Shown in pieces: positions 1-64,000 of a stretch of 64,000 nt of DNA. The DNA is from Blastocatellia bacterium (lineage in GTDB: Bacteria; Acidobacteriota; Blastocatellia; UBA7656). A model generated the notes under the pieces. It saw only the letters and a list, made by a program, of their open reading frames with translations. It was not told where the DNA came from and ran no database searches. The stretch is from assembly GCA_963765495.1 (NCBI GenBank), contig CAVXWP010000002.1, forward strand, positions 352,001 to 416,000, read 5' to 3'. How positions within the stretch are numbered: the stretch's first letter is position 1; each line of letters begins with the position of its first letter. Both the position numbers and the translations under genes were made by a program.

Positions 1-87
1 TTGATCGAGCTGGCCGACGGGGCAATGTATGAAGCCAAGCAGCAGGATAAAAACTCTGTGCGGCTCGCAAAGAAAGAGACTCAGTGA
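1..87 (+). CDS. C-terminal fragment of a GGDEF (diguanylate cyclase) domain protein, partial at window edge
   Basis: Frame 1 reads LIELADGAMYEAKQQDKNSVRLAKKETQ*, matching the AD.AMY.AK..G.N C-terminal GGDEF signature. Confidence 0.7.
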   Translation: MIELADGAMYEAKQQDKNSVRLAKKETQ

Positions 88-134
88 GTGCATTCGCGCG
101 CCTTTTAGTAGCGATTCCGGCTCAAGCGCGCTAA

Positions 135-1211
<1,077 letters not shown>

Positions 1212-1215
1212 TTTT

Positions 1216-1304
1216 CGTGATTCGTGAACCGTGATGCGTGATTTTATTTAGACCGCTTTGACAGGCAACTTTCAAACATCACGCATCACGGTTCACGAAT
1301 CGCG
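1216..1304. repeat. Heptamer-armed inverted repeat element (family A)
   Basis: Left arm CGTGATTCGTGAACCGTGATGCGTGAT and right arm ATCACGCATCACGGTTCACGAATCGCG are reverse complements with 1 mismatch. Confidence 0.8.
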
Positions 1305-1312
1305 TATCATTT

Positions 1313-2164
1313 ATGAGCACAAGCGCACCAAATCAAAGAGCGCCCTGGATACTGGCCGGGCTTTTGCTCGGTCACGTATTGCTGATGGCGGCCATGGCTC
1401 GCCACCCCGACAGCGAGCAGTCCATTCTCCGCACGTGGCTTATGACAGGATTTACTCCGGTCACAAAAGGAGCCGACTGGGTAATCGGAAAAGTCTCCGG
1501 CACCGTGGACAACTATGTTAATCTCAAAGGCGAGCACGAACAGAACATCGCTTTGAAAGAGCAGATTGCTCAACTGACCAAAGAACGCGACGAGGCCCGC
1601 GAGCGGGCAAAAGATTACGACCTGCTGCGCTCGCAGATTGCGCTTCCCTCCCGGCCTCAGTACACGGCCATTGCCGCCAATGTCATCGCCCGTGATACCA
1701 ATCTCTGGTACAAGCGACTGATTATTGATCGGGGCACGCTCGATGGAGTGAAACGCGATATGCCCGTTGTCACCGCCACGGGAGTTGTAGGTCGCGTGAT
1801 CGCAGTAGGACCAAACCACTCCATGGTTCAGGTGATAACCGATAAACACGCGGGCGCGGGCGCGATGTTGCAGGAGTCGCGGGTAAAAGGCGAGGTCCGA
1901 GGGCTCGATAATGCCCGCGCCGAGCTTAAGAACATCCCGGCAAATGAGGAAGTCAAGCCGGGTGATGTGGTTGTCACGACCGGGCTCGACAGGATTTATC
2001 CCCGTGGGCTCGTCATCGGAACTGTCGAAGCAGTAGAAAATGACCCGAACGCACCCTGGCACAAGATCATTATCAACCCGTCGGCCCCCGTCGACCGCGT
2101 AGAAGAGGTTCTGGTGCTTCTGGTCGATCAAAAAGACATCCAAATAGACGACACAATCAAATAG
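1313..2164 (+). CDS. mreC: Rod shape-determining protein MreC
   Basis: N-terminal TM, coiled coil, IIDRGTLDGVKRDMPVV...GVVGRV and VVTTGLDRIYPRGL motifs; position after mreB. Confidence 0.95.
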   Translation: MSTSAPNQRAPWILAGLLLGHVLLMAAMARHPDSEQSILRTWLMTGFTPVTKGADWVIGKVSGTVDNYVNLKGEHEQNIALKEQIAQLTKERDEARERAKDYDLLRSQIALPSRPQYTAIAANVIARDTNLWYKRLIIDRGTLDGVKRDMPVVTATGVVGRVIAVGPNHSMVQVITDKHAGAGAMLQESRVKGEVRGLDNARAELKNIPANEEVKPGDVVVTTGLDRIYPRGLVIGTVEAVENDPNAPWHKIIINPSAPVDRVEEVLVLLVDQKDIQIDDTIK

Positions 2165-2182
2165 ACCGAGGTAGCTTGAAGA

Positions 2183-2710
2183 GTGCAAACCTTTAAAATC
2201 GCCCTGACAATAGCCATCGCGCTCTTGCTACAACTGGTACTCACAGACCACTTGCGTTTCTTTCGGTATGTGGACCTGCCGTTGCTGGTAACTGTCTATG
2301 TCAGCCTTCAACGCGCGCCCGTGCTTGCCATGCTGACGGGCGGGGTAGCTGGTCTCGGAGGCGACGCCATTGGCGGCGGCGTGCTCGGTGTTGGAGGTTT
2401 TTCGAAAACACTGATAGGATATTTAGTAGCGTTTGCCAGCATCAAGTTGTCGCTTGAAAACCCGCTTGCCCGACTTGCAGTTGTTGCGCTCGCTTCGGCG
2501 GCAAACACGATTCTGTATGCGGGTCTCAACCTCATGCTTGAGCAGACCTTGCCCGGTATGGATACCTGGGCGCAGTTTGGAAGGACGATTGGATGGAAGG
2601 CGCTCGGCGACACGCTCACGGCTCTGATACTGTTTCTGATCCTCGACAGGGTCTTTGCCGAGCAATCACAGGCCCGTCGAATGGCGATAAAGCGCAGATT
2701 CTATGAGTAG
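2183..2710 (+). CDS. mreD: Rod shape-determining protein MreD
   Basis: Hydrophobic 175-aa membrane protein with DLPLLVTVY, between mreC and mrdA. Confidence 0.88.
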   Translation: MQTFKIALTIAIALLLQLVLTDHLRFFRYVDLPLLVTVYVSLQRAPVLAMLTGGVAGLGGDAIGGGVLGVGGFSKTLIGYLVAFASIKLSLENPLARLAVVALASAANTILYAGLNLMLEQTLPGMDTWAQFGRTIGWKALGDTLTALILFLILDRVFAEQSQARRMAIKRRFYE

Positions 2711-4664
2711 CAAGAGAAATTTCAAAGAAGCCGCCTACGATTTCGAATTGAGGCTCTACGGCATTCAATACCTCGTGCTGGTCATCGTCATTGCGCTCGG
2801 ATTTCGCTTTTACGTACTTCAGGTCACGCGCCACGATGTATTTCAGCAGCGCGCCGAAAACAACCGCATACGCGAAATCCCCATCATCGCCCCGCGCGGC
2901 GCTATTCTCGACCGCGAAGAGAAAGTACTCGTAGACAATACGCCTGCCTTTAACATCGTCGTCACTCCCGAAGACATGACCGACCGCAATGAGACTACTC
3001 GCGTGCTGGTCGAAAACCTTGCAGTAGACCGTACTCAGTTGCTCGACGAGTTGAACAATCCGTTGCGCCCAAGATCGCAGCCCGTACTGGTCAAGCAAAA
3101 TGCCACCGCTGCCGACCGCGCCTGGGTCATGGCTCACAACCTCGAACACCCTGAAATAGTTGTAGCCACCCAGCCGCAGAGGGTTTATCGCTACGGCAAA
3201 CTTGCCTCTCATGTGCTCGGCTATATCGGCGAAATCAGCTCTCGCCAGCTTGAACGCGCAAGGTACAAAGAAGCGGGCTATAAATCGGGTGACATCATCG
3301 GACAGGGTGGCATCGAGGCCGTATACGATAAGATTCTGCGCGGTCAGGACGGGATGCGTCGGTTGATTGTCGATAGCCGGGGCCGCCCCGTCCGTGAACT
3401 TGAAACCATCGAACCTATTAGGGGGCAGGACATCATCACTACGCTTGATCTGGATGTTCAACAAACCGCCGAGGAAGAGTTTGACAAGAATGACGAAACG
3501 GGCGTGGCGATTGCCTTAAACCCTCAGAACGGCGAAGTGCTGGCTATGGTTTCGCGCCCCGCCTTCGACCCCAACGTCTTTGCCGCGAATCTTATATCAT
3601 CGGGAGAATACCGCGCCGAAGTGCGAGCGCTTATGACCGACCCGAAAGACCCTATGCATAATGATGCTATTCAGGGGATATACCCGACCGGGTCTACCTG
3701 GAAGCTGCTGATGGCGACAGCCGCGCTCGAAGAAGGCGTCATCACGCCAAAGGATTCCAGAATCGCCTGCGGCGGCGGCATTCAGGTAGGCAATCGCTTT
3801 GTCAGATGCATGGGCAATCACGGCGCGCCCGATATTCACACCGCCATTGTGAAATCCTGCGACGGGTACTTCTACCGCCTCGGCCTGAAGATGGGCGTAG
3901 ATATGATCCACGACTGGGTCGTGAGGTTCGGAGCCGGACGCAAAACAGGAATCGATCTTCCAAGCGAGGTGTCGGGATGGATTCCCTCTCGCGAGCTGAA
4001 GAAGAAATTCAATCCGCGCAACCCGGAATGGAAAGATTTCGATACGGTTATTGCCTCAATAGGTCAGGGGTCGGTGGCTATCTCGCCCCTGCAACTCCTC
4101 TATGCCGTATCGGGAATCATGATGAGCGGAGAGTATAATACGCCTCACATCTTTAAAGAGGCAAAACCCAACGCGCTTTCCGATGTGACTTATTACGAAG
4201 GCGAACCCCGTCGGGTGAGCTTATCGCCTGAGACGGTTAACATCTTGACTTACGGCGCGTGGGGAGTTGTCAACGAGGGCGGAACCGCTGGCAGTGTAGG
4301 CTTTCCCAGAGAGTTGAATGTAGGAGGCAAGACCGGCACCGCTCAGGTAATAGCCATGGAAAAATCACGCGGCGGCAAAGAGCACCGCGACCATGCCTGG
4401 TTCATAGGATTTGCCCCGCTTCACACCGGAGAGAAACCGGAGATCGGCGTAGTGGCGCTGACCGAGCACGGCGGCTTCGGCGGCAGGGCCTCCGCTCCAA
4501 AGGTGAAGATGATAATGGGAGCCTATTACTCCAAGAAGTTTGGCCGCCCCGTATTGCCCGAACTCATAGCCAAAAACGAGCAGGAAAAACTCGATTCCGA
4601 AAAGGACGCTTCAGAGCTTGCCGCGCCCCTTGCGACGGCTGAGGAGCGCGCACTCGATCAGTGA
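2703..4664 (+). CDS. mrdA: Penicillin-binding protein 2, copy 1
   Basis: N-terminal TM, APRGAILDR, catalytic STWK, SCD and KTGT motifs. Confidence 0.93.
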   Translation: MSSKRNFKEAAYDFELRLYGIQYLVLVIVIALGFRFYVLQVTRHDVFQQRAENNRIREIPIIAPRGAILDREEKVLVDNTPAFNIVVTPEDMTDRNETTRVLVENLAVDRTQLLDELNNPLRPRSQPVLVKQNATAADRAWVMAHNLEHPEIVVATQPQRVYRYGKLASHVLGYIGEISSRQLERARYKEAGYKSGDIIGQGGIEAVYDKILRGQDGMRRLIVDSRGRPVRELETIEPIRGQDIITTLDLDVQQTAEEEFDKNDETGVAIALNPQNGEVLAMVSRPAFDPNVFAANLISSGEYRAEVRALMTDPKDPMHNDAIQGIYPTGSTWKLLMATAALEEGVITPKDSRIACGGGIQVGNRFVRCMGNHGAPDIHTAIVKSCDGYFYRLGLKMGVDMIHDWVVRFGAGRKTGIDLPSEVSGWIPSRELKKKFNPRNPEWKDFDTVIASIGQGSVAISPLQLLYAVSGIMMSGEYNTPHIFKEAKPNALSDVTYYEGEPRRVSLSPETVNILTYGAWGVVNEGGTAGSVGFPRELNVGGKTGTAQVIAMEKSRGGKEHRDHAWFIGFAPLHTGEKPEIGVVALTEHGGFGGRASAPKVKMIMGAYYSKKFGRPVLPELIAKNEQEKLDSEKDASELAAPLATAEERALDQ

Positions 4665-4676
4665 GGCGCAAAGATT

Positions 4677-6635
4677 ATGAGCAGTAACAAGAATAAGAAC
4701 CTCAAAGAAGGCGCATTTGATTTCGAGTTGAGAATCTCGACGGTGATGTATTTGGTGCTGGCCATATTCGTCGCCATGGGAATTCGCTTTTACGTACTTC
4801 AGGTCACGCGCCACGATGTATTTCAGCAGCGCGCCGAAAACAACCGCATACGCGAAATCCCCATCATCGCCCCGCGCGGCGCTATTCTCGACCGCGAAGA
4901 GAAAGTGCTCGTAGACAATACGCCGGCCACAAATATCGTGATAACGCCCGAAGACATGACCGACCGCAACGAGACAATTCGCGTGCTGGTCGAAAATCTC
5001 GATGTTGACCCGGAGCGGATCAAGGCGGAACTAAACGATATAAAACGCCCAAAATCGCAGCCTATACTGGTCAAGCAGAATGCCACCGATGCCGACCGGG
5101 CTTATGTGTCGGCTCACGAGTATGAGCATCCTGAAATAGCCATAGAACAGCAGCCGCAGCGGCGCTATCGCTATGGACGCCTCGCCGCGCATGTGCTCGG
5201 CTACATCGGCGAGATCAGCCCAAAACAACTCGAACTTCCCAGGTATGTAGAAGCCGGATACAAGTCGGGCGACATCATCGGGCAGGGCGGTATCGAGGCC
5301 GTATACGATAAGATTCTCAGAGGCAAAGATGGCATGCGGCGAGTCATAGTCGATAGCCGGGGCCGCCCCGTCCGTGAGCTTGAGACCATCGAACCCATCA
5401 AGGGTCAGGATATCATTACGACTCTGGACCTCGATATACAGAAAGTCGCCGAAGATCAGTTCTATAATCTGCATCATACGGGGGCCGCCATCGCCTTGAA
5501 CCCGCAGAACGGCGAGATACTGGCTATGGTTTCGGTTCCCGCCTTTGACCCGAACGTCTTCGCAATGAACGTGATCTCGGCTGGCAGCAACCGCGCCGCG
5601 GTCAACGCCATTATCAGAGACCCCGCGCACCCGCTCTTCAATAAGGCAATTCAGAGCATCTATCCGACCGGCTCTACCTGGAAGATTATGATGGCGACAG
5701 CCGGGCTCGAAGAAGGCGTCATCACGCCAAAGAACTCCAGACTTGTATGCGGCGGCGGGATTCAGGTAGGCAATCGCTTTGTCCACTGCGGCGGCAATCA
5801 TGGCTCGCCCGATATTCACGCGGCGATTGTGCATTCGTGCGACGGATATTTTTATCGCCTCGGTTTGAAGATGGGCGTTGACGAGATTCACGACTGGGTA
5901 TTGCGATTCGGCATGGGGCAGAAGACCGGCATTGATCTGCCTTCGGAAGTACGAGGGATAATACCGAGCCGCGAATGGAAAGCCAGAGTCAACCCGCGTG
6001 ACCCGGTGTGGAAAGATTTCGACACCGTCATCGCAAGCATAGGTCAGGGATCGGTCGCCGTTCCGCCCATTCAATTGATCAGGGCCGAATCGGGCATAAT
6101 GATGGGGGGCGAATTTCACACCCCGCACATATTCAAAGAAGCAAAGGCGACTCAGTTTGCCCCGGTCAAGTATTACGATGACCAGCCTACCGAGATAAAG
6201 CTTTCGCCCGAGACTATCGATATCGTCACCTACGGCGCGTGGGGCGTAGTCAATGAAGGCGGGACCGCTGGCGGAGTCGGATTCCCGCGCGACCTCAACA
6301 TAGGAGGCAAGACCGGAACCGCTCAGGTTATCGCTAAAGAAAAAGTCCGAACCAAAGAGCATAAGGACCATTCGTGGTTTATAAGCTTTGCGCCGGTCCA
6401 CACGGGCGAGAAACCCGAGATCGCCGTCGTTTCAATAACCGAAAACGGCGGCTGGGGCGCAAGCTCTTCCGCGCCTAAAGTGAAGATGATCGACGCAGCC
6501 TACTTCTCTAAGAAACTCGGCCACCCGGTTTTGCCCGAGCTTGTAGCCAGCGCAAAACAACCCCAGGATAAAGGTGCCGCCCCGGCAGCGACCGGGTCTG
6601 TGGCTACCGAGACCGAGCGGTCACGTAATCAATAA
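4677..6635 (+). CDS. mrdA: Penicillin-binding protein 2, copy 2 (tandem paralog)
   Basis: Same architecture and intact STWK/SCD/KTGT motifs as the upstream copy. Confidence 0.93.
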   Translation: MSSNKNKNLKEGAFDFELRISTVMYLVLAIFVAMGIRFYVLQVTRHDVFQQRAENNRIREIPIIAPRGAILDREEKVLVDNTPATNIVITPEDMTDRNETIRVLVENLDVDPERIKAELNDIKRPKSQPILVKQNATDADRAYVSAHEYEHPEIAIEQQPQRRYRYGRLAAHVLGYIGEISPKQLELPRYVEAGYKSGDIIGQGGIEAVYDKILRGKDGMRRVIVDSRGRPVRELETIEPIKGQDIITTLDLDIQKVAEDQFYNLHHTGAAIALNPQNGEILAMVSVPAFDPNVFAMNVISAGSNRAAVNAIIRDPAHPLFNKAIQSIYPTGSTWKIMMATAGLEEGVITPKNSRLVCGGGIQVGNRFVHCGGNHGSPDIHAAIVHSCDGYFYRLGLKMGVDEIHDWVLRFGMGQKTGIDLPSEVRGIIPSREWKARVNPRDPVWKDFDTVIASIGQGSVAVPPIQLIRAESGIMMGGEFHTPHIFKEAKATQFAPVKYYDDQPTEIKLSPETIDIVTYGAWGVVNEGGTAGGVGFPRDLNIGGKTGTAQVIAKEKVRTKEHKDHSWFISFAPVHTGEKPEIAVVSITENGGWGASSSAPKVKMIDAAYFSKKLGHPVLPELVASAKQPQDKGAAPAATGSVATETERSRNQ

Positions 6636-6665
6636 AACCCCGGGTCGATTTTATCGAATGCTCGC

Positions 6666-6905
6666 TTGCCTATGAAGAAAGAAAAGAGTTTTGAAGCCTC
6701 GCTCAAAGAGCTTGAGGAAATCGTCGAACAACTCGAAGGCGGCGACCTGCCGCTGGAAAAATCGCTCGAACTCTTCGAACAGGGAGTCCACCTCTCGCGC
6801 AATTGTCACAAGAGGTTGGACGAGGCCGAGCGCAAGGTAGAGATTTTGCTCAAAGGCGAGGACGGCGCTTTTTCAACAAGCCTCTTTGAAGAGCCGGAAG
6901 AATGA
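6666..6905 (+). CDS. xseB: Exodeoxyribonuclease VII small subunit
   Basis: SFEASLKELEEIVEQLEGGDLPLEKSLELFEQG; canonical xseB-ispA-dxs order (start may be ATG 6672). Confidence 0.95.
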   Translation: MPMKKEKSFEASLKELEEIVEQLEGGDLPLEKSLELFEQGVHLSRNCHKRLDEAERKVEILLKGEDGAFSTSLFEEPEE

Positions 6906-6935
6906 TTGGTATCTGTTCAGAAAGGAAGAAAATTT

Positions 6936-7002
6936 GCCACAGAGAGACAAAGACACAGAGATTTTTTATAATCTTATCTCTGTGCCTCTGCGCCTCTGTG
7001 GC
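6936..7002. repeat. Palindromic repeat, family B (GCCACAGAG...CTCTGTGGC)
   Basis: Inverted arms built from ACACAGAG-like octamers; related copies at about 10011 and 29695. Confidence 0.75.
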
Positions 7003-7020
7003 TACTGCTGAACTCTTACA

Positions 7021-7920
7021 ATGACAGCACCCGACGCGATTACCGATTATCTTGCGCGCCGCGCCGAAGAGGTCAATATCTGGCTGGATCGGCTGGTCCC
7101 CTCGGAGTCCTTCCCACCCGTTCATTTGCACAGGGCGATGCGCTACTCGCTTTTTGCAGGCGGCAAACGGCTCAGACCCGTGCTCGCGCTCGCAAGCGGC
7201 GAAGCCTTCGGCGCTCGATCAGAAACCATTATGCCCGCCGCCTGCGCGCTCGAAATGATCCACACCTATTCGCTCATCCACGACGACCTGCCCGCCATGG
7301 ATAACGACGATCTCCGCCGGGGCCGCCCAACCTGTCATAAGGCATTCGGAGAGGCAACAGCCATCCTGGCCGGAGACGCGCTGCTCACGCAGGCTTTCAT
7401 CGTGCTGGCGGCGCCCGCCCCTGCGATCACGCCCGAACGCCAGATACGAGTTATCCGCGAGATCTCGGCGGCAGCAGCCACCATTGACGCCATGATAGGC
7501 GGGCAGATGGCAGACATCGAAGCCGAAGGCAGACAGATTGACTCGGAGACCCTGGAATATATTCATCGCTCAAAGACCGGGGCCATGATTCGCGCCTCGG
7601 TCGTCACAGGCGCGATAATTGCCGGAGCAAGCGACGAACAGATTGAAAAAATCGGCCGCTACGGCCAGAAGATAGGTCTCGCCTTTCAGATAGCCGATGA
7701 CATACTCGATGTGACCTCGACGAGTGAAGAACTGGGCAAGACCCCGGGCAAAGACGCGGCAGCCCTCAAGGCCACTTATCCCGCGATCCACGGCATCAGG
7801 GCTTCGGAGGCTCGCGCCCGCAAGCTTGTCGATGAAGCCGTGACGCTTGCTTCCGAGCTTGGGGTAAGTTCCGGGTTGCTCGAAGAAATCGCCCGGTTCA
7901 TCATTGCCAGAAGGTCGTGA
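7021..7920 (+). CDS. ispA: Farnesyl/geranylgeranyl diphosphate synthase
   Basis: [33 protein letters not shown] and GKTPGKD motifs. Confidence 0.95.
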
Positions 7921-8093
7921 TTCCGGTTATGCTTTTCGTCACGACACATCCCCCGGAAGCAGACTACGCTTATGTGAGTTTTAAACGATCGGCGCGGCTC
8001 GAAGCTTGACCAACCGCGAGCATCCTCTGCCACAGCACCGGCATCAGAGGCAGGAGCCACCGGTTAATCACTCTAGGAGAAGTAATCAATACT

Positions 8094-9998
8094 ATGAAGA
8101 TACTTTCACAGATAAATGATCCGGCAGACCTCAGACAACTTCCAGCCTCGCAGCTTCAGGAACTCGCAAACGAGATACGCGAGTACATGATCGAGACGCT
8201 GTCGAAGATAGGCGGGCACACGGGCGCAAGCCTCGGCCCCGTCGAATTGATTCTCGCCCTGCATTACGCCTTCGATACGCCGCGTGACAGGCTGGTCTTT
8301 GACATAGGCCATCAGGCATATGCTCACAAGATCATCACCGGACGCCGCGACCAGTTCCCAACCATTCGGCAGTATGACGGGTTGAGCGGGTTCCTGCGCC
8401 GCGAAGAATCGGGCTATGACGTATTCAATGCCGCGCACGCGGGCACTTCGATCTCTGCCGCCCTCGGCATAGCCGCCGCCCGCGATGTTGTCGAAGAGGA
8501 TTTCAACGTGATCGCCTTTATAGGCGATGCCGGGCTGACCGCCGGGATGGCTCTTGAAGGTATCAATCAGGTAGGGCATCTCAAAAAGAAGATGATCATA
8601 ATCCTCAACGACAACGAGATGTCCATCTCTCCAAACGTGGGCGCGCTCGCAGGCTACCTGAACCGTATACGCAGCGCGCGACCTTACAACGAACTCAAAC
8701 ACGAGGTTGAAGAATGGCTTAAATCCATCCCCGCCGTCGGCGGGATGATGCTGTCGGGGGCCAAGGCGGTCAAAGATACACTGGCGCGGGCCTTTATTCC
8801 CGGCGCGCTCTGGGAAGAACTCGGCCTCAAATATGTAGGCCCGATAAACGGCCACGACACGAACTCGATCATTCAAACCCTCGAAGAGGCCAAGAAGGAA
8901 GAGGGGCCGGTGCTTGTCCACGCCCTGACGGTCAAGGGCAAAGGATACGAGCCTGCCGAGCGCGACAAGACATCGTGGCACGGCACATCGGCCTTTGAAA
9001 TCTCAACCGGCAAATTTATCAAAGAGCCCGCCACGGGGCCGTCTTACACCGCAGTATTTGCGCAGGCTACGATTGACCTGATGAAACAGGATGATCGCAT
9101 AATGGCGATCACCGCCGCGATGCCCGACGGCACAGGGCTTTCGAAAGTGATGAAAGAATTCCCCGACAGAACATTTGACGTAGCCATAGCCGAACAGCAC
9201 GCCGTCACCTTCGCGGCAGGCATGGCGACCGAAGGATTGAAACCCATCGCGGCGATTTACTCTTCGTTTTTGCAGCGCGCATTCGATCAGATATTTCACG
9301 ATGTAGTCTTGATGGACCTGGATGTGACATTCGCGCTCGACCGCTCGGGAGTGGTCGGCGCGGACGGGCCTACGCATCACGGGTTGATGGATTTCGCCTA
9401 CCTTCGCCCGATGCCCAATTTCGTCATCATGGCTCCGAAGGACGAAAACGAGCTTCGCCACATGCTGAAGACCGCCGTAGATTACAACGGCCCGGCGGCA
9501 GTCCGCTATCCGCGCGGAAACGGCCTCGGCGTTGCGATGGACGAAGAGATACAGGCGCTTGAAATCGGCAAGGCTGAAATCCTCCGCGACGGCACTGACG
9601 TTGCGCTTCTCGGCATAGGCACGATGGTGTCTCACGTGATGAAGGCGGCAGAGAAGCTCGCCTCCGAAGGTCTCAATCCTACGGTTGTGAATGCGCGATT
9701 CGTCAAACCTCTGGATGAGGAGTTGATACTGGCGCTTGCCCGTTCGCACGGCTCAATCGTCACGGTCGAAGATCACTGGCTGACGGGCGGATTCGGAAGC
9801 GCCGTCATGGAATTGCTCGAACAACATCAATTATTCGATGTGCGAGTGCTCAGGCTGGGCTGGCCCGACAAGCTTATAGAACACGGCCCGCAGAGCCTTC
9901 TGCTTGCCAAATACGGACTTGACGGCAGCGGGATTCATTCACGTGTGAGAGATTTCGTCGCAAGCAAATACAGCTTCGAACCGATTCATTCCAGGTAG
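8094..9998 (+). CDS. dxs: 1-deoxy-D-xylulose-5-phosphate synthase
   Basis: GHQAYAHK, GDA...NDNEMSI TPP motif, IAEQHAVT, DRSGVVGADGPTHHG. Confidence 0.97.
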   Translation: MKILSQINDPADLRQLPASQLQELANEIREYMIETLSKIGGHTGASLGPVELILALHYAFDTPRDRLVFDIGHQAYAHKIITGRRDQFPTIRQYDGLSGFLRREESGYDVFNAAHAGTSISAALGIAAARDVVEEDFNVIAFIGDAGLTAGMALEGINQVGHLKKKMIIILNDNEMSISPNVGALAGYLNRIRSARPYNELKHEVEEWLKSIPAVGGMMLSGAKAVKDTLARAFIPGALWEELGLKYVGPINGHDTNSIIQTLEEAKKEEGPVLVHALTVKGKGYEPAERDKTSWHGTSAFEISTGKFIKEPATGPSYTAVFAQATIDLMKQDDRIMAITAAMPDGTGLSKVMKEFPDRTFDVAIAEQHAVTFAAGMATEGLKPIAAIYSSFLQRAFDQIFHDVVLMDLDVTFALDRSGVVGADGPTHHGLMDFAYLRPMPNFVIMAPKDENELRHMLKTAVDYNGPAAVRYPRGNGLGVAMDEEIQALEIGKAEILRDGTDVALLGIGTMVSHVMKAAEKLASEGLNPTVVNARFVKPLDEELILALARSHGSIVTVEDHWLTGGFGSAVMELLEQHQLFDVRVLRLGWPDKLIEHGPQSLLLAKYGLDGSGIHSRVRDFVASKYSFEPIHSR

Positions 9999-10010
9999 GC
10001 TTTGCCCTAT

Positions 10011-10075
10011 AGCCACAGAGACACAAAGACAAAGAGAAAAATCTTATGATTCTCTTTGTCTTTGTGTCTATAGGG
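10011..10075. repeat. Palindromic repeat, family B; likely doubles as terminator between convergent genes
   Basis: GCCACAGAGACACAAAGACAAAGAG...CTCTTTGTCTTTGTGTCT inverted arms. Confidence 0.65.
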
Positions 10076-10105
10076 CAAATTCCCTGTTCTGAAAAAGACT
10101 CCTCG

Positions 10106-10873
10106 TCACTGCGTCTCGCGCCTCATTCCCGGTTGGCCCTCTTTGATTATCCTGGTCGTATGCTCGGTGACGCTCGGAGGCGCTTCATCAAGCCCCGGAG
10201 CCGTCTGAGGCGCGGTGTCGTGATCAACGACAGAATATGACTGAGGCAGGTATTGCTCGGATTGAGATCGAGAGCCGGACGGCTCGTCCTGCGTTTGAGG
10301 CAGGAATTTCGCCGTGAGGGTAGAGATCGAATCGGCAAAACAGGCATAGATAATTTGCGCCACTCCCTTGAGCACGGGTATGAGCGCGAAAAGCCAGAGC
10401 AAAGATATCAGCCGCTCAAGCCCGTTGATCGGATGCTGCGTCGCTTCTTCTATGCTTCTCAAAGTGCCTTCGTTTATGGCAACGCGACCCAGATAAAATA
10501 GAACCGCGCCGAGTCCAAGCCCTCCAAACAGCGTAATCAATCCATTCCTCAAACTATGCTGCCAGGAATAGGAGAGCCATTCTTTTGGTCTTGGCACTCT
10601 TGGCTCTTTTGCCTTGCGCTCGATTTGTGCTCGCATTCGCGCAGGTCCCGATTTCCAGTGATCAACCGATCCCTTGTGCGCCTCCCACCCCGATTTCCAG
10701 CTTTCGGAAAACTCTCTGGCATTGCGCGCTAGCGCTTCCATGTCCAGACCGAAAGGCCCCTTGTTTGTATAGTTGCTGTCCAGCGCGCCATAAATCAGTT
10801 GCAGATTCGTCCCGCAGGACTTGCAAAATTTTTGACTTTCCAACGCTTCGTTTCCACATTTCGGACAGTACAT
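10106..10873 (-). CDS. Zinc-ribbon domain membrane protein
   Basis: MYCPKCG...FCKSCG N-terminus, two TM segments, PPSVTEHTT C-terminal motif; AAGGAG RBS before ATG 10873. Confidence 0.8.
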   Translation of the reverse strand: MYCPKCGNEALESQKFCKSCGTNLQLIYGALDSNYTNKGPFGLDMEALARNAREFSESWKSGWEAHKGSVDHWKSGPARMRAQIERKAKEPRVPRPKEWLSYSWQHSLRNGLITLFGGLGLGAVLFYLGRVAINEGTLRSIEEATQHPINGLERLISLLWLFALIPVLKGVAQIIYACFADSISTLTAKFLPQTQDEPSGSRSQSEQYLPQSYSVVDHDTAPQTAPGLDEAPPSVTEHTTRIIKEGQPGMRRETQ

Positions 10874-11055
10874 GCCGTCTCCTTTCATCAGGCCGGGCGC
10901 TTACGGGGCGCAACTTTAATACAATTTAATTGTATCACTAAAAACCTGCCAAGCTCTCTATACGAATTCATAGCGCGATTGTTTACAGGTCAGGTATTCT
11001 ATAAGAGGGGGTAGTAACGAGCAATGGGCGAAATGAATACAAAGAGACTGCCAAC

Positions 11056-12390
11056 ATGTTTCTCATAATCCTCACACTGGCGCTGATTGTGGCGCTTGAT
11101 GCAAGTTGCGCAAGGCGACCGAAAGAGACTTATGTCCCCCCGCCGCCGACAATCGCTCCGCCAGAAATTGATCCGTGGAAAGTGGCCGCAAACAAGGTCG
11201 AAGAGGACCGGGGCGAGGTAACAGGACGCAAGGCCGAGGTTGAAGTGCCTGCCGAGTTGAAACACTACAGCGACCGCCGCCGGTTCTTAGCCGTGCAGGT
11301 GGCCGAATGGCTGAAGCAAAATTATGAAATCCCCCGCGATTACACAGACCTCGTAGCCTTGATTCGCCGCGACCACCTTGTCGAAATTGACCCGGTAGGC
11401 GATTTCTATATCATCTACGGCGTTGGAGGAAATGCTACAGACGAACCTTTCACTCATTATGACAAGAAGACGGGCAAAGACATCGAGTTGTTTGCCAGCC
11501 TGGAAGATTATCAGAAAGAAGACATCCGGCTGGGCGATTCGATAAAAGAGCTTCAAACGAAGATAGCCGACCTGAATGCTGAGTATAAAAAGACAGGCAG
11601 GCGAGACCGCGCGCGCCGCAGGGAGTTGCAAAGCCAGATGGCAGAAAGCCGAAAGGCCCTCACGGAAGTGGAAAAGAACCGGAACCTGCTTGCCTCCTTT
11701 TACAAGAAGGAGGCGACCCGCAAGCTTTTGCTCTCCGAATATCAGGAGCTTTCCAACTTTGCGCAGGATTTCGACGGGCGGTCTTATGATTTACAAGACC
11801 CGGCGGATCGTCGTAAGCTGAAGGTCAGATTGCTCAGCTTCCTGCGGCCCGAGGCGCGCGATGTGATGATCGAGATCGCCCGCGCCTACAGCGAAAAATT
11901 CGACCGGCCCCTGCCGATAACTTCGCTTGTGCGGACCGAAAGATACCAGCACCTGTTAAACGAAACAAACAAGAATGCCACGCTCATCGACGTGCCTCCG
12001 CACACTACGGGGCTCGCATTCGATATTTATGATAAGTACATGACGGCCGAAGAGCAAAACGCATTGATGGCTGAAATCTCAAGCCTTGAATCGGCAGGCC
12101 GCGTAGAAGCTCTGCGCGAAAACCGCGATCATATCCACGTGTTCGCCTTTGCCGACGGAGTGCGTCCGAGCGAAGAATTGATCAGCAAGGCGCTTGGCGA
12201 AGTGACCGGCTCAAAACCGGCCGGAAAGACCACGGTCAAACGCGCCGGAAAAAGAAAACAATCAAGAGGCGCATCTGCCGCCCGATCACGCAACGGCAAG
12301 AGATCGTCAAAGAGTACGAGGGCTTCGAAAGCCGGTGGCAGGAGAACAGGCACCGAGGCAAAGGCCGGCCCCGGAAGCGATGCCAATTAG
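11056..12390 (+). CDS. Putative exported/lipoprotein with DUF5715-like (M15/DD-peptidase fold) domain
   Basis: Hydrophobic leader ending in ASC, coiled coil, ITSLVRT...HTTGLAFDI...HIHV Zn-peptidase-like motifs, basic tail. Confidence 0.65.
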   Translation: MFLIILTLALIVALDASCARRPKETYVPPPPTIAPPEIDPWKVAANKVEEDRGEVTGRKAEVEVPAELKHYSDRRRFLAVQVAEWLKQNYEIPRDYTDLVALIRRDHLVEIDPVGDFYIIYGVGGNATDEPFTHYDKKTGKDIELFASLEDYQKEDIRLGDSIKELQTKIADLNAEYKKTGRRDRARRRELQSQMAESRKALTEVEKNRNLLASFYKKEATRKLLLSEYQELSNFAQDFDGRSYDLQDPADRRKLKVRLLSFLRPEARDVMIEIARAYSEKFDRPLPITSLVRTERYQHLLNETNKNATLIDVPPHTTGLAFDIYDKYMTAEEQNALMAEISSLESAGRVEALRENRDHIHVFAFADGVRPSEELISKALGEVTGSKPAGKTTVKRAGKRKQSRGASAARSRNGKRSSKSTRASKAGGRRTGTEAKAGPGSDAN

Positions 12391-12410
12391 GGCAGATCAG
12401 GCTCCAAATA

Positions 12411-13220
12411 ATGAAGATGAGAGAACGTCTCGACAAGGTCGTAGTTGAGCGGGGGCTTGCTGAAAGCCGGACCCGCGCTCAAGCCCTGATACTTGCGGGT
12501 CAGGTGCTGGTCCGCGACCAGCGAATTGATAAGCCCGGCCAGATGGTTGACGCGGAAGCGGAGATACGAATAAAAGGCGAAACGCCAAGATATGTGAGCC
12601 GTGGCGGCCTCAAACTCGAAGCCGCCTTGGAGCAGTTCGGCCTGTCGCCCGAGCGAAAGATTTGCATAGACATTGGAGCCTCGACCGGGGGCTTTACCGA
12701 TTGCCTGCTTCAACACGGGGCCGCTCGCGTCTGGGCGGTTGATGTGGGTCATAATCAACTGGCGTGGAAAATCCGAATCGACCCTCGCGTCGAAGCGTTT
12801 GAAGGCTTCAACGCCCGTCACCTCGACGAGGAAACTTTTCTCGATAAATTTGACATCGCGACGATAGACGTTTCTTTTATTTCGCTCTCAATAATCCTGC
12901 CCGCCGTGAAGCGGGTTATTACGCCCACGGCCGATGTGATCGCACTCGTAAAGCCTCAATTCGAAGTGGGCAAAGGCGAGGTAGGCAGGGGCGGAATCGT
13001 CACTGACCCGCTCAAGCACCGCCGCGTGCTCTGTGAAGTTCGAGATGCGGCCCGCGCCACGGGGCTTAGAGCGGTCGGATTGATCGCCTCACCCATCTTT
13101 GGCGCGGAAGGCAATCGCGAGTTTCTCATTCACTTGAAACAGGTAACTTCCGGGAAAATGGATCCTATTGAGAACATCATTACTGAACTGACATCTGAAA
13201 CCGATAACCCCTCTTTGTAA
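12411..13220 (+). CDS. tlyA: TlyA family rRNA (cytidine-2'-O)-methyltransferase
   Basis: S4 domain RLDKVVVERGL, YVSRGGLKL, DIGASTGGFTD, DVSFISL, KPQFE, GNREF. Confidence 0.95.
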   Translation: MKMRERLDKVVVERGLAESRTRAQALILAGQVLVRDQRIDKPGQMVDAEAEIRIKGETPRYVSRGGLKLEAALEQFGLSPERKICIDIGASTGGFTDCLLQHGAARVWAVDVGHNQLAWKIRIDPRVEAFEGFNARHLDEETFLDKFDIATIDVSFISLSIILPAVKRVITPTADVIALVKPQFEVGKGEVGRGGIVTDPLKHRRVLCEVRDAARATGLRAVGLIASPIFGAEGNREFLIHLKQVTSGKMDPIENIITELTSETDNPSL

Positions 13221-13257
13221 GGGTATCGGCTGAAATCTCGCGTCTTAAATATATTGA

Positions 13258-13286
13258 TTGACAAATCTAATACCCAGGAGTAGAAC
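13258..13286 (+). promoter_or_regulatory. Putative sigma70 promoter of the kinase gene
   Basis: TTGACA-N17-TAGAAC in an AT-rich intergenic region; the -10 is imperfect. Confidence 0.4.
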
Positions 13287-13389
13287 CTTCCTACAGAGCG
13301 TAAATGGCTGAAACCAATAACAGACCGCTTGAGTCTATTTGTATCAGGCAACCTTTTTCCTATCCCAGTATTGCCTAGAGGTAGAATCA

Positions 13390-16386
13390 TTGATAACTGA
13401 TGTGATTTCGCATTATCGAGTTCTAGGAAAGCTCGGCTCTGGAGGGATGGGCAAGGTTTTTCTTGCAGAGGATATAAAGCTCGGGCGTAGAGTTGCTATC
13501 AAGTTTCTGCTTGAAAAAGGGGGAGAGGATGATCTGGCAAGGAAGCGGCTGATAAGAGAGGCGCAAGCGGCTGCCGCTTTGGATCATCCGAACATTTGCG
13601 CCATCCACGAGATAAACGACGAAGGGCCTCGCCCCTTTATCGTGATGCAGTATATCGAGGGAGACAATCTCGCGAAAAAGATAAAAGACCATCCTCTTGA
13701 ACTCGCAGAGATAATTGAGATAGCAGAGCAGTTGATCGGGGCGCTCATCGAAGCGCATTCGCGCGGGATTATTCATAGAGATATAAAACCCCAGAATATA
13801 ATCGTCACCGCTCGGGGGCAAATAAAGATTTTGGACTTCGGGCTCGCAAAGATACTCCCTGAGTCTAAGACGGTACAGACGGAATCGGACACACTGAGTC
13901 AACTGACTGAAGCCGGTCAAGTAGTGGGAACCGCCGGGTACATGTCCCCCGAACTGTTAAAAGGCGAGCCGGTTGATTCTCGCACAGACATTTTCTCGCT
14001 GGGAGTGGTTCTTTATAACTGCGCCACGGGCAAGGCTACTTTTACAGGGTCCAGCACGCTTGAGATTTGCTTAAAGGTAATCCAGTTTGAACCTCCAAAA
14101 CCCTCCGACATCAACCCGGAAGTGCCAAAGGAGATGGAAAGAATAATCCTCAAGGCAATGGCAAGAGATGTTGATGCTCGCTACCAGACTGCAAGTGATT
14201 TGCTCTCGGATCTATTAGAGCTAAAAGCAACTTTGCGGGAAGAGAGTCAGATACGCACAAGTATAATGGCGCACGCGCAGGCCCCTCTACATTTTAGAGT
14301 TCCGGCGCAATTATCCGGCCTGCTGCGAGGGAAGCCGCTAAAGTTCGCCTTCCTGATCGCTCCGGTTTTCCTGATTCTGGTTGTATGGTTAGCCCTGCCC
14401 CTTTTGCGTGGCGCTCATCATATTCCACCTCCCGAGGCAAGGCTCTGGTTCGATAGAGGGACAAACGCCATACGCGAAGGCAGTTACTATCAGGCGACCA
14501 AGGCCCTGAACCACGCCCTTGAGTTGGACAACAATTTTGCGCTCGCGCATGCGCGGCTGGCAGAGGCATATATGGAGGTCGACTCCAGTGACAGGGCAAA
14601 AGAAGAGATTCTCACAGCCATATCTTTAGTCTCTGATCGAACCGCGCTTCCGAAGTTAGACGCCATATATCTGGACGCCATCGTCGCTACGGTGAGGCGA
14701 GAGCTTACGGGAGCTATCGCGTATTACCAGGAGATTGTTCGGCAAGCACCCGAATCTGAGAAATCGAGCGCATATATGGACCTTGGCCGCGCATACGAAA
14801 AGAATGAAGATATAGACAAAGCCATAGAGTTATATCAGAAAGCGGCCCATCTTGCGCCTGAATCACCCGGCGCTTTCCTTCGACTGGCAATCCTTTACGG
14901 GCGAAAACAGGATATTAAAAGCGCCTCAGACGCATTCGATAAGGCTGAAAAGATATACAGCGACTTGAGCAACCAGGAAGGAACAGCCGAAGTGTTTTTC
15001 CAGCGCGGGGTCATGCTCAATAAGATCAATAAAATCGAAGACGCGCGTGTTCAGCTTGAGAAGGCTCTGTCAATTGCCCGCCAGATTGATAACAAATATC
15101 AGCAGATCAGGGCGCAGCTTCAGTTGAGCACGGTCTATATCGAAGATAATGCCGAGGTTGCCAGGAGCACCGCGACGGAGGCCATAAACCTGGCGCAGGC
15201 TAACAACCTGCGAAACCTTGCAGTAAACGGCCTCATAGATCTCGGATATACATTCCTGCGTCGCGGGGAATATGATGAGGCCGACAGGTACTTCAAACAG
15301 GCGCTGGATTTTGCGCGTGTGGATAATGCGCCTAGAAATGAGGCCAGAGCCTTGCTCGCTCTGGGGATGTTAAACGTGACTCAGGGTAATGATGATGAGG
15401 GAATTCATCTCCTCGAACAGGCGCTTGCGTTCTATAAACCAGCAGGCTATCGCAAAGAGACCTCGCTTGCTTTGACGATGATGGGTCGCGCCCAGCGCAG
15501 CAAAGGCAATTACGAGGAAGCAATAAAGATATTCGAAGAACAGCTACACCTCTCCGAAGAGCTTGGAGATTCTGCGATGGTGGCCGATTCGCACCTGAGC
15601 CTGGCCCTCACCTGCGCTGACCAGGAGCGATACCCGGAGGCGCTCCCGCATATTGAAGAGAGCTATAAAATAGATAAATCCTCAGGGTTTCTAATGAATA
15701 CCGGATACGATGAAATGAATAGAGCCGAAAGTCTCGGGCAGTTAGGCCGGTATGACGAAGCGCGCAGTTCTCTCAGCAAAGCACTCTCGATAGCCAGTCG
15801 CCCTGAGGCTGAATTCAAGACCTTGCAGGCGTGGGTGCATATGATATATGCGCAGATCGCGCTCAGTGAGCGGAACCTCGCGGAGGCCATAAAAGAAGGC
15901 CGACAGGTGCTGGAATTGGCCGGGAAAGACCGCGATTTGACGACACAGGCAAAGTGTTCGATAGGTCTCGCGCAGGCCCTGTCAGGGGAGTCAAAGACTG
16001 CGATTACAGATTGCGAGGAGGCCGTCGCCGTTGCCAGAGAGACAAAAAGCCCGAGTTTGGTTTCTAGCGCGCTTCTATCGCTCGCCGAGGTGATGCTGCA
16101 AGCTAAAGATGCAAAGGGCGCGATAGCGACCGCGTTGCAGGCGCAGGAGATGTTTGCTCGCGCGGGTCAGAGGGAATCAGAGTGGCGATCTTTGCTTGTT
16201 GCGGCAACCGCCAGCCAGATCGCGGGCAACATGGCGCAAGCCGCAGATTATGCGGCGCGCTCCGATAGCCTGCTTTCTGCGCTTCAGCAAGATTGGGGAG
16301 CCCAGGTATTTGAGGGTTACACGAGACGACCGGATATTCGATCATATCGTAATCAATTAGCCCAATTACTCAGAATTAAAAATTGA
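13390..16386 (+). CDS. Hanks-type Ser/Thr protein kinase with TM segment and long C-terminal TPR array
   Basis: GSGGMG, VAIK, HRDIKPQN, DFG, YMSPE; hydrophobic FAFLIAPVFLILVVWLALPLL; many TPR repeats; GAGG RBS before TTG 13390. Confidence 0.9.
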   Translation: MITDVISHYRVLGKLGSGGMGKVFLAEDIKLGRRVAIKFLLEKGGEDDLARKRLIREAQAAAALDHPNICAIHEINDEGPRPFIVMQYIEGDNLAKKIKDHPLELAEIIEIAEQLIGALIEAHSRGIIHRDIKPQNIIVTARGQIKILDFGLAKILPESKTVQTESDTLSQLTEAGQVVGTAGYMSPELLKGEPVDSRTDIFSLGVVLYNCATGKATFTGSSTLEICLKVIQFEPPKPSDINPEVPKEMERIILKAMARDVDARYQTASDLLSDLLELKATLREESQIRTSIMAHAQAPLHFRVPAQLSGLLRGKPLKFAFLIAPVFLILVVWLALPLLRGAHHIPPPEARLWFDRGTNAIREGSYYQATKALNHALELDNNFALAHARLAEAYMEVDSSDRAKEEILTAISLVSDRTALPKLDAIYLDAIVATVRRELTGAIAYYQEIVRQAPESEKSSAYMDLGRAYEKNEDIDKAIELYQKAAHLAPESPGAFLRLAILYGRKQDIKSASDAFDKAEKIYSDLSNQEGTAEVFFQRGVMLNKINKIEDARVQLEKALSIARQIDNKYQQIRAQLQLSTVYIEDNAEVARSTATEAINLAQANNLRNLAVNGLIDLGYTFLRRGEYDEADRYFKQALDFARVDNAPRNEARALLALGMLNVTQGNDDEGIHLLEQALAFYKPAGYRKETSLALTMMGRAQRSKGNYEEAIKIFEEQLHLSEELGDSAMVADSHLSLALTCADQERYPEALPHIEESYKIDKSSGFLMNTGYDEMNRAESLGQLGRYDEARSSLSKALSIASRPEAEFKTLQAWVHMIYAQIALSERNLAEAIKEGRQVLELAGKDRDLTTQAKCSIGLAQALSGESKTAITDCEEAVAVARETKSPSLVSSALLSLAEVMLQAKDAKGAIATALQAQEMFARAGQRESEWRSLLVAATASQIAGNMAQAADYAARSDSLLSALQQDWGAQVFEGYTRRPDIRSYRNQLAQLLRIKN

Positions 16387-16417
16387 AACGAAACTCTGTT
16401 AAAAAGGAGCGAATCTA

Positions 16418-16540
16418 ATGTCAACAAAACAACCCCCTCCCAGAGGCGGCAGTGATAAGCCAGGCGACAACAAAACAAATAAAAAGAGTGGAGCAAAGAA
16501 AGTCGGGTCAGCAACCAAAAAAACCGGGAAGAAGAATTAA
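16418..16540 (+). CDS. Small Lys/Gly/Pro-rich peptide (40 aa), not in the ORF track
   Basis: AAGGAG RBS 8 nt upstream of ATG 16418; reads MSTKQPPPRGGSDKPGDNKTNKKSGAKKVGSATKKTGKKN*. Confidence 0.55.
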   Translation: MSTKQPPPRGGSDKPGDNKTNKKSGAKKVGSATKKTGKKN

Positions 16541-16661
16541 GACTCTAATACCTGTCCTACGGGATTGCTCAAAGGTCATCAACTATGCGATCCGTTCAAG
16601 AAAGTGGACGGGGTTCGGGTGTGGTGTGTTTCGGTCAGCCCGATCTTAAAGGAGAGCCGTC

Positions 16662-18659
16662 ATGCAGGAACAGGATGATGTAAGGGGCGGGGAACAATTT
16701 CTCAGCTTTAGCAGTCAGAACATCAAAAAGATTATCAGGAAATCGAGAACCCTGTCGGATTTCATGGAAGTGTTTGATAGCCAGAGAGGGCTCTCCAGGA
16801 GCGAGCGGTTGAGCATAGTTGCTCAAGCTCTGGTATTGCTTGATATGAACTACGTTCACCTTCCGCTTAAACGGGCTATGCACGCCGTTGACCCGATACA
16901 GAGGCTCAAGTTGCTAAAGTTTCGCCTTGCCGAAATGAGCGAGAGCGAAATGCCCAGCGAGATGCTCTTTCACCAGAGGATGCTGGAGATATTCACTTCG
17001 GCCCGCGACATCCACACGATGTATTTATTGCCCGCGCCCTTTAACGACATGACTGCCTATCTTCCGTTTCTGATCGAAGAGTACTTTGAGAAGAGACAGC
17101 AAAAATTCATGGTTTCACGAATCGTCGAAAACTATTACGACCCGCTGAGAGACAAAGGCCCTGAGTATCTCAATTATGAACCCGGCGTGGAGGTGCTTTA
17201 CTGGAACGGAATGCCGATAGGGCGAGCCATAGAGGTCAACGGTGAGAAACAGGCCGGAAGCAATATCGAAGCACGGTTCGCGCGAGGTCTCGATAACCTT
17301 ACAATCCGACCGATGGGCACATCCCTGCCGCCAGATGAAAGGTGGGTAACCTTAACCTACAAGTCTATGAAAAAGGGCGGCGCGGAATTTGAGATGAAGC
17401 AGGAATGGCTGGTCTTCAACCCTAGAGAAATCGAGAGGAAGAAGGACACACAGGACGTGCATCGAATTCGAGAACAAATATCCGTGAGGACAGACCAAAA
17501 ACGAGCCGTCGATCAAAAAAAGACAGAGATCAACCGTGTTAAGAAAATTCTCTATCCTGGAATTCAACAAAATGATTCGGACGATTTTCAAAGAGATGTG
17601 ATAAAGACCAGAATGGCCGATACGCTACGGGCCGAGCGCATAAGAGTCCATGGAAGAGAGATTGGATACATAAGGATTTTTACTTTTGAAGTAACGCCGA
17701 CCCGTCTGGTAAACGGGATTATGCGTATCCTCGTGTCCAGATCATTTCCAAAGGAAGGTCTGATTCTGGATGTTCGGGGCAATGGCGGCGGTCAGATTGA
17801 TGCGGGAGAGCGGTTGCTTCAGTTATTCACTCCCAGAAGGATAAAGCCGGAGTTGTTTGAGTTTATCAATACGCCTTTGAATCTTGAGATATGTAGGAAT
17901 GCTCCGAAAAACTGGGAACTGTCAAAGTGGGCCAAATCAATCGCAGAATCTGTTATGACTAACGCCACCTATTCTTCCGGTTTTCCTATTACCTCTGAAG
18001 CGTCTTGCAACGATATAGGTCAGGTCTATTATGGGCCTGTCGTGCTTATCACAGATGCCTTGTCTTACAGTGCAACCGACATTTTTGCGGCAGGATTTCA
18101 GGATAACGAAATTGGAAAAATTCTGGGCACAAGCGGGAATACTGGCGCAGGCGGCGCAAACGTTTGGCCGTTAAGGGATTTGAGAATCGCTCTGGGGAAA
18201 CAAGAGAAGGGTCCGTTTACCTCTCTGCCAAGAGGCACGGGGATGTCTGTTGCCGTTCGCCGTAGTGTTCGAGTCGGCAAGCACTCTGGACGACCCCTTG
18301 AGGAGTTGGGAATCATTCCAGACCACAGACATTACATGACGCGGAATGATCTTCTGGGCAGGAACAGGGATCTGATTAAGCAGGCTGCAAAATTGTTGAT
18401 AAAAGAACCCGTTTATGGAATCTCGGTCAAACTCCTACAAAACCGCGATCAGTCCAGAACGATAGAGGTCACAACCAAAAACATTTCAAGACTCGATATA
18501 TACATTAATGATCGCCCGTTTAAAACGATAGACACTACGGATGAAACGATGCGGGTCGGTAAGATACCCCAAGGAATGAAAGAGACGAAATCTATCCTGC
18601 TATTGAAAGGGTTTAATAAATCCGGCACTCTTATTGCGTCGTGCAGGCGCTCAATCTGA
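16662..18659 (+). CDS. S41 family peptidase, CPAF-like, no signal peptide
   Basis: RDIHT, LILDVRGNGGG, SYSATDIF, GAGGANV, LEELGIIPD; AAGGAG RBS. Confidence 0.85.
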   Translation: MQEQDDVRGGEQFLSFSSQNIKKIIRKSRTLSDFMEVFDSQRGLSRSERLSIVAQALVLLDMNYVHLPLKRAMHAVDPIQRLKLLKFRLAEMSESEMPSEMLFHQRMLEIFTSARDIHTMYLLPAPFNDMTAYLPFLIEEYFEKRQQKFMVSRIVENYYDPLRDKGPEYLNYEPGVEVLYWNGMPIGRAIEVNGEKQAGSNIEARFARGLDNLTIRPMGTSLPPDERWVTLTYKSMKKGGAEFEMKQEWLVFNPREIERKKDTQDVHRIREQISVRTDQKRAVDQKKTEINRVKKILYPGIQQNDSDDFQRDVIKTRMADTLRAERIRVHGREIGYIRIFTFEVTPTRLVNGIMRILVSRSFPKEGLILDVRGNGGGQIDAGERLLQLFTPRRIKPELFEFINTPLNLEICRNAPKNWELSKWAKSIAESVMTNATYSSGFPITSEASCNDIGQVYYGPVVLITDALSYSATDIFAAGFQDNEIGKILGTSGNTGAGGANVWPLRDLRIALGKQEKGPFTSLPRGTGMSVAVRRSVRVGKHSGRPLEELGIIPDHRHYMTRNDLLGRNRDLIKQAAKLLIKEPVYGISVKLLQNRDQSRTIEVTTKNISRLDIYINDRPFKTIDTTDETMRVGKIPQGMKETKSILLLKGFNKSGTLIASCRRSI

Positions 18660-18800
18660 AAGCGGGTCGGCCCAATCTTGAAGACTGTTCCAATAATGGC
18701 TGACCCGGGAAGCGGTTGTAAATTTTTCCGCCCCAGCTTGTTCGGTCGGCAGCCGATACTTTAAAATCGTTTCGCCGTGTTGGAATGATTGCGCTACTTT

Positions 18801-20015
18801 ATGCTCGCCACTTTCACACATCTCTTAGGCCCAAGAAAAGGAGAATGCGAACGCTTCGAATCCACCAGGATTTCGATAGGCCGCGCCCCCGATAATGACC
18901 TGATCTTCGGCGATAATGAAAGACGCGTCTCATCTCATCACGCAGAGATAATCCGCCGGATAGACCATTATGTCCTGCGCGATCTTGGCTCAACCAACGG
19001 GACCATGATCAACGGTCGCCGCGTCATCACAAGCGAAATAAGACCCGACGATCTGCTTGAATTCGGGGCAGGAGGCCCGCTTCTGCGCTTTGGCATCGAA
19101 CCCAAATCGGAAACCGGCGAGACACAAGAACCTGTTTCCGCACCGGGTTCTTCGAACCAGTCCGGGCAGGTAGAACCAGTTGCGAGCCGCAGCGTCATCG
19201 AAAAACTCGTCAATCGCGCCTTTCGCGCTCGATTGAGCAATAGGAGGCTTATCGCTGCCATAGTTCTGGCTATGATCCTCGGAGCGGTCGCGGGCATACT
19301 GCTCTCATCAAGGATCAGAGGAGCCAATCCGGTTGATTTGAGCTTTGCAGAAGTGGCGGCGCGGAATCATTCGGCGGTAGTCTTTATCCGCGTCGAGTTT
19401 GAGCTTTTGGATGCTGCCGGGCAGGTGGTCTCTTCCGATGCCCGCACAGGGTCGGGGTTCGTAGTCTCAACAAAAGGGCTGATCGTAACAAACCGGCATC
19501 TGATTCAGGATTGGGAGTACAGCCAGCCCGCAGTGGCCTATTCCGGGCGCACGACTAAAATAGAAGTGGTCTTTCCCGGTCAGACGCGTGAACAGGCGAT
19601 ACCGGCCGCGCTCTACCGGCTTTCAGCCTTCAAACAGACGGATGTCGCGATATTGAAGATCGAACCGCCGCCGGGCCTGCGCCCTGTCTTTGGCATCGAA
19701 AGCGATCTGAGCCATATAAATCAAGGCGAAGAGGTGGCCGTTATAGGCTATCCTCTGGGTCGGGACCTGATGCGACTGACCGGAGATGAACGGCTTGAGA
19801 CATCGCTTTCAACCGGAGTCGTCAGCCGCGTCAGTCAGGATTTTATCCAGCTCTATCTGCGCGCCTATCGCGGAAACAGCGGCGGCCCGGTCCTCAATCG
19901 GCGCGGTCGTGTTATAGGCATTCTCACTTCAAATATAGGGAGCGCCGAAGACATCGCCCTCGCTACTCCGATAGCAGCGGCTATGAACCTGATAAAGGAT
20001 GAGCCCGCGCAATGA
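18801..20015 (+). CDS. FHA domain - TM - trypsin-like (S1) serine protease
   Basis: FHA motifs IGR..DND, VSSHHA, DLGSTNGT; one TM; protease TNRH, TDVAIL, GNSGGP. Confidence 0.88.
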   Translation: MLATFTHLLGPRKGECERFESTRISIGRAPDNDLIFGDNERRVSSHHAEIIRRIDHYVLRDLGSTNGTMINGRRVITSEIRPDDLLEFGAGGPLLRFGIEPKSETGETQEPVSAPGSSNQSGQVEPVASRSVIEKLVNRAFRARLSNRRLIAAIVLAMILGAVAGILLSSRIRGANPVDLSFAEVAARNHSAVVFIRVEFELLDAAGQVVSSDARTGSGFVVSTKGLIVTNRHLIQDWEYSQPAVAYSGRTTKIEVVFPGQTREQAIPAALYRLSAFKQTDVAILKIEPPPGLRPVFGIESDLSHINQGEEVAVIGYPLGRDLMRLTGDERLETSLSTGVVSRVSQDFIQLYLRAYRGNSGGPVLNRRGRVIGILTSNIGSAEDIALATPIAAAMNLIKDEPAQ

Positions 20016-20286
20016 ATGATCGAGAATGGATGTGAAAAACAACAAATCTACTGCGTTCTTGATGAGAAGGCTTTGATTTTCTTGAAAGATTGATTGACAT
20101 TGATGTGAATGGTTGGGAATGAACTTAGATTTCCTGTCGGTCAATGGCACAATCTTTCAAATTGAGATAAAGTTCAGCAGAAGACCTGACCGGGCTTGAG
20201 TGATAGTGGGCAGGATCAACCGAAGTTTCAACACTCTCCGCTCCTATATCGCATTGGGCTTGTACAGAATAGAAAGGGAATAATGA

Positions 20287-21480
20287 ATGAGCGATCAACC
20301 ACAACACGCCCCGGAGCGCATCACTTACGAAAGATTCCAGCCGCCTGAACGGGTACTCCTAGGCCCCGGCCCGAGCCCTGTCGAAGATCGCGTGCTTGAA
20401 GCCATGGCCGCGCCCGTGCTCGGCCATCTCGATCCGCTTTTCCTGAAATGCATGGACGACATTCAGGAGATGCTCCGCTATGTATTCGAGACCTCAAACC
20501 GGCTGACCATTCCCATTTCAGGAACCGGCAGCGCAGGCATGGAAGCCGCGCTTGTAAATATTATCGAGCCGGGCGATGAAGTCATAGTCTGCATCCACGG
20601 CGTATTCGGCGAGCGAATGCACGAGATCATCGAACGCGCGGGCGGAACACCCATTGCCATCAGGACCGAATGGGGGCGACCTACGGATAAGAACCGCATA
20701 GAAGACGCTTTCAAGTCCCACAACCCGCGCGCCATTGCGATAGTCCACGCCGAGACTTCCACGGGTGTGCTCCAGGATTTATCGGGGCTCGGCGAACTGG
20801 CTCACAGCCGCGACGCGCTGCTGATAGTCGATGCGGTCACATCGCTCGGCGGTCACCCGGTCGGCGTAGACCGCAACCATATCGATGTCTGTTATTCGGG
20901 CACTCAAAAATGTCTGGGCGCGCCTCCCGGTCTTGCGCCAATTACGTTTTCAGACATCGCGGTTGAAAGCATTCGCTCGCGCCGCTCAAAGGTGCAAAGC
21001 TGGTATCTGGACATGACCATGGTAGAGCGATACTGGGGCGCGGATCGCGCATACCATCACACCGCGCCTATCTCTATGAACTATGCCCTGCGCGAGGCGC
21101 TGCGTATCGTATACACGGAAGGGCTTGAATCGAGGTGGGAGAGGCACAGGGCGAATCATCTTGCGCTTGTCGCGGGGCTTGAAGCGATGGGGCTCGAGAT
21201 GCTTGTCGCGCCCGGTGATCGCCTGTGGAGCCTCAATGCCGTTCGCGTGCCCGAAGGCGTAGACGACGGGCGAGTGCGGGCTCGATTGCTTAATGATTTT
21301 AACATCGAAATAGGCGGCGGTCTCGGCCCGCTCAAGAACAGGTTATGGAGGATCGGATTGATGGGTTCCGGCAGCACGCGAGAAAACGTATTGCTGGTGC
21401 TTGACGGCCTTCGCAGCGCGCTCGCAGGCGAAGGCTACGATTGCCCATCAGGAATCGAGGCGGCCTCTCGCATCGCGTGA
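20287..21480 (+). CDS. Alanine-glyoxylate/serine-pyruvate aminotransferase (class V)
   Basis: [36 protein letters not shown]. Confidence 0.92.
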
Positions 21481-21557
21481 TACGTGATCCGTGATTTTCA
21501 GGGAAATGGCTGTTAACAGGTAATTGCCAATCTCCGGGTCACGCATCACGAATCACG
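21476..21557. repeat. Heptamer-armed element (family A) with conserved core
   Basis: Core ATGGCTGTTAACAGGTAATTGCCAATCTCCGGG is identical to the one at about 31915-31947. Confidence 0.8.
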
Positions 21558-21581
21558 AACCAGATCATATCGGAGTTAAAT

Positions 21582-23729
21582 ATGAGTGACCCGATCAAGC
21601 AAAAACAGTCGAAGTCAGGAAGCGGCGAAGCAGCTAACGTATTGTTACCGCAGACGTTGTTTCTTCAGAGGCAGTTGATGTTCAACCGCGAACTGTCCTG
21701 GCTGGAGTTCAACAGGCGCGTGCTCGAAGAGGCGCTCGACCCCACGCAACCGCTCCTGGAACGGTTGAAATTCCTCTCGATCTTTTCGACGAATCTGGAC
21801 GAGTTTTTCATGATCCGGGTGTCGGGGCTCAAGCAACAGATCGAAGCGGGCGTATCCGATTTATCCGTAGACGGCATGACGCCTTCGGCGCAGATGAAAG
21901 AGATATGCGACCGGCTGCGCCCGATACTTTCACAGCAAATGAGTTGTTTGAAGGAAGAGATTCTTCCTCAGTTGAGCCAGGAAGGGATACTGATCACACC
22001 CTATCGCGCGCTATCGGATCGCGAAAGACGGACGTTGAATGACTACTTCATAGAGAACGTCTTTCCGGTGCTCACGCCCCAGGCCGTAGACCCGAGTCAC
22101 CCTTTCCCTTACATCTCGAATCTCAGCCTGAATCTCGGAGTGATGATTGACCCGGCGGGCGAGGTGAGCGGAAAGGCCCCGGCTACAAACTGGATCGAGC
22201 CGCGATTTGCCCGCATAAAGGTTCCCCCCATCGTGCCCCGTCTCGTGCCCGTGGGCGATTCGGGCAGCGAGTTTACGTTCCTGGAAGAGTTGATAGCGGC
22301 CAACACCGATATATTGTTCCCCGGTATGCAAGTGGGCGAGCCTCATGTTTTTCGTGTGACGCGCGACGCCGATATAGACATAAAAGAGGACGAAGCAAAC
22401 GACCTTTTGCGAACCCTGGAAGAACAACTGCGTCGCCGCCGATTTGGAACCGCCGTGCGGCTGGAAGTCTCTACCTCGATGCCGGGCGAGATGGTCAGGT
22501 ATCTGGCAAGCGAGCTGGAACTGACGGCAACCGATGTCTACACGATAGACGGCCCGCTCAACGTGCCGGGGCTGATGTCGCTATACGGGCAGGACAAACC
22601 CGAGCTAAAAGACAGACCGCTCGTGCCTTCCGTCCCTGTTGCGCTCAGAGGCGAAGAGTATATTTTCGATGTGATCAAACGGCAGGATGTTCTGGTCCAC
22701 CATCCATACAACAGCTTTTCAACGGTTGTGAATTTCATCAGCACGGCGGCGATAGACCCGGATGTTCTGGCGATCAAGATGACCCTCTACCGCACGGGGA
22801 CAGACTCGCCCATCGTTCGCGCTTTGATGGAGGCATCGGAGCGAGGCAAGCAGGTAGCCGTGCTTGTGGAACTGAAAGCCCGCTTTGATGAGGAGAGCAA
22901 CATAGCGTGGGCGCGGCAGCTTGAGCGCGAGGGCGTGCACGTCGTTTACGGCATGCTCGGACTCAAAACACACAGCAAGCTGGCGCTTGTCGTCAGACGC
23001 GAATCGGGCGCGCTGCGCCGCTATGTTCACATTGGGACGGGCAACTACAACCCGGCGACCGCGCGCATCTACACGGATCTCGGGCTTTTCACGGCAAACG
23101 AAGAGATAGGCGCGGACGCTACGGATCTGTTCAATTACCTGACTGGATTTTCGCGGCAGGACAAGTACAGAAAGCTGCTCGTGGCGCCGATCACGCTGAG
23201 AGAGCGAATGCTCTCCCTGATCGAGCGCGAGGTATTGCATCATAAAGAGGGGCGACCGGCGCGCATCATCGCCAAGATCAACTCGCTGACCGACACCAAA
23301 ATCATACGGGCGCTTTATGAAGCCTCGCAATCGGGCGTGCCTATGAATCTGATCGTCAGGGGAATATGTTCGCTCAGGCCGGGCGCGCCGGGGCTTTCAG
23401 AGACGATCAAAGTGACGAGCATCGTGGGCCGCTTCCTTGAGCACAGCCGCATCTTCTATTTTGCAAACGGCGGCGAAGAAGACATCTACATAGGCAGCGC
23501 CGACTGGATGTTTCGTAATCTGGACCGCCGGGTTGAAATCCTGACGCCGATTGAAGACCCGCGTCTGAAGCGGCATATAAAAGACGAGATACTGGACATA
23601 CTCCTGAGCGACAACGTAAAGGCGCGGCGGCTCATGCCCGACGGGTCGTATGAAAGCCTGCAACCCTATGAGGACGAAGATAGCCTGAACAGCCAGGCTT
23701 ACTTTATGAATGCCTACGGTCAGAATTGA
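21582..23729 (+). CDS. ppk1: Polyphosphate kinase 1
   Basis: [58 protein letters not shown]. Confidence 0.97.
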
Positions 23730-23731
23730 AT

Positions 23732-24367
23732 ATGAACAGAGCAGCAAACCCGAGGGGCGAATCGAAGAGCGGAGACAAAATCCGCACATTCATATGCATC
23801 GAGATACCCGACCCGATCAAAGCACGCATCTCAGACATACAACGCAGGCTCCGCAATACGGATGCGCAGGTTAGCTGGGTCAGGACAGAAAATATCCACC
23901 TTACATTGAAGTTTTTAGGCGATGTGCCGCGCTCTGCAATCGAGCGGGTCTGCCGCGCCACAGAGGCTGCGGCTGAGACGTGCGGCGAGTTTGAAATCAC
24001 GGTGAGCGGCGCGGGCTGCTTCCCTTCTCCGCAAAATCCGCGCGTGTTATGGATAGGACTGGCCGCTTTGCCGGAAAGCCTCAGAGAATTGCATACGAGG
24101 ATCGAAGATTTGCTCGCACGCCAGGGTTTCCCGCGAGAGCAGAAACGGTTTTCGCCTCACCTGACGATAGGTCGCGTCCGCTCTCCGCGAAATGCGGCGC
24201 TTGTTGCCGAGAAACTTATTGCCGGAGGCTTCGCGCCGGCAAGTTTCACCGCCCGCGAATGTATAGTGATGCGGAGCGAATTGAAATCTACAGGGTCTGT
24301 CTATACGCCTCAAGCCGTCATAACGCTTGGATCATTGCATCACATTGATAAAGGCGGAGACCAATGA
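23732..24367 (+). CDS. thpR: RNA 2',3'-cyclic phosphodiesterase (2H phosphoesterase)
   Basis: RTFICI, HLTLKFLG and PHLTIGR (two HxT motifs). Confidence 0.9.
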   Translation: MNRAANPRGESKSGDKIRTFICIEIPDPIKARISDIQRRLRNTDAQVSWVRTENIHLTLKFLGDVPRSAIERVCRATEAAAETCGEFEITVSGAGCFPSPQNPRVLWIGLAALPESLRELHTRIEDLLARQGFPREQKRFSPHLTIGRVRSPRNAALVAEKLIAGGFAPASFTARECIVMRSELKSTGSVYTPQAVITLGSLHHIDKGGDQ

Positions 24368-24379
24368 AGCGCACATTGA

Positions 24380-24483
24380 AATAGGCCGGGACGGACGCGG
24401 ATCGGGCGGATCAACACGGATTAGATCATAAAGAGTCAGATTCGCGTAGATCCGCCCGATCCGCGTCCGTCCCGGCCTATTTT
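24380..24483. repeat. Palindromic repeat, family C (AATAGGCCG...CGGCCTATT)
   Basis: AAATAGGCCGGGACGGACGCGGATCGGGCGGATC and its reverse complement flank a short spacer. Confidence 0.8.
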
Positions 24484-24578
24484 CCCTGCTCTGCTTATGA
24501 GCTTTCGCGTTTTCCGGCTGATTTGCAAAGATGCTCTATGGTTGCGATACTATTAATTCAGATTTAAGAGGCTGAAAT

Positions 24579-25079
24579 ATGGCAAGAGTTGAAGTCAGAG
24601 CCGTGGTTTTGACGATAAGCGACAAGGCATCACGCGGTGAGCGCGAAGATCAGTCGGGGCCCGCGGTCGTGGGCGAGCTTGAAAAGCTTGGCTGCCGGAT
24701 TGTGGCCACAGAGATCATTTCCGATGACGCTGAATTGATCTCGTCGAGGCTGCGCCATCACGCCGACAAGGGCGATGTTGATTTGATCTGCACGACGGGC
24801 GGGACCGGGTTTGCTCCGCGTGATAACACGCCCGAAGCTACGCGGGCTGTCATCGAGCGCGAGGCCCCGGGGCTCGCGGAATTGATGAGGCTCAAGAGTC
24901 TTGATTCGACCCCGCTTGCGGCCCTGTCACGAGCAGTCTGCGGGATACGCGGGCGCACGCTGATAATCAACCTGCCGGGAAGCCGACGAGGCGCGGTCGA
25001 AAACTTCACAGCCATTCGCAGTCAGATTCCTCACGCGATTGGCTTGCTGACCGAGCAATCCAGAAAATGCGCCAGTTGA
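24579..25079 (+). CDS. mog: Molybdopterin adenylyltransferase, MogA/MoaB family
   Basis: LTISD, TTGGTGFAPRDNTPEAT, IINLPGS. Confidence 0.9.
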   Translation: MARVEVRAVVLTISDKASRGEREDQSGPAVVGELEKLGCRIVATEIISDDAELISSRLRHHADKGDVDLICTTGGTGFAPRDNTPEATRAVIEREAPGLAELMRLKSLDSTPLAALSRAVCGIRGRTLIINLPGSRRGAVENFTAIRSQIPHAIGLLTEQSRKCAS

Positions 25080-25112
25080 CCCGATAAATCAATAACGGAG
25101 AGCAAAAGGGAG

Positions 25113-26075
25113 ATGGGTTCAAATCCGGACCGTCTTGTTCATGCCACCTCGGCAAACAATCAAATCAGATGCATGGCCGCTCGAACGACTTCGCTTGTAG
25201 GTGAAGCCTGTCGCCGCCATCACACATTTCCGACCGCTTCCGTGGCGCTCGGGCGCACGATAACCGGCACGCTTTTGCTGGGAAGCGGTGTAAAAGACCT
25301 CGAAAAAATAACGGTCCATTTCGATTGCGACGGGCCTATTGGCCAGATAATCGCTCAGGCCGACCCTTACGGCAAGGTGCGCGGTTACGTCTCAAACCCC
25401 GAAGCCGACGCAAGGACTATGAATGAGCGCGGCAAGTTCGACGTGAAGGCGATAGTCGGCTCGGGCACAATGTATGTGACACGCGACGCGGGATTTGAGA
25501 TTGGCCTGTCTAAGGAACCTTATCGCGGCTCGGTTCCAATCGTATCGGGGGAGATAGGCGAAGACTTCGCCTACTATCTGGCCAAGTCCGAGCAGATCAA
25601 TTCAGCGGTCAGCCTCGGCGTGTTGATGTCTGTTGATCAGGACGAGGACACAGATTCGAGCGTCTCGCAGACGAGCACGGCAAGGTTCTCTCTCGACCGT
25701 CTGCGCGTAGTGGCGGCGGGCGGATTTATCCTCCAGATGATGCCGAGCGCGGACGAGGGTTTAGTCAGGCACGTGGAGCAGACTATGACCAGAATCCCCT
25801 CCTCGACCGAAATGATACGCGAGGGGATGGAGCCGGAAGAGATGCTTCGGGCGGCTCTCGGAGAGCTTGAGCTTGACGTGCTGGAACAGATCGAACCGCG
25901 TTTCGAGTGTCCGTGTTCGCCCGAGCGCGCAAGACAGATGATTTCGGCGCTCGGGCGCGAAGAAGTGCAGGACATGATCGAAAAGGAGAATGGAGCCGAG
26001 CTTATCTGTCACTACTGCAACGAGACCTACCGCTTGACCGGCGATGAGCTAAAGAATTTGAGATTTGAGATTTGA
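25113..26075 (+). CDS. hslO: Hsp33 redox-regulated chaperone
   Basis: GPIGQI..A...G.VRGY, YYLAKSEQ, AAGGFILQ, C-terminal CPC and CHYC Zn ligands. Confidence 0.93.
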   Translation: MGSNPDRLVHATSANNQIRCMAARTTSLVGEACRRHHTFPTASVALGRTITGTLLLGSGVKDLEKITVHFDCDGPIGQIIAQADPYGKVRGYVSNPEADARTMNERGKFDVKAIVGSGTMYVTRDAGFEIGLSKEPYRGSVPIVSGEIGEDFAYYLAKSEQINSAVSLGVLMSVDQDEDTDSSVSQTSTARFSLDRLRVVAAGGFILQMMPSADEGLVRHVEQTMTRIPSSTEMIREGMEPEEMLRAALGELELDVLEQIEPRFECPCSPERARQMISALGREEVQDMIEKENGAELICHYCNETYRLTGDELKNLRFEI

Positions 26076-26084
26076 ATCTCAAAT
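26057..26084. repeat. Short TTTGAGA-type inverted repeat (family E)
   Basis: TTTGAGATTTGAGATTTGAATCTCAAAT; similar hairpin at 35822-35850. Confidence 0.5.
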
Positions 26085-26110
26085 GAACGGGTGTGAAGAA
26101 GAGTCCCTGC

Positions 26111-26188
26111 TCGATATAGGGGCTCGATATAGAGGGTCGATATAGAGGGTCGATATAGAGGGTCGATATAGAGGGTCGATATAGAGGC
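26111..26188. repeat. Tandem repeat, 6 x 13 bp (TCGATATAGAGGG)
   Basis: Six contiguous units; four are identical and the two terminal units are slightly variant. Confidence 0.9.
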
Positions 26189-26902
26189 TCAATACATCTC
26201 TCTGAGCAATCGTCCGATCTGGCGCTGGAGCGTTCTGTAAATAGGGTCGATGGGCTGGCTGGCATCTATCACTTCAAATCCGTACTCTTCGATCATCGAA
26301 TCGAAGACGGCGAGCATCCTCGTTTGATACTCGACAAAGCTGTCGAACAGATCCGCCCCCAGGTGCATGTCCATCCCCGATTCCCAGTAATCGAACCCGT
26401 CCGGCTTTGTCAAAACGCGCGGCATTAAATCCTTGACTCGCGGGCGGATGTAAAAGATCGCGTCGGGTTTGAGCGCAAGCCCGTATACGGATTTTATCCA
26501 CTCCGGGTCCATGCCGCGCACGATGGCTCGCGCTATCAGAGAGTATGTGTATCGGTCGGTCAGGACTATGAAACCGGCGCGAAGGGCCGGAATCATCTGA
26601 TTTTCCAACCGGTCGGCGAAGTCGGTGGCATAAAAGAGCGTCAGCGAAATCGGGCCGAGCGAATACCCCTGCTTTGCCTGCTTGATCCCTTTACCGGCGA
26701 GCGCCGAGCGGGTCATCCCGGTATCGAGCACGGCGTGGCCGTTTGATTCCAGCCAGGGCTTTAGCATGGAGACTTGCGTGGACCGGCCTACTCCGTCCGG
26801 CCCTTCGATGACTATCAATCTGCCTTGCAGTTCTTCGAGATTCACATCCGGCAAGCCTTCGCCGTAGAACTCGAAACGGTGACTTTCGGGTTTTTCTTTC
26901 AA
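26189..26902 (-). CDS. Thymidylate kinase-like protein, subunit with atypical P-loop
   Basis: IEGPDGVGRST (Arg in place of the P-loop Lys), TDRY; likely TTG start at 26902 after GAGG. Confidence 0.82.
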   Translation of the reverse strand: MKEKPESHRFEFYGEGLPDVNLEELQGRLIVIEGPDGVGRSTQVSMLKPWLESNGHAVLDTGMTRSALAGKGIKQAKQGYSLGPISLTLFYATDFADRLENQMIPALRAGFIVLTDRYTYSLIARAIVRGMDPEWIKSVYGLALKPDAIFYIRPRVKDLMPRVLTKPDGFDYWESGMDMHLGADLFDSFVEYQTRMLAVFDSMIEEYGFEVIDASQPIDPIYRTLQRQIGRLLREMY

Positions 26903-26909
26903 TACTGGT

Positions 26910-27626
26910 TCAATCCTCTTCAGATTCGGATTCGAAAAAATGGCTCGAATGTTTGGGCACATCGTGAAGGTGGTTTTCGACCAGCGCGCGCACTTCATCC
27001 TGCTGTTCTTCAATAGAGCGAGTCGCGTCTATCACGGTGAGGCCGAATTCTTCGACCATCTCTTCGTATCGTTCCATTATCATTCCCTGAAAGAATTCAA
27101 AGCTCTCTTCGATATCGTCGGTCAGGCCGAGGTCAAGCCCGGCTTCGTAGTATTTCAGACCGGCCCGCGCTCCCAGGATGCGTTTAAGCGAGACCTCCAG
27201 AGGCACGCGAAAGTAAAAGGCTATGCTTGGTTTGACAGCGAACCTGTAAAGCTGACGCACCCACAGCGGGTCAACTCCGCGAGCCACATCGCGCGCAAAG
27301 GCGGTGTAGATGTAACGGTCGGCCAGGACTATCGCGCCCGCCTTGAGCGGGGGAATGATGTGGCGCTCGATGCGGTCGGCCAGATCGGTCGAGTGAATAA
27401 GTGAGAATGTGGTCGGCGTGAGCATGTGCTTGCGCTTGCCCCGACGCGTCGTCACTTTTACCAGTGGCGAAGAGTTCCACTCGCTGAAAAAGACCATGTA
27501 GCCTTCGCGTCTCAACCACTGTTGCAGGAGGCTGAGTTGCGTAGACTTGCCCGAACCGTCTATGCCCTCGACGATAAAGAGCTTGCCCGGAAATGTGTGA
27601 TCGCCAAACATTTGCATAACCGACAT
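26910..27626 (-). CDS. Thymidylate kinase-like protein, subunit with canonical P-loop
   Basis: VEGIDGSGKST, SEWNSS in place of REPGG, ADRY; start about ATG 27626. Confidence 0.85.
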   Translation of the reverse strand: MSVMQMFGDHTFPGKLFIVEGIDGSGKSTQLSLLQQWLRREGYMVFFSEWNSSPLVKVTTRRGKRKHMLTPTTFSLIHSTDLADRIERHIIPPLKAGAIVLADRYIYTAFARDVARGVDPLWVRQLYRFAVKPSIAFYFRVPLEVSLKRILGARAGLKYYEAGLDLGLTDDIEESFEFFQGMIMERYEEMVEEFGLTVIDATRSIEEQQDEVRALVENHLHDVPKHSSHFFESESEED

Positions 27627-27672
27627 CCGACGACTTAGAGTATAAGCATTGCGCACTGGAAGGCAAATAATT

Positions 27673-28293
27673 ATGTTCCTGAGACCGTTTTTTCTGTACT
27701 TGATTCTTACACCAACCCTCGTTATCGCGTCTGGAATGCCTCCGGCGGGCGCTCTTTCTTCGGATGACGAACCCGAATATGCGCCCATTGTCGAACGCGA
27801 TATGGATTTTTTCGATTTCACGTTAAAGACGACCGGAGGGCAGGAGTTCAACCTGCGCCGGTATGCAGCCGACAAACAGATTGTGATCGTCGGTTTTGTT
27901 GCGGGCTGGTGTAAAAACAGCAACAACAACGGTCACGTCATAAAGCGGCTCTACGATAAATACAAAGACCGGGGCCTGGGTCTTGTCGCGGTTATGGAGT
28001 ACTCGACTTCGGATGAAATCGAGATTCACTCAAACCGCATAGGCATTGATTACCCGGTAGTCATAGAGACCGAAAGCCGGGGGAAGCGCAAGAAATCAGC
28101 CCATTACAAATACCGAAAGAAGGCCGGAGACAACCGCAAGTGGGGAACGCCCTTTTACGTAATCATCGAAACTGACAAGATTGAACCGGCACAGGGAAAA
28201 GACTTGATTGCCCGGCATGTTTACACCGTCGCGGGCGAGATTATCGAATCTGAGGCCGAGCAGTTTATCGAGCAGCGTCTACGTGACAAGTGA
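27673..28293 (+). CDS. Exported redoxin/thioredoxin-fold protein (CxxS)
   Basis: Signal-like N-terminus, DFTLKT..G..FNL, AGWCKNS, WGTP cis-Pro motif. Confidence 0.7.
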   Translation: MFLRPFFLYLILTPTLVIASGMPPAGALSSDDEPEYAPIVERDMDFFDFTLKTTGGQEFNLRRYAADKQIVIVGFVAGWCKNSNNNGHVIKRLYDKYKDRGLGLVAVMEYSTSDEIEIHSNRIGIDYPVVIETESRGKRKKSAHYKYRKKAGDNRKWGTPFYVIIETDKIEPAQGKDLIARHVYTVAGEIIESEAEQFIEQRLRDK

Positions 28294-28379
28294 TGCGTGA
28301 TCTGTGATGCGTGATTGACCGGGCTTGCGAGTTGTCTTTAACCTGCGGCCTGTCTGGGAATCACGCATCACGCATCACG
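28290..28379. repeat. Heptamer-armed element (family A)
   Basis: GTGATGCGTGATCTGTGATGCGTGAT...ATCACGCATCACGCATCACG. Confidence 0.75.
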
Positions 28380-28384
28380 TCCAT

Positions 28385-29596
28385 CTATTTCTGCGGGTTT
28401 GATTCAAGTACTGCTGACTGAGCGCCGGTTGGGGTGATGTCCGGTTCGAGATCAAGCACCTGCTGAGTCGCATCCTCCGGCTTGCGCAGAGATCGAATCC
28501 CGCGATAGGCAAGGTAATGGTTGTAGGTGACTACGATCAACCCTACAAATGGAATCGCCAGAAAGATGCCGGTCAGTCCTGCGATTTCGGCCCCGCTCAA
28601 AACGGCAAGCACCACTATCAGCGGATGCATTTTTATGCCGTGGCCTATAATACGCGGATAGACTATATAATCGTGCACTATGCGAAGCACGGCGAGAAAC
28701 AGCACAGACCACAGCGCCAGTTTGAAAGAGGCGGTAAGTGTCAGGCTGAAAATAATGATCGCGGCAAGCAAGGGACCTACGAGCGGGACAAATTCCAGCA
28801 CCCCGGCAATCGCGCCGAGCACGACGGCATAAGGCACGCCGATCAACCCGAGACCTACGGTTACTTCGGCTCCGATCACAAGACAGGCGGTGATCTGCGC
28901 CCTTATGTAGGCGGCTATCGTGCCGCTCACATCGAGCAACAGGTAATGGACTCGCTTTTGCAGTCTCTCGTCCGGGAAAAAAGCCAGCAGGCTGTGCTCG
29001 AAAGACTCGGCATCTTTCAGAAGAAAGAACGACATGATCGGCACGATGATCAACCACGGAAGGTAAGCCAGGTAGCCTAATAGCCCTCTGACCTGACCGC
29101 TCAGCCACGGGAAAAGCTCTTCGGCCGCCCTCGTAATCTGGCCAAAGATTTCTTCTCGCCACGCATCGGGCAGTTCGAGATGTCTGAGCCAGCTATCGGC
29201 GCTAGTGAAGGTCTTTTTCACCGATTCCGACCCGCTCGTGAGGTAGTTTGGCAGGTTGCCCGCAAGCTCGTTTGCCTGCACCTGTAAGACGGGGAGGATC
29301 ATCAGCGCAGCAACAAAGACCACCGCTCCAAAGACGAGGTAGACCACACCGATGCTTACGCCGCGCGGCAATTTGAAGGCGCGGCCCGCCAGATATACGG
29401 GCTGCTCAAACAACCGGACGAGCGGCGCTATCAGATAGCAGAAAAAGATCGACAACACCAGTAAGAGGATGATCGATCTGAGCATATAAAGCGCCCAGAA
29501 GAAGATCAGCGCGCAGGTTATGATGGCCACTACCCGCACGACCACCATCGTCCACACTCGAATCAATTGAGATTGATTGACAGGCTTTTGCTCCAA
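28385..29596 (-). CDS. AI-2E (PerM/TqsA) family transporter
   Basis: Multi-TM protein, YIRAQ, EFVPLVGP, PRIIG...MHPL, GIFLAIP. Confidence 0.9.
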   Translation of the reverse strand: MEQKPVNQSQLIRVWTMVVVRVVAIITCALIFFWALYMLRSIILLLVLSIFFCYLIAPLVRLFEQPVYLAGRAFKLPRGVSIGVVYLVFGAVVFVAALMILPVLQVQANELAGNLPNYLTSGSESVKKTFTSADSWLRHLELPDAWREEIFGQITRAAEELFPWLSGQVRGLLGYLAYLPWLIIVPIMSFFLLKDAESFEHSLLAFFPDERLQKRVHYLLLDVSGTIAAYIRAQITACLVIGAEVTVGLGLIGVPYAVVLGAIAGVLEFVPLVGPLLAAIIIFSLTLTASFKLALWSVLFLAVLRIVHDYIVYPRIIGHGIKMHPLIVVLAVLSGAEIAGLTGIFLAIPFVGLIVVTYNHYLAYRGIRSLRKPEDATQQVLDLEPDITPTGAQSAVLESNPQK

Positions 29597-29694
29597 GCTA
29601 TCCTCCCGGCTCTGAGCGGGGCTAATATGATATGGTCAGTATAACACTCCTGTATTTAAGAGTCAGCAATGATGTGCCCGATAAGAGTTCAGAT

Positions 29695-29764
29695 TAGCCA
29701 CAGAGGCACAGAGACACAGAGAAGAGATCACAAAAGAACTCTGTGTCTCTGTGCCTCTGTGGCT
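29695..29764. repeat. Palindromic repeat, family B
   Basis: TAGCCACAGAGGCACAGAGACACAGAG...CTCTGTGTCTCTGTGCCTCTGTGGCTA perfect arms. Confidence 0.8.
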
Positions 29765-29778
29765 ATTTCCTTCCCCAG

Positions 29779-29815
29779 AAAAAAGAGACGGCCCGAGCTT
29801 TCATGCCCGGGCCGT
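29779..29815 (-). terminator. Rho-independent terminator after ctpA
   Basis: Minus strand reads ACGGCCCGGGC-loop-GCTCGGGCCGT followed by CTCTTTTTT. Confidence 0.7.
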
Positions 29816-29848
29816 TTACGATTTGCCGGTTGACTTGAACCGGGCGAA

Positions 29849-31504
29849 TCAGTTTCTGCGCGCATCCCCCGTGCGCGATTGAGCGCGCAATCGGATGATG
29901 TCTTCGGCCATCATGCGGGCCTTCGGTATTTCAGACAACGCCTTTTGCATCTGCGGGTCGCCTTCGAGCAATACCTGTGAGGCCACTTCCTGACCATAGG
30001 CCGCCGTTACTACCTCGTTGCGGATTCGAATCTTGAGCCAATCGGCGTCCTTGTCTACGCGGGATTCGTCGGCCTTCAACTCTTTATGCGTGTGCAGGTA
30101 GTTTTTAAAGGCGGCGATCACCTTATCGTTCACCACATATTCTTCGGGAGTCAGATTATGTTTATGATCGGCCGGGTGTTCTATTTTGAACTGCTCGAGC
30201 CCGGGGATGAGGCCGGCTACCAGATTACGAGAGAAATCGAATACCGGCTCGATCCAGAGACGGATAAGCTCGGCTTCTTTGGCGGGAATCTTTACATCAA
30301 CATCCGGGTCGATGCCGCCGCCGCCATAAACTGTGCGGCCCGAGTCGGTTCGCTTCTCTTCTGTGCGATTCACGGCGTCTTTGTCGCCGCGCTTCAAATA
30401 GTAATCGTAAAAGGAACGGCCCGCGTATTCGCGCTGAATCAAGCGACCGCTCGGCGTGTAGTAATGTCCGGTCGTAAGCGTGAGGCCGGAGCCGTCGCCG
30501 AGCGTAAAGACGGTCTGAACCAGCCCTTTGCCAAAGCTGTTTTCGCCTACAAGCCGGGCGCGGTCATGATCCTGAAGAGCGCCCGCGACGATCTCGGCCG
30601 CCGAAGCCGTGCCTCGATTTATCAGCACCACCAGCGGATAGTCTTCCGGGTCGTTGTTGAAAGCGGCCATCTCCCTTGTGGGAAATACCGACGGGCGGCC
30701 TTTCATCGTGAGAATCTTCTGGCCGCGATACAGGAAGAGGTTCGATACCTTCCAGGCCTGGTCTACCAGCCCGCCGCGATTGCCGCGCAGGTCGAGCACG
30801 AGAGACTTCATCCCGCGCTCTTTAAGGTCTCTGATAGCTTCGCGCATCTCTTCGTGGGTCGTAGTGTTGAATCCGCGTGAGAGGTTGATATAGCCCACGC
30901 CGTCAGGCCCCAGATAATAATTCGAGATCGAGGGCAGCGGCACCGAAGCTCGCGTGAGTTTGAACTCAAGCGGATGATCTACGCCGAGACGCCCTACCTT
31001 GACGCTGACTTTTGTGCCTTCGGGTCCGAGCAGATGATTGGCCACCTGGGTCGAGTTCCATCCTTCGGTCGACTCGCCGTTGATCTCAAGTATCTGGTCT
31101 CCGTAAAAGATGCCGCCGCGATAAGCTGGAGTCCCATCAAACGGAGAGTTGATATAGACCTTGCCGTTTCGCGGCACGATGGTAGAGCCTATGCCGGAGT
31201 AGCGGCTGCGTTGCTCATTTTGAAACTTCTCCCACTCTTCGCGGTCGAAATAATTCGAGTGCGGATCGAGCGTATGAAGCATGCCGAGGATGGAAAATTT
31301 CGCCATCTTATCGAAATCCACATCACCCGCGTAATTGTCCTTGGCAACGAGCAATGCCTTTGCGAAATCATCGGCAATCTTTTGCCTCGTTACAGCATCA
31401 TCCTCGCCCTGGCCCAGCAGGCGCTGCGTTGGATGCGCTCCGGCAAAAGTCAACGGCATAACCAGTGCAATGACCAGCGCCCAGTAACGTTTCTTGACTC
31501 TCAT
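29849..31504 (-). CDS. ctpA: Carboxyl-terminal processing protease (S41A, PDZ)
   Basis: LDPHS, GIG, PDZ domain, LDLRGNRGG, TASAAEIV, SFGKG, YYTPSGR; signal peptide. Confidence 0.9.
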   Translation of the reverse strand: MRVKKRYWALVIALVMPLTFAGAHPTQRLLGQGEDDAVTRQKIADDFAKALLVAKDNYAGDVDFDKMAKFSILGMLHTLDPHSNYFDREEWEKFQNEQRSRYSGIGSTIVPRNGKVYINSPFDGTPAYRGGIFYGDQILEINGESTEGWNSTQVANHLLGPEGTKVSVKVGRLGVDHPLEFKLTRASVPLPSISNYYLGPDGVGYINLSRGFNTTTHEEMREAIRDLKERGMKSLVLDLRGNRGGLVDQAWKVSNLFLYRGQKILTMKGRPSVFPTREMAAFNNDPEDYPLVVLINRGTASAAEIVAGALQDHDRARLVGENSFGKGLVQTVFTLGDGSGLTLTTGHYYTPSGRLIQREYAGRSFYDYYLKRGDKDAVNRTEEKRTDSGRTVYGGGGIDPDVDVKIPAKEAELIRLWIEPVFDFSRNLVAGLIPGLEQFKIEHPADHKHNLTPEEYVVNDKVIAAFKNYLHTHKELKADESRVDKDADWLKIRIRNEVVTAAYGQEVASQVLLEGDPQMQKALSEIPKARMMAEDIIRLRAQSRTGDARRN

Positions 31505-31625
31505 TATTAATCTCTCAATGCTTGGTGAAAACAACTAGAGCGAAACCAATGGATCGCCCGCTTTCGAGCCGCTCAAGACATATCAAATTCTAGCGGAAAG
31601 AGTTTTATAAAACAACCTTACCGTG

Positions 31626-31995
31626 CGTGAAGAGTGAAGAGTGAAGAGTGATCCGTGATTGGCAGGGTCATTCAGTTTTCAAAGTGTAGATAAGGAAACT
31701 GGGAATAGGCCACGGATGACGCGGATGCGACGGATTTACGCGGATCTGATCTTATTTGAGCTAATCCGCGTAAATCCGCCAAAATCCGCGTCATCCGCGG
31801 CCTATTTCAACACGCCTTTGCTTGAACTCAACTTTTAACATTTCTTCCGCCTGTTGCCCGCTACTCAAAAACTGAATGGCCCTGCGTGATTGGTGATCCG
31901 TGATTTTCAGGCAAATGGCTGTTAACAGGTAATTGCCAATCTCCGGGTCACGAATCACGAATCACCCTTCACTCTTCACGCATCACGAATTACGC
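31626..31995. repeat. Family A heptamer-armed element interrupted by a MITE
   Basis: GTGAAGA/GTGATCC arms on the left, TCACGAA/TCACTCT arms on the right, conserved core at about 31900-31950. Confidence 0.75.
31663..31884. mobile_element. MITE with CAGGG termini (ISAs1-like) and 9-bp target-site duplication
   Basis: TIRs CAGGGTCATTCAGTTTT / AAAACTGAATGGCCCTG; CGTGATTGG duplicated at 31654-31662 and 31885-31893; contains a family C palindrome (31703-31807). Confidence 0.8.
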
Positions 31996-32072
31996 GCCGC
32001 CGATTGAAGGGGAGTGTGCCATCTGTTAACTTAGAATGGAGTCGATATACTGATAATTATTGGAGTAAGAAT

Positions 32073-33254
32073 ATGGCAAAAGATGTTCTCATACTTGGAG
32101 GTGCGCGCACACCGATGGGCGAATACGGCGGCGCGCTCAAAGACCTGTCGGCTATCGAACTCGGGGCGATTGCTGCCCGCGCCGCTTTGGAGCGCAGCAA
32201 CGTCACTCCCGATCAGATAGACCACACCGTTATCGGCAACGCATTGCAGACCTCAGGGGATGCGATTTACGGGGCTCGGCACGTAGCCTTAAAGGCAGGC
32301 GTGCCCGTGGACAGACCCGCGCTCACGGTAAATCGCCTCTGCGGCTCGGGGATTCAATCTATCGTATCGGGCGCGCAGATGATCCAGCTAGGCGAAGCCG
32401 GAGCAGTGCTCGCGGGCGGTATGGAATCCATGAGTCAGGCTCCTCACGTCCTGCGCGGAGCAAGATGGGGGTTCCGACTTGGCGAAGGCAAGCTTGAAGA
32501 TTCGCTGATGGTCGCGCTGCTCGATACGCATTGCGGACTCTACATGGCGCAAACGGCCGAAAATCTCGCCCTCAAACACGACATATCGCGCGAAGAGCAG
32601 GACCAGTACGCATTGCTCAGCCAGCAGCGGGCAGCTTCGGCCTGGGAATCAAACCGATTGGCCGAAGAGGTTGTCGCCGTCGAGATCAAAGGACGCAAAG
32701 GCTCTACGCTTTTCGAGCGGGACGATCACCTCCGCCCCGACACTTCGCTTGAGGGGCTTGCAAAACTCAAACCCGCCTTTTCAAAAGACGGTTTCGTGAC
32801 CGCTGGAAACGCATCAGGCATAGTGGATGGAGCCGCAGCCGTGGTCATCGCAGATGAAGAGACTGCTCGCAAGATGGAAGCCCGACCGCTCGGTCGGATT
32901 GTTTCGTGGGGTATCGCGGGCGTGCCTCCTGAAATCATGGGCATAGGACCTGTCCCGGCATCCGAGAAGGCCCTTAAAGCGGCGGGCCTGCGGCTTGAAG
33001 AGATTGATCTGGTCGAAGTGAACGAAGCATTCGCGGGCCAGTATCTCGCCGTAGAACGCGAGTTGCACCTCGACCGGGAGAGGACCAACGTAAACGGCGG
33101 CGCGATTGCCCTCGGCCATCCTCTTGGAGCCACGGGAACGCGCATTCTGCTCACCGTCCTGAACGAGCTTCGCCGCCGAGGCAAAAAGTACGGGCTTGCG
33201 ACCGCCTGCATAGGCGGCGGGCAGGGCATAGCCATGATCGTAGAAGCCTTCTAA
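32073..33254 (+). CDS. Acetyl-CoA C-acyltransferase (thiolase)
   Basis: NRLCGSG, EVNEAFA, GHPLGATG, CIGGGQG; GGAG RBS before ATG 32073. Confidence 0.95.
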   Translation: MAKDVLILGGARTPMGEYGGALKDLSAIELGAIAARAALERSNVTPDQIDHTVIGNALQTSGDAIYGARHVALKAGVPVDRPALTVNRLCGSGIQSIVSGAQMIQLGEAGAVLAGGMESMSQAPHVLRGARWGFRLGEGKLEDSLMVALLDTHCGLYMAQTAENLALKHDISREEQDQYALLSQQRAASAWESNRLAEEVVAVEIKGRKGSTLFERDDHLRPDTSLEGLAKLKPAFSKDGFVTAGNASGIVDGAAAVVIADEETARKMEARPLGRIVSWGIAGVPPEIMGIGPVPASEKALKAAGLRLEEIDLVEVNEAFAGQYLAVERELHLDRERTNVNGGAIALGHPLGATGTRILLTVLNELRRRGKKYGLATACIGGGQGIAMIVEAF

Positions 33255-33256
33255 GA

Positions 33257-33368
33257 GGGGCCAGGGGCCAGGGGTCGGGGGCCGAGGTTTAATGATCGCG
33301 TCAAAGTCCCATACGATTAAGCAGCAAGGCATTCAAGCGGATTCCCCGGCCCCCGACCCCTGGCCCCC
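33257..33368. repeat. G-rich heptamer inverted repeat
   Basis: GGGGCCAGGGGCCAGGGGTCGGGGGCCG...CGGCCCCCGACCCCTGGCCCC. Confidence 0.7.
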
Positions 33369-33380
33369 AGGAGAGAGACA

Positions 33381-34694
33381 TTGGAACAGGTTGCGAGCGA
33401 AAAGAAATTCCGACCCTGCCCCGGCTGCGGGTATCTGACTCCTTCGGATTCCCCCGCGTGCATCTATTGCGGATACGCTACGCCCGAAGCCGTGGCCGCC
33501 AAACAGGAAGAAGTCAAAATGCAGAGTTTTGCCCGCGCGCTCTTTTCGCGGTCCAATCCTCTTACGTACCTCTTTATAGGAATAAATCTCGGCGTCTTCT
33601 TTTTGATGTGGCTCGCGGGCGGAATGGGTGCGATGGCTACCGACCACAACGTACTGATAGGGTTTGGCGCAAAAGTAAACAGCCTCATCAATCAAAATCA
33701 CGAATATTGGCGACTCGTTACCTGCATATTTATTCACATAGGCTTTCTACATATATTCTTCAACAACTACGCTCTATGGATAGTAGGTCAGGAGATCGAA
33801 CGTCTTTACGGCTCGTCGCGATTCGCGCTTCTGTATCTGGTAACGGGGATAGCCGGTTCTCTCGGAAGCTATATTTTCAATCCTCAGGCCACGTCGGCGG
33901 GGGCCTCAGGCGCAATCTTCGGGCTGTTTGGCGTGATGGCGACTTTCGCCTTCAGGTATCGAACGGAGATACCCGATATCCTGAGACGCGAAATCACAAG
34001 GCGCGTGCTGCCGCTCATAGTCATCAATCTGTTATTCGGATTTTCAATCGCGGGAATTGACAATTCCGCGCACCTGGGAGGGCTCTTTTCAGGGGTCGTG
34101 CTCGGCCTTGTGATTCCTTACAAAAGGCCAAACGAAAAAGCTACGGCAGTAGTGTGGCGCGCGCTGATGGTCATCTGCATGGCGATCATAGCCGGATCGT
34201 GGATACTCGCATTTCGCAATTACGACGGCCCCAGACCCCAACTCGCTAACCTGACGGCAACACCAAACTCAAACGAAGGAATTGTGGAATACTTTGAAGG
34301 CATGCAGAAGGGCTTTGCCTTGTTAAAAAATTCCTTCGATTCGACCGGAGCTTCGCATAAAGACCAGACTCATAACTCCGCGCAGGCAGCATTAAAGCTG
34401 ATCGAAGAGGGGATAAAAAGCACCAATACCGCGCCAAACCTCAAGGGCGAAGCCGAACAATACCGCCAGAAGCTTTTGGCTCTGCTGACAAGACACAAAG
34501 AGATACTTCAGAAATTATCGACGACCAATCAGGCAGACCTGGAACGATTGGTTTCAGAAGAGACGGAGTTGCAAACCAGGAGCAACCAACTGGACGCAGA
34601 TTATCAAAACTGGCTCCCCGGTTTCTTGCAGGAACACGGCTACGAAATCCGCAAGGAACCCGGTGAAGAACAGCCTAAAGGCCCAACGACCTGA
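33381..34694 (+). CDS. Rhomboid intramembrane serine protease with N-terminal Zn ribbon and soluble C-terminal extension
   Basis: CPGC...CIYC, YWRLVT, HIGFLHIFFN, AGASGAIFG, AHLGG. Confidence 0.9.
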   Translation: MEQVASEKKFRPCPGCGYLTPSDSPACIYCGYATPEAVAAKQEEVKMQSFARALFSRSNPLTYLFIGINLGVFFLMWLAGGMGAMATDHNVLIGFGAKVNSLINQNHEYWRLVTCIFIHIGFLHIFFNNYALWIVGQEIERLYGSSRFALLYLVTGIAGSLGSYIFNPQATSAGASGAIFGLFGVMATFAFRYRTEIPDILRREITRRVLPLIVINLLFGFSIAGIDNSAHLGGLFSGVVLGLVIPYKRPNEKATAVVWRALMVICMAIIAGSWILAFRNYDGPRPQLANLTATPNSNEGIVEYFEGMQKGFALLKNSFDSTGASHKDQTHNSAQAALKLIEEGIKSTNTAPNLKGEAEQYRQKLLALLTRHKEILQKLSTTNQADLERLVSEETELQTRSNQLDADYQNWLPGFLQEHGYEIRKEPGEEQPKGPTT

Positions 34695-34836
34695 CAGGGC
34701 CGTTCGTTTTTTGAGTTGCGGGCAATAGGCGGGATAAATCCTAAAGAGTCAGATCCGTGAAAATCCGTCGCATCCGTCGAATCCGGGACCTATTTCTATT
34801 CGCCTATCCTGAATCCTGGAAAACTGAACAGCCCTG
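34695..34836. mobile_element. Second, shorter and diverged copy of the CAGGG-terminated MITE, inverted
   Basis: CAGGGCCGTTCGTTTTTTGAGTTGCGGGCAATAGGCGG matches the reverse complement of the right end of the 31663-31884 element; ends AAAACTGAACAGCCCTG; no clear TSD. Confidence 0.65.
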
Positions 34837-34915
34837 ATCGGTTGAAGAATCCCGCGCAAAGTAATACCCTTCTCTGTTTCGATATTGTAGCAATATTTCA
34901 TGGAGGATAAACGAA

Positions 34916-35806
34916 ATGGCAATTAATAAAGTAGGCGTGCTCGGCTGTGGCCTGATGGGATCGGGAATCGCTCAGGTTTGCGCTCAGGCCGGGCGCGATG
35001 TCACGGTTGTCGAGGTGTCGGAAGAATTTCTCAGCAAAGGGATGGGAAACATACATCGCCAGCTTGACCGGATGGTAGAGAAAGGCAAGCTCGAAGGCGA
35101 GGCGCGGGATCAAATCGCGGGCCGTCTGCGCGGCTCTACAAGCCTCGAAGATGTAGCCGAGGCAGACATCGTGATCGAGGCGATCATCGAAAACATGGAT
35201 GAGAAGCACAAGACATATTCCGCGCTCGACAGTCTGTGCAAACCCGAAACCATATTTGCTACCAACACGTCGAGCCTGTCGGTCACGCAAATGATGACCT
35301 CTACAAGTCCTGAGCGGCAGCGCCGTTTTATAGGCATGCATTTCTTCAACCCGGTGCCTGTGATGAAGCTCGTAGAGATCGTCCGCACAATCCTGACCGA
35401 CCCCGAAGTATTTCAGGCAGCAACCGAGTTCGGGCGCGACATAGGCAAGGTTCCCGTGCAGACATCCGACAGAACCGGGTTTATCGTCAACCGTCTGCTT
35501 GTGCCTTATATGCTCGATTCCATCCGCGCGCTCGAAGAGGGCGTAGCCTCAATCGTAGACATAGACAACGCGATGAAGCTCGGCTGCGGCTATCCGATGG
35601 GGCCGCTTACGCTTGGAGATTTCGTAGGTCTGGACACTACCTATTACATCGCAAACATAATGTTTGACGAATTCAAAGAGAAGCGATTCGCGCCGCCGCC
35701 GCTTTTGAAGCGAATGGTAATGGCGGGACTATATGGCCGAAAGGCGGGACGCGGATTTTACGACTACAGCGACCCGCAAAACCCGAAGCCGATGAATCTG
35801 CTTTAA
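34916..35806 (+). CDS. hbd: 3-hydroxybutyryl-CoA dehydrogenase
   Basis: GCGLMGSGIA, EAIIE, TNTSSLS, GMHFFNP, GFIVNRLL, YPMGP. Confidence 0.93.
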   Translation: MAINKVGVLGCGLMGSGIAQVCAQAGRDVTVVEVSEEFLSKGMGNIHRQLDRMVEKGKLEGEARDQIAGRLRGSTSLEDVAEADIVIEAIIENMDEKHKTYSALDSLCKPETIFATNTSSLSVTQMMTSTSPERQRRFIGMHFFNPVPVMKLVEIVRTILTDPEVFQAATEFGRDIGKVPVQTSDRTGFIVNRLLVPYMLDSIRALEEGVASIVDIDNAMKLGCGYPMGPLTLGDFVGLDTTYYIANIMFDEFKEKRFAPPPLLKRMVMAGLYGRKAGRGFYDYSDPQNPKPMNLL

Positions 35807-35850
35807 TCCCGGAAGACTAAGGATTTGAGATTTGTTGAAATCTCAGATCC

Positions 35851-38757
35851 TTAACCGGCTTCGCCGACCAGTGTGGCGCGGGGAAGTATGGCAGGTGGTA
35901 TAAGCTCAAGAAATCGCGATACCACGGAAAATGAGCTAGGTCCTACGCCTTCGTTGGCGCTCAACGGATAGGTGAAATACAGATAACGTCTTGCCCGTGT
36001 AGCCGCTACGTAAAACAAGCGCCTCTCTTCTTCCATCTCTTCGTCCGTGTTGTAGGCCCGCGAAGACGGGAACCACCCGTCCATAACCCAGATCACAAAC
36101 ACCGCATCCCATTCCAGCCCCTTCGCTGAATGGACCGTCGAAAGCGTTACGGCTCCCTCACCTCCCGCCGCCGTTTCCGCTACGCCCGCATCGCCACGGT
36201 CGTGCATCACTTCGGCCAGCAGGTCATCCGCCTTGCGATAGCGTTTCGCTATCGTTGTCAGATGCTCAATGTCCCGCTCCCGCCTCGGGTAATCATCGTA
36301 TCTGGTCTGCAATATTCGCTTGTAGTAACGCTCTACTACATTAAGCTGGTCTTCTGGTCTGGACTCTTTCACAACCGATTGCAGCAATCGAGCGAGTTTA
36401 GCCAGTTGATCTTTATAATTTGGACGCGAGGGAAATTCTTTCAATTCCTTGAAGAGCTTCTCTTTTGCCTTCGCGGTTCGGAATTGCTTTTCGCCTATGC
36501 GAAGGAACTCGACTATGCGCTCGGCCGTGGCGTCGCCTATAAAATCAACCATCTTGAGCACGCGAAACCAGGATACGGAATCCGACGGATTCGATACGAT
36601 CCGCAAAAACGACAGCACGTCTTTGACGTGAGCAAGCTCGGCCAGCTTTATCCCGCCGAACTTGCGAAACGGGATTCCCTGTTTCCCAAGTTCGATCTCC
36701 AGATCGAACGAATGAGAGCCCGCTCGAAACAGGACCGCGACCTCGTCAAGCGAGACCCCCTCCTGCCTTAACTCTTCGATCTGCTGGACCACGAATTGTG
36801 ACTGCTCGTTTTCATCGCGGGCGCTGACAAGCATAGGTAGCCCGCCCTCTTCGATTGATGAGAAGAGCCGTTTCGAATACCCCTCGCTTGCGCCCCCGAT
36901 GATCGTATTGGCCACGTCGAGTATCGGTTGAGTGCTGCGAAAATTCTCTTCGAGTTTTATCACCTGCGCATCGGGAAAGAGTTCCGGGAACTCAAGCATA
37001 TTCTTAAAGCTCGCCCCGCGAAATGAATAGATAGCCTGACTCTCGTCTCCGACCACCGCCACATTGTTGTGCGTGCCCGCCATCAACCGGACTATCTCCG
37101 CCTGCAAGCGGTTTGTGTCCTGATACTCGTCCACCATTATGTAGCGATACTGTTCCGACAGTCGCCGCCTCAATTCTTCGCTCGCTTCGAGGGCATCGCG
37201 CAAACGTCCGAGCAGATCGTCGTAGGTGAGCAGGTGGCGTTCGCGCTTGTAGGCATCAAACAACTCGGACATCTCTTCGAGCGTGTGGAGTTCGTGCGCG
37301 AATTGCGGGTAGTGCTGATCGAGCACGTCTTCAACAGAGATCAGCTTGTTTGCGGCCATGCTGAAGATCGCAGAGACGGTATGTTTTCGCGGGAAACGCC
37401 TCTCTTTTGCGGTCAGGTCCATCTGGCGGCGGAGCAAATCTATCAGGTCTTCGGCGTCACCCGGATCAAGCACCGTAAATGCGCGGAGTACGCCTGCGAG
37501 AGCCGGATACTTTCTGAGCGTAAAATGAGCCATCGAGTGAAAGGTGCCGCCTGCGACTCTCTGGCAACGCTCATCGGCAAGCGAGGCGGCGCGAGCCAGC
37601 ATACTGGCAGCCGCGCGGCGTGTGAAGGTGAGCAGTAAAACCGATTCGGGCGCGATTCCGGTCTCTACCAATCGAGCCATGCGATAGACGAGCGTGCGGG
37701 TCTTTCCCGTGCCCGCGCCCGCCACTATCAGCAGCGGGCCGTCAATCGTTGTGACCGCTTTGTACTGCGCCTCGTTCAACTCTTTTTCGTAATCAATTCT
37801 GGCCGCGCGAGACGGAGCGGCCACGGGTTTTAGGACAAGGCGCGTCTTTGGACGGGCAGGTTTGGCCTGTCCGAGTTCGAGGTCGCGTTTGAGCGTTTTG
37901 AGAGCCGTGGCCAGTTCATCTACGGCTTTGTAACGGTTCCGCACCTCTTTGGTTAGAGAGCGGGTGATTATCGCCTGGACATCGGAGGGCAGGCCCGCCT
38001 TGATTTTTTCGAGCGGGTCCGGCTCTTTGTGCACGATGGCGTGCATCGTGTCTATGTCGTTCGCTCCTTTGAAAGGGCATCGACCCGTTATCATCTCGTA
38101 AAGCACTACGCCGAAAGAAAAGATATCCGTTCGATGGTCTACACGTCGCCCAAGCAACTGTTCAGGCGACATATAGTTGATCGTACCCATAATGGTTCCG
38201 TCCTGAGTATGGACCTGTAAAACGGTCTTTTCATCGGAGCGGACCGAGGTTTTTCGATTGCGCGCGATGAGTTTTGCGAGGCCGAAATCGAGAATCTTTG
38301 CATAGCCGTCGCGACTGACCATCAGGTTTTCAGGTTTCAGGTCGCGGTGAATTATTCCGTGCTCGTGCGCCTTGGCAAGCCCTCCGGCAATCTGAATGGC
38401 GATGTCTAACACATCAGGCAACGTAAGCTTTTGAGATTTAATCTTGTGACGCAATGTTTCGCCGTGTATGAACTCCATGGCCATGAAGGGACGGCCTTCG
38501 TCTTCGCCTACCTCGTAAACCGTGAGTATATGCGGATGGTTGAGCGCCGAGGCGGCCCGCGCTTCCTGGAGAAAACGGCGGCGGCGATCCTCTCGCGATA
38601 CGGCATCAGGGGGCAGAACTTTGAGCGCCACTACGCGGTCGAGTTTCTCGTCATAAGCCTTGTAGACCGCGCCCATACCGCCTGCGCCCAGGGGCTCGAT
38701 TACCCGGTAATGCGCGATATAACTCTCTTCAGCAATCAAATCCATAGGGCGTCCCAT
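35851..38757 (-). CDS. Ser/Thr protein kinase fused to a UvrD/REP (SF1) helicase
   Basis: Kinase GAGGMG, VALK, HRDLKPEN, DFG, YMSPEQ; helicase AGAGTGKT, VDEYQD, GD..QAIYSFRGA, NFRST, HSAKGLEW, EERRLFYVAATRAR, all in one frame; start ATG 38757 or 38745. Confidence 0.88.
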   Translation of the reverse strand: MGRPMDLIAEESYIAHYRVIEPLGAGGMGAVYKAYDEKLDRVVALKVLPPDAVSREDRRRRFLQEARAASALNHPHILTVYEVGEDEGRPFMAMEFIHGETLRHKIKSQKLTLPDVLDIAIQIAGGLAKAHEHGIIHRDLKPENLMVSRDGYAKILDFGLAKLIARNRKTSVRSDEKTVLQVHTQDGTIMGTINYMSPEQLLGRRVDHRTDIFSFGVVLYEMITGRCPFKGANDIDTMHAIVHKEPDPLEKIKAGLPSDVQAIITRSLTKEVRNRYKAVDELATALKTLKRDLELGQAKPARPKTRLVLKPVAAPSRAARIDYEKELNEAQYKAVTTIDGPLLIVAGAGTGKTRTLVYRMARLVETGIAPESVLLLTFTRRAAASMLARAASLADERCQRVAGGTFHSMAHFTLRKYPALAGVLRAFTVLDPGDAEDLIDLLRRQMDLTAKERRFPRKHTVSAIFSMAANKLISVEDVLDQHYPQFAHELHTLEEMSELFDAYKRERHLLTYDDLLGRLRDALEASEELRRRLSEQYRYIMVDEYQDTNRLQAEIVRLMAGTHNNVAVVGDESQAIYSFRGASFKNMLEFPELFPDAQVIKLEENFRSTQPILDVANTIIGGASEGYSKRLFSSIEEGGLPMLVSARDENEQSQFVVQQIEELRQEGVSLDEVAVLFRAGSHSFDLEIELGKQGIPFRKFGGIKLAELAHVKDVLSFLRIVSNPSDSVSWFRVLKMVDFIGDATAERIVEFLRIGEKQFRTAKAKEKLFKELKEFPSRPNYKDQLAKLARLLQSVVKESRPEDQLNVVERYYKRILQTRYDDYPRRERDIEHLTTIAKRYRKADDLLAEVMHDRGDAGVAETAAGGEGAVTLSTVHSAKGLEWDAVFVIWVMDGWFPSSRAYNTDEEMEEERRLFYVAATRARRYLYFTYPLSANEGVGPSSFSVVSRFLELIPPAILPRATLVGEAG

Positions 38758-38840
38758 CACCTGAATGAACCATTGTACGATTCGTGAGACATTGTAGTCC
38801 ATCAGGCGCGCTAACCAAAGTCGAATGCGGAAATAGTAAG

Positions 38841-38941
38841 ACGTAATTCGTGATGCGTGATGCGTGATGCGTGATTCGTGAGGCAAGCACTTACCTGTCA
38901 ACAGCCATCCGCCTGATAATCACGCATCACGCATCACGCAT
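38841..38941. repeat. Heptamer-armed element (family A), inverted orientation
   Basis: (GTGATGC)n and (CACGCAT)n arms; core TTACCTGTCAACAGCCAT is the reverse complement of the core seen at 21506 and 31915. Confidence 0.8.
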
Positions 38942-39058
38942 AGCGCCCCGCCGCTTTACGGCCAACAACCATAAAGTTATACTCCTAACCGTCGTCGGAC
39001 AGTGGGTCGTCACGACATGGGTCCAGTCATTTTTCAGGTAAGAGGAAGAACAGATCTG

Positions 39059-40531
39059 ATGGCTGATCTGAAAACATTGCAGGTGCCGGACACTTCCGAG
39101 CGGCTTCGACGTATTTACGATCTCGCGCTAACGGTTAGCGGCAATCCCATCGAAGTATTCGATCACATAGTCGAAATCATCGCGGAGTTGTTTGGAGTCC
39201 GCATTGCGCTTGTCGAAAAGATCGAAGGCGAAAAGATAATCGCGCTTTCCATGTATATAGATGGCCGTATACATCACGAAGGCGAATTCGATCTGACCGT
39301 CACGCCCTGCGCCAATGTGCAGCAGACTCGCTCGTTTTGCAGCTTCACCTCAGCAGCCGAAGTCTTCCCGCACGACTCTTTTCTGCGTGAGCATGCAATA
39401 ACGACTTATATCGGCATGCCAGTCATCGGAACCGACGGCGAGGTGATAGCGGTTATCAACGCGATGAATGACCGCCCGATACACCTCTCACCCGAAGACA
39501 GGCTCTTTTTGGAAGCGCTGGCATCGAGGGTGCGGCTTGAAATGGAGCGAACTGAAAAGATCACGGAAACCGCGCAGATCCGCACGTTGCTTGAAATATC
39601 ACGCGACATATCTCAGTTAAGAGGCCTTGACGACATACTCAAAATAATCGTTGACCACGTAAAAGAAGCGTTGGGTTCCGACATTGCCGCCTTTGCCACG
39701 CTCGATGAACAGGTGGGAACAACCAGTTGGAAAGCGATGGCCGGTTATCGAACCGATTCATATAAGACAGCCGTATTCGCTCCGGGTCAGGGCACAGCCG
39801 GGCGTGCCGTGGCTTCGCGCAAGACCGTCGTGCTCGAAGGCATAGGCGAAAACCCGGACCTCCCCGCAGAAGAATTTACCATTCATACGCCCGAAGCCAT
39901 TCGTAATGCCATCGGTGTCCCAGTGATCAAAAGCGACCGTGTGGTCGGGGTGCTTATTGCCGGTTACAGGTCTCAGCGGACTTTCAGCGAGCCACAGATC
40001 AGACTGGCCGAAGCCATTGCCGCTCACGCCGCCGTAGCGGTCGAAAACTCGCGCCTCTTTACCGAGCTTTCAATCCTGAACGAACGACTCGTGGATGCCG
40101 ACAGAACAAAGACCGAATTGATCGCCGAGCTTTCGACTCCCGTCATGCCGATCTGGGAGCATGTATTGTTCGTACCCATAATCGGCACCCTAAACGCCGA
40201 GCGGGCAAAGCAGGTCACCGATGCTCTGCTCAAGAAAACGGCGGGCGGCGGCGCTGAAATTGTCCTGCTCGATATCACCGGTGTCCGTACAGTCGATACG
40301 GACGCGGCGCAGCATCTTCGCAACACAATCGCGGCGGTGCGAGTGCTCGGCGCGCGGTGCATCATCACAGGCATAGGCGCAGCCGTGGCCCATACAATCG
40401 TGCGCCTCGGGATAAATCTTGAAGGAGTAAAGACTCGCCGCAAGCTCTCCGACGGGCTTCAACTCGCCCTCGAATTGATGGCCGAATCCGCTTCCGCAAA
40501 CGATATTCAAACACGTGGAAATTATTTCTGA
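39059..40531 (+). CDS. GAF-GAF-STAS protein (RsbR-like stressosome sensor)
   Basis: Two GAF-like regions (TPCANV...YIGMP; GQGTAGRA...GVPV); C-terminal ELSTPVMP, LDITGV..VDT, ITGI. Confidence 0.85.
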   Translation: MADLKTLQVPDTSERLRRIYDLALTVSGNPIEVFDHIVEIIAELFGVRIALVEKIEGEKIIALSMYIDGRIHHEGEFDLTVTPCANVQQTRSFCSFTSAAEVFPHDSFLREHAITTYIGMPVIGTDGEVIAVINAMNDRPIHLSPEDRLFLEALASRVRLEMERTEKITETAQIRTLLEISRDISQLRGLDDILKIIVDHVKEALGSDIAAFATLDEQVGTTSWKAMAGYRTDSYKTAVFAPGQGTAGRAVASRKTVVLEGIGENPDLPAEEFTIHTPEAIRNAIGVPVIKSDRVVGVLIAGYRSQRTFSEPQIRLAEAIAAHAAVAVENSRLFTELSILNERLVDADRTKTELIAELSTPVMPIWEHVLFVPIIGTLNAERAKQVTDALLKKTAGGGAEIVLLDITGVRTVDTDAAQHLRNTIAAVRVLGARCIITGIGAAVAHTIVRLGINLEGVKTRRKLSDGLQLALELMAESASANDIQTRGNYF

Positions 40532-40539
40532 TTGACTCT

Positions 40540-41373
40540 TCAACCGAGACGCTCATCGAGCCAGTCGGTTACGCGGGTGTAGAGGTCTACTTTTTCCGGT
40601 TCGTTGAACAACTCGTGATAATATCCCGGATAGATTATCAATTCCTTGTCGGTTGAGCCTATTTGATTGAATACTTCCCGGGTCGCTTCGACGTTTGCAA
40701 GGCGGTCTTCGCTTCCGTGCATGACCAGCACCGGCAATCTTACGCGGTCGGCCCACGCCTTCACCTGATTCATAGCCCGGTCAGCCTCGGCAAACCATCG
40801 AGTGCTGACCACGCGATGCACAAGCGGGTCGGCCTCATAAGCTCTACCCACTTCCTGATCGCGGCTTAAAACTTTCGGATTAATCTCATTGGGCAGGCGC
40901 AGACGCGGCATCAAATGCGAGCCTACTTTCGCTATCATCAGCTTGTGCGGGGGCACGCGCACGGCAAGCCCGATCAGGGGCGCAGAGATAACGGCTCCGC
41001 TAAGCCCTGCGCTACGGCTTGCGACATAGCGCAAGGTGACCAGCCCGCCCATGCTGTGGCCGATTATGAAAAGCTTTCTCGCCCTATCGAAAGAACCGGC
41101 CAGAGAGATCACCCGGTCGAGGTCCTCTTCATAATCGGCAAACCGATTGATATGCCCCGGCAATCCTTCTGACCGCCCGTGCCCGCGCTGATCATACGAG
41201 GTGACGGAGAACTGATGGGCCAGAAGATGATCTGTCAGAGGGCCGTATCGCCCGCTATGCTCGCCGAAACCATGCACGATGATTACTTCTGCCCGGGGCT
41301 CGCTCGACTCTCTGCGCCACACGTGCAGCCGCAATCGATCAGGCGTAGTGATACTGAGTTCTGTTTGTAGCAT
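40540..41373 (-). CDS. Lysophospholipase/monoacylglycerol lipase (alpha/beta hydrolase)
   Basis: HGFGEHSGRY, DQRGHGRS, GHSMGG, HGSED, HELFNE. Confidence 0.9.
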   Translation of the reverse strand: MLQTELSITTPDRLRLHVWRRESSEPRAEVIIVHGFGEHSGRYGPLTDHLLAHQFSVTSYDQRGHGRSEGLPGHINRFADYEEDLDRVISLAGSFDRARKLFIIGHSMGGLVTLRYVASRSAGLSGAVISAPLIGLAVRVPPHKLMIAKVGSHLMPRLRLPNEINPKVLSRDQEVGRAYEADPLVHRVVSTRWFAEADRAMNQVKAWADRVRLPVLVMHGSEDRLANVEATREVFNQIGSTDKELIIYPGYYHELFNEPEKVDLYTRVTDWLDERLG

Positions 41374-41491
41374 AGGCGGTCAGACAGGTTTCAGATTGCG
41401 GGCAAAGGTTAGTCGCTATATCAGGAAATTGCAACCCGAAGCTGGCGCAAAGTTTTAATCGGCCCTGGCTAAACAATTACCGCGCTGCCTG

Positions 41492-41519
41492 GAATCCGCC
41501 TGATGAGTTGGCGGCGTAG
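41492..41519 (+). promoter_or_regulatory. Putative ECF-sigma promoter upstream of the cupredoxin operon
   Basis: GAATCC-N16-GCGTAG, with the same boxes and spacing as the motif upstream of the ECF sigma gene. Confidence 0.6.
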
Positions 41520-41593
41520 TAGGTTTGACATAAAATGGCTTTCTAAAAGCCCCGGTATCAGCAAGGTAAAAAGAGGTCGCGAGGAGATAAAAG

Positions 41594-42361
41594 ATGAATG
41601 GGTTTCTAGGGACCGGCGCAACTTTCCGCGCAGATGTAAATCTCCTGATTCAAATTGCGATGGGCTGCGCTCTTCTGTACGGCATGCTGCTGGCAAGACG
41701 AAAGAATTTTCGCGCGCACAAATATTGCCAGTCCACCGTAGTGGTGCTGAACCTTGTGATGATCTTCCTCATCATGGCCCCTTCGTTTCATCATCAGGTC
41801 GAACCTGATCTTCCCGCTCAACTCGGCGATGCCTTCCATGCAATCGCAACAATCCATGCGACGCTTGGCACTCTTGCGGAAGTCCTCGGTATTTACATAA
41901 TCCTGGTCGCGGCTACAAAAATCCTGCCCGTAAAGCTTCGCTTCAAACGCTACAAACCGTGGATGCGGACCGAGCTTGCGCTCTGGTGGATCGTGATCTT
42001 GCTTGGCATAGGCGTCTATTTCGTCTGGTACATCATTCCGCCGCCCGGGACTACTCCGCAACAGGCATCTGCCCCCGCTCAATCTGCGACGGCTGTGGTC
42101 ACAATCTCTAACTTCCAGTTTGACCCGAAGGAGTTGACCGTAGAAGCGGGAACCACTGTGGTCTGGATTGACCAGACGGGCCGACACACGGTAGAGGCAG
42201 ATGACGGCTCGTTCAAATCAGACCCTCTGACGGCGAATGGTCGCTTCGAGCACAGATTCGAGCAGCCGGGCAAGTTCCCTTATTTTTGCAGTTTTCATGG
42301 AGAACAGGGCGGTGTGGATATGGCCGGAGTCATAACCGTCACCCCACCCGGGCAACAGTAA
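41594..42361 (+). CDS. DUF420-like 4-TM protein fused to a C-terminal cupredoxin
   Basis: Four TM segments with AHKYC/IHA; HTV...YFCSFH...DM type-1 Cu ligands; GAGGAG RBS. Confidence 0.8.
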   Translation: MNGFLGTGATFRADVNLLIQIAMGCALLYGMLLARRKNFRAHKYCQSTVVVLNLVMIFLIMAPSFHHQVEPDLPAQLGDAFHAIATIHATLGTLAEVLGIYIILVAATKILPVKLRFKRYKPWMRTELALWWIVILLGIGVYFVWYIIPPPGTTPQQASAPAQSATAVVTISNFQFDPKELTVEAGTTVVWIDQTGRHTVEADDGSFKSDPLTANGRFEHRFEQPGKFPYFCSFHGEQGGVDMAGVITVTPPGQQ

Positions 42362-42398
42362 TTGCACGATTTCAATTGACGCTTCAAGGAGAGAAACT

Positions 42399-42788
42399 AT
42401 GAAAAGATTTCTGACACTGTTTTTGGCAACCGCAGTATCGCTGATGATTGTAATAGCCGTTATAGCAGCACATTCAAAGGTCGAAAAAGGCTCCGTGAAC
42501 AGGCCGGAAACCGCTACCGGCCCCGCCGCAAATGCTACAGTAAAGATAGTCGGGTTTGAGTTTCAGCCGAAATCGATCACCGTAGCACCAGGCACAACCG
42601 TCGAGTGGGTCAACGAAGGAACACGTCACAGCGTAGATGCCGATGACGGCTCTTTCAAATCCGAAGTGCTGAAGCAGGGCGATCACTTTACACACACATT
42701 TGATAAAGCTGGAACCTATCCTTATCACTGCCGCTTTCACGGTGAAGCGGGCGGCAAGGATATGGCCGGAAAGGTGATAGTAAAGTAA
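42399..42788 (+). CDS. Exported plastocyanin/amicyanin-like cupredoxin
   Basis: Signal peptide; FQPKSITVAPGTTVEW, HSV, YHCRFH...DMAG. Confidence 0.88.
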   Translation: MKRFLTLFLATAVSLMIVIAVIAAHSKVEKGSVNRPETATGPAANATVKIVGFEFQPKSITVAPGTTVEWVNEGTRHSVDADDGSFKSEVLKQGDHFTHTFDKAGTYPYHCRFHGEAGGKDMAGKVIVK

Positions 42789-42798
42789 CAACCTGATT

Positions 42799-42875
42799 TT
42801 AGACAGGATTGACAAGATTAACGGGGTTTTCGAAGTAGGCAGGAAAATCCTGTTAATCTTGTCAATCCTGTCTAA
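42799..42875. repeat. Palindromic repeat, family D (TTAGACAGGATT...AATCCTGTCTAA)
   Basis: Nonamer-built inverted arms; partial copy at 44261-44310. Confidence 0.75.
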
Positions 42876-42973
42876 GACAATTCCTGCGTGTTAGGGCCTT
42901 GCCATAGCTCGGGATTCGGCCTAATATCAAAGCCGAACTTTCTACGTTATGATGACGGAAACGGCTTTTTCCT

Positions 42974-43001
42974 GAATCCAAAGGCTCCAGGCAGGGCGTA
43001 G
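42974..43001 (+). promoter_or_regulatory. Putative autoregulatory ECF promoter
   Basis: GAATCC-N16-GCGTAG ending 9 nt before the first ATG of the sigma ORF. Confidence 0.6.
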
Positions 43002-43010
43002 AGAGGGCGG

Positions 43011-43646
43011 ATGGTACCTTATCAAATAAAATTAAAAGGTGTAGCGAGCTTGGCAGTGCAGAGCGTTATCGAATTCGACAGCCAGGGCCAGCAATGGGCG
43101 GCGCTTATCCACAGGATAGCCGGTGGCGACCAGATTGCCCTGGGCACATTTTATGATTCTACAAGCAGCCTGGTCTTTGGCCTGATGTTGCGAATGCTCA
43201 CGGACCGCGCCACCGCCGAAGAGGTGCTGCTTGATGTTTACAAACAGGTCTGGCGACAGGCATCACTTTATGACAACAGTAGAGGCACTCCGCTTGGCTG
43301 GCTGCTGGTCATAGCTCGTTCCCGCGCACTGGACCGGCTCAGATCAAACAAGCGAGAGCGACAACTAAAAGAGGCGCTCTTTTATCAACCCGGCATAAAT
43401 CCCTTCCCGATCAACCCCGAACAGGCCTCCGTCATATCAGAGCAACAAAGATTTGTTCGCTCGGCGCTGGACGCGCTCCCCGCCGAACAACGAGAAGTGA
43501 TCGAGCTAGCTTATTTTTCAGGTCTTTCACAAAGCGAGATTGCAAAGATGTTAGACCAGCCGCTTGGCACGGTTAAGACACGAACAAGACTTGGAATGAT
43601 AAAGCTGCGCGAATTGCTCGGCCATATATTGGAGGAAAAATTATGA
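43011..43646 (+). CDS. ECF RNA polymerase sigma factor (SigK-like)
   Basis: AEEVLLDVY..VW, WLLVIARSRALDRLR, LAYFSGLSQSEIA...PLGTVKTR; true start may lie slightly downstream. Confidence 0.92.
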   Translation: MVPYQIKLKGVASLAVQSVIEFDSQGQQWAALIHRIAGGDQIALGTFYDSTSSLVFGLMLRMLTDRATAEEVLLDVYKQVWRQASLYDNSRGTPLGWLLVIARSRALDRLRSNKRERQLKEALFYQPGINPFPINPEQASVISEQQRFVRSALDALPAEQREVIELAYFSGLSQSEIAKMLDQPLGTVKTRTRLGMIKLRELLGHILEEKL

Positions 43647-44263
43647 GCCATAATCTGTCGCAGGACGAGATAACCGAGCAGGCGGCCTTATATGCTGTGG
43701 GATGTCTTTCGGAAGACGAAGCCATGGCATTTGAAAACCACCTGGCCGAAGGGTGTGATCGGTGTAACGAAGAACTGAGCGCATTCAATCTGGTATTTGA
43801 AAAACTGGGATACGGCGCGATACCCGAAGCCCCTCCCGCGAGCCTGCGAGACAGGCTCTTTGCCGATCTCGACTACGCGGAACCGTCTCGTCAAATCGCT
43901 TCATTTGATGATCCAGTTTCCGGGTCGCTTACCATACGCGCAAGTGAAGGCGAGTGGGTTAAATTAGGGGGTGGAGTATTTACAAAACACCTTTTCTCAG
44001 ACAAATCTTTGGGAACCGTGACCACGATGTTCAAGCTGATGCCCGGGGCGCACATGCCAAGCCATCGCCATCTGGGCGTAGAACAATGCATGATGCTCGA
44101 AGGCGATTTCCACGTAAACGATGAAGTCCTCGGGCCGGGCGATTTTCATTGCAGCCTGCCCTATAGCATCGACGATAAGCTCTTTACTGTCGGAGGCGCT
44201 CTATTTTTGATCATTGCGCCGGAAAGATGCGAGTTTCTGGATTCCGGCGAGCACTGCTCTTAG
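43643..44263 (+). CDS. ChrR-like anti-sigma factor (Zn-binding ASD plus cupin)
   Basis: 4-bp overlap with the sigma gene; HLAEGCDRC; cupin PSHRHLGVEQ...LEG...GDF. Confidence 0.85.
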   Translation: MSHNLSQDEITEQAALYAVGCLSEDEAMAFENHLAEGCDRCNEELSAFNLVFEKLGYGAIPEAPPASLRDRLFADLDYAEPSRQIASFDDPVSGSLTIRASEGEWVKLGGGVFTKHLFSDKSLGTVTTMFKLMPGAHMPSHRHLGVEQCMMLEGDFHVNDEVLGPGDFHCSLPYSIDDKLFTVGGALFLIIAPERCEFLDSGEHCS

Positions 44264-44320
44264 ACAGGATTTACAGGATTAACCAGGATTTGAAAAGATT
44301 TCAATCCTGACCGGATCTTG

Positions 44321-44366
44321 CGCGAGAAACGCCGAATGCTCTATCGAGTATTCGGCGTTTCTCGCG
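44321..44366. terminator. Long hairpin between the convergent anti-sigma and copA genes
   Basis: CGCGAGAAACGCCGAATGCTC-TATC-GAGTATTCGGCGTTTCTCGCG, a 21-bp stem. Confidence 0.6.
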
Positions 44367-44385
44367 TTGTAGGCCGACTTTTCGA

Positions 44386-46884
44386 CTACAATTTCAGGCC
44401 TCGCAGTCTCAGAGCATTGCCGATCACCGAAACCGAACTGAGACTCATCGCGGCGCTAGCAAACATCGGACTCAGCAGCAGTCCGAATACGGGATAGAGC
44501 GCCCCCGCCGCAATCGGCACTCCCAGCGAGTTGTATAAGAAAGCGAAAAAGAGGTTCTGGCGGATATTGCTCATCGTGGCGCGGCTGAGTTTGCGGGCGC
44601 GCACTATGCCGCGAAGATCGCCCTTCACAAGCGTAACGCCCGCGCTTTCAATCGCCACATCCGTACCCGTTCCCATAGCTATTCCCACCTCCGCCTGCGC
44701 GAGAGCGGGCGCGTCATTTACTCCATCGCCCGCCATTGCAACAACACGGCCTTCGGATTGAAGCCGAAGAATGACCGCGCTTTTTTCTTCGGGCAGGACA
44801 TCGGCCTCGATCTCGTCAATCCCGAGTTTGCGCGCCACCGCTTCCGCCGTAGTACGGTTGTCTCCCGTCAGCATCACTATGCGAATGCCTTCGCCGTGCA
44901 AATCTCTTATGGCTTCGACAGTCGATTCTTTTATGGGGTCTGCTACGCCAAGAAGTCCGGCGAGTTTGCCATCCACCGCCACAAACATTACGGTCTCGCC
45001 TTCCTTGCGAAGATTCTCCGCCTGCTGGACGGGACCGCTCGCTTCGATAGAGAGATGCTCAAGCAATTTGCCGTTGCCAAGCGCGACCGCGCGGCCCTCG
45101 ACTCTGCCAATAACGCCTTTCCCGGTTACGGAATCGAACTCTTCGGCATCAGGCAAATTTAACCCTTTACGGCGAGCGCCTTCGACAATAGCCTCGGCAA
45201 GCGGGTGCTCGCTGCCTCGTTCAAGCCCGGCGGCCACGCGCAGCAAATCTTCTTCATTCCAATCAGCGAGGATGATTACCGATGTCAGGCGCGGCTTGCC
45301 TTCGGTCAGGGTGCCGGTCTTGTCCACCACGAGCGTATCGACTTTTTCCATCACCTCAAGAGCCTCGGCATTCTTTATCAGCACACCGGATGTGGCTCCG
45401 CGTCCCGTGCCCACCATAATAGACATGGGCGTAGCCAGCCCGAGCGCGCAGGGGCACGCGATGATGAGCACCGCCACCGCGTTGACCAGCGCATAAATCA
45501 TGCGCGGCTGCGGCCCGGCGAGGCTCCACACGATGAACGTGAGGGCAGCTGCGGCTACGACCGTCGGTACGAAATATGAAGAGACCCGGTCGGCAAGACG
45601 TTGAACGGGCGCCCGGCTGCGTTGAGCCTCGCTCACCATCTGCACGATTCGAGCAAGCAATGTTTCGCTTCCCACTCGTTCGGCTTCCATAACAAAGCTG
45701 CCCGTGGTGTTGACCGTACCTCCGGTTATCGGATCATCGGGCTTTTTTTCCACCGGGACGGGCTCGCCCGTCACCATAGATTCATCCACAAAGCTCGCGC
45801 CTTCGACGACCTTCCCGTCAACAGGGATTTTTTCTCCGGGACGCACGCGCAGGCGGTCGCCCGGATTGACCCGATCAAGCGGGACTTCCTCTTCGCTCCC
45901 ATCATTACGGATGATGCGAGCAGTCGCGGGAGCAAGCCCAAGCAACGCCTTTATCGCGCTGCCGGTTTGAGCGCGCGCCCGCAGTTCAAGCACCTGCCCG
46001 AGCAACACCAGAACCGTTATGGTCGCAGCCGCTTCAAAATAGACGCTCACTTCGCCTCCATGTCCGCGAAACGAAGCGGGGAAAATATTTGGAAAGAGAG
46101 TGGCGACCACGCTGAATAGATAAGCCACGCCCGTGCCCAGCGCTATCAGCGTGAACATGTTCAGGCTGCGATTGACGATTGATGCCCAGCCGCGCTCAAA
46201 GAAAGGCGCACCAGCCCAGATGACTACAGGTGTGGCCAGAGCAAGCTGAATAAAATTCAAAGTGCGAGGTGAAATCGCGTGCAGGACCGATAATCCAGAA
46301 ATCATGTCCGCCATCGCAAGGACGAGCAAAGGGATCGTGAGGACAAGACCTATCCTGAACCGGCGCGTCATATCTTCAAGCTCTTCGTTTTTTTCCTCGC
46401 CGGTCACTGTCACAGGTTCGAGCGCCATTCCGCAAATGGGACAATTGCCCGGCTCATCTCGCACGATCTCCGGGTGCATCGGACAGGTGTACTGTGTTTT
46501 CTTAGCGGTGGCCCGGGTGGTCATCGGCTCAAGCGCCATTCCGCATTTAGGGCAAATGCCGGGACCGGTTTTTTGGATCTCGGGGTCCATCGGGCAGATG
46601 TATGTCTCATCCGTTTCTGGCTTTTGTTTGGTTTGATGATGAACGTGTTTCGAGGAGATTTCGCCTGCCCCGGACACAAGATATTTTTCAGGATCGGCTC
46701 GAAACTTCTCCAGACAATGCTTGCTGCAAAAGTAGTAAGTTTCTCCCTTGAATTCAAAAGACCCTGCGGCGGTCTCGGGGCGCACATCCATGCCACAGAC
46801 TAAATCTTTTACTTTCACCTCGCCGCCCGTCTGATCCGCCGCCTGTTTTGTGAGGACGGGGTGAGATTTTCCATGTGAGTTCAT
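44386..46884 (-). CDS. copA: Cu(I)/Ag(I)-translocating P1B-type ATPase with YHS and two CPMxP metal-binding domains
   Basis: DLVCGM...YYFCS (YHS), [38 protein letters not shown]...MSLSS. Confidence 0.92.
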
Positions 46885-47049
46885 CGTCAATTCGCTCCTT
46901 GCGACCTGAGTTGATCGAGTGCAGATGCTTTTAATCAGCCTCTATCGCGTGTAGTCATTAATCATTATAGTTCGATCCGTTTCTCCTGGCCTAATGGCCT
47001 TCTTTCCCTGCCTGTAGTGGTTAAGGCGCAATTGAAGAAAAGGCAAGTG

Positions 47050-47095
47050 GAAATAGGCCGGGACGGACGCATTCGCGCCCGTCCCGGCCTATTTC
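47050..47095. repeat. Family C palindrome (short form), downstream of ssb
   Basis: GAAATAGGCCGGGACGG...CCGTCCCGGCCTATTTC. Confidence 0.75.
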
Positions 47096-47181
47096 ATATT
47101 CCTGGTCTACATTCCGGCAAACAAAATGGGACTGCGAATGTAGAGTCGCCTCTAATTTATCTGGTCGATCCCGCCGATAAC

Positions 47182-47631
47182 TCAGAACGGGATTTCATCA
47201 TCGTCAAAGTTGATGGATTTCGACGGCGCTGCCTGCGGGCGCTTTTCGTCAGGGGCCGCGCCCGCCCTCGCCGATGACACTCTGGGCTGGTCGCCTTCGG
47301 AAGCCGGCGACAGAAACTGAATGTCGGTCCCTCGCACCTCAAGACTCGACCTCGTCGCCCCTTCCTTGTCGGTCCAATCGCGCTGCGACAGGTTGCCTTC
47401 TACATAAACTTGCCGCCCCTTGGTCAGGTACTGGCTCGCAAGCTCGGCCTGCCGACCGAAAAGGCTCACCCGAAACCAGGTAGTGTTGTCCTGGTATTCG
47501 CCCGACTTGTCTTTTCGCCGCTCGGTGGTCGCTATCGAAAAATCACAAACCGGCGTGCCCTGCGGTGTGTATCGCAACTCGGGGTCGCGCCCTAAATAGC
47601 CGATGATCATTATCTTGTTGAAACTCGACAT
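47182..47631 (-). CDS. ssb: Single-stranded DNA-binding protein
   Basis: NKIMIIGYLGRDPELRYT, KGRQVYVEG, acidic tail DDDEIPF. Confidence 0.96.
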   Translation of the reverse strand: MSSFNKIMIIGYLGRDPELRYTPQGTPVCDFSIATTERRKDKSGEYQDNTTWFRVSLFGRQAELASQYLTKGRQVYVEGNLSQRDWTDKEGATRSSLEVRGTDIQFLSPASEGDQPRVSSARAGAAPDEKRPQAAPSKSINFDDDEIPF

Positions 47632-47703
47632 CTCATTGACTCCTTTCAGAGCACGACTGTATCACGTATGCAACGATGTTGCAAGATTTTTTTTGAATTT
47701 AAC

Positions 47704-49776
47704 TCAATTATGACCGTTATCGGGCAGGAAGTCGCCGGCAAGGGCAACGAGACCTGAGGAATCGCGCACTTCGATGCGGGTAATATGACTAAACAGTTGA
47801 GGGATTGAAGGGGGGACATTTGTATCCGAGGATTCTTTTATCATTTGGAATCGGAGGACGCCCCGCTCTGATGTAGCGGTTCGAGCGATCGCCCGTCCAA
47901 GTTCGACTCCATCGGCAAGAATAGTGTAAGAGGCATCAGGCACGAGGTAGACGGCTTTCACAACCATTTCCTGATGACTACCGGCAATCTTCATGTAGGC
48001 GATGCCTGCCGCCCGAGGCAGATAGCCGATTGGCGAAAGAGGGGTCTTTTTCTCTAAGACCTGTGTCGCAGGAGAGCCCGGACCTGAGCCTGGGGCGAAG
48101 TCGCCTTGAAGCACGACCCGGTCTTCCTTGCGCAATTCTATGTGTTTGATCGAAGTCACGGGTTTGAGCGTGGTAGGAAGCGGCAAACGAGTCACGCCCG
48201 GCCCGGCGGCGTCTCTGCTTTCATTTGTCAGCACAAGGGCAAGCCCGCCGAAATTGTTTGCGATCACTCCATTTGGAGATACCTGCTTGCCATCAACGAG
48301 CAACGTATAACGGGCGCGGGGGTCCAGACCCCGCGCCGTGATTTCGAGTTCCTGCACATATCCCGTGATTGAAGTATCGGCAGACGCCTCGGCTTTTGAT
48401 TGCTCGGTAACAGGAACGAGTCTGATGCTTGTGTAATTCCCTGCCGGAGCGAAATCCATATAGATGCTGTCGAGCGCGGCGATCAAATCAATGCGTCCTT
48501 TGCCGAGTTTGCCCGAAAACTCGGCGTTGATCGAGTCTATGGCAAAGGCTGTCTCCTCAATCTTATCCGAGGCGCTGGCTCTTGGGTCTTCGGCGATTAT
48601 GAGCGCGGCTTCGGCAGATGTCAGAGGCGCTGCAAAAGAGGTCCCGCTCCATACGGCGTAATCCCCCGGGCTTGCCCCGAGACCTGGGAATGTGCTCGTC
48701 AGTCTCACTCCCGGCGCAGAGACGGCAACCTTGCTTCCAAAATTTGAAAAGGGAGCCTTGCGACTGTCGGCATCTATCGCGGCAATTCCAAGTACGTGTT
48801 TCATGTTGGCCGGATAGCTCGGGCGGCTGTCGGTATCCTGATCATCATTTCCCATGGCAGCGACCAGGGTTGCGCCGCGTTGAGCCGCGTATTTGATCGC
48901 ATCCTTCACGACTTGCGATTTATTTGCGGAGCCGAAACTGAGATTGATTACATCGGCTCCGTGATCGGCCGCATACTTGATGGCATCGGCCACGATAAAG
49001 GCGTTGCTGATGCCTTCGGGATTGAAGGCCCGTATCGGCATTATCTGCGCATCGGGGGCGATGAGCGCGATCAACCCGGCAATAAACGTACCGTGCCCGG
49101 CTATTGAATCTTCCGAGTCGGAGGATTGTTCCGCAGGGTCATTATCGTTATCGATAAAATCCCAGCCGTAAGCATCATTTATAAAGCCATCGTTATCGCC
49201 ATCCATCTCTGAGGCTGCACCCTGGCTAAGCTCGCGAGGATCAACCCACAGGTGAGTTACGAGGTCGGGGTGCGTGCGGTCTATGCCCGTATCGATGACC
49301 GCTACGACTACGCCTGCGCCACGCGAACGCAACCTTACATCGCCTATACGAAGCAGGGAGAAAAGATCGGGCTGCGACAGATATTCTTCTCGATAATGGC
49401 CCGGTTTGGGATGCCCATCGGGGAAGCCCACAGTAGAACGCGAAAAGACCGTGAACGGGCTTGTGATGACCGGGTTTAATGAGGCGCTCAACACGTCCCG
49501 GTCTGCCGCCATGCGTTTGAGCCATTTTTCGATCTTCTTAGCTTCGGGGACGAGCAATCGGTAAAAGTTAGTTCCGCTGATTCGATGAATCGTGGTTGTC
49601 CGATTACGGGCGTTAACAGCATCAATCGAGGCACCCGGCTTGAGTTCGGCAATGATCTCTCCGTTGCGAAATGTTCCTATAATCTCGGGCATTGAATCCG
49701 CCCGTGTTCCAGGCGAGAAGGATATTAATATACACAGGGCAAGCAACCATTGGATATTCTCTTTGAGAAAGTTCAT
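47704..49776 (-). CDS. Secreted S8 (subtilisin-like) serine peptidase with C-terminal repeated beta domains
   Basis: Signal peptide, propeptide, VIDTGID, GHGTFIAG, GTSFAAP; two similar C-terminal units (..YTLLVDG / ..YTILADG); GAGGA RBS before ATG 49776. Confidence 0.88.
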   Translation of the reverse strand: MNFLKENIQWLLALCILISFSPGTRADSMPEIIGTFRNGEIIAELKPGASIDAVNARNRTTTIHRISGTNFYRLLVPEAKKIEKWLKRMAADRDVLSASLNPVITSPFTVFSRSTVGFPDGHPKPGHYREEYLSQPDLFSLLRIGDVRLRSRGAGVVVAVIDTGIDRTHPDLVTHLWVDPRELSQGAASEMDGDNDGFINDAYGWDFIDNDNDPAEQSSDSEDSIAGHGTFIAGLIALIAPDAQIMPIRAFNPEGISNAFIVADAIKYAADHGADVINLSFGSANKSQVVKDAIKYAAQRGATLVAAMGNDDQDTDSRPSYPANMKHVLGIAAIDADSRKAPFSNFGSKVAVSAPGVRLTSTFPGLGASPGDYAVWSGTSFAAPLTSAEAALIIAEDPRASASDKIEETAFAIDSINAEFSGKLGKGRIDLIAALDSIYMDFAPAGNYTSIRLVPVTEQSKAEASADTSITGYVQELEITARGLDPRARYTLLVDGKQVSPNGVIANNFGGLALVLTNESRDAAGPGVTRLPLPTTLKPVTSIKHIELRKEDRVVLQGDFAPGSGPGSPATQVLEKKTPLSPIGYLPRAAGIAYMKIAGSHQEMVVKAVYLVPDASYTILADGVELGRAIARTATSERGVLRFQMIKESSDTNVPPSIPQLFSHITRIEVRDSSGLVALAGDFLPDNGHN

Positions 49777-49847
49777 ATTGCCGTCCTCACAACACGTGGC
49801 CAAAGAGCCTTGATCCCAATCCCGGCAAGCACCCTTGAATTGACAGC

Positions 49848-49856
49848 ATTATAGCA
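49848..49856 (-). promoter_or_regulatory. Extended -10 element upstream of the S8 gene
   Basis: Minus strand reads TGCTATAAT. Confidence 0.45.
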
Positions 49857-49867
49857 CGCCTGCGCCG

Positions 49868-49900
49868 GGATAGGCAGTGGTCAGTGACCACTGCCTATCC
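49868..49900. terminator. Perfect inverted repeat overlapping the CHAT gene stop
   Basis: GGATAGGCAGTGGTCA-G-TGACCACTGCCTATCC; no U-tract. Confidence 0.45.
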
Positions 49901-52750
49901 GGGATTGCCCATCAAGACGAATGGGGCCCAATAATACGGATGGCCGTACTCGTCTTTGATTGCAAGTTGCGCGGCACGCAGCGCGGCACGTTTCGCGCCT
50001 CCTTCACGGATATTGGCATAAAGCACGCTCATAAGTTCGGCCGTCGAGGTGTCGTTGACCGCCCACAGGCTCACAACCAGCGCCGGTGCACCCGCGTACA
50101 GAAATCCGCGAACGAGACCGTGAAGTTCGTCTCCCGGAAATATCGTATTGACTCCTGTGTGACAGGCCGACAGCGTTACCATCTCTGCATTCAGCTTCAG
50201 GTCCAGCAGGTTATAAAAATTCAGCCGCGCATCTGCCAGCTTCAGAAAGGAGAACATAGGGTTGTCGCGGCGAAAATATCCGTGCGAAGCCAGATGAAGA
50301 AAGCGAGCACCCGGAGCAAGTCGCATCAGATTTGCGCGGGTGGCTTCCCCCTCCTTAAGCATCACTGCGTCTTCAAAGATGGATTGCAGCCGGTCAAGCT
50401 CTTCCTTGATTCCGGGTGTAGCAGGTTCAGAAACGCCCAGCGCTACCAGAGGCCACTCTGCCGTTCCGCTCTTTTTTCTTCGGCAAAGCTTGAATACAGC
50501 AGCGCTGGGCGCGTAGGAAACTTCAAATCGCTCGATAAGGTAATCGCCGCGCCGGTCGCAAAGCGCGTGAAACGGCACGTAATGAAGCGCGCCATGCGGG
50601 ATAATTATCAGCTGTTCGGTTTTAAGTTCAGGCTCGAGCGGCGCAAAGATCGAATCATATAAATCCGACAGACAGCAGTCTGCCGCCCATTTCAGCTGCC
50701 AGAAATGCGCGTCTACATATTTTGCGCCGTAGCTGAATTTTTCTATCTGGAATCGCAACTGGGCCAGGCGCTCGCGTAACTGGCTTCGGCTGGTAATAGC
50801 GCGAATCACCTTGACCTGATCGCGGGTTGCGACGAATGCCGACACCTCATCGCCCGCGGCAAAATATTCAATCGCCGTTTCACCTTCCATAAGCGATTCG
50901 CGCAAATCCGCACAGGTCGCAGGCTGCATCCTGTGCACATAGGCAAATGAAGAGTCTTCGATCTCCATGCGGCGGAAAAGTTGAGCAATCTGCCGCTCGC
51001 GGTGAGCGATGGCGCGACGATACCTGTCGGCCACATCGACGCTGCGCTGATTGCCTTTATCGTCTTCCAGCCCCGCCTGCGAATCGAACCAGTTCAAGTC
51101 TTCGATCAGCAAGCGAAGCCTTTCCCGCGCTTCGACGTTGTAGCTTTGTTTGCCTGTTTTTGAATCTGCCTGATCCGCATTCAACAGATAGCGAGCGAGC
51201 AGGTCGGCCAGCGCCCGCGATTTGGATGACTCGACAAGCTGAAAAGCCTCTTCGACAAGCAGGTCTCCCCCGATGTCGAGACACGCCGTTATGGCATCTT
51301 CGTAGACCTCTATTTTGTCCCGCAGAAAAGAGGCCTTGAATTCATTTGCCGCTATCCCTCCGCGCATACCCTCGACTATCTCGACCGAACGGCGAAAGCT
51401 CTCCAGCGCAGCCCGCGTTCGTTTGCGGTCGCGCTTTATGCGCCCGATCAGGTGATGACATTTATACATGGCGGTCGGGGCTGATCTACCCTCGATGGCG
51501 CGCAAGACGCTATGGGCAATCCTCGATGCTCTCGCCCGGTCGCCTCTTTCATAGGCCGCGCGCGCAATCAACATACGCGAGTATGCGCTGCGGACAACAA
51601 GGCCCTGCCGCGTGAAGACCCGCAAGGCTGCACGCGAGTGGCGTTCGGCTTCTTCGGCGAGCCCCCGCCGCATCTGAAGCTCCGCCAGATACGAATCGCA
51701 CAACGCCGAAAGTGTCCTGTTGCCGCTTGAGTCAAACACTTCGCGGGCCGAGTCGAAATCGCCTTGCGCTTGTTCCAGTTGATTGAGCCCCAGATTTGCC
51801 AGGGCGCGCACAAGCGTAGCCTTCGCCGCATCAGACGTCATGCCGAGTTCGGTAAAGCGCGTGCGAGAACTGTCGGCTCGCGCAGCCGCGTCGTCAAAGG
51901 AGTTGAGCGCAAGCAGTATCTCGGCTATCTCAAGATCACACCACGCGATAAGCTGGTCGCCGCCCAGATCGCTTACGCGGTCGCGCGCGTCATAGTAAGC
52001 CGCAAGCGCCGAGTTATAGTTGCCGCGAAGGAATTGAAGATATGCGATATGAAAACGCGCCTGGCTGGCCAGCAAATTGTTTCCCGCTTCCGTCCATCGC
52101 GAGGCGGCGCTTTCAAGCAGGACTTCGGCCTCGCCCGGACGATCCATATCGGTGAAGACGTTTGACCGGGCAAAATCTACATAGGCGAGCATGCCCTCCT
52201 GCCCCTCGCCCGAAAAAAGAGCCCCCGCTCGATCATAGTGTTTGAGCGCCCTCGCGTACCGGTCGAGCATGTAATAAATATTTCCGACGTTGGTCTCAAG
52301 CTGCGCGAGTCTTATCGGATTCGACAGGGCCTGCGAGCGACGCGCGAGACGCGCCACTTTGAGCGCGTCATCATACCGGCTCATCTGCGTCAAAGCGTAC
52401 ACTTGATGGATGCGAATGAGGGCCGTTTCTTCGGTGAGCCTTGCCCCGCGCATCACCGCAAGAGCAGTCTCGTAGAGTTTGTTGGCCTCGGCGGGGCGAC
52501 CCGAGTTGTGGAGCACGCGTGCGCGGCTGGCTTCGGCGAATCCCTTTGAGAGAGGATCGCCCAGATGAGTTGCCAGCCGCTCGATGTGCTCCGCAAGACT
52601 AGAAGCCGCCTTGATGTCACACGAAACCAGACGATCAACCTCCGATTTGAGCGCAGACATCATCTGCGGCATGGGGCGACCCTTCTGCCCCTTCAAAAAA
52701 ACATCGAGGTTTCTGGCCTTTTCCAGTTTTTTCGCCAGATCGCTGCTCAA
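49895..52750 (-). CDS. TPR-CHAT domain (caspase-like) protease
   Basis: N-terminal TPR array; IPHGALHYVPF, LHLASHG (His), VTLSACHTG (Cys), SLWAVND, HPYYWAPF. Confidence 0.9.
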   Translation of the reverse strand: MSSDLAKKLEKARNLDVFLKGQKGRPMPQMMSALKSEVDRLVSCDIKAASSLAEHIERLATHLGDPLSKGFAEASRARVLHNSGRPAEANKLYETALAVMRGARLTEETALIRIHQVYALTQMSRYDDALKVARLARRSQALSNPIRLAQLETNVGNIYYMLDRYARALKHYDRAGALFSGEGQEGMLAYVDFARSNVFTDMDRPGEAEVLLESAASRWTEAGNNLLASQARFHIAYLQFLRGNYNSALAAYYDARDRVSDLGGDQLIAWCDLEIAEILLALNSFDDAAARADSSRTRFTELGMTSDAAKATLVRALANLGLNQLEQAQGDFDSAREVFDSSGNRTLSALCDSYLAELQMRRGLAEEAERHSRAALRVFTRQGLVVRSAYSRMLIARAAYERGDRARASRIAHSVLRAIEGRSAPTAMYKCHHLIGRIKRDRKRTRAALESFRRSVEIVEGMRGGIAANEFKASFLRDKIEVYEDAITACLDIGGDLLVEEAFQLVESSKSRALADLLARYLLNADQADSKTGKQSYNVEARERLRLLIEDLNWFDSQAGLEDDKGNQRSVDVADRYRRAIAHRERQIAQLFRRMEIEDSSFAYVHRMQPATCADLRESLMEGETAIEYFAAGDEVSAFVATRDQVKVIRAITSRSQLRERLAQLRFQIEKFSYGAKYVDAHFWQLKWAADCCLSDLYDSIFAPLEPELKTEQLIIIPHGALHYVPFHALCDRRGDYLIERFEVSYAPSAAVFKLCRRKKSGTAEWPLVALGVSEPATPGIKEELDRLQSIFEDAVMLKEGEATRANLMRLAPGARFLHLASHGYFRRDNPMFSFLKLADARLNFYNLLDLKLNAEMVTLSACHTGVNTIFPGDELHGLVRGFLYAGAPALVVSLWAVNDTSTAELMSVLYANIREGGAKRAALRAAQLAIKDEYGHPYYWAPFVLMGNPG

Positions 52751-52823
52751 TTCTGTATCTCGACTCTCAGGTAATGTGCGTCACGCACGGATCGACTCTG
52801 AAGTTTGGTTCAGGGCTGATCCA

Positions 52824-53450
52824 TCAGGAGCGCGGCGCAAAAGGCAAGCGCGGAATCGTTATAGTTGTTTCACGCGTCTCGATCAATAAATCGTAATAGC
52901 CGTAATCGAGCGCGTGGAATGTAAATTCTCCCATCTCATTTGTGATACCTGAACATATTACTCTGCTGTCTTGAATGAGGTTGAGCGCAAGCCCGGCTAC
53001 AGAGTCAAAACCGTGCTCGCTTTCGCACAGCACCTGTCCGAGAAGGGCTGCGCTCGATTTCTCAGAAAGAGCTATTTGTAAATCGATACTGAAGAGGCCG
53101 GCGCGATAAAGCAGTTGACGACCGAAGGAAGCAACCGCTCGTGCGTCGGAAGGGACGGGCCGGGCAAAGCTATCAAAGATCAGCGTTGCTACCAGTTGTC
53201 CCAGACGATCAAACAGATCGGGCCGGGACCTCTTTATCTCAAACAGCCTGACCGCCCGATTTATGACCCACTGAGGCGGTTCCGTAGAATCGTCGCTTGC
53301 GGCGATGGCGCGAACACGCTCATACCATCTGAGATCTTTAGCACATTGCTGGCAGTTTGAGGCCAGATGCTCTTTCAAAGAGAGCGCATCAAGACCAGCC
53401 AGGCGATTATCGAGAAACTCTATCAGTTGTTCAAACCCAGGGCATTTCAT
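52824..53450 (-). CDS. Soluble Zn-finger (zf-HC2-like) anti-sigma-like protein with C-terminal beta-sandwich
   Basis: HLASNCQQC; LIFDSF, RQLLY, GQVL, TNEMGEFTF..L..GYY (carboxypeptidase-regulatory-like); no TM. Confidence 0.72.
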   Translation of the reverse strand: MKCPGFEQLIEFLDNRLAGLDALSLKEHLASNCQQCAKDLRWYERVRAIAASDDSTEPPQWVINRAVRLFEIKRSRPDLFDRLGQLVATLIFDSFARPVPSDARAVASFGRQLLYRAGLFSIDLQIALSEKSSAALLGQVLCESEHGFDSVAGLALNLIQDSRVICSGITNEMGEFTFHALDYGYYDLLIETRETTITIPRLPFAPRS

Positions 53451-53519
53451 TGTTCACCCTCCGTGGCCTTTCTAGCCTAATAAGAGCACGGAGAGGGGCA
53501 GAAGGTACGCAAAAATCAT

Positions 53520-54104
53520 TTATATTTTGCCGTCGAGGAGTTTTTTCAACTTTGCCAGACACCGCGCGCGCGTTGGCCCCATCGAATCGCGCGGGATGCC
53601 TACTATGCGGGCAATCTCGGCATAGCTCAATTTATCGTCACCATAAAAGAGCAGGGTAATCATTGTGCGGCAGCGGTCGGGCAACTCCAAAACGGCCGTG
53701 CGGAGGATATGTTGCAACTCCAGGGCCTCTTGCTGCTCATCCATAAGGGGTGCGGATGAGGCCACATCCGGCATATCGCCCGGGGCATTTGACGAATCAG
53801 CGATAGATGCCAGATGCTCTCTGCGCTTGAGAGCGGCGACTCTCCAGCACTGGCGTCTGGTTGTTATGACGAGCCACGAACAGAGCCTGTCTGGATTTCG
53901 AAGCGACGATATGTTTTCGAGCAGTTTCAGACATACCGATTGAAAGACATCGGCGGCATCATTTGAGGACAAACCCATCTTGATGGGTATTGAATAGATG
54001 AGTCGCTGATAGCGAAGCAGAAGCGCCTCCCATGCTGCGGCCTCTCCATCGAGGCATGCGGCAAGAAGTTGCGGGTCGGTTTGTTTTGATAAATCTCTGG
54101 GCAT
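53520..54104 (-). CDS. ECF RNA polymerase sigma factor
   Basis: LLAACLDGEAAAWEAL, DAADVFQ, SWL, LPDRCR, SYAEIA...SMGPTRARCL. Confidence 0.9.
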   Translation of the reverse strand: MPRDLSKQTDPQLLAACLDGEAAAWEALLLRYQRLIYSIPIKMGLSSNDAADVFQSVCLKLLENISSLRNPDRLCSWLVITTRRQCWRVAALKRREHLASIADSSNAPGDMPDVASSAPLMDEQQEALELQHILRTAVLELPDRCRTMITLLFYGDDKLSYAEIARIVGIPRDSMGPTRARCLAKLKKLLDGKI

Positions 54105-54588
54105 CCCTTTTCTTGTTCGAGAGTTCCTTGCGCCGATGCACGGGGAATTACCCTTTAAGGATTGAGTAATATCTGCATCTGAGAAGGGAAAGCCATCTTA
54201 TCAAATGAACGAACGCAAGCAAAGCAGTCGGTTGCCCGGAAAAATAACAAAGCCGGGCGAAAATTACAGACGTTAAATTCTCAGGAAAAGGTTTGTGTAC
54301 TTTGCCTCTGACCACATATCACCGCCTACCCTTGCCTTGCGCTCTCGCGCCGAATAAGATAGGTGAAAGATGGAAGGGCTACAAAATAACTTCCACGGAT
54401 TGGACGTCTTGTTCCGGTTTCAACTGTTCGAGGATGAGTTCTGATGAAAAGGACCGAGCAATCCATACTCCTGTTGCCCCTGGAAACCGGGAAGCACAAA
54501 AAATGCCCCCACCGCTGTTATGTTCTGACCCGTCTGATTTCCGGGTCGCTGTCGGATGGGAAGTAATAAATAGTTGAGGAGGAATCTC

Positions 54589-56322
54589 ATGACACGGCCT
54601 TGCATTTTATCGCTCATCTGCACAATTCTTTTTTTCCTGATCGGCTCTACCCTTTCAGGAGCCTCGACCGGGCGAATCACCCGGCAGCAGGGAGAACAGG
54701 ATGCCCCCACGGCAATCCTGCTTCAAACGGTCGTATCGGGATTGTCCACTCCCCTTTATGTGACAAACGCAAAGGACGGCACGAATCGGCTTTTTATAGT
54801 CGAACAAGGCGGGCGCATAAAGGTCTTGCAACCCGGAAGCACTACTCCAACGGTCTTTCTCGATATATCATCGAAGGTATTATTCAGCGGCGAGCAAGGG
54901 ATGCTGGGGATGGCGTTTCATCCTCAGTTCGCTATAAACGGACGATTCTATGTCAATTACACACGCAAATCGCCGGTCAATGACGGCGCTACAGTTATCG
55001 CCGAATATACGGTCTCGACCTCGGACCCGAACGTCGCCGACCTCGCTACCGAGCGAGTTTTTCTGACCATCCAGCAGCCTTTTACAAATCACAACGGAGG
55101 GATGATCGAGTTTGGCCCGGACCATTATCTCTACATAGGAATGGGTGATGGAGGGTCGAGTAACGATCCCGGCAACCGCGCTCAGAATGTAGACGAGCTT
55201 CTCGGAAAGATGCTGCGCATTGACGTTGACACTCCAAATCCGCCCGATCTCTATTCATCGCCCGCGAGCAATCCCTTCTTTGGCAACATACCCGGTCGCG
55301 ACGAGATTTATGCTGTAGGGCTTCGCAATCCATTCCGATGGTCTTTTGACCGAATGACGGGCGAGCTTTACGTGGCTGATGTGGGACAGGGTGCCCGTGA
55401 AGAGATTGACATATTGGAACTTGGCAAGAATTACGGTTGGAGAATTATGGAAGGCACCATTTGCACTCCAGCATTTGGAACCACTTGCAACATGAGCGGG
55501 TTGACCCTCCCTATATTTGATTACACGCACGTATCAGGGCGGTGCTCGATAAGCGGCGGCTACAGGTATCGCGGAGCCAGATCAACTCTCCCGTTCGGGG
55601 CTTACGTATTCGGCGATTATTGCACCGGAGAAATATGGCAACTCTTCCCGGCAATAAGCGGCGGCACGCAGACCCTCTTGATAGATACTCCAAACAATAC
55701 CCTTCCTTCCTTTGGCGAAGACGAGGCCGGAGAGATTTACGCAGTCAGCCTTGCAGGCTCGATCAGCCTCATCACCGCATCTCCCGCGCCACCGGCCTGT
55801 ACCTATACGGTCAACCCGACAAGCGTCTTCTTTCCGTTCCAAGGAGGATCGAGCATGTTTTCCATCGCCTCCGGGAGCGATTGCAACTGGTTAACGGCGA
55901 CCAATTCCAGTTGGATCACAATCACCTCGGCGACAAGCGGAACCGGCAGCGGGACCATCAATTTCACTGTAGGGCAAAACCTTACGAGCCTTCCCCGTAC
56001 CGGCAGGATCAATATTGGCGGAAAGTCTATTACGATAGTGCAGGCCTGTATGGCAAGCGACGGTTGCAGATACCTGCTCTCGGAAATTGAGCGATCAATT
56101 GCGAAGGGCGGCGGGACCGGAACCCTGGATGTAGTGGCGGGCAACCGTTGCGCCTGGCAGGCCACGACCAATTCCGATTGGATTTCGGTTACGTCGGGAA
56201 GTCCAGCGATTGGCAACGGCACGATCTCTTATCTGGTTGAGGCTAACCCGACCGGGAAGAAACGGATCGGCATGATAACGGTGGGAAAGAGCGTATTCAC
56301 CATCAAACAAAAGGGCAGGTAA
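54589..56322 (+). CDS. Exported PQQ-dependent sugar dehydrogenase (GSDH family) with two BACON domains
   Basis: [33 protein letters not shown]...EE, NYGW; C-terminal C.W.A...W...SG.G.G repeats; GAGGAGG RBS. Confidence 0.88.
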
Positions 56323-56355
56323 AAGCCAGGACCATTTAGTTCTCAGGAAATTCTT

Positions 56356-56416
56356 AGCGTGCTTTGTGACTTTGCGTATGGCGAGAAATAGATTCCAAAG
56401 TCGCAAAGTACGCTAT
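56356..56416. repeat. Inverted repeat downstream of the GSDH gene
   Basis: TAGCGTGCTTTGTGACTTTG...CAAAGTCGCAAAGTACGCTA. Confidence 0.55.
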
Positions 56417-56524
56417 GGTTTTTCATCGAGTAATCAGTGATTCGCTCTGATCTCGACAGACCAATTTGAGAGCTAAATAACCCTGAGCAGGCGCGCGGAA
56501 TCGGCTATTTGCCGCGCTTCATAA

Positions 56525-56553
56525 TTGACAAAGCAAAATGGCGTGGCTAGTAT
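56525..56553 (+). promoter_or_regulatory. Sigma70 promoter
   Basis: TTGACA-N17-TAGTAT. Confidence 0.6.
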
Positions 56554-56730
56554 TCTGGCTCAATCAGTAATGAGAACGCAGTTGATAAAGGGTCTTTTCG
56601 TCGAAGTCCCTGCATCTTTCCCTGTCGAGTTTGAGCGGTTTCTTCCCTGAGTATCCGGGCGCGCCTGTTTTACCAGGTTCAATTGATAACGAAGAATACA
56701 GCGCCAAGCGCGCGGTTTTATGAGGTGTCA

Positions 56731-59328
56731 ATGCTTCTTTCCCGTATAAATCGCCCTTCCCACTCTCCGCTTAGAGTAGTATTGCTCTTCCTCACCTGCG
56801 CGATGGCTATCGTTTTGCCCGCGACCATCCATTCCGCCGACAGGGCCGAGGGCGTGTCGGCGGGGCCGGAATCATCCTCGACACAAACAAACCAATCCGC
56901 AAACGGCGAGAGGACCGGCATCCCCTGGACCGGCGAGATGGCGGTAAGTGAAACTACAGGTCAGATCATGGCTCGTGAGAAGAGATCGGGTCAGAGCCTG
57001 ACACAAAGAAGCGAAACTCGCTTTGAAGGCGTCGAATCGGACCGAAGTCATCTTCCTCAGAATCCGGCTTCGCCCGCAGTCTCTCAGTGGCCCCCAAAAG
57101 ACCCTTCTTTGCCCGAAGGCGAGCCGCTTAGCCCGCAGATTCCTTCTACCAGTTTTACGGGCGCGACTCTGGCAGACACGGGGAATGCATTTCCGCCGGA
57201 TACGATGGGCGCTATTGGCCCCACGCAATTTCTTGTAGGCGTTAGGGGTCGTCTCAGGACATTCAATAAAACAACCGGCCTGGCCGACGGGGTGCTGAAC
57301 ACGACGACTGACACATTCTTCAATTCGGTAAGAAACGGCCAGAGCACCATCTATCCTCGCGTTCGATATGACAGGTTATCAGGCCGGTGGTTTATTTTGA
57401 TGTCAAACAACGCGGCCCCAAATCGGATTCTGCTCGCCGTCAGCGATGGCGGAACCATTACAGCGGGGACCGTCTGGACTTTCTTCTTCTTCCAGCAGGA
57501 TCAGGTAACGCCTGCCGGCGACACCGGGTGCCAGGCCGACTACCCGACTCTCGGAATCGATGCAAACGCGCTTTACGTGGGCGCTAATCAATTATGCCCA
57601 AACTTCGGCGGAACTACGGCCTTTGTCATACGCAAAAGCTCGGTGCTCGGCGCGGGGCCGATTGTGGTCAGCGCCTTTCGCAACCTGACGGGCAGCCCCG
57701 GCGGCTCTGGCATCTACGCCCCGCAGGGCGTTGACAATTTCGACACGGGCGCGGTCGTAGGTTATTTCATCGGCGTTGACAATACGAGTTTCGGCACGCT
57801 GGTTCTGCATAGAGTCACAAGTCCCGGTACAACCCCTTCGCTCTCAAGCGCCGTCTTTATAACCGTTCCAGCAACCTCTCTGCCCCTGACCGTCAGACAT
57901 CAGGGAAATACCAACAGCACGAACGGCCAGCTTGACGCTCTCGATGACCGGCTGATGCAGGGCGTTGTCCGCAACGGCAAACTGTGGACGAGCCAGAATA
58001 TAGGAGTAGACAACACTGGCGTATCCGACGGCGCTGCTAGATCTCGAAACGCATGCCGATGGTATCAACTCGACCAGTTGACCAGCCCTTCTCCCGTGAT
58101 CGTGCAATCGGGGACCTTGTTTACAGCGTCGGCGACAAATACAACTGGTGATCGCAACTACTGGATGCCGTCGGTGATGGTAAACGGGCAAGGGCACATG
58201 GCGTTGGGAGCGAGTATCGCCGGAACCAGCGAGTTTGTGAATGCCGCCACAGCCGGTCGTCTTGCAACCGACACGCTCGGCACATTGCAATCGGCCTTAT
58301 CGCTCACGGCAAGTTCGACGGCTTACAACCCACCCGGCGATACCGGAAACACTATAGGAAAGCGGCGATGGGGAGACTATTCCTATACAAGTCTCGATCC
58401 CTGCGACGACATGACTATATGGACCATTCAGGAATTTTGCGATGCCACGAACTCCTATGGTGTGCGGGCCGTGAAGTTGCTGTCGCCTCCACCCGGCACA
58501 CCTACAAGCGCAAACCCTTCGACCATCGCGGCGGGACAACCTTCCGTCAATGTCCAGATCACCGGGTCGCTTGCGGGAGGGGCGGGATTTTATGATCCGG
58601 GGGCGGGGTTTACCTGTCGTCTCAGCGTCTCTGTAACAGGTGGCGTAGTGGTCAACAGCGTCACCTATACCAGCCCGAGTTCGATCACAATAAACATCTC
58701 CACCCTGGGGGCGACATCAGGCCCGCAAAATGTGACGGTTACAAACCCCGACGGGCAAAGCGCTACCGGCAACGGTATTATTACGATAGGCACAGGAGGC
58801 GGATGTTTTTATCAGCTAGCCCCCACGAGCGCGTTTTATTCTTCGCGAGGCGGAAGCGGATTGATCAACATGACAGCGCCGAGCGGCTGCACCTGGAGCG
58901 TAGTCAACCCGGCAAGCTGGGTGACCATCCAGGCAACTACATCTCCGACAGGCGACGGACTTATCTATTACGCGGTGAGAGATAATTTCACCACCAGCCC
59001 CCGGATGGCCGTTTTGACCATTGGCGGTCAGTCTTTTCAGATCGTACAGGACGGGATACCTAATGCAAATTGCAACTTCACCGTTATGCCTGACTCGCAA
59101 TCCTTTCCCGCCATCGGGGGAACGGGAAACGAGAAAGTAAATCTCAGCGGCGAATGCAGTTGGACGGCACACAGCCTCGATAGCTGGCTAATCATCACAT
59201 CAACCCCTCTGGGAAGCGGCAACGGTTCGGTCACTTTTACAGTGACCCAAAATACGACCGGCCAATCTCGCAGAGGCACGCTGATTGTTGCGGGCCATTT
59301 CATCTCGATCAAACAGAAGGCGAACTGA
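56731..59328 (+). CDS. Secreted protein: uncharacterised PPD...RWGDY core, Ig-like domain and 2 BACON domains
   Basis: Hydrophobic leader; PPDTMGAIGP, DYPTLG, RWGDYS; VTVTNPDGQ; BACON repeats; GAGG RBS before ATG 56731. Confidence 0.8.
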   Translation: MLLSRINRPSHSPLRVVLLFLTCAMAIVLPATIHSADRAEGVSAGPESSSTQTNQSANGERTGIPWTGEMAVSETTGQIMAREKRSGQSLTQRSETRFEGVESDRSHLPQNPASPAVSQWPPKDPSLPEGEPLSPQIPSTSFTGATLADTGNAFPPDTMGAIGPTQFLVGVRGRLRTFNKTTGLADGVLNTTTDTFFNSVRNGQSTIYPRVRYDRLSGRWFILMSNNAAPNRILLAVSDGGTITAGTVWTFFFFQQDQVTPAGDTGCQADYPTLGIDANALYVGANQLCPNFGGTTAFVIRKSSVLGAGPIVVSAFRNLTGSPGGSGIYAPQGVDNFDTGAVVGYFIGVDNTSFGTLVLHRVTSPGTTPSLSSAVFITVPATSLPLTVRHQGNTNSTNGQLDALDDRLMQGVVRNGKLWTSQNIGVDNTGVSDGAARSRNACRWYQLDQLTSPSPVIVQSGTLFTASATNTTGDRNYWMPSVMVNGQGHMALGASIAGTSEFVNAATAGRLATDTLGTLQSALSLTASSTAYNPPGDTGNTIGKRRWGDYSYTSLDPCDDMTIWTIQEFCDATNSYGVRAVKLLSPPPGTPTSANPSTIAAGQPSVNVQITGSLAGGAGFYDPGAGFTCRLSVSVTGGVVVNSVTYTSPSSITINISTLGATSGPQNVTVTNPDGQSATGNGIITIGTGGGCFYQLAPTSAFYSSRGGSGLINMTAPSGCTWSVVNPASWVTIQATTSPTGDGLIYYAVRDNFTTSPRMAVLTIGGQSFQIVQDGIPNANCNFTVMPDSQSFPAIGGTGNEKVNLSGECSWTAHSLDSWLIITSTPLGSGNGSVTFTVTQNTTGQSRRGTLIVAGHFISIKQKAN

Positions 59329-59336
59329 CGCTAAAA

Positions 59337-59438
59337 CGTGATTTGTGATGCGTGATTCGTGGCTATGGGGCGGCGGCTGTAAAAGACGATCTTGCGAGTT
59401 TTGTAAATCACGAATCACGAATCACACATCACGCATCA
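59337..59438. repeat. Heptamer-armed element (family A)
   Basis: CGTGATTTGTGATGCGTGATTCGTG...ATCACGAATCACGAATCACACATCACGCATC; followed by a MITE-end-like AAAACTGAATGCCCC. Confidence 0.75.
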
Positions 59439-59508
59439 GACACTATAGCCCGCAAGTCAAAAAACTGAATGCCCCCGGCAGCACAGCGATTTCGCTGACA
59501 ACCCTTAT

Positions 59509-59537
59509 TTGACAACTCAAGCAACCACAGATACTAT
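59509..59537 (+). promoter_or_regulatory. Sigma70 promoter
   Basis: TTGACA-N17-TACTAT. Confidence 0.65.
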
Positions 59538-59706
59538 TTTCCGTCTGTTTGTTATCTCAGGCACGCGGTCCCCAGGCATAAACCCGAATTCTTCGCGTGA
59601 ATGCCATCTCAGTGGATACAGCTTTGTGTAGGACTTTGATCGCGTTCCGGTATTTTTCATTTTCAAGGCGTACGCGCTACGCACGGGGTCGATTTTTCAG
59701 GAGGAG

Positions 59707-62700
59707 TTGATGTTTTATTTACGTTCTACTTCAGGATTTCGCTCATTGATGAGGAAGTCTCTGGTATTCTCACTCAGCGCCCTTGTGACTCTCTCATCCA
59801 CAGGGGTTTTGTTCGCTCAAGATACCGCAAAGAGACCCGAGCCTCCCAGTACGGCTCGAAAAGCCGTGCCCTCTCCGCCACCTGCTGCGACGGTCAAGCC
59901 CTTAAAGCCGCGACAGACGGATTCGAGTGGTGAGACCGTGGGAATTCCATGGACCGGGAATAAGGGCGTGGAAGAAACCACCGAGCATATAATGATCCGC
60001 CAGGCAGAGCACGGGCCGGATTACGCGGACCCCGAAGAGACCGAAGAAGATATAGTCCGTCCCGACCGATCTCATCTTTCGAAGAACCCTGATTCGCCAA
60101 ACGTGGCGCAATGGCCTCCCCGCGATCCTTCCGCACCTGCGCCCGCGCCCTCAAACCCGCAGACACCGGGAGTGAGTTTTACAGGCGCTACCTTGAGCGA
60201 AACGAGCGCGTTCCCCCCTGACACGATGGGCGCTGTCGGCCCGTCGCAATTCATAGTAGCCGTAAACAATCGCATAAAGACTTTTAATAAAGTTACGGGC
60301 GTTGCCGATGGAGTGCTCAATACCTCCACAAATTTATTCTTTAACTCTGTGCGAAACGGATCATCTACGAGCGATCCTCGCATCCGCTATGATAGGTTGA
60401 CCGACCGATGGTTCATACTGATCATCAATGTTCCGACCCCAAACAGAGTCTTGCTCGCGGTCAGCAACAACGGGACCATAACGGCCGGGACGGTCTGGAC
60501 CTTCTTCTTCTTCCAGCAGGACCAGGCACCACCAGCAGGAGATTCAAACTGCCTTGCCGATTATCCTACGCTGGGAATTGATGCAAATGCTCTTTACGTA
60601 GGCGTTAATCTGTTCTGTCCGAGTTACGGGGGAACCACGGCCTTTGTCATACGCAAAAGCTCGGTGCTTGGCGCGGGGCCGATTGTGGTCACGGCTTTTC
60701 GCAACCTGACGGGCAGCCCCGGCGGCTCTGGCATCTACACCCCGCAGGGCGTAGACAATTTTGACCCGGGCACGACCACAGGCTATCTCATCGGCGTTGA
60801 CAATATAAGTTTTGGCACGCTTGTCCTGCGCAAAGTCACAAACCCCGGCGGCACTCCCGTCTTGTCAGCCAATATACCCATAACGGTCCCCCAAACGTCT
60901 CTGCCTTTAACGGTGCGGCATCAGGGGAACACGGGCGGCTCGAACGGACAGCTTGATGCTCTGGATGACCGTTTGATTCAGGCGGTTATTCGCAACGGAA
61001 AACTTTGGACCGCGCACACAATCGGAGTAGACAACACAGGCGTATCCGATGGCGCTGCTCGAACTCGAAACGCATGCCGATGGTACCAATTTGACAACCT
61101 GGATAATGCTACGCCCACGCTTGTGCAATCTGGGACGCTGTTTACAGCATCGGCGACAAACACTACCAATGATCGCAACTACTGGATTCCCTCGGTAATG
61201 GTAAACGGACAGGGGCACATGGCATTGGGGTCGAGCATCGCCGGAACCAACGAGTTTGCGAATGCTGCAACCGCAGGCCGTCTGGCAAGTGATCCGCCGG
61301 GCACATTACAAGCCCCCATCCAACTGACGAACAGTGCGACGGCCTATAACCCGCCGGGTGATAACGGCTCCGGGCGCGGCTACCGCCGATGGGGAGATTA
61401 CTCTTACACCAGTCTCGATCCCTGCGACGACATGACGATGTGGACCATACAGGAATTCTGCGAATCCGCAAACTCCTATAGTGTTCGAGTAGTTCAACTG
61501 TTTGCGCCTCCACCTGCTACGCCGACAAGCGCAAGCCCGTCTTCCGTTCCAGCCGGGCAGGCTTCGGTCAATGTGCAGGTCAGCGCAGATCAGATCAATG
61601 GATCGGCATTTTATGACCCGGGCGCAGGCTTCAACTGCCACATCGGTGCCACCGTCAGCGGCGGCGTCGTTGTAAACAGCGTCACTTATAACGGGACAAA
61701 ATCAATTACGCTCAATATCTCTACCTTGAGTGCAACAAACGGCCCGAAGGACGTTACGGTAACAAATCCTGACGGGCAGAGCGTAACAGGCCAGGGCGTC
61801 TTTTCCGTCGGGGGAGGAGTTCCCTGCACATACTCAATCAACCCGACTAGCCAGAATTTTGTGGCTGCCGGCGGGACCGGAAGCGTAAGCGTTACCACAC
61901 AATCAGGCTGCGCGTGGACGGCCGTCAGCAACGCAGCATTCATTACGATCACTTCGGGCGCAAGCGGTACAGGCAATGGAACGGTTGGTTTCTCAGTTGC
62001 CCAAAATATCTTAACAAGTTCCCGCTCGGGGACTATGACGATAGCCGGGCAGACATTTACGGTGACCCAGGACCCGGCCTCAACCCAGTGCGTGACGGGG
62101 ATATCGCCTCCCTCAAATTCATTTGGGACAACCGGCGGCATTGGAATCATAAGCGTTACAACTCAGTCCAGTTGCAACTGGACCGCTGTCAGCGACTCGC
62201 CGTGGATATTCATCTCTACGGGGAGTAGCGGCACAGGCAACGGGAAGATCAGATACAATGTAGCGTTCAACTCCGGCAACAACCGGACGGGGACCATTAC
62301 CATAGGAGATTTCGTCCACACCGTATCGCAAAACGGGCCGGGCGGCGGCGGCTGCACATACTCGATCAATCCGACGAGTCAGAATTTTGGGGCAAGCGGC
62401 GGGACCGGCAGCGTAGGCGTCACCACACAATCAGGCTGCGCGTGGACTGCTGTCAGCAACACAGCATTCATTACCATCACTTCGGGCGCAAGCGGTTCAG
62501 GCAGCGGAAGTGTCAACTTCTCGGTTCAGGCCAATTCAACCACAAGCCCGCGTTCCGGGACTATGACTGTTGCCGGTCAGACCTTTACTGTTACTCAGGA
62601 CCCGGCAGCGGGGTCTTGTACATACTCAATCAATCCCACAAGCCAGAATTTTGTGGCTGCCGGTGGGACTGGAAGCGTAGGCGTCACCACACAATCAGGC

Positions 62701-63399
62701 TGCGCGTGGACTGCCGTCAGCAACGCAGCATTCATTACCATCACTTCGGGCGCAAGCGGTTCGGGCAGCGGAAGTGTCAACTTCTCGGTTCAGGCCAATC
62801 CTAATACCAGTTCTCGTTCGGGAACCATGACTGTCGCCGGTCAGACCTTTACCGTCACTCAGGACCCGGCAGCACAAAGTTGCACATACTCGATCAATCC
62901 GACGAGTCAGAATTTTGGGGCAAGCGGCGGGACCGGCAGCGTAGGCGTCACCACACAATCAGGCTGCGCGTGGACTGCCGTCAGCAACACAGCATTCATT
63001 ACCATCACTTCGGGCGCAAGCGGTTCAGGCAGCGGAAGTGTCAACTTCTCGGTTCAGGCCAATTCAACCACAAGCCCGCGTTCCGGGACTATGACTGTTG
63101 CCGGTCAGACCTTTACTGTTACTCAGGACCCGGCATCCGGTGGCGGATGTTCGGTTACGATCTCGCCGTCAGGTGGTAGTTTCAGTGCAACGGGCGGCAA
63201 GTCTACCATTACCGTAACGGCACCGGCAGGGTGCAACTGGACCGCCACATCCAGCGTAAACTGGGTACTGATAACATCCGGGTCAAGCGGCACGGGCAAC
63301 GGCAAGATCGTATTCTTTGTCGGCTTCAACACTTCTGGAGGCTCGCGCACAGGAACGATAACCGTTAACGACAAGACATACACGATCAATCAACTGTGA
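59707..63399 (+). CDS. Secreted paralog of the upstream gene with Ig-like domain and 6 BACON domains
   Basis: Same PPD/DYPTLG/RWGDYS core; six CTYSINP..-type repeats; GGAGGAG RBS (ATG at 59710). Confidence 0.82.
62353..63144 (+). repeat. Intragenic tandem repeat, 3 x 264 bp (BACON units)
   Basis: Units starting at 62353 and 62881 are nearly identical at DNA level; the 62617 unit is closely related. Confidence 0.85.
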
Positions 63400-63450
63400 T
63401 GTCAGTCTAATGCGCTACTCCAACCCCGCGCAGGTCGCGGATTAAAATTC

Positions 63451-63485
63451 AAAGGGCCGGTCACAGAAATGACCGGCCCTTTTCT
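63451..63485. terminator. Bidirectional Rho-independent terminator
   Basis: AAAGGGCCGGTCA-CAGAAA-TGACCGGCCCTTTT between convergent genes. Confidence 0.75.
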
Positions 63486-63506
63486 TATGCGGAAAACAAT
63501 GATTCA

Positions 63507-64000
63507 TCAACCGGCCTGTTTGAGAAAGGCTTTTACGCGCTCTGCAAGATCGTCGGTTGAGAACAGATCAGAGATTATTGCCAGGCTGTCGGCCCCCGTG
63601 GTCAGGGTCGATCTCACTCGGTCAAGGCTTATTCCCCCAATAGCAACAAGAGGCTTCGATATATGGGCTTTGACCTGCCTTATGATACCCGCACCGATTA
63701 CGGGATCAGGATTTACTTTCGTTGTAGTTTGGAAGACCGGGCCGAGGGCCACATAGTCTATCGGCATAGAATCGGCTTCCAGAGCCTGTTTTGGGTTATG
63801 GGTTGAATAACCGATGATGCGACCGGCACCCATAAGCTCTCGTGCCCGATCAGGCGGGAGATCATCCTGTCCAAGGTGAACGCCATCGGCGTTGACCGCG
63901 AGAGCGATGTCTACACGATCATTGATAATGATTTTGACACCCAGCCTACGCGCTACTTTCATCGCCTCAAGCGCCGCCAGATAAAACTCGCGCGGGGTCA
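63507..64000 (-). CDS. thiE: Thiamine-phosphate synthase, 5' end outside the window
   Basis: INDRVDIALA..ADGVHLGQDD, GYSTH, GPVFQTTTK, VAIGGI; frame is open to the window end. Confidence 0.92.
   Translation of the reverse strand, partial: TPREFYLAALEAMKVARRLGVKIIINDRVDIALAVNADGVHLGQDDLPPDRARELMGAGRIIGYSTHNPKQALEADSMPIDYVALGPVFQTTTKVNPDPVIGAGIIRQVKAHISKPLVAIGGISLDRVRSTLTTGADSLAIISDLFSTDDLAERVKAFLKQAG

Follow-up and report, generated by a model that had tools for sequence, protein, structure and literature searches.

The protease-like activity factor of chlamydiae, CPAF (CT858), a member of the S41 family, is a virulence protease that an intracellular pathogen secretes. The Prc-NlpI and CtpA-LbcA complexes pair an S41 protease, genetically or physically, with a TPR-repeat protein; protease and partner both reside in the periplasm, and the latter serves as a lipoprotein adaptor. 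Extended peptides are common ligands of TPR domains, and in the RRNPP receptors, which are cytoplasmic and whose peptides have export signals and return to the cell by re-import, the TPR protein adjoins a small-peptide gene. Hanks kinases form relays with FHA proteins in PknB/PknG-GarA and in the PpkA-Fha1 pair of type VI secretion. In a 64-kb window (the whole stretch of DNA that was analysed) from a soil acidobacterium, the ORF listing confirmed four co-oriented genes on the + strand (Table 1), as an earlier note on this DNA had described them, and its domain assignments (kinase, TPR, S41, FHA and trypsin) agree with Pfam matches in all the genes concerned. The interpretation given there, that all four form one system, is partly supported: strict linkage joins the kinase-TPR, micropeptide and S41 genes, and the FHA-trypsin gene falls outside it. 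We lean towards reading the interval as two unrelated units, an accessory three-gene cassette (13390-18659) and a resident FHA-TM-trypsin gene (18801-20015). No description of the cassette was found in the literature searched, in line with the earlier remark that the combination is not a recognised system.

Table 1. Features of the cassette and its flanks (window nucleotides unless residues are stated).
Feature	Position	Strand	Basis
Left flank: tlyA-like S4/FtsJ methyltransferase	12411..13220	+	Pfam; gene order in L029 and L111
Cassette gene 1: membrane Hanks-type Ser/Thr kinase-TM-TPR	13390..16386	+	Pfam, motifs, hydropathy, orthologs
Shine-Dalgarno AAGGAG of small ORF, 8 nt before ATG	16404..16409	+	sequence itself
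Cassette gene 2: 40-aa Gly/Lys/Thr-rich protein	16418..16540	+	translation, homologous ORFs, pN/pS
Cassette gene 3: CPAF-like S41 serine peptidase, 665 aa	16662..18659	+	Pfam, NCBIfam, structure matches
Candidate His H118 of S41	nt 17013-17015	+	invariant in alignments A1 and A3
YLPF loop of S41	residues 133-136	+	compared with YLPY loop of CPAF; invariant in A1
Variable, charged interdomain segment of S41	residues 254-297, nt 17421-17552	+	variable in A1, low-confidence in AF2
Candidate nucleophile S470 of S41	nt 18069-18071	+	invariant in alignment A1
Candidate Glu E547 of S41	nt 18300-18302	+	invariant in alignment A1
Extra C-terminal beta domain of S41	residues 586-665	+	
Neighbour outside cassette (gene 4): FHA-TM-trypsin-like protease	18801..20015	+	Pfam, motifs, synteny

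The association of the three cassette genes was assessed in 64 metagenome loci chosen for an S41 protein at least 46% identical to that of the window. A TPR match lies upstream of S41 in all 37 loci with at least 1 kb of upstream sequence, and a kinase-domain match in all 23 with at least 3.6 kb. Between kinase-TPR and S41, a small ORF is present in 49 of the 50 loci whose upstream sequence reaches 450 bp or more (48 from a systematic scan and one, L046, where the ORF was seen in a separate inspection); the one locus without it, L057, has just 460 bp upstream. Four genome loci (L001, L002, L012 and L013) have a full-length ortholog of the kinase-TPR gene immediately 5' of S41, at 48-54% identity over ~1000 aa. 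Conversely, the peptide profile A2 matches 8 of 121 genomes of the class, once each, and every one of the eight matches sits immediately upstream of S41 or within the cassette. In 13 other loci, 15 paralogs of the kinase-TPR gene are accompanied by neither the small ORF nor S41, and among 16 loci with a distant S41 (<46% identity) a TPR match was found in 0/13 and the peptide in 0/14. By this strict bidirectional linkage the kinase-TPR, micropeptide and S41 genes are one functional unit, and their arrangement is far beyond chance.

Gene 4, by comparison with other loci, has no conserved adjacency to the cassette. Its product shows Pfam matches to FHA (1.2e-16) and Trypsin_2 (8.1e-24), lacks a PDZ domain, contains the motifs GR, SSHH, NGT, NRH, TDVA and GNSGG, and has a hydrophobic TM segment at residues ~150-168, with the FHA domain predicted to be cytoplasmic and the trypsin-like domain extracytoplasmic. 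The ORF opens with TTG at 18789; comparison with two orthologs favours ATG 18801, which is probably the true start. Orthologs of 58% and 51% identity come immediately after tlyA, without an intervening cassette, in loci L029 and L111 from two genomes of the same family, G221 and G050; G221 keeps its own cassette elsewhere, on a different contig, and in G050 no homolog of the cassette S41 gene was found. The FHA-trypsin gene belongs to a conserved resident block, tlyA-FHAtrypsin-aminotransferase-ppk-LigT, and is a chance neighbour of the cassette. Since tlyA adjoins it in these relatives, tlyA marks the left edge of the insertion, and the cassette looks inserted between the two genes; the GC content of the cassette genes is 0.52, 0.45 and 0.48, versus 0.55-0.59 in the flanks, and S41 occurs in just 6 of 401 genomes of the phylum.

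The insertion in this strain puts the FHA protein beside the membrane Hanks kinase, as in the kinase-FHA relays, and one could picture a four-gene system in which the kinase signals via pThr to the FHA-TM-trypsin protease, S41 and peptide being accessories. The FHA domain keeps the GR, SxxH and NG motifs, which have a role in pThr binding, and the S41 and FHA-trypsin genes are 141 nt apart and co-oriented with no + strand terminator-like site between them, so that read-through co-transcription of the cassette with its neighbour may occur in this strain. However, the linkage that is conserved in PknB/PknG-GarA and PpkA-Fha1 is not conserved for the window genes. Besides the cassette-free orthologs and the separate contigs in G221, an FHA or trypsin match occurs in none of the 36 cassette loci whose downstream sequence reaches 1.3 kb or more, and the genome has many further genes of the FHA, trypsin and kinase kinds (in G000, the FHA-trypsin protein has 17 matches). 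We regard the four-gene system as very improbable. As the comparative data split the genes into two unrelated units, neither the pThr relay to the FHA protease nor the peptide sensing by the TPR array that the earlier note had proposed is supported.

Within the cassette, gene 1 starts at TTG 13390, with GTG 13402 as an alternative, and matches Pkinase (E 5.8e-51) and many TPR families in Pfam (e.g. TPR_12 at 1.7e-42). The kinase domain (residues 1-290) has intact GSGGMG, VAIK, HRD, DFG and SPE motifs. The sole strongly hydrophobic segment, residues 321-339 (KD19 2.81, nt 14350-14406), provides a single predicted TM and is followed by a TPR array of ~650 aa (nt 14416-16383), which predicts a bitopic protein with a cytoplasmic kinase domain and an extracytoplasmic, periplasmic TPR array. 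This topology separates the cassette from the RRNPP receptors, as does the micropeptide, in which neither a signal sequence nor a hydrophobic segment was found by hydropathy (maximum KD19 -1.47). The acidic TPR array (computed net charge -18) and the basic peptide (+10) would suit an exported signal sensed by the array in a quorum- or RRNPP-like manner, with S41 as processing enzyme. Yet S41 likewise lacks a signal peptide, no transporter or exporter is encoded in the cassette, and no peptide gene adjoins the kinase-TPR paralogs, although their TPR arrays are conserved to a similar degree (39-54% identity), making an exported signal extremely improbable.

The micropeptide itself, MSTKQPPPRGGSDKPGDNKTNKKSGAKKVGSATKKTGKKN, is encoded by the sole lysine-rich small ORF within the window and is predicted to be disordered. 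Homologous ORFs occupy the same position in 54 loci (aligned in A2), with AAAGGAG- or GGAGG-type sites before those of other loci, and follow a family pattern of a variable N-terminus, (D/P)-P-G-G-G..G-G-G and a lysine-rich tail. P-G-G is kept in 47 of 50 distinct peptides, and pN/pS is 0.29, 0.36 and 0.44 in three groups. The RBS, these ratios and the conserved motifs together show that the ORF is coding, which bears out the earlier call of a 40-aa micropeptide with a strong RBS. In public databases, 162 proteins match the family at E<=1e-3, all unnamed or 'hypothetical'. Gene 2 is a divergent member of this new small-protein family, with PPPRGGSDKPGDN replacing GDPGGGxGGGG and a score of just 36.5 bits against the A2 profile. 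In G346/L001 the peptide gene seems frame-shifted, and the peptide may therefore be dispensable there. Ser or Thr occurs within the last 20 residues in 47 of the 50 distinct peptides; in a tail rich in K, T, A, G and P this could simply reflect composition.

Polyproline and PPG are EF-P-dependent stall motifs, and a PP(G/D/P/R) or DPG/DPS motif is present in 47/50 distinct peptides (PPP in the window peptide). Together with the near-invariant P-G-G, the high variability of length (28-68 aa) and N-terminus, and the invariable position just 5' of S41, this could point to a regulatory leader, in which ribosome pausing at the PPP/PPG/DPG motif and the lysine run tunes S41 expression and the peptide itself lacks a function. 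We consider this unlikely, as purifying selection extends across the whole peptide, the lysine-rich tail composition is kept, the S41 gene has its own RBS, the spacer between small ORF and S41 ranges from ~30 to >250 nt across loci, and no terminator-like site or unusual structure was detected in it (z-score +0.60, no Rfam match).

The product of gene 3 matches Peptidase_S41 in Pfam (E 1.9e-18) and has a computed pI of 9.5 and net charge of +19. No hydrophobic N-terminus, signal peptide or TM-like segment was found (maximum KD19 1.27), and the enzyme is predicted to be cytoplasmic, as the earlier note had it. The likeness to CPAF claimed there also holds: chlamy_CPAF is the best NCBIfam match (E 6.1e-21), though at 74.6 bits it falls below the 250-bit equivalog cut-off. 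CPAF chains are the top five Foldseek PDB matches (E 1.8e-21) of the AF2 model (pLDDT 80.6), and the CPAF zymogen 3dpn_A is the best VIA-align match (Z 22.8, rmsd 3.9, 454 residues aligned). The best matches span model residues 43-585, and the model has a CPAF-like fold. Both enzymes have a PDZ-like domain with a YLP(F/Y) loop, and in alignment A1, as in CPAF, no conserved Lys is present at what we take, from other S41 enzymes, to be the Ser/Lys dyad position. In CPAF, a 40-aa inhibitory helix lies between the PDZ-like and protease domains (PMC4734761), the same place as segment 254-297. Unlike CPAF, the window S41, just 16-19% identical to it, has an extra C-terminal beta domain and no signal peptide, and is linked genetically to a small basic protein and a kinase. 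The Prc-NlpI and CtpA-LbcA complexes are also among its structural matches; in the window, however, the TPR array belongs to a Hanks kinase protein and its predicted location is outside the membrane, that of S41 in the cytoplasm, which makes direct TPR-S41 contact topologically doubtful.

The distribution of the cassette is patchy, with its S41 in just 6 of 401 genomes of the phylum and the peptide (A2 profile) in 5/24 other genomes of the window's family. This, the low GC, the seat inside a conserved block, kinase-domain matches to the PADLOC models PD-T4-6 and mad6, and the fusion of S41 relatives to subtilase, endonuclease plus trypsin, and amidohydrolase domains might suggest a mobile conflict or anti-phage module whose kinase triggers a protease effector. 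We judge this distinctly improbable: the PADLOC matches cover the generic kinase domain only, with none for S41 or peptide, in the loci examined the cassette had no integrase, transposase or defence genes as neighbours, and a periplasmic TPR sensor is better suited to a cue from the environment or envelope than to detecting phage.

For the three-gene unit we propose, tentatively, a chain that leads from TPR sensing through the kinase to control of peptide and protease. The TPR array would sense a periplasmic cue, and we infer that the cytoplasmic kinase domain would phosphorylate Ser/Thr in the small basic protein and/or the protease and so control regulated proteolysis by the S41 enzyme. The latter, like CPAF, is probably made as a zymogen that the variable segment between PDZ-like and protease domains blocks, and the small protein would be a dedicated substrate, cofactor or phospho-switchable tether of the kinase-protease pair. 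As S41 and peptide are both basic, a simple electrostatic complex of the two is not favoured; among the parts of the cassette, the TPR array and the kinase domain (-7) are the acidic ones. A short disordered lysine-rich segment with embedded Ser/Thr, encoded beside a membrane kinase, recalls, by analogy only and with no homology claimed, the MARCKS effector domain (a polybasic phospho-switch) and H1-like Lys/Ala/Thr tails.

The four co-oriented forward-strand ORFs described in the earlier note are indeed present in the window, with coordinates and profile matches as collected in the table. That note had read them as a single signalling system, in which a kinase senses the small peptide with its TPR array and relays through phosphothreonine to a transmembrane FHA-trypsin protease. 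Part of this interpretation stands, namely a unit of three genes, while the membership of the FHA-trypsin gene fails for want of conserved linkage, and the RRNPP-type reading fails because of topology and the absence of a signal peptide. What belongs together is an accessory cassette of three genes, consisting of the kinase-TPR gene, a gene for a member of a new small-protein family and a gene for a cytoplasmic CPAF-type protease (predicted). Rfam gave no match within 13000-20300, and promoter and terminator scans returned counts at or below shuffle expectation. Judged by its best relatives, the source organism belongs, among the acidobacteria, to the Blastocatellia/Pyrinomonadaceae group.

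Features of the window and of related loci (L, loci; G, genomes; C, contigs)
Feature	Location	Strand	Evidence or remark
Left flank: dxs, DUF5715 gene, tlyA			Pfam
Kinase-TPR gene	13390-16386	+	Pfam Pkinase PF00069, E 5.8e-51; long TPR array
Small lysine-rich ORF, 40 aa	16418-16540	+	AAGGAG 8 nt 5' of ATG
S41 peptidase gene	16662-18659	+	Peptidase_S41 PF03572, E 1.9e-18, 67 bits (cut-off 24)
FHA-TM-trypsin gene	18789/18801-20015	+	Pfam FHA 1.2e-16, Trypsin_2 8.1e-24
Right flank: class-V aminotransferase, ppk1, LigT			Pfam
tlyA to LigT gene order	12411-24367; L029 of G221; L111 of G050		
Kinase-UvrD fusion gene	35851-38901	-	N-terminal Pkinase 6.1e-51, UvrD-helicase 8.9e-69, UvrD_C 1.2e-55
GAF-GAF-STAS gene	39002-40531		divergent from the kinase-UvrD fusion gene
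Small ORF of L001	7412-7660 (G346:C9, about 859463-859711)		
S41 and kinase-TPR pair of L003	7773-12751		Acidobacteriia MAG
Variant small proteins	L061 144-317; L062 3456-3659		
Tandem kinase-TPR paralogs	L118 (G137:C29) 2881-9635; L120 (G362:C5) 2862-9363		

A search seeded with the S41 protein recovered four genome loci, and S41 homologs were found in 6 of 401 genomes of the phylum, the window's own genome counted. Directly 5' of the S41 gene, a full-length kinase-TPR ortholog (48-54% identity, about 1000 aa) lies in L001/L014, L002, L012 and L013; L015 and L016, with S41 identities of 41-44%, have no kinase nearby. The metagenome scan yielded 80 loci out of 540 relatives, which we divided at 46% S41 identity to the window protein, a value chosen after the pattern had been seen, such that the comparison is descriptive and not a blind test. 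In the close group (at least 46%, n=64) a TPR match lies directly upstream in 37 of 37 loci with at least 1 kb of upstream sequence, against 0 of 13 in the distant group (below 46%, n=16); the corresponding counts for a kinase-domain match, where at least 3.6 kb was available, are 23/23 and 0/7. Of the 50 close-group loci offering at least 450 bp upstream, 48 were found to carry the small lysine-rich ORF, as compared to none of 14 distant ones; in L046 it is present 1 nt beyond the stricter search range, and L057 has 460 bp of upstream sequence only. The co-occurrence of kinase-TPR, peptide and S41 genes in homologous neighbourhoods, which the earlier note had named as a check, holds for the close group. 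The distant group has diverse neighbours (peptidase S46, OPT transporter, M14 and M8 peptidases, UDG), and several of its S41 domains are fused to an amidohydrolase. Conversely, 8 of the 121 class genomes contain one match each to the peptide profile: in the window's genome (G000), G221 and G346 the match falls within the cassette, and in G405, G412, G431, G476 and G480 an S41 start follows about 200-450 nt 3' on the same strand. As a separate observation, L003 pairs an S41 gene of 31% identity with a kinase-TPR gene 33 nt 3' of it, in reversed order and with no small lysine-rich ORF; this pairing may be an independent or an ancestral form.

The fourth gene behaves differently. An FHA or trypsin match occurs in 0 of 36 close-group and 0 of 9 distant-group loci with at least 1.3 kb of downstream sequence, and no homologs of FHA-trypsin, tlyA, dxs, ppk or the aminotransferase were found in L001/L014, L002, L003, L012, L013, L015 or L016. 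Within the same family, the G221 ortholog of the FHA-trypsin protein (59% identity, 58% by BLASTP) is encoded on contig C21, where the genes run [Zn-ribbon protein]-tlyA-FHAtrypsin-aminotransferase-ppk-LigT, the G221 cassette being on contig C33, and the G050 ortholog (51% identity) is encoded between tlyA and aminotransferase-ppk-LigT in a genome for which the search of the 401 phylum genomes found no S41 homolog. As tlyA adjoins FHA-trypsin in both genomes, the window differs from them by a 5.4-kb cassette placed between these two genes. The cassette genes have a GC content of 0.52, 0.45 and 0.48 versus 0.55-0.59 for the flanking genes, and a GC3 of 0.56, 0.44 and 0.54 versus 0.59-0.70. On this comparison, the FHA-trypsin protease gene is a resident neighbour outside the cassette. 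The linkage of kinase and FHA protein is thus not conserved, with orthologs following tlyA without the cassette in two genomes, which makes the four-gene phosphothreonine relay very improbable. The case is a cautionary one: what looked in a single genome like a convincing four-gene "system" is a cassette of three genes lying next to an FHA-protease gene that is unrelated to it. Comparison of three orthologs places the start of FHA-trypsin at ATG 18801, and the protein has one transmembrane segment at about residues 150-168. It differs from HtrA/DegP, which combine the trypsin fold with PDZ, in having Trypsin_2 and no PDZ match, and its NCBIfam HtrA/DegP matches score 64-68 bits, where the cut-offs are 416-470. 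The order tlyA, FHA/TM/trypsin, class V aminotransferase, ppk1, LigT is kept in three genomes of the family; the protease that accompanies tlyA and ppk in it is predicted to be periplasmic and FHA-anchored.

The small ORF of the cassette is the sole lysine-rich small ORF of the 64-kb window; its product has a net charge of +10 and no hydrophobic segment, and matches no Pfam or NCBIfam family. In L001, L002, L012 and L013, too, the kinase and S41 genes are separated by an ORF rich in Gly and Lys, which has a ribosome binding site of the AAAGGAG or GGAGG type. The 50 distinct peptides range from 28 to 68 aa in length, with a composition of 23.5% K, 22.6% G, 9.8% P, 8.8% A and 7.3% T; P-G-G is found in 47 of them, Ser/Thr within the last 20 residues in 47, and a terminal K or R in 46. 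The small-protein alignment (A2) reveals a family pattern of a variable N-terminus, followed by (G)DPGGGxxGGG and a lysine-rich tail. Long forms begin with M-M-P-V-T-Q/H-M-P and run through to A-V-Y-F, middle forms begin with M-T-F-P-S-T-I-L-F-G, and short forms have almost no N-terminus; the window copy is divergent, with PPPRGGSDKPGDN replacing the glycine block of the other members. Pooled pairwise pN/pS is 0.29 for 16 short, 0.36 for 9 middle and 0.44 for 9 long forms, values in which the pairs are non-independent and the alignment of low-complexity sequence is imperfect. In public protein sets, 162 proteins match at E<=1e-3, all of them unnamed or "hypothetical" and devoid of a Pfam domain, and the ESM Atlas, queried with a 62-aa family member, returned an uninformative best score of 0.80. 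Judged by its conservation, the small ORF is a genuine gene. That it instead serves as a leader peptide for the S41 gene is unlikely in our estimate; the segment 16500-16680 showed no unusual RNA structure (fold z +0.60). In L061 and L062 the small protein takes a variant form, whose Lys-rich N-terminus is followed by 2-3 QDQPPGGGG repeats and then by the lysine tail typical of the family. In L001 the small ORF ends after 32 aa, K-rich part first and then GGGPDQPP; the glycine block and K/R part run on in a different frame, and it is there that the peptide profile has its match. The L001 ORF represents the L061/L062-type variant, either frame-shifted or misassembled.

By its profile match and nucleophile motif, the third gene product belongs to peptidase family S41. 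Its motif SYSATD aligns with GSASASE of CtpB, and S470, which we take to be the catalytic serine within the S-x-S-A-x-(D/E) motif, does not vary across the 15 sequences of the S41 alignment (A1). Also invariant in A1 are H118 and E547, H118 being so in the alignment with more distant members (A3) as well and H104 in A1 only; no conserved lysine occurs in A1 at what is presumably the dyad position of Ser/Lys S41 enzymes, and K486 is not conserved. S470, H118 and E547 may accordingly form a triad. The top NCBIfam model is chlamy_CPAF (NF033424; E 6.1e-21, 74.6 bits, query residues 41-391), with a score that does not reach the equivalog cut-off of 250 bits. No hydrophobic segment was detected, at the N-terminus or elsewhere, the KD19 maximum of 1.27 at residues 51-69 lying within a folded helix. 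Since it scores below the cut-off and has no signal peptide, the protein is not a CPAF ortholog, but it is related to CPAF and predicted to work like it.

An AF2 model computed from A1 (pLDDT 80.6, pTM 0.82) has CPAF chains at Foldseek ranks 1-5, with E-values of 1.8e-21 to 3.6e-19 and target-normalised TM scores of 0.59-0.65. VIA-align places the CPAF zymogen 3dpn_A first (Z 22.8, rmsd 3.9, 454 residues aligned, model residues 43-584), with mature CPAF at Z 20.8-21.2, the next non-CPAF chain, 4ghn, at Z 20.8 with 369 aligned, and CtpA, Prc and CtpB at about 16-18 with 240-335 aligned. The predicted overall fold is hence closest to CPAF. An A3 profile of the N-terminal 230 residues found no CPAF match among PDB sequences (sole match E 0.62), and PF17816 (PDZ_4), precomputed for all homologs, was not reproduced by hmmscan at E<=10 or by genome search at E<=0.01. 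According to PMC4734761, CPAF has a PDZ-like domain bearing a YLPY loop; between this domain and the protease domain lies an inhibitory helix of 40 aa. The window protein has YLPF at 133-136 and, at the place equivalent to the inhibitory helix, a variable, charged, partly low-confidence segment (254-297); residues 586-665, which the CPAF match does not cover, are modelled as an additional beta domain. As modelled, the protein seems to resemble a zymogen-type S41 enzyme and may be made as a zymogen. Its relatives number 2471 representatives at E<=1e-3. Many of those designated P0130-P0253 are fused, to Amidohydro_1, Peptidase_S8, Endonuclease_NS plus Trypsin_2, Metallophos, two S1 domains or DUF1353, and 15 of 20 long relatives scanned carry a second domain (other hydrolase or RNA-binding domains).

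The product of the first gene retains intact kinase motifs (GSGGMG at 16, VAIK at 35, HRD at 129, DFG at 149, SPE at 186) and, on profile and motifs, is a Hanks-type (eukaryote-like) Ser/Thr kinase. Its one strongly hydrophobic segment spans residues 321-339, and the kinase domain is therefore predicted to be cytoplasmic and the TPR array of about 650 aa extracytoplasmic. RRNPP systems consist of a cytoplasmic TPR receptor and an exported pro-peptide bearing a signal peptide. The comparison with them drawn in the earlier note fails, because the single transmembrane segment puts the array outside and the peptide has no hydrophobic segment; this last feature also makes it most improbable that the peptide is an exported signal for the TPR array. 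S41 enzymes and TPR partners are paired in Prc-NlpI and CtpA-LbcA as well, which are among the structural matches, but there both partners are periplasmic. That the cassette is a conflict or defence module is quite unlikely: PADLOC matches are limited to the kinase domain (PD-T4-6, mad6) and generic, with none for S41 or peptide.

In the simplest mechanism, a periplasmic cue would activate the kinase via its TPR array, and the cytoplasmic targets of the kinase would include two dedicated partners, the small protein and the S41 protease, all three sharing one predicted compartment, the cytoplasm, with the array outside. A chain running from kinase to small protein or protease and on to proteolysis is possible, if short of probable. 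More tentatively, we propose a new three-component signalling-proteolysis module of soil Acidobacteriota, in which a Hanks kinase with a periplasmic TPR sensor would control a cytoplasmic CPAF-type zymogen protease via a dedicated polybasic micro-protein (28-68 aa), whose phosphorylation on Ser/Thr of the lysine tail, residues that the tail nearly always has, would switch its binding to membrane, nucleic acid or protease and hence proteolysis. A simple peptide-protease complex is disfavoured, both being basic (peptide +10, S41 +19 with pI 9.5); the complex predicted from A1 and A2 for S41 and the 40-aa peptide scored 0.00 against a mark of 0.32, which counts neither way. The kinase domain (net charge -7) and TPR array (-18) are acidic. 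We found no description of the cassette in the open-access full-text literature, in agreement with the earlier note, which had not recognised the combination as a described system. Work on CPAF has so far dealt with it almost exclusively as a virulence protease of chlamydiae. The free-living proteins closest to it make up a large family in soil bacteria, and one clade of this family, in strict linkage with a sensor kinase and an unannotated small protein, offers a tractable non-pathogen setting for the study of CPAF-type zymogen control. Ser/Thr-kinase signalling in Acidobacteriota, about which little is known, thereby gains a conserved micro-protein family. If correct, the proposal would give the CPAF branch of S41 its first free-living, cytoplasmic role and define a new family of kinase-linked small proteins.

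The kinase-TPR family extends beyond the cassette. Homologs of the TPR domain at E<=1e-40 occur in 15 of 401 phylum genomes, often in several copies per genome, and 15 paralogous kinase-TPR copies at 13 loci adjoin neither a small ORF nor an S41 gene, so that a tie of the whole family to the small peptide was rejected. Kinase-domain identity to the window protein is 41-46% for these paralogs versus 51-59% for the cassette orthologs, and the TPR arrays of the paralogs are 39-54% identical to that of the window. Some genomes hold at least three copies, an expanded TPR-sensor kinase family in Blastocatellia, and tandem pairs of paralogs are found at L118 and L120. Elsewhere in the window, a separate 1016-aa fusion protein joins a Hanks kinase domain to a complete UvrD-type helicase, and its gene is neighboured by that of the GAF-GAF-STAS protein.
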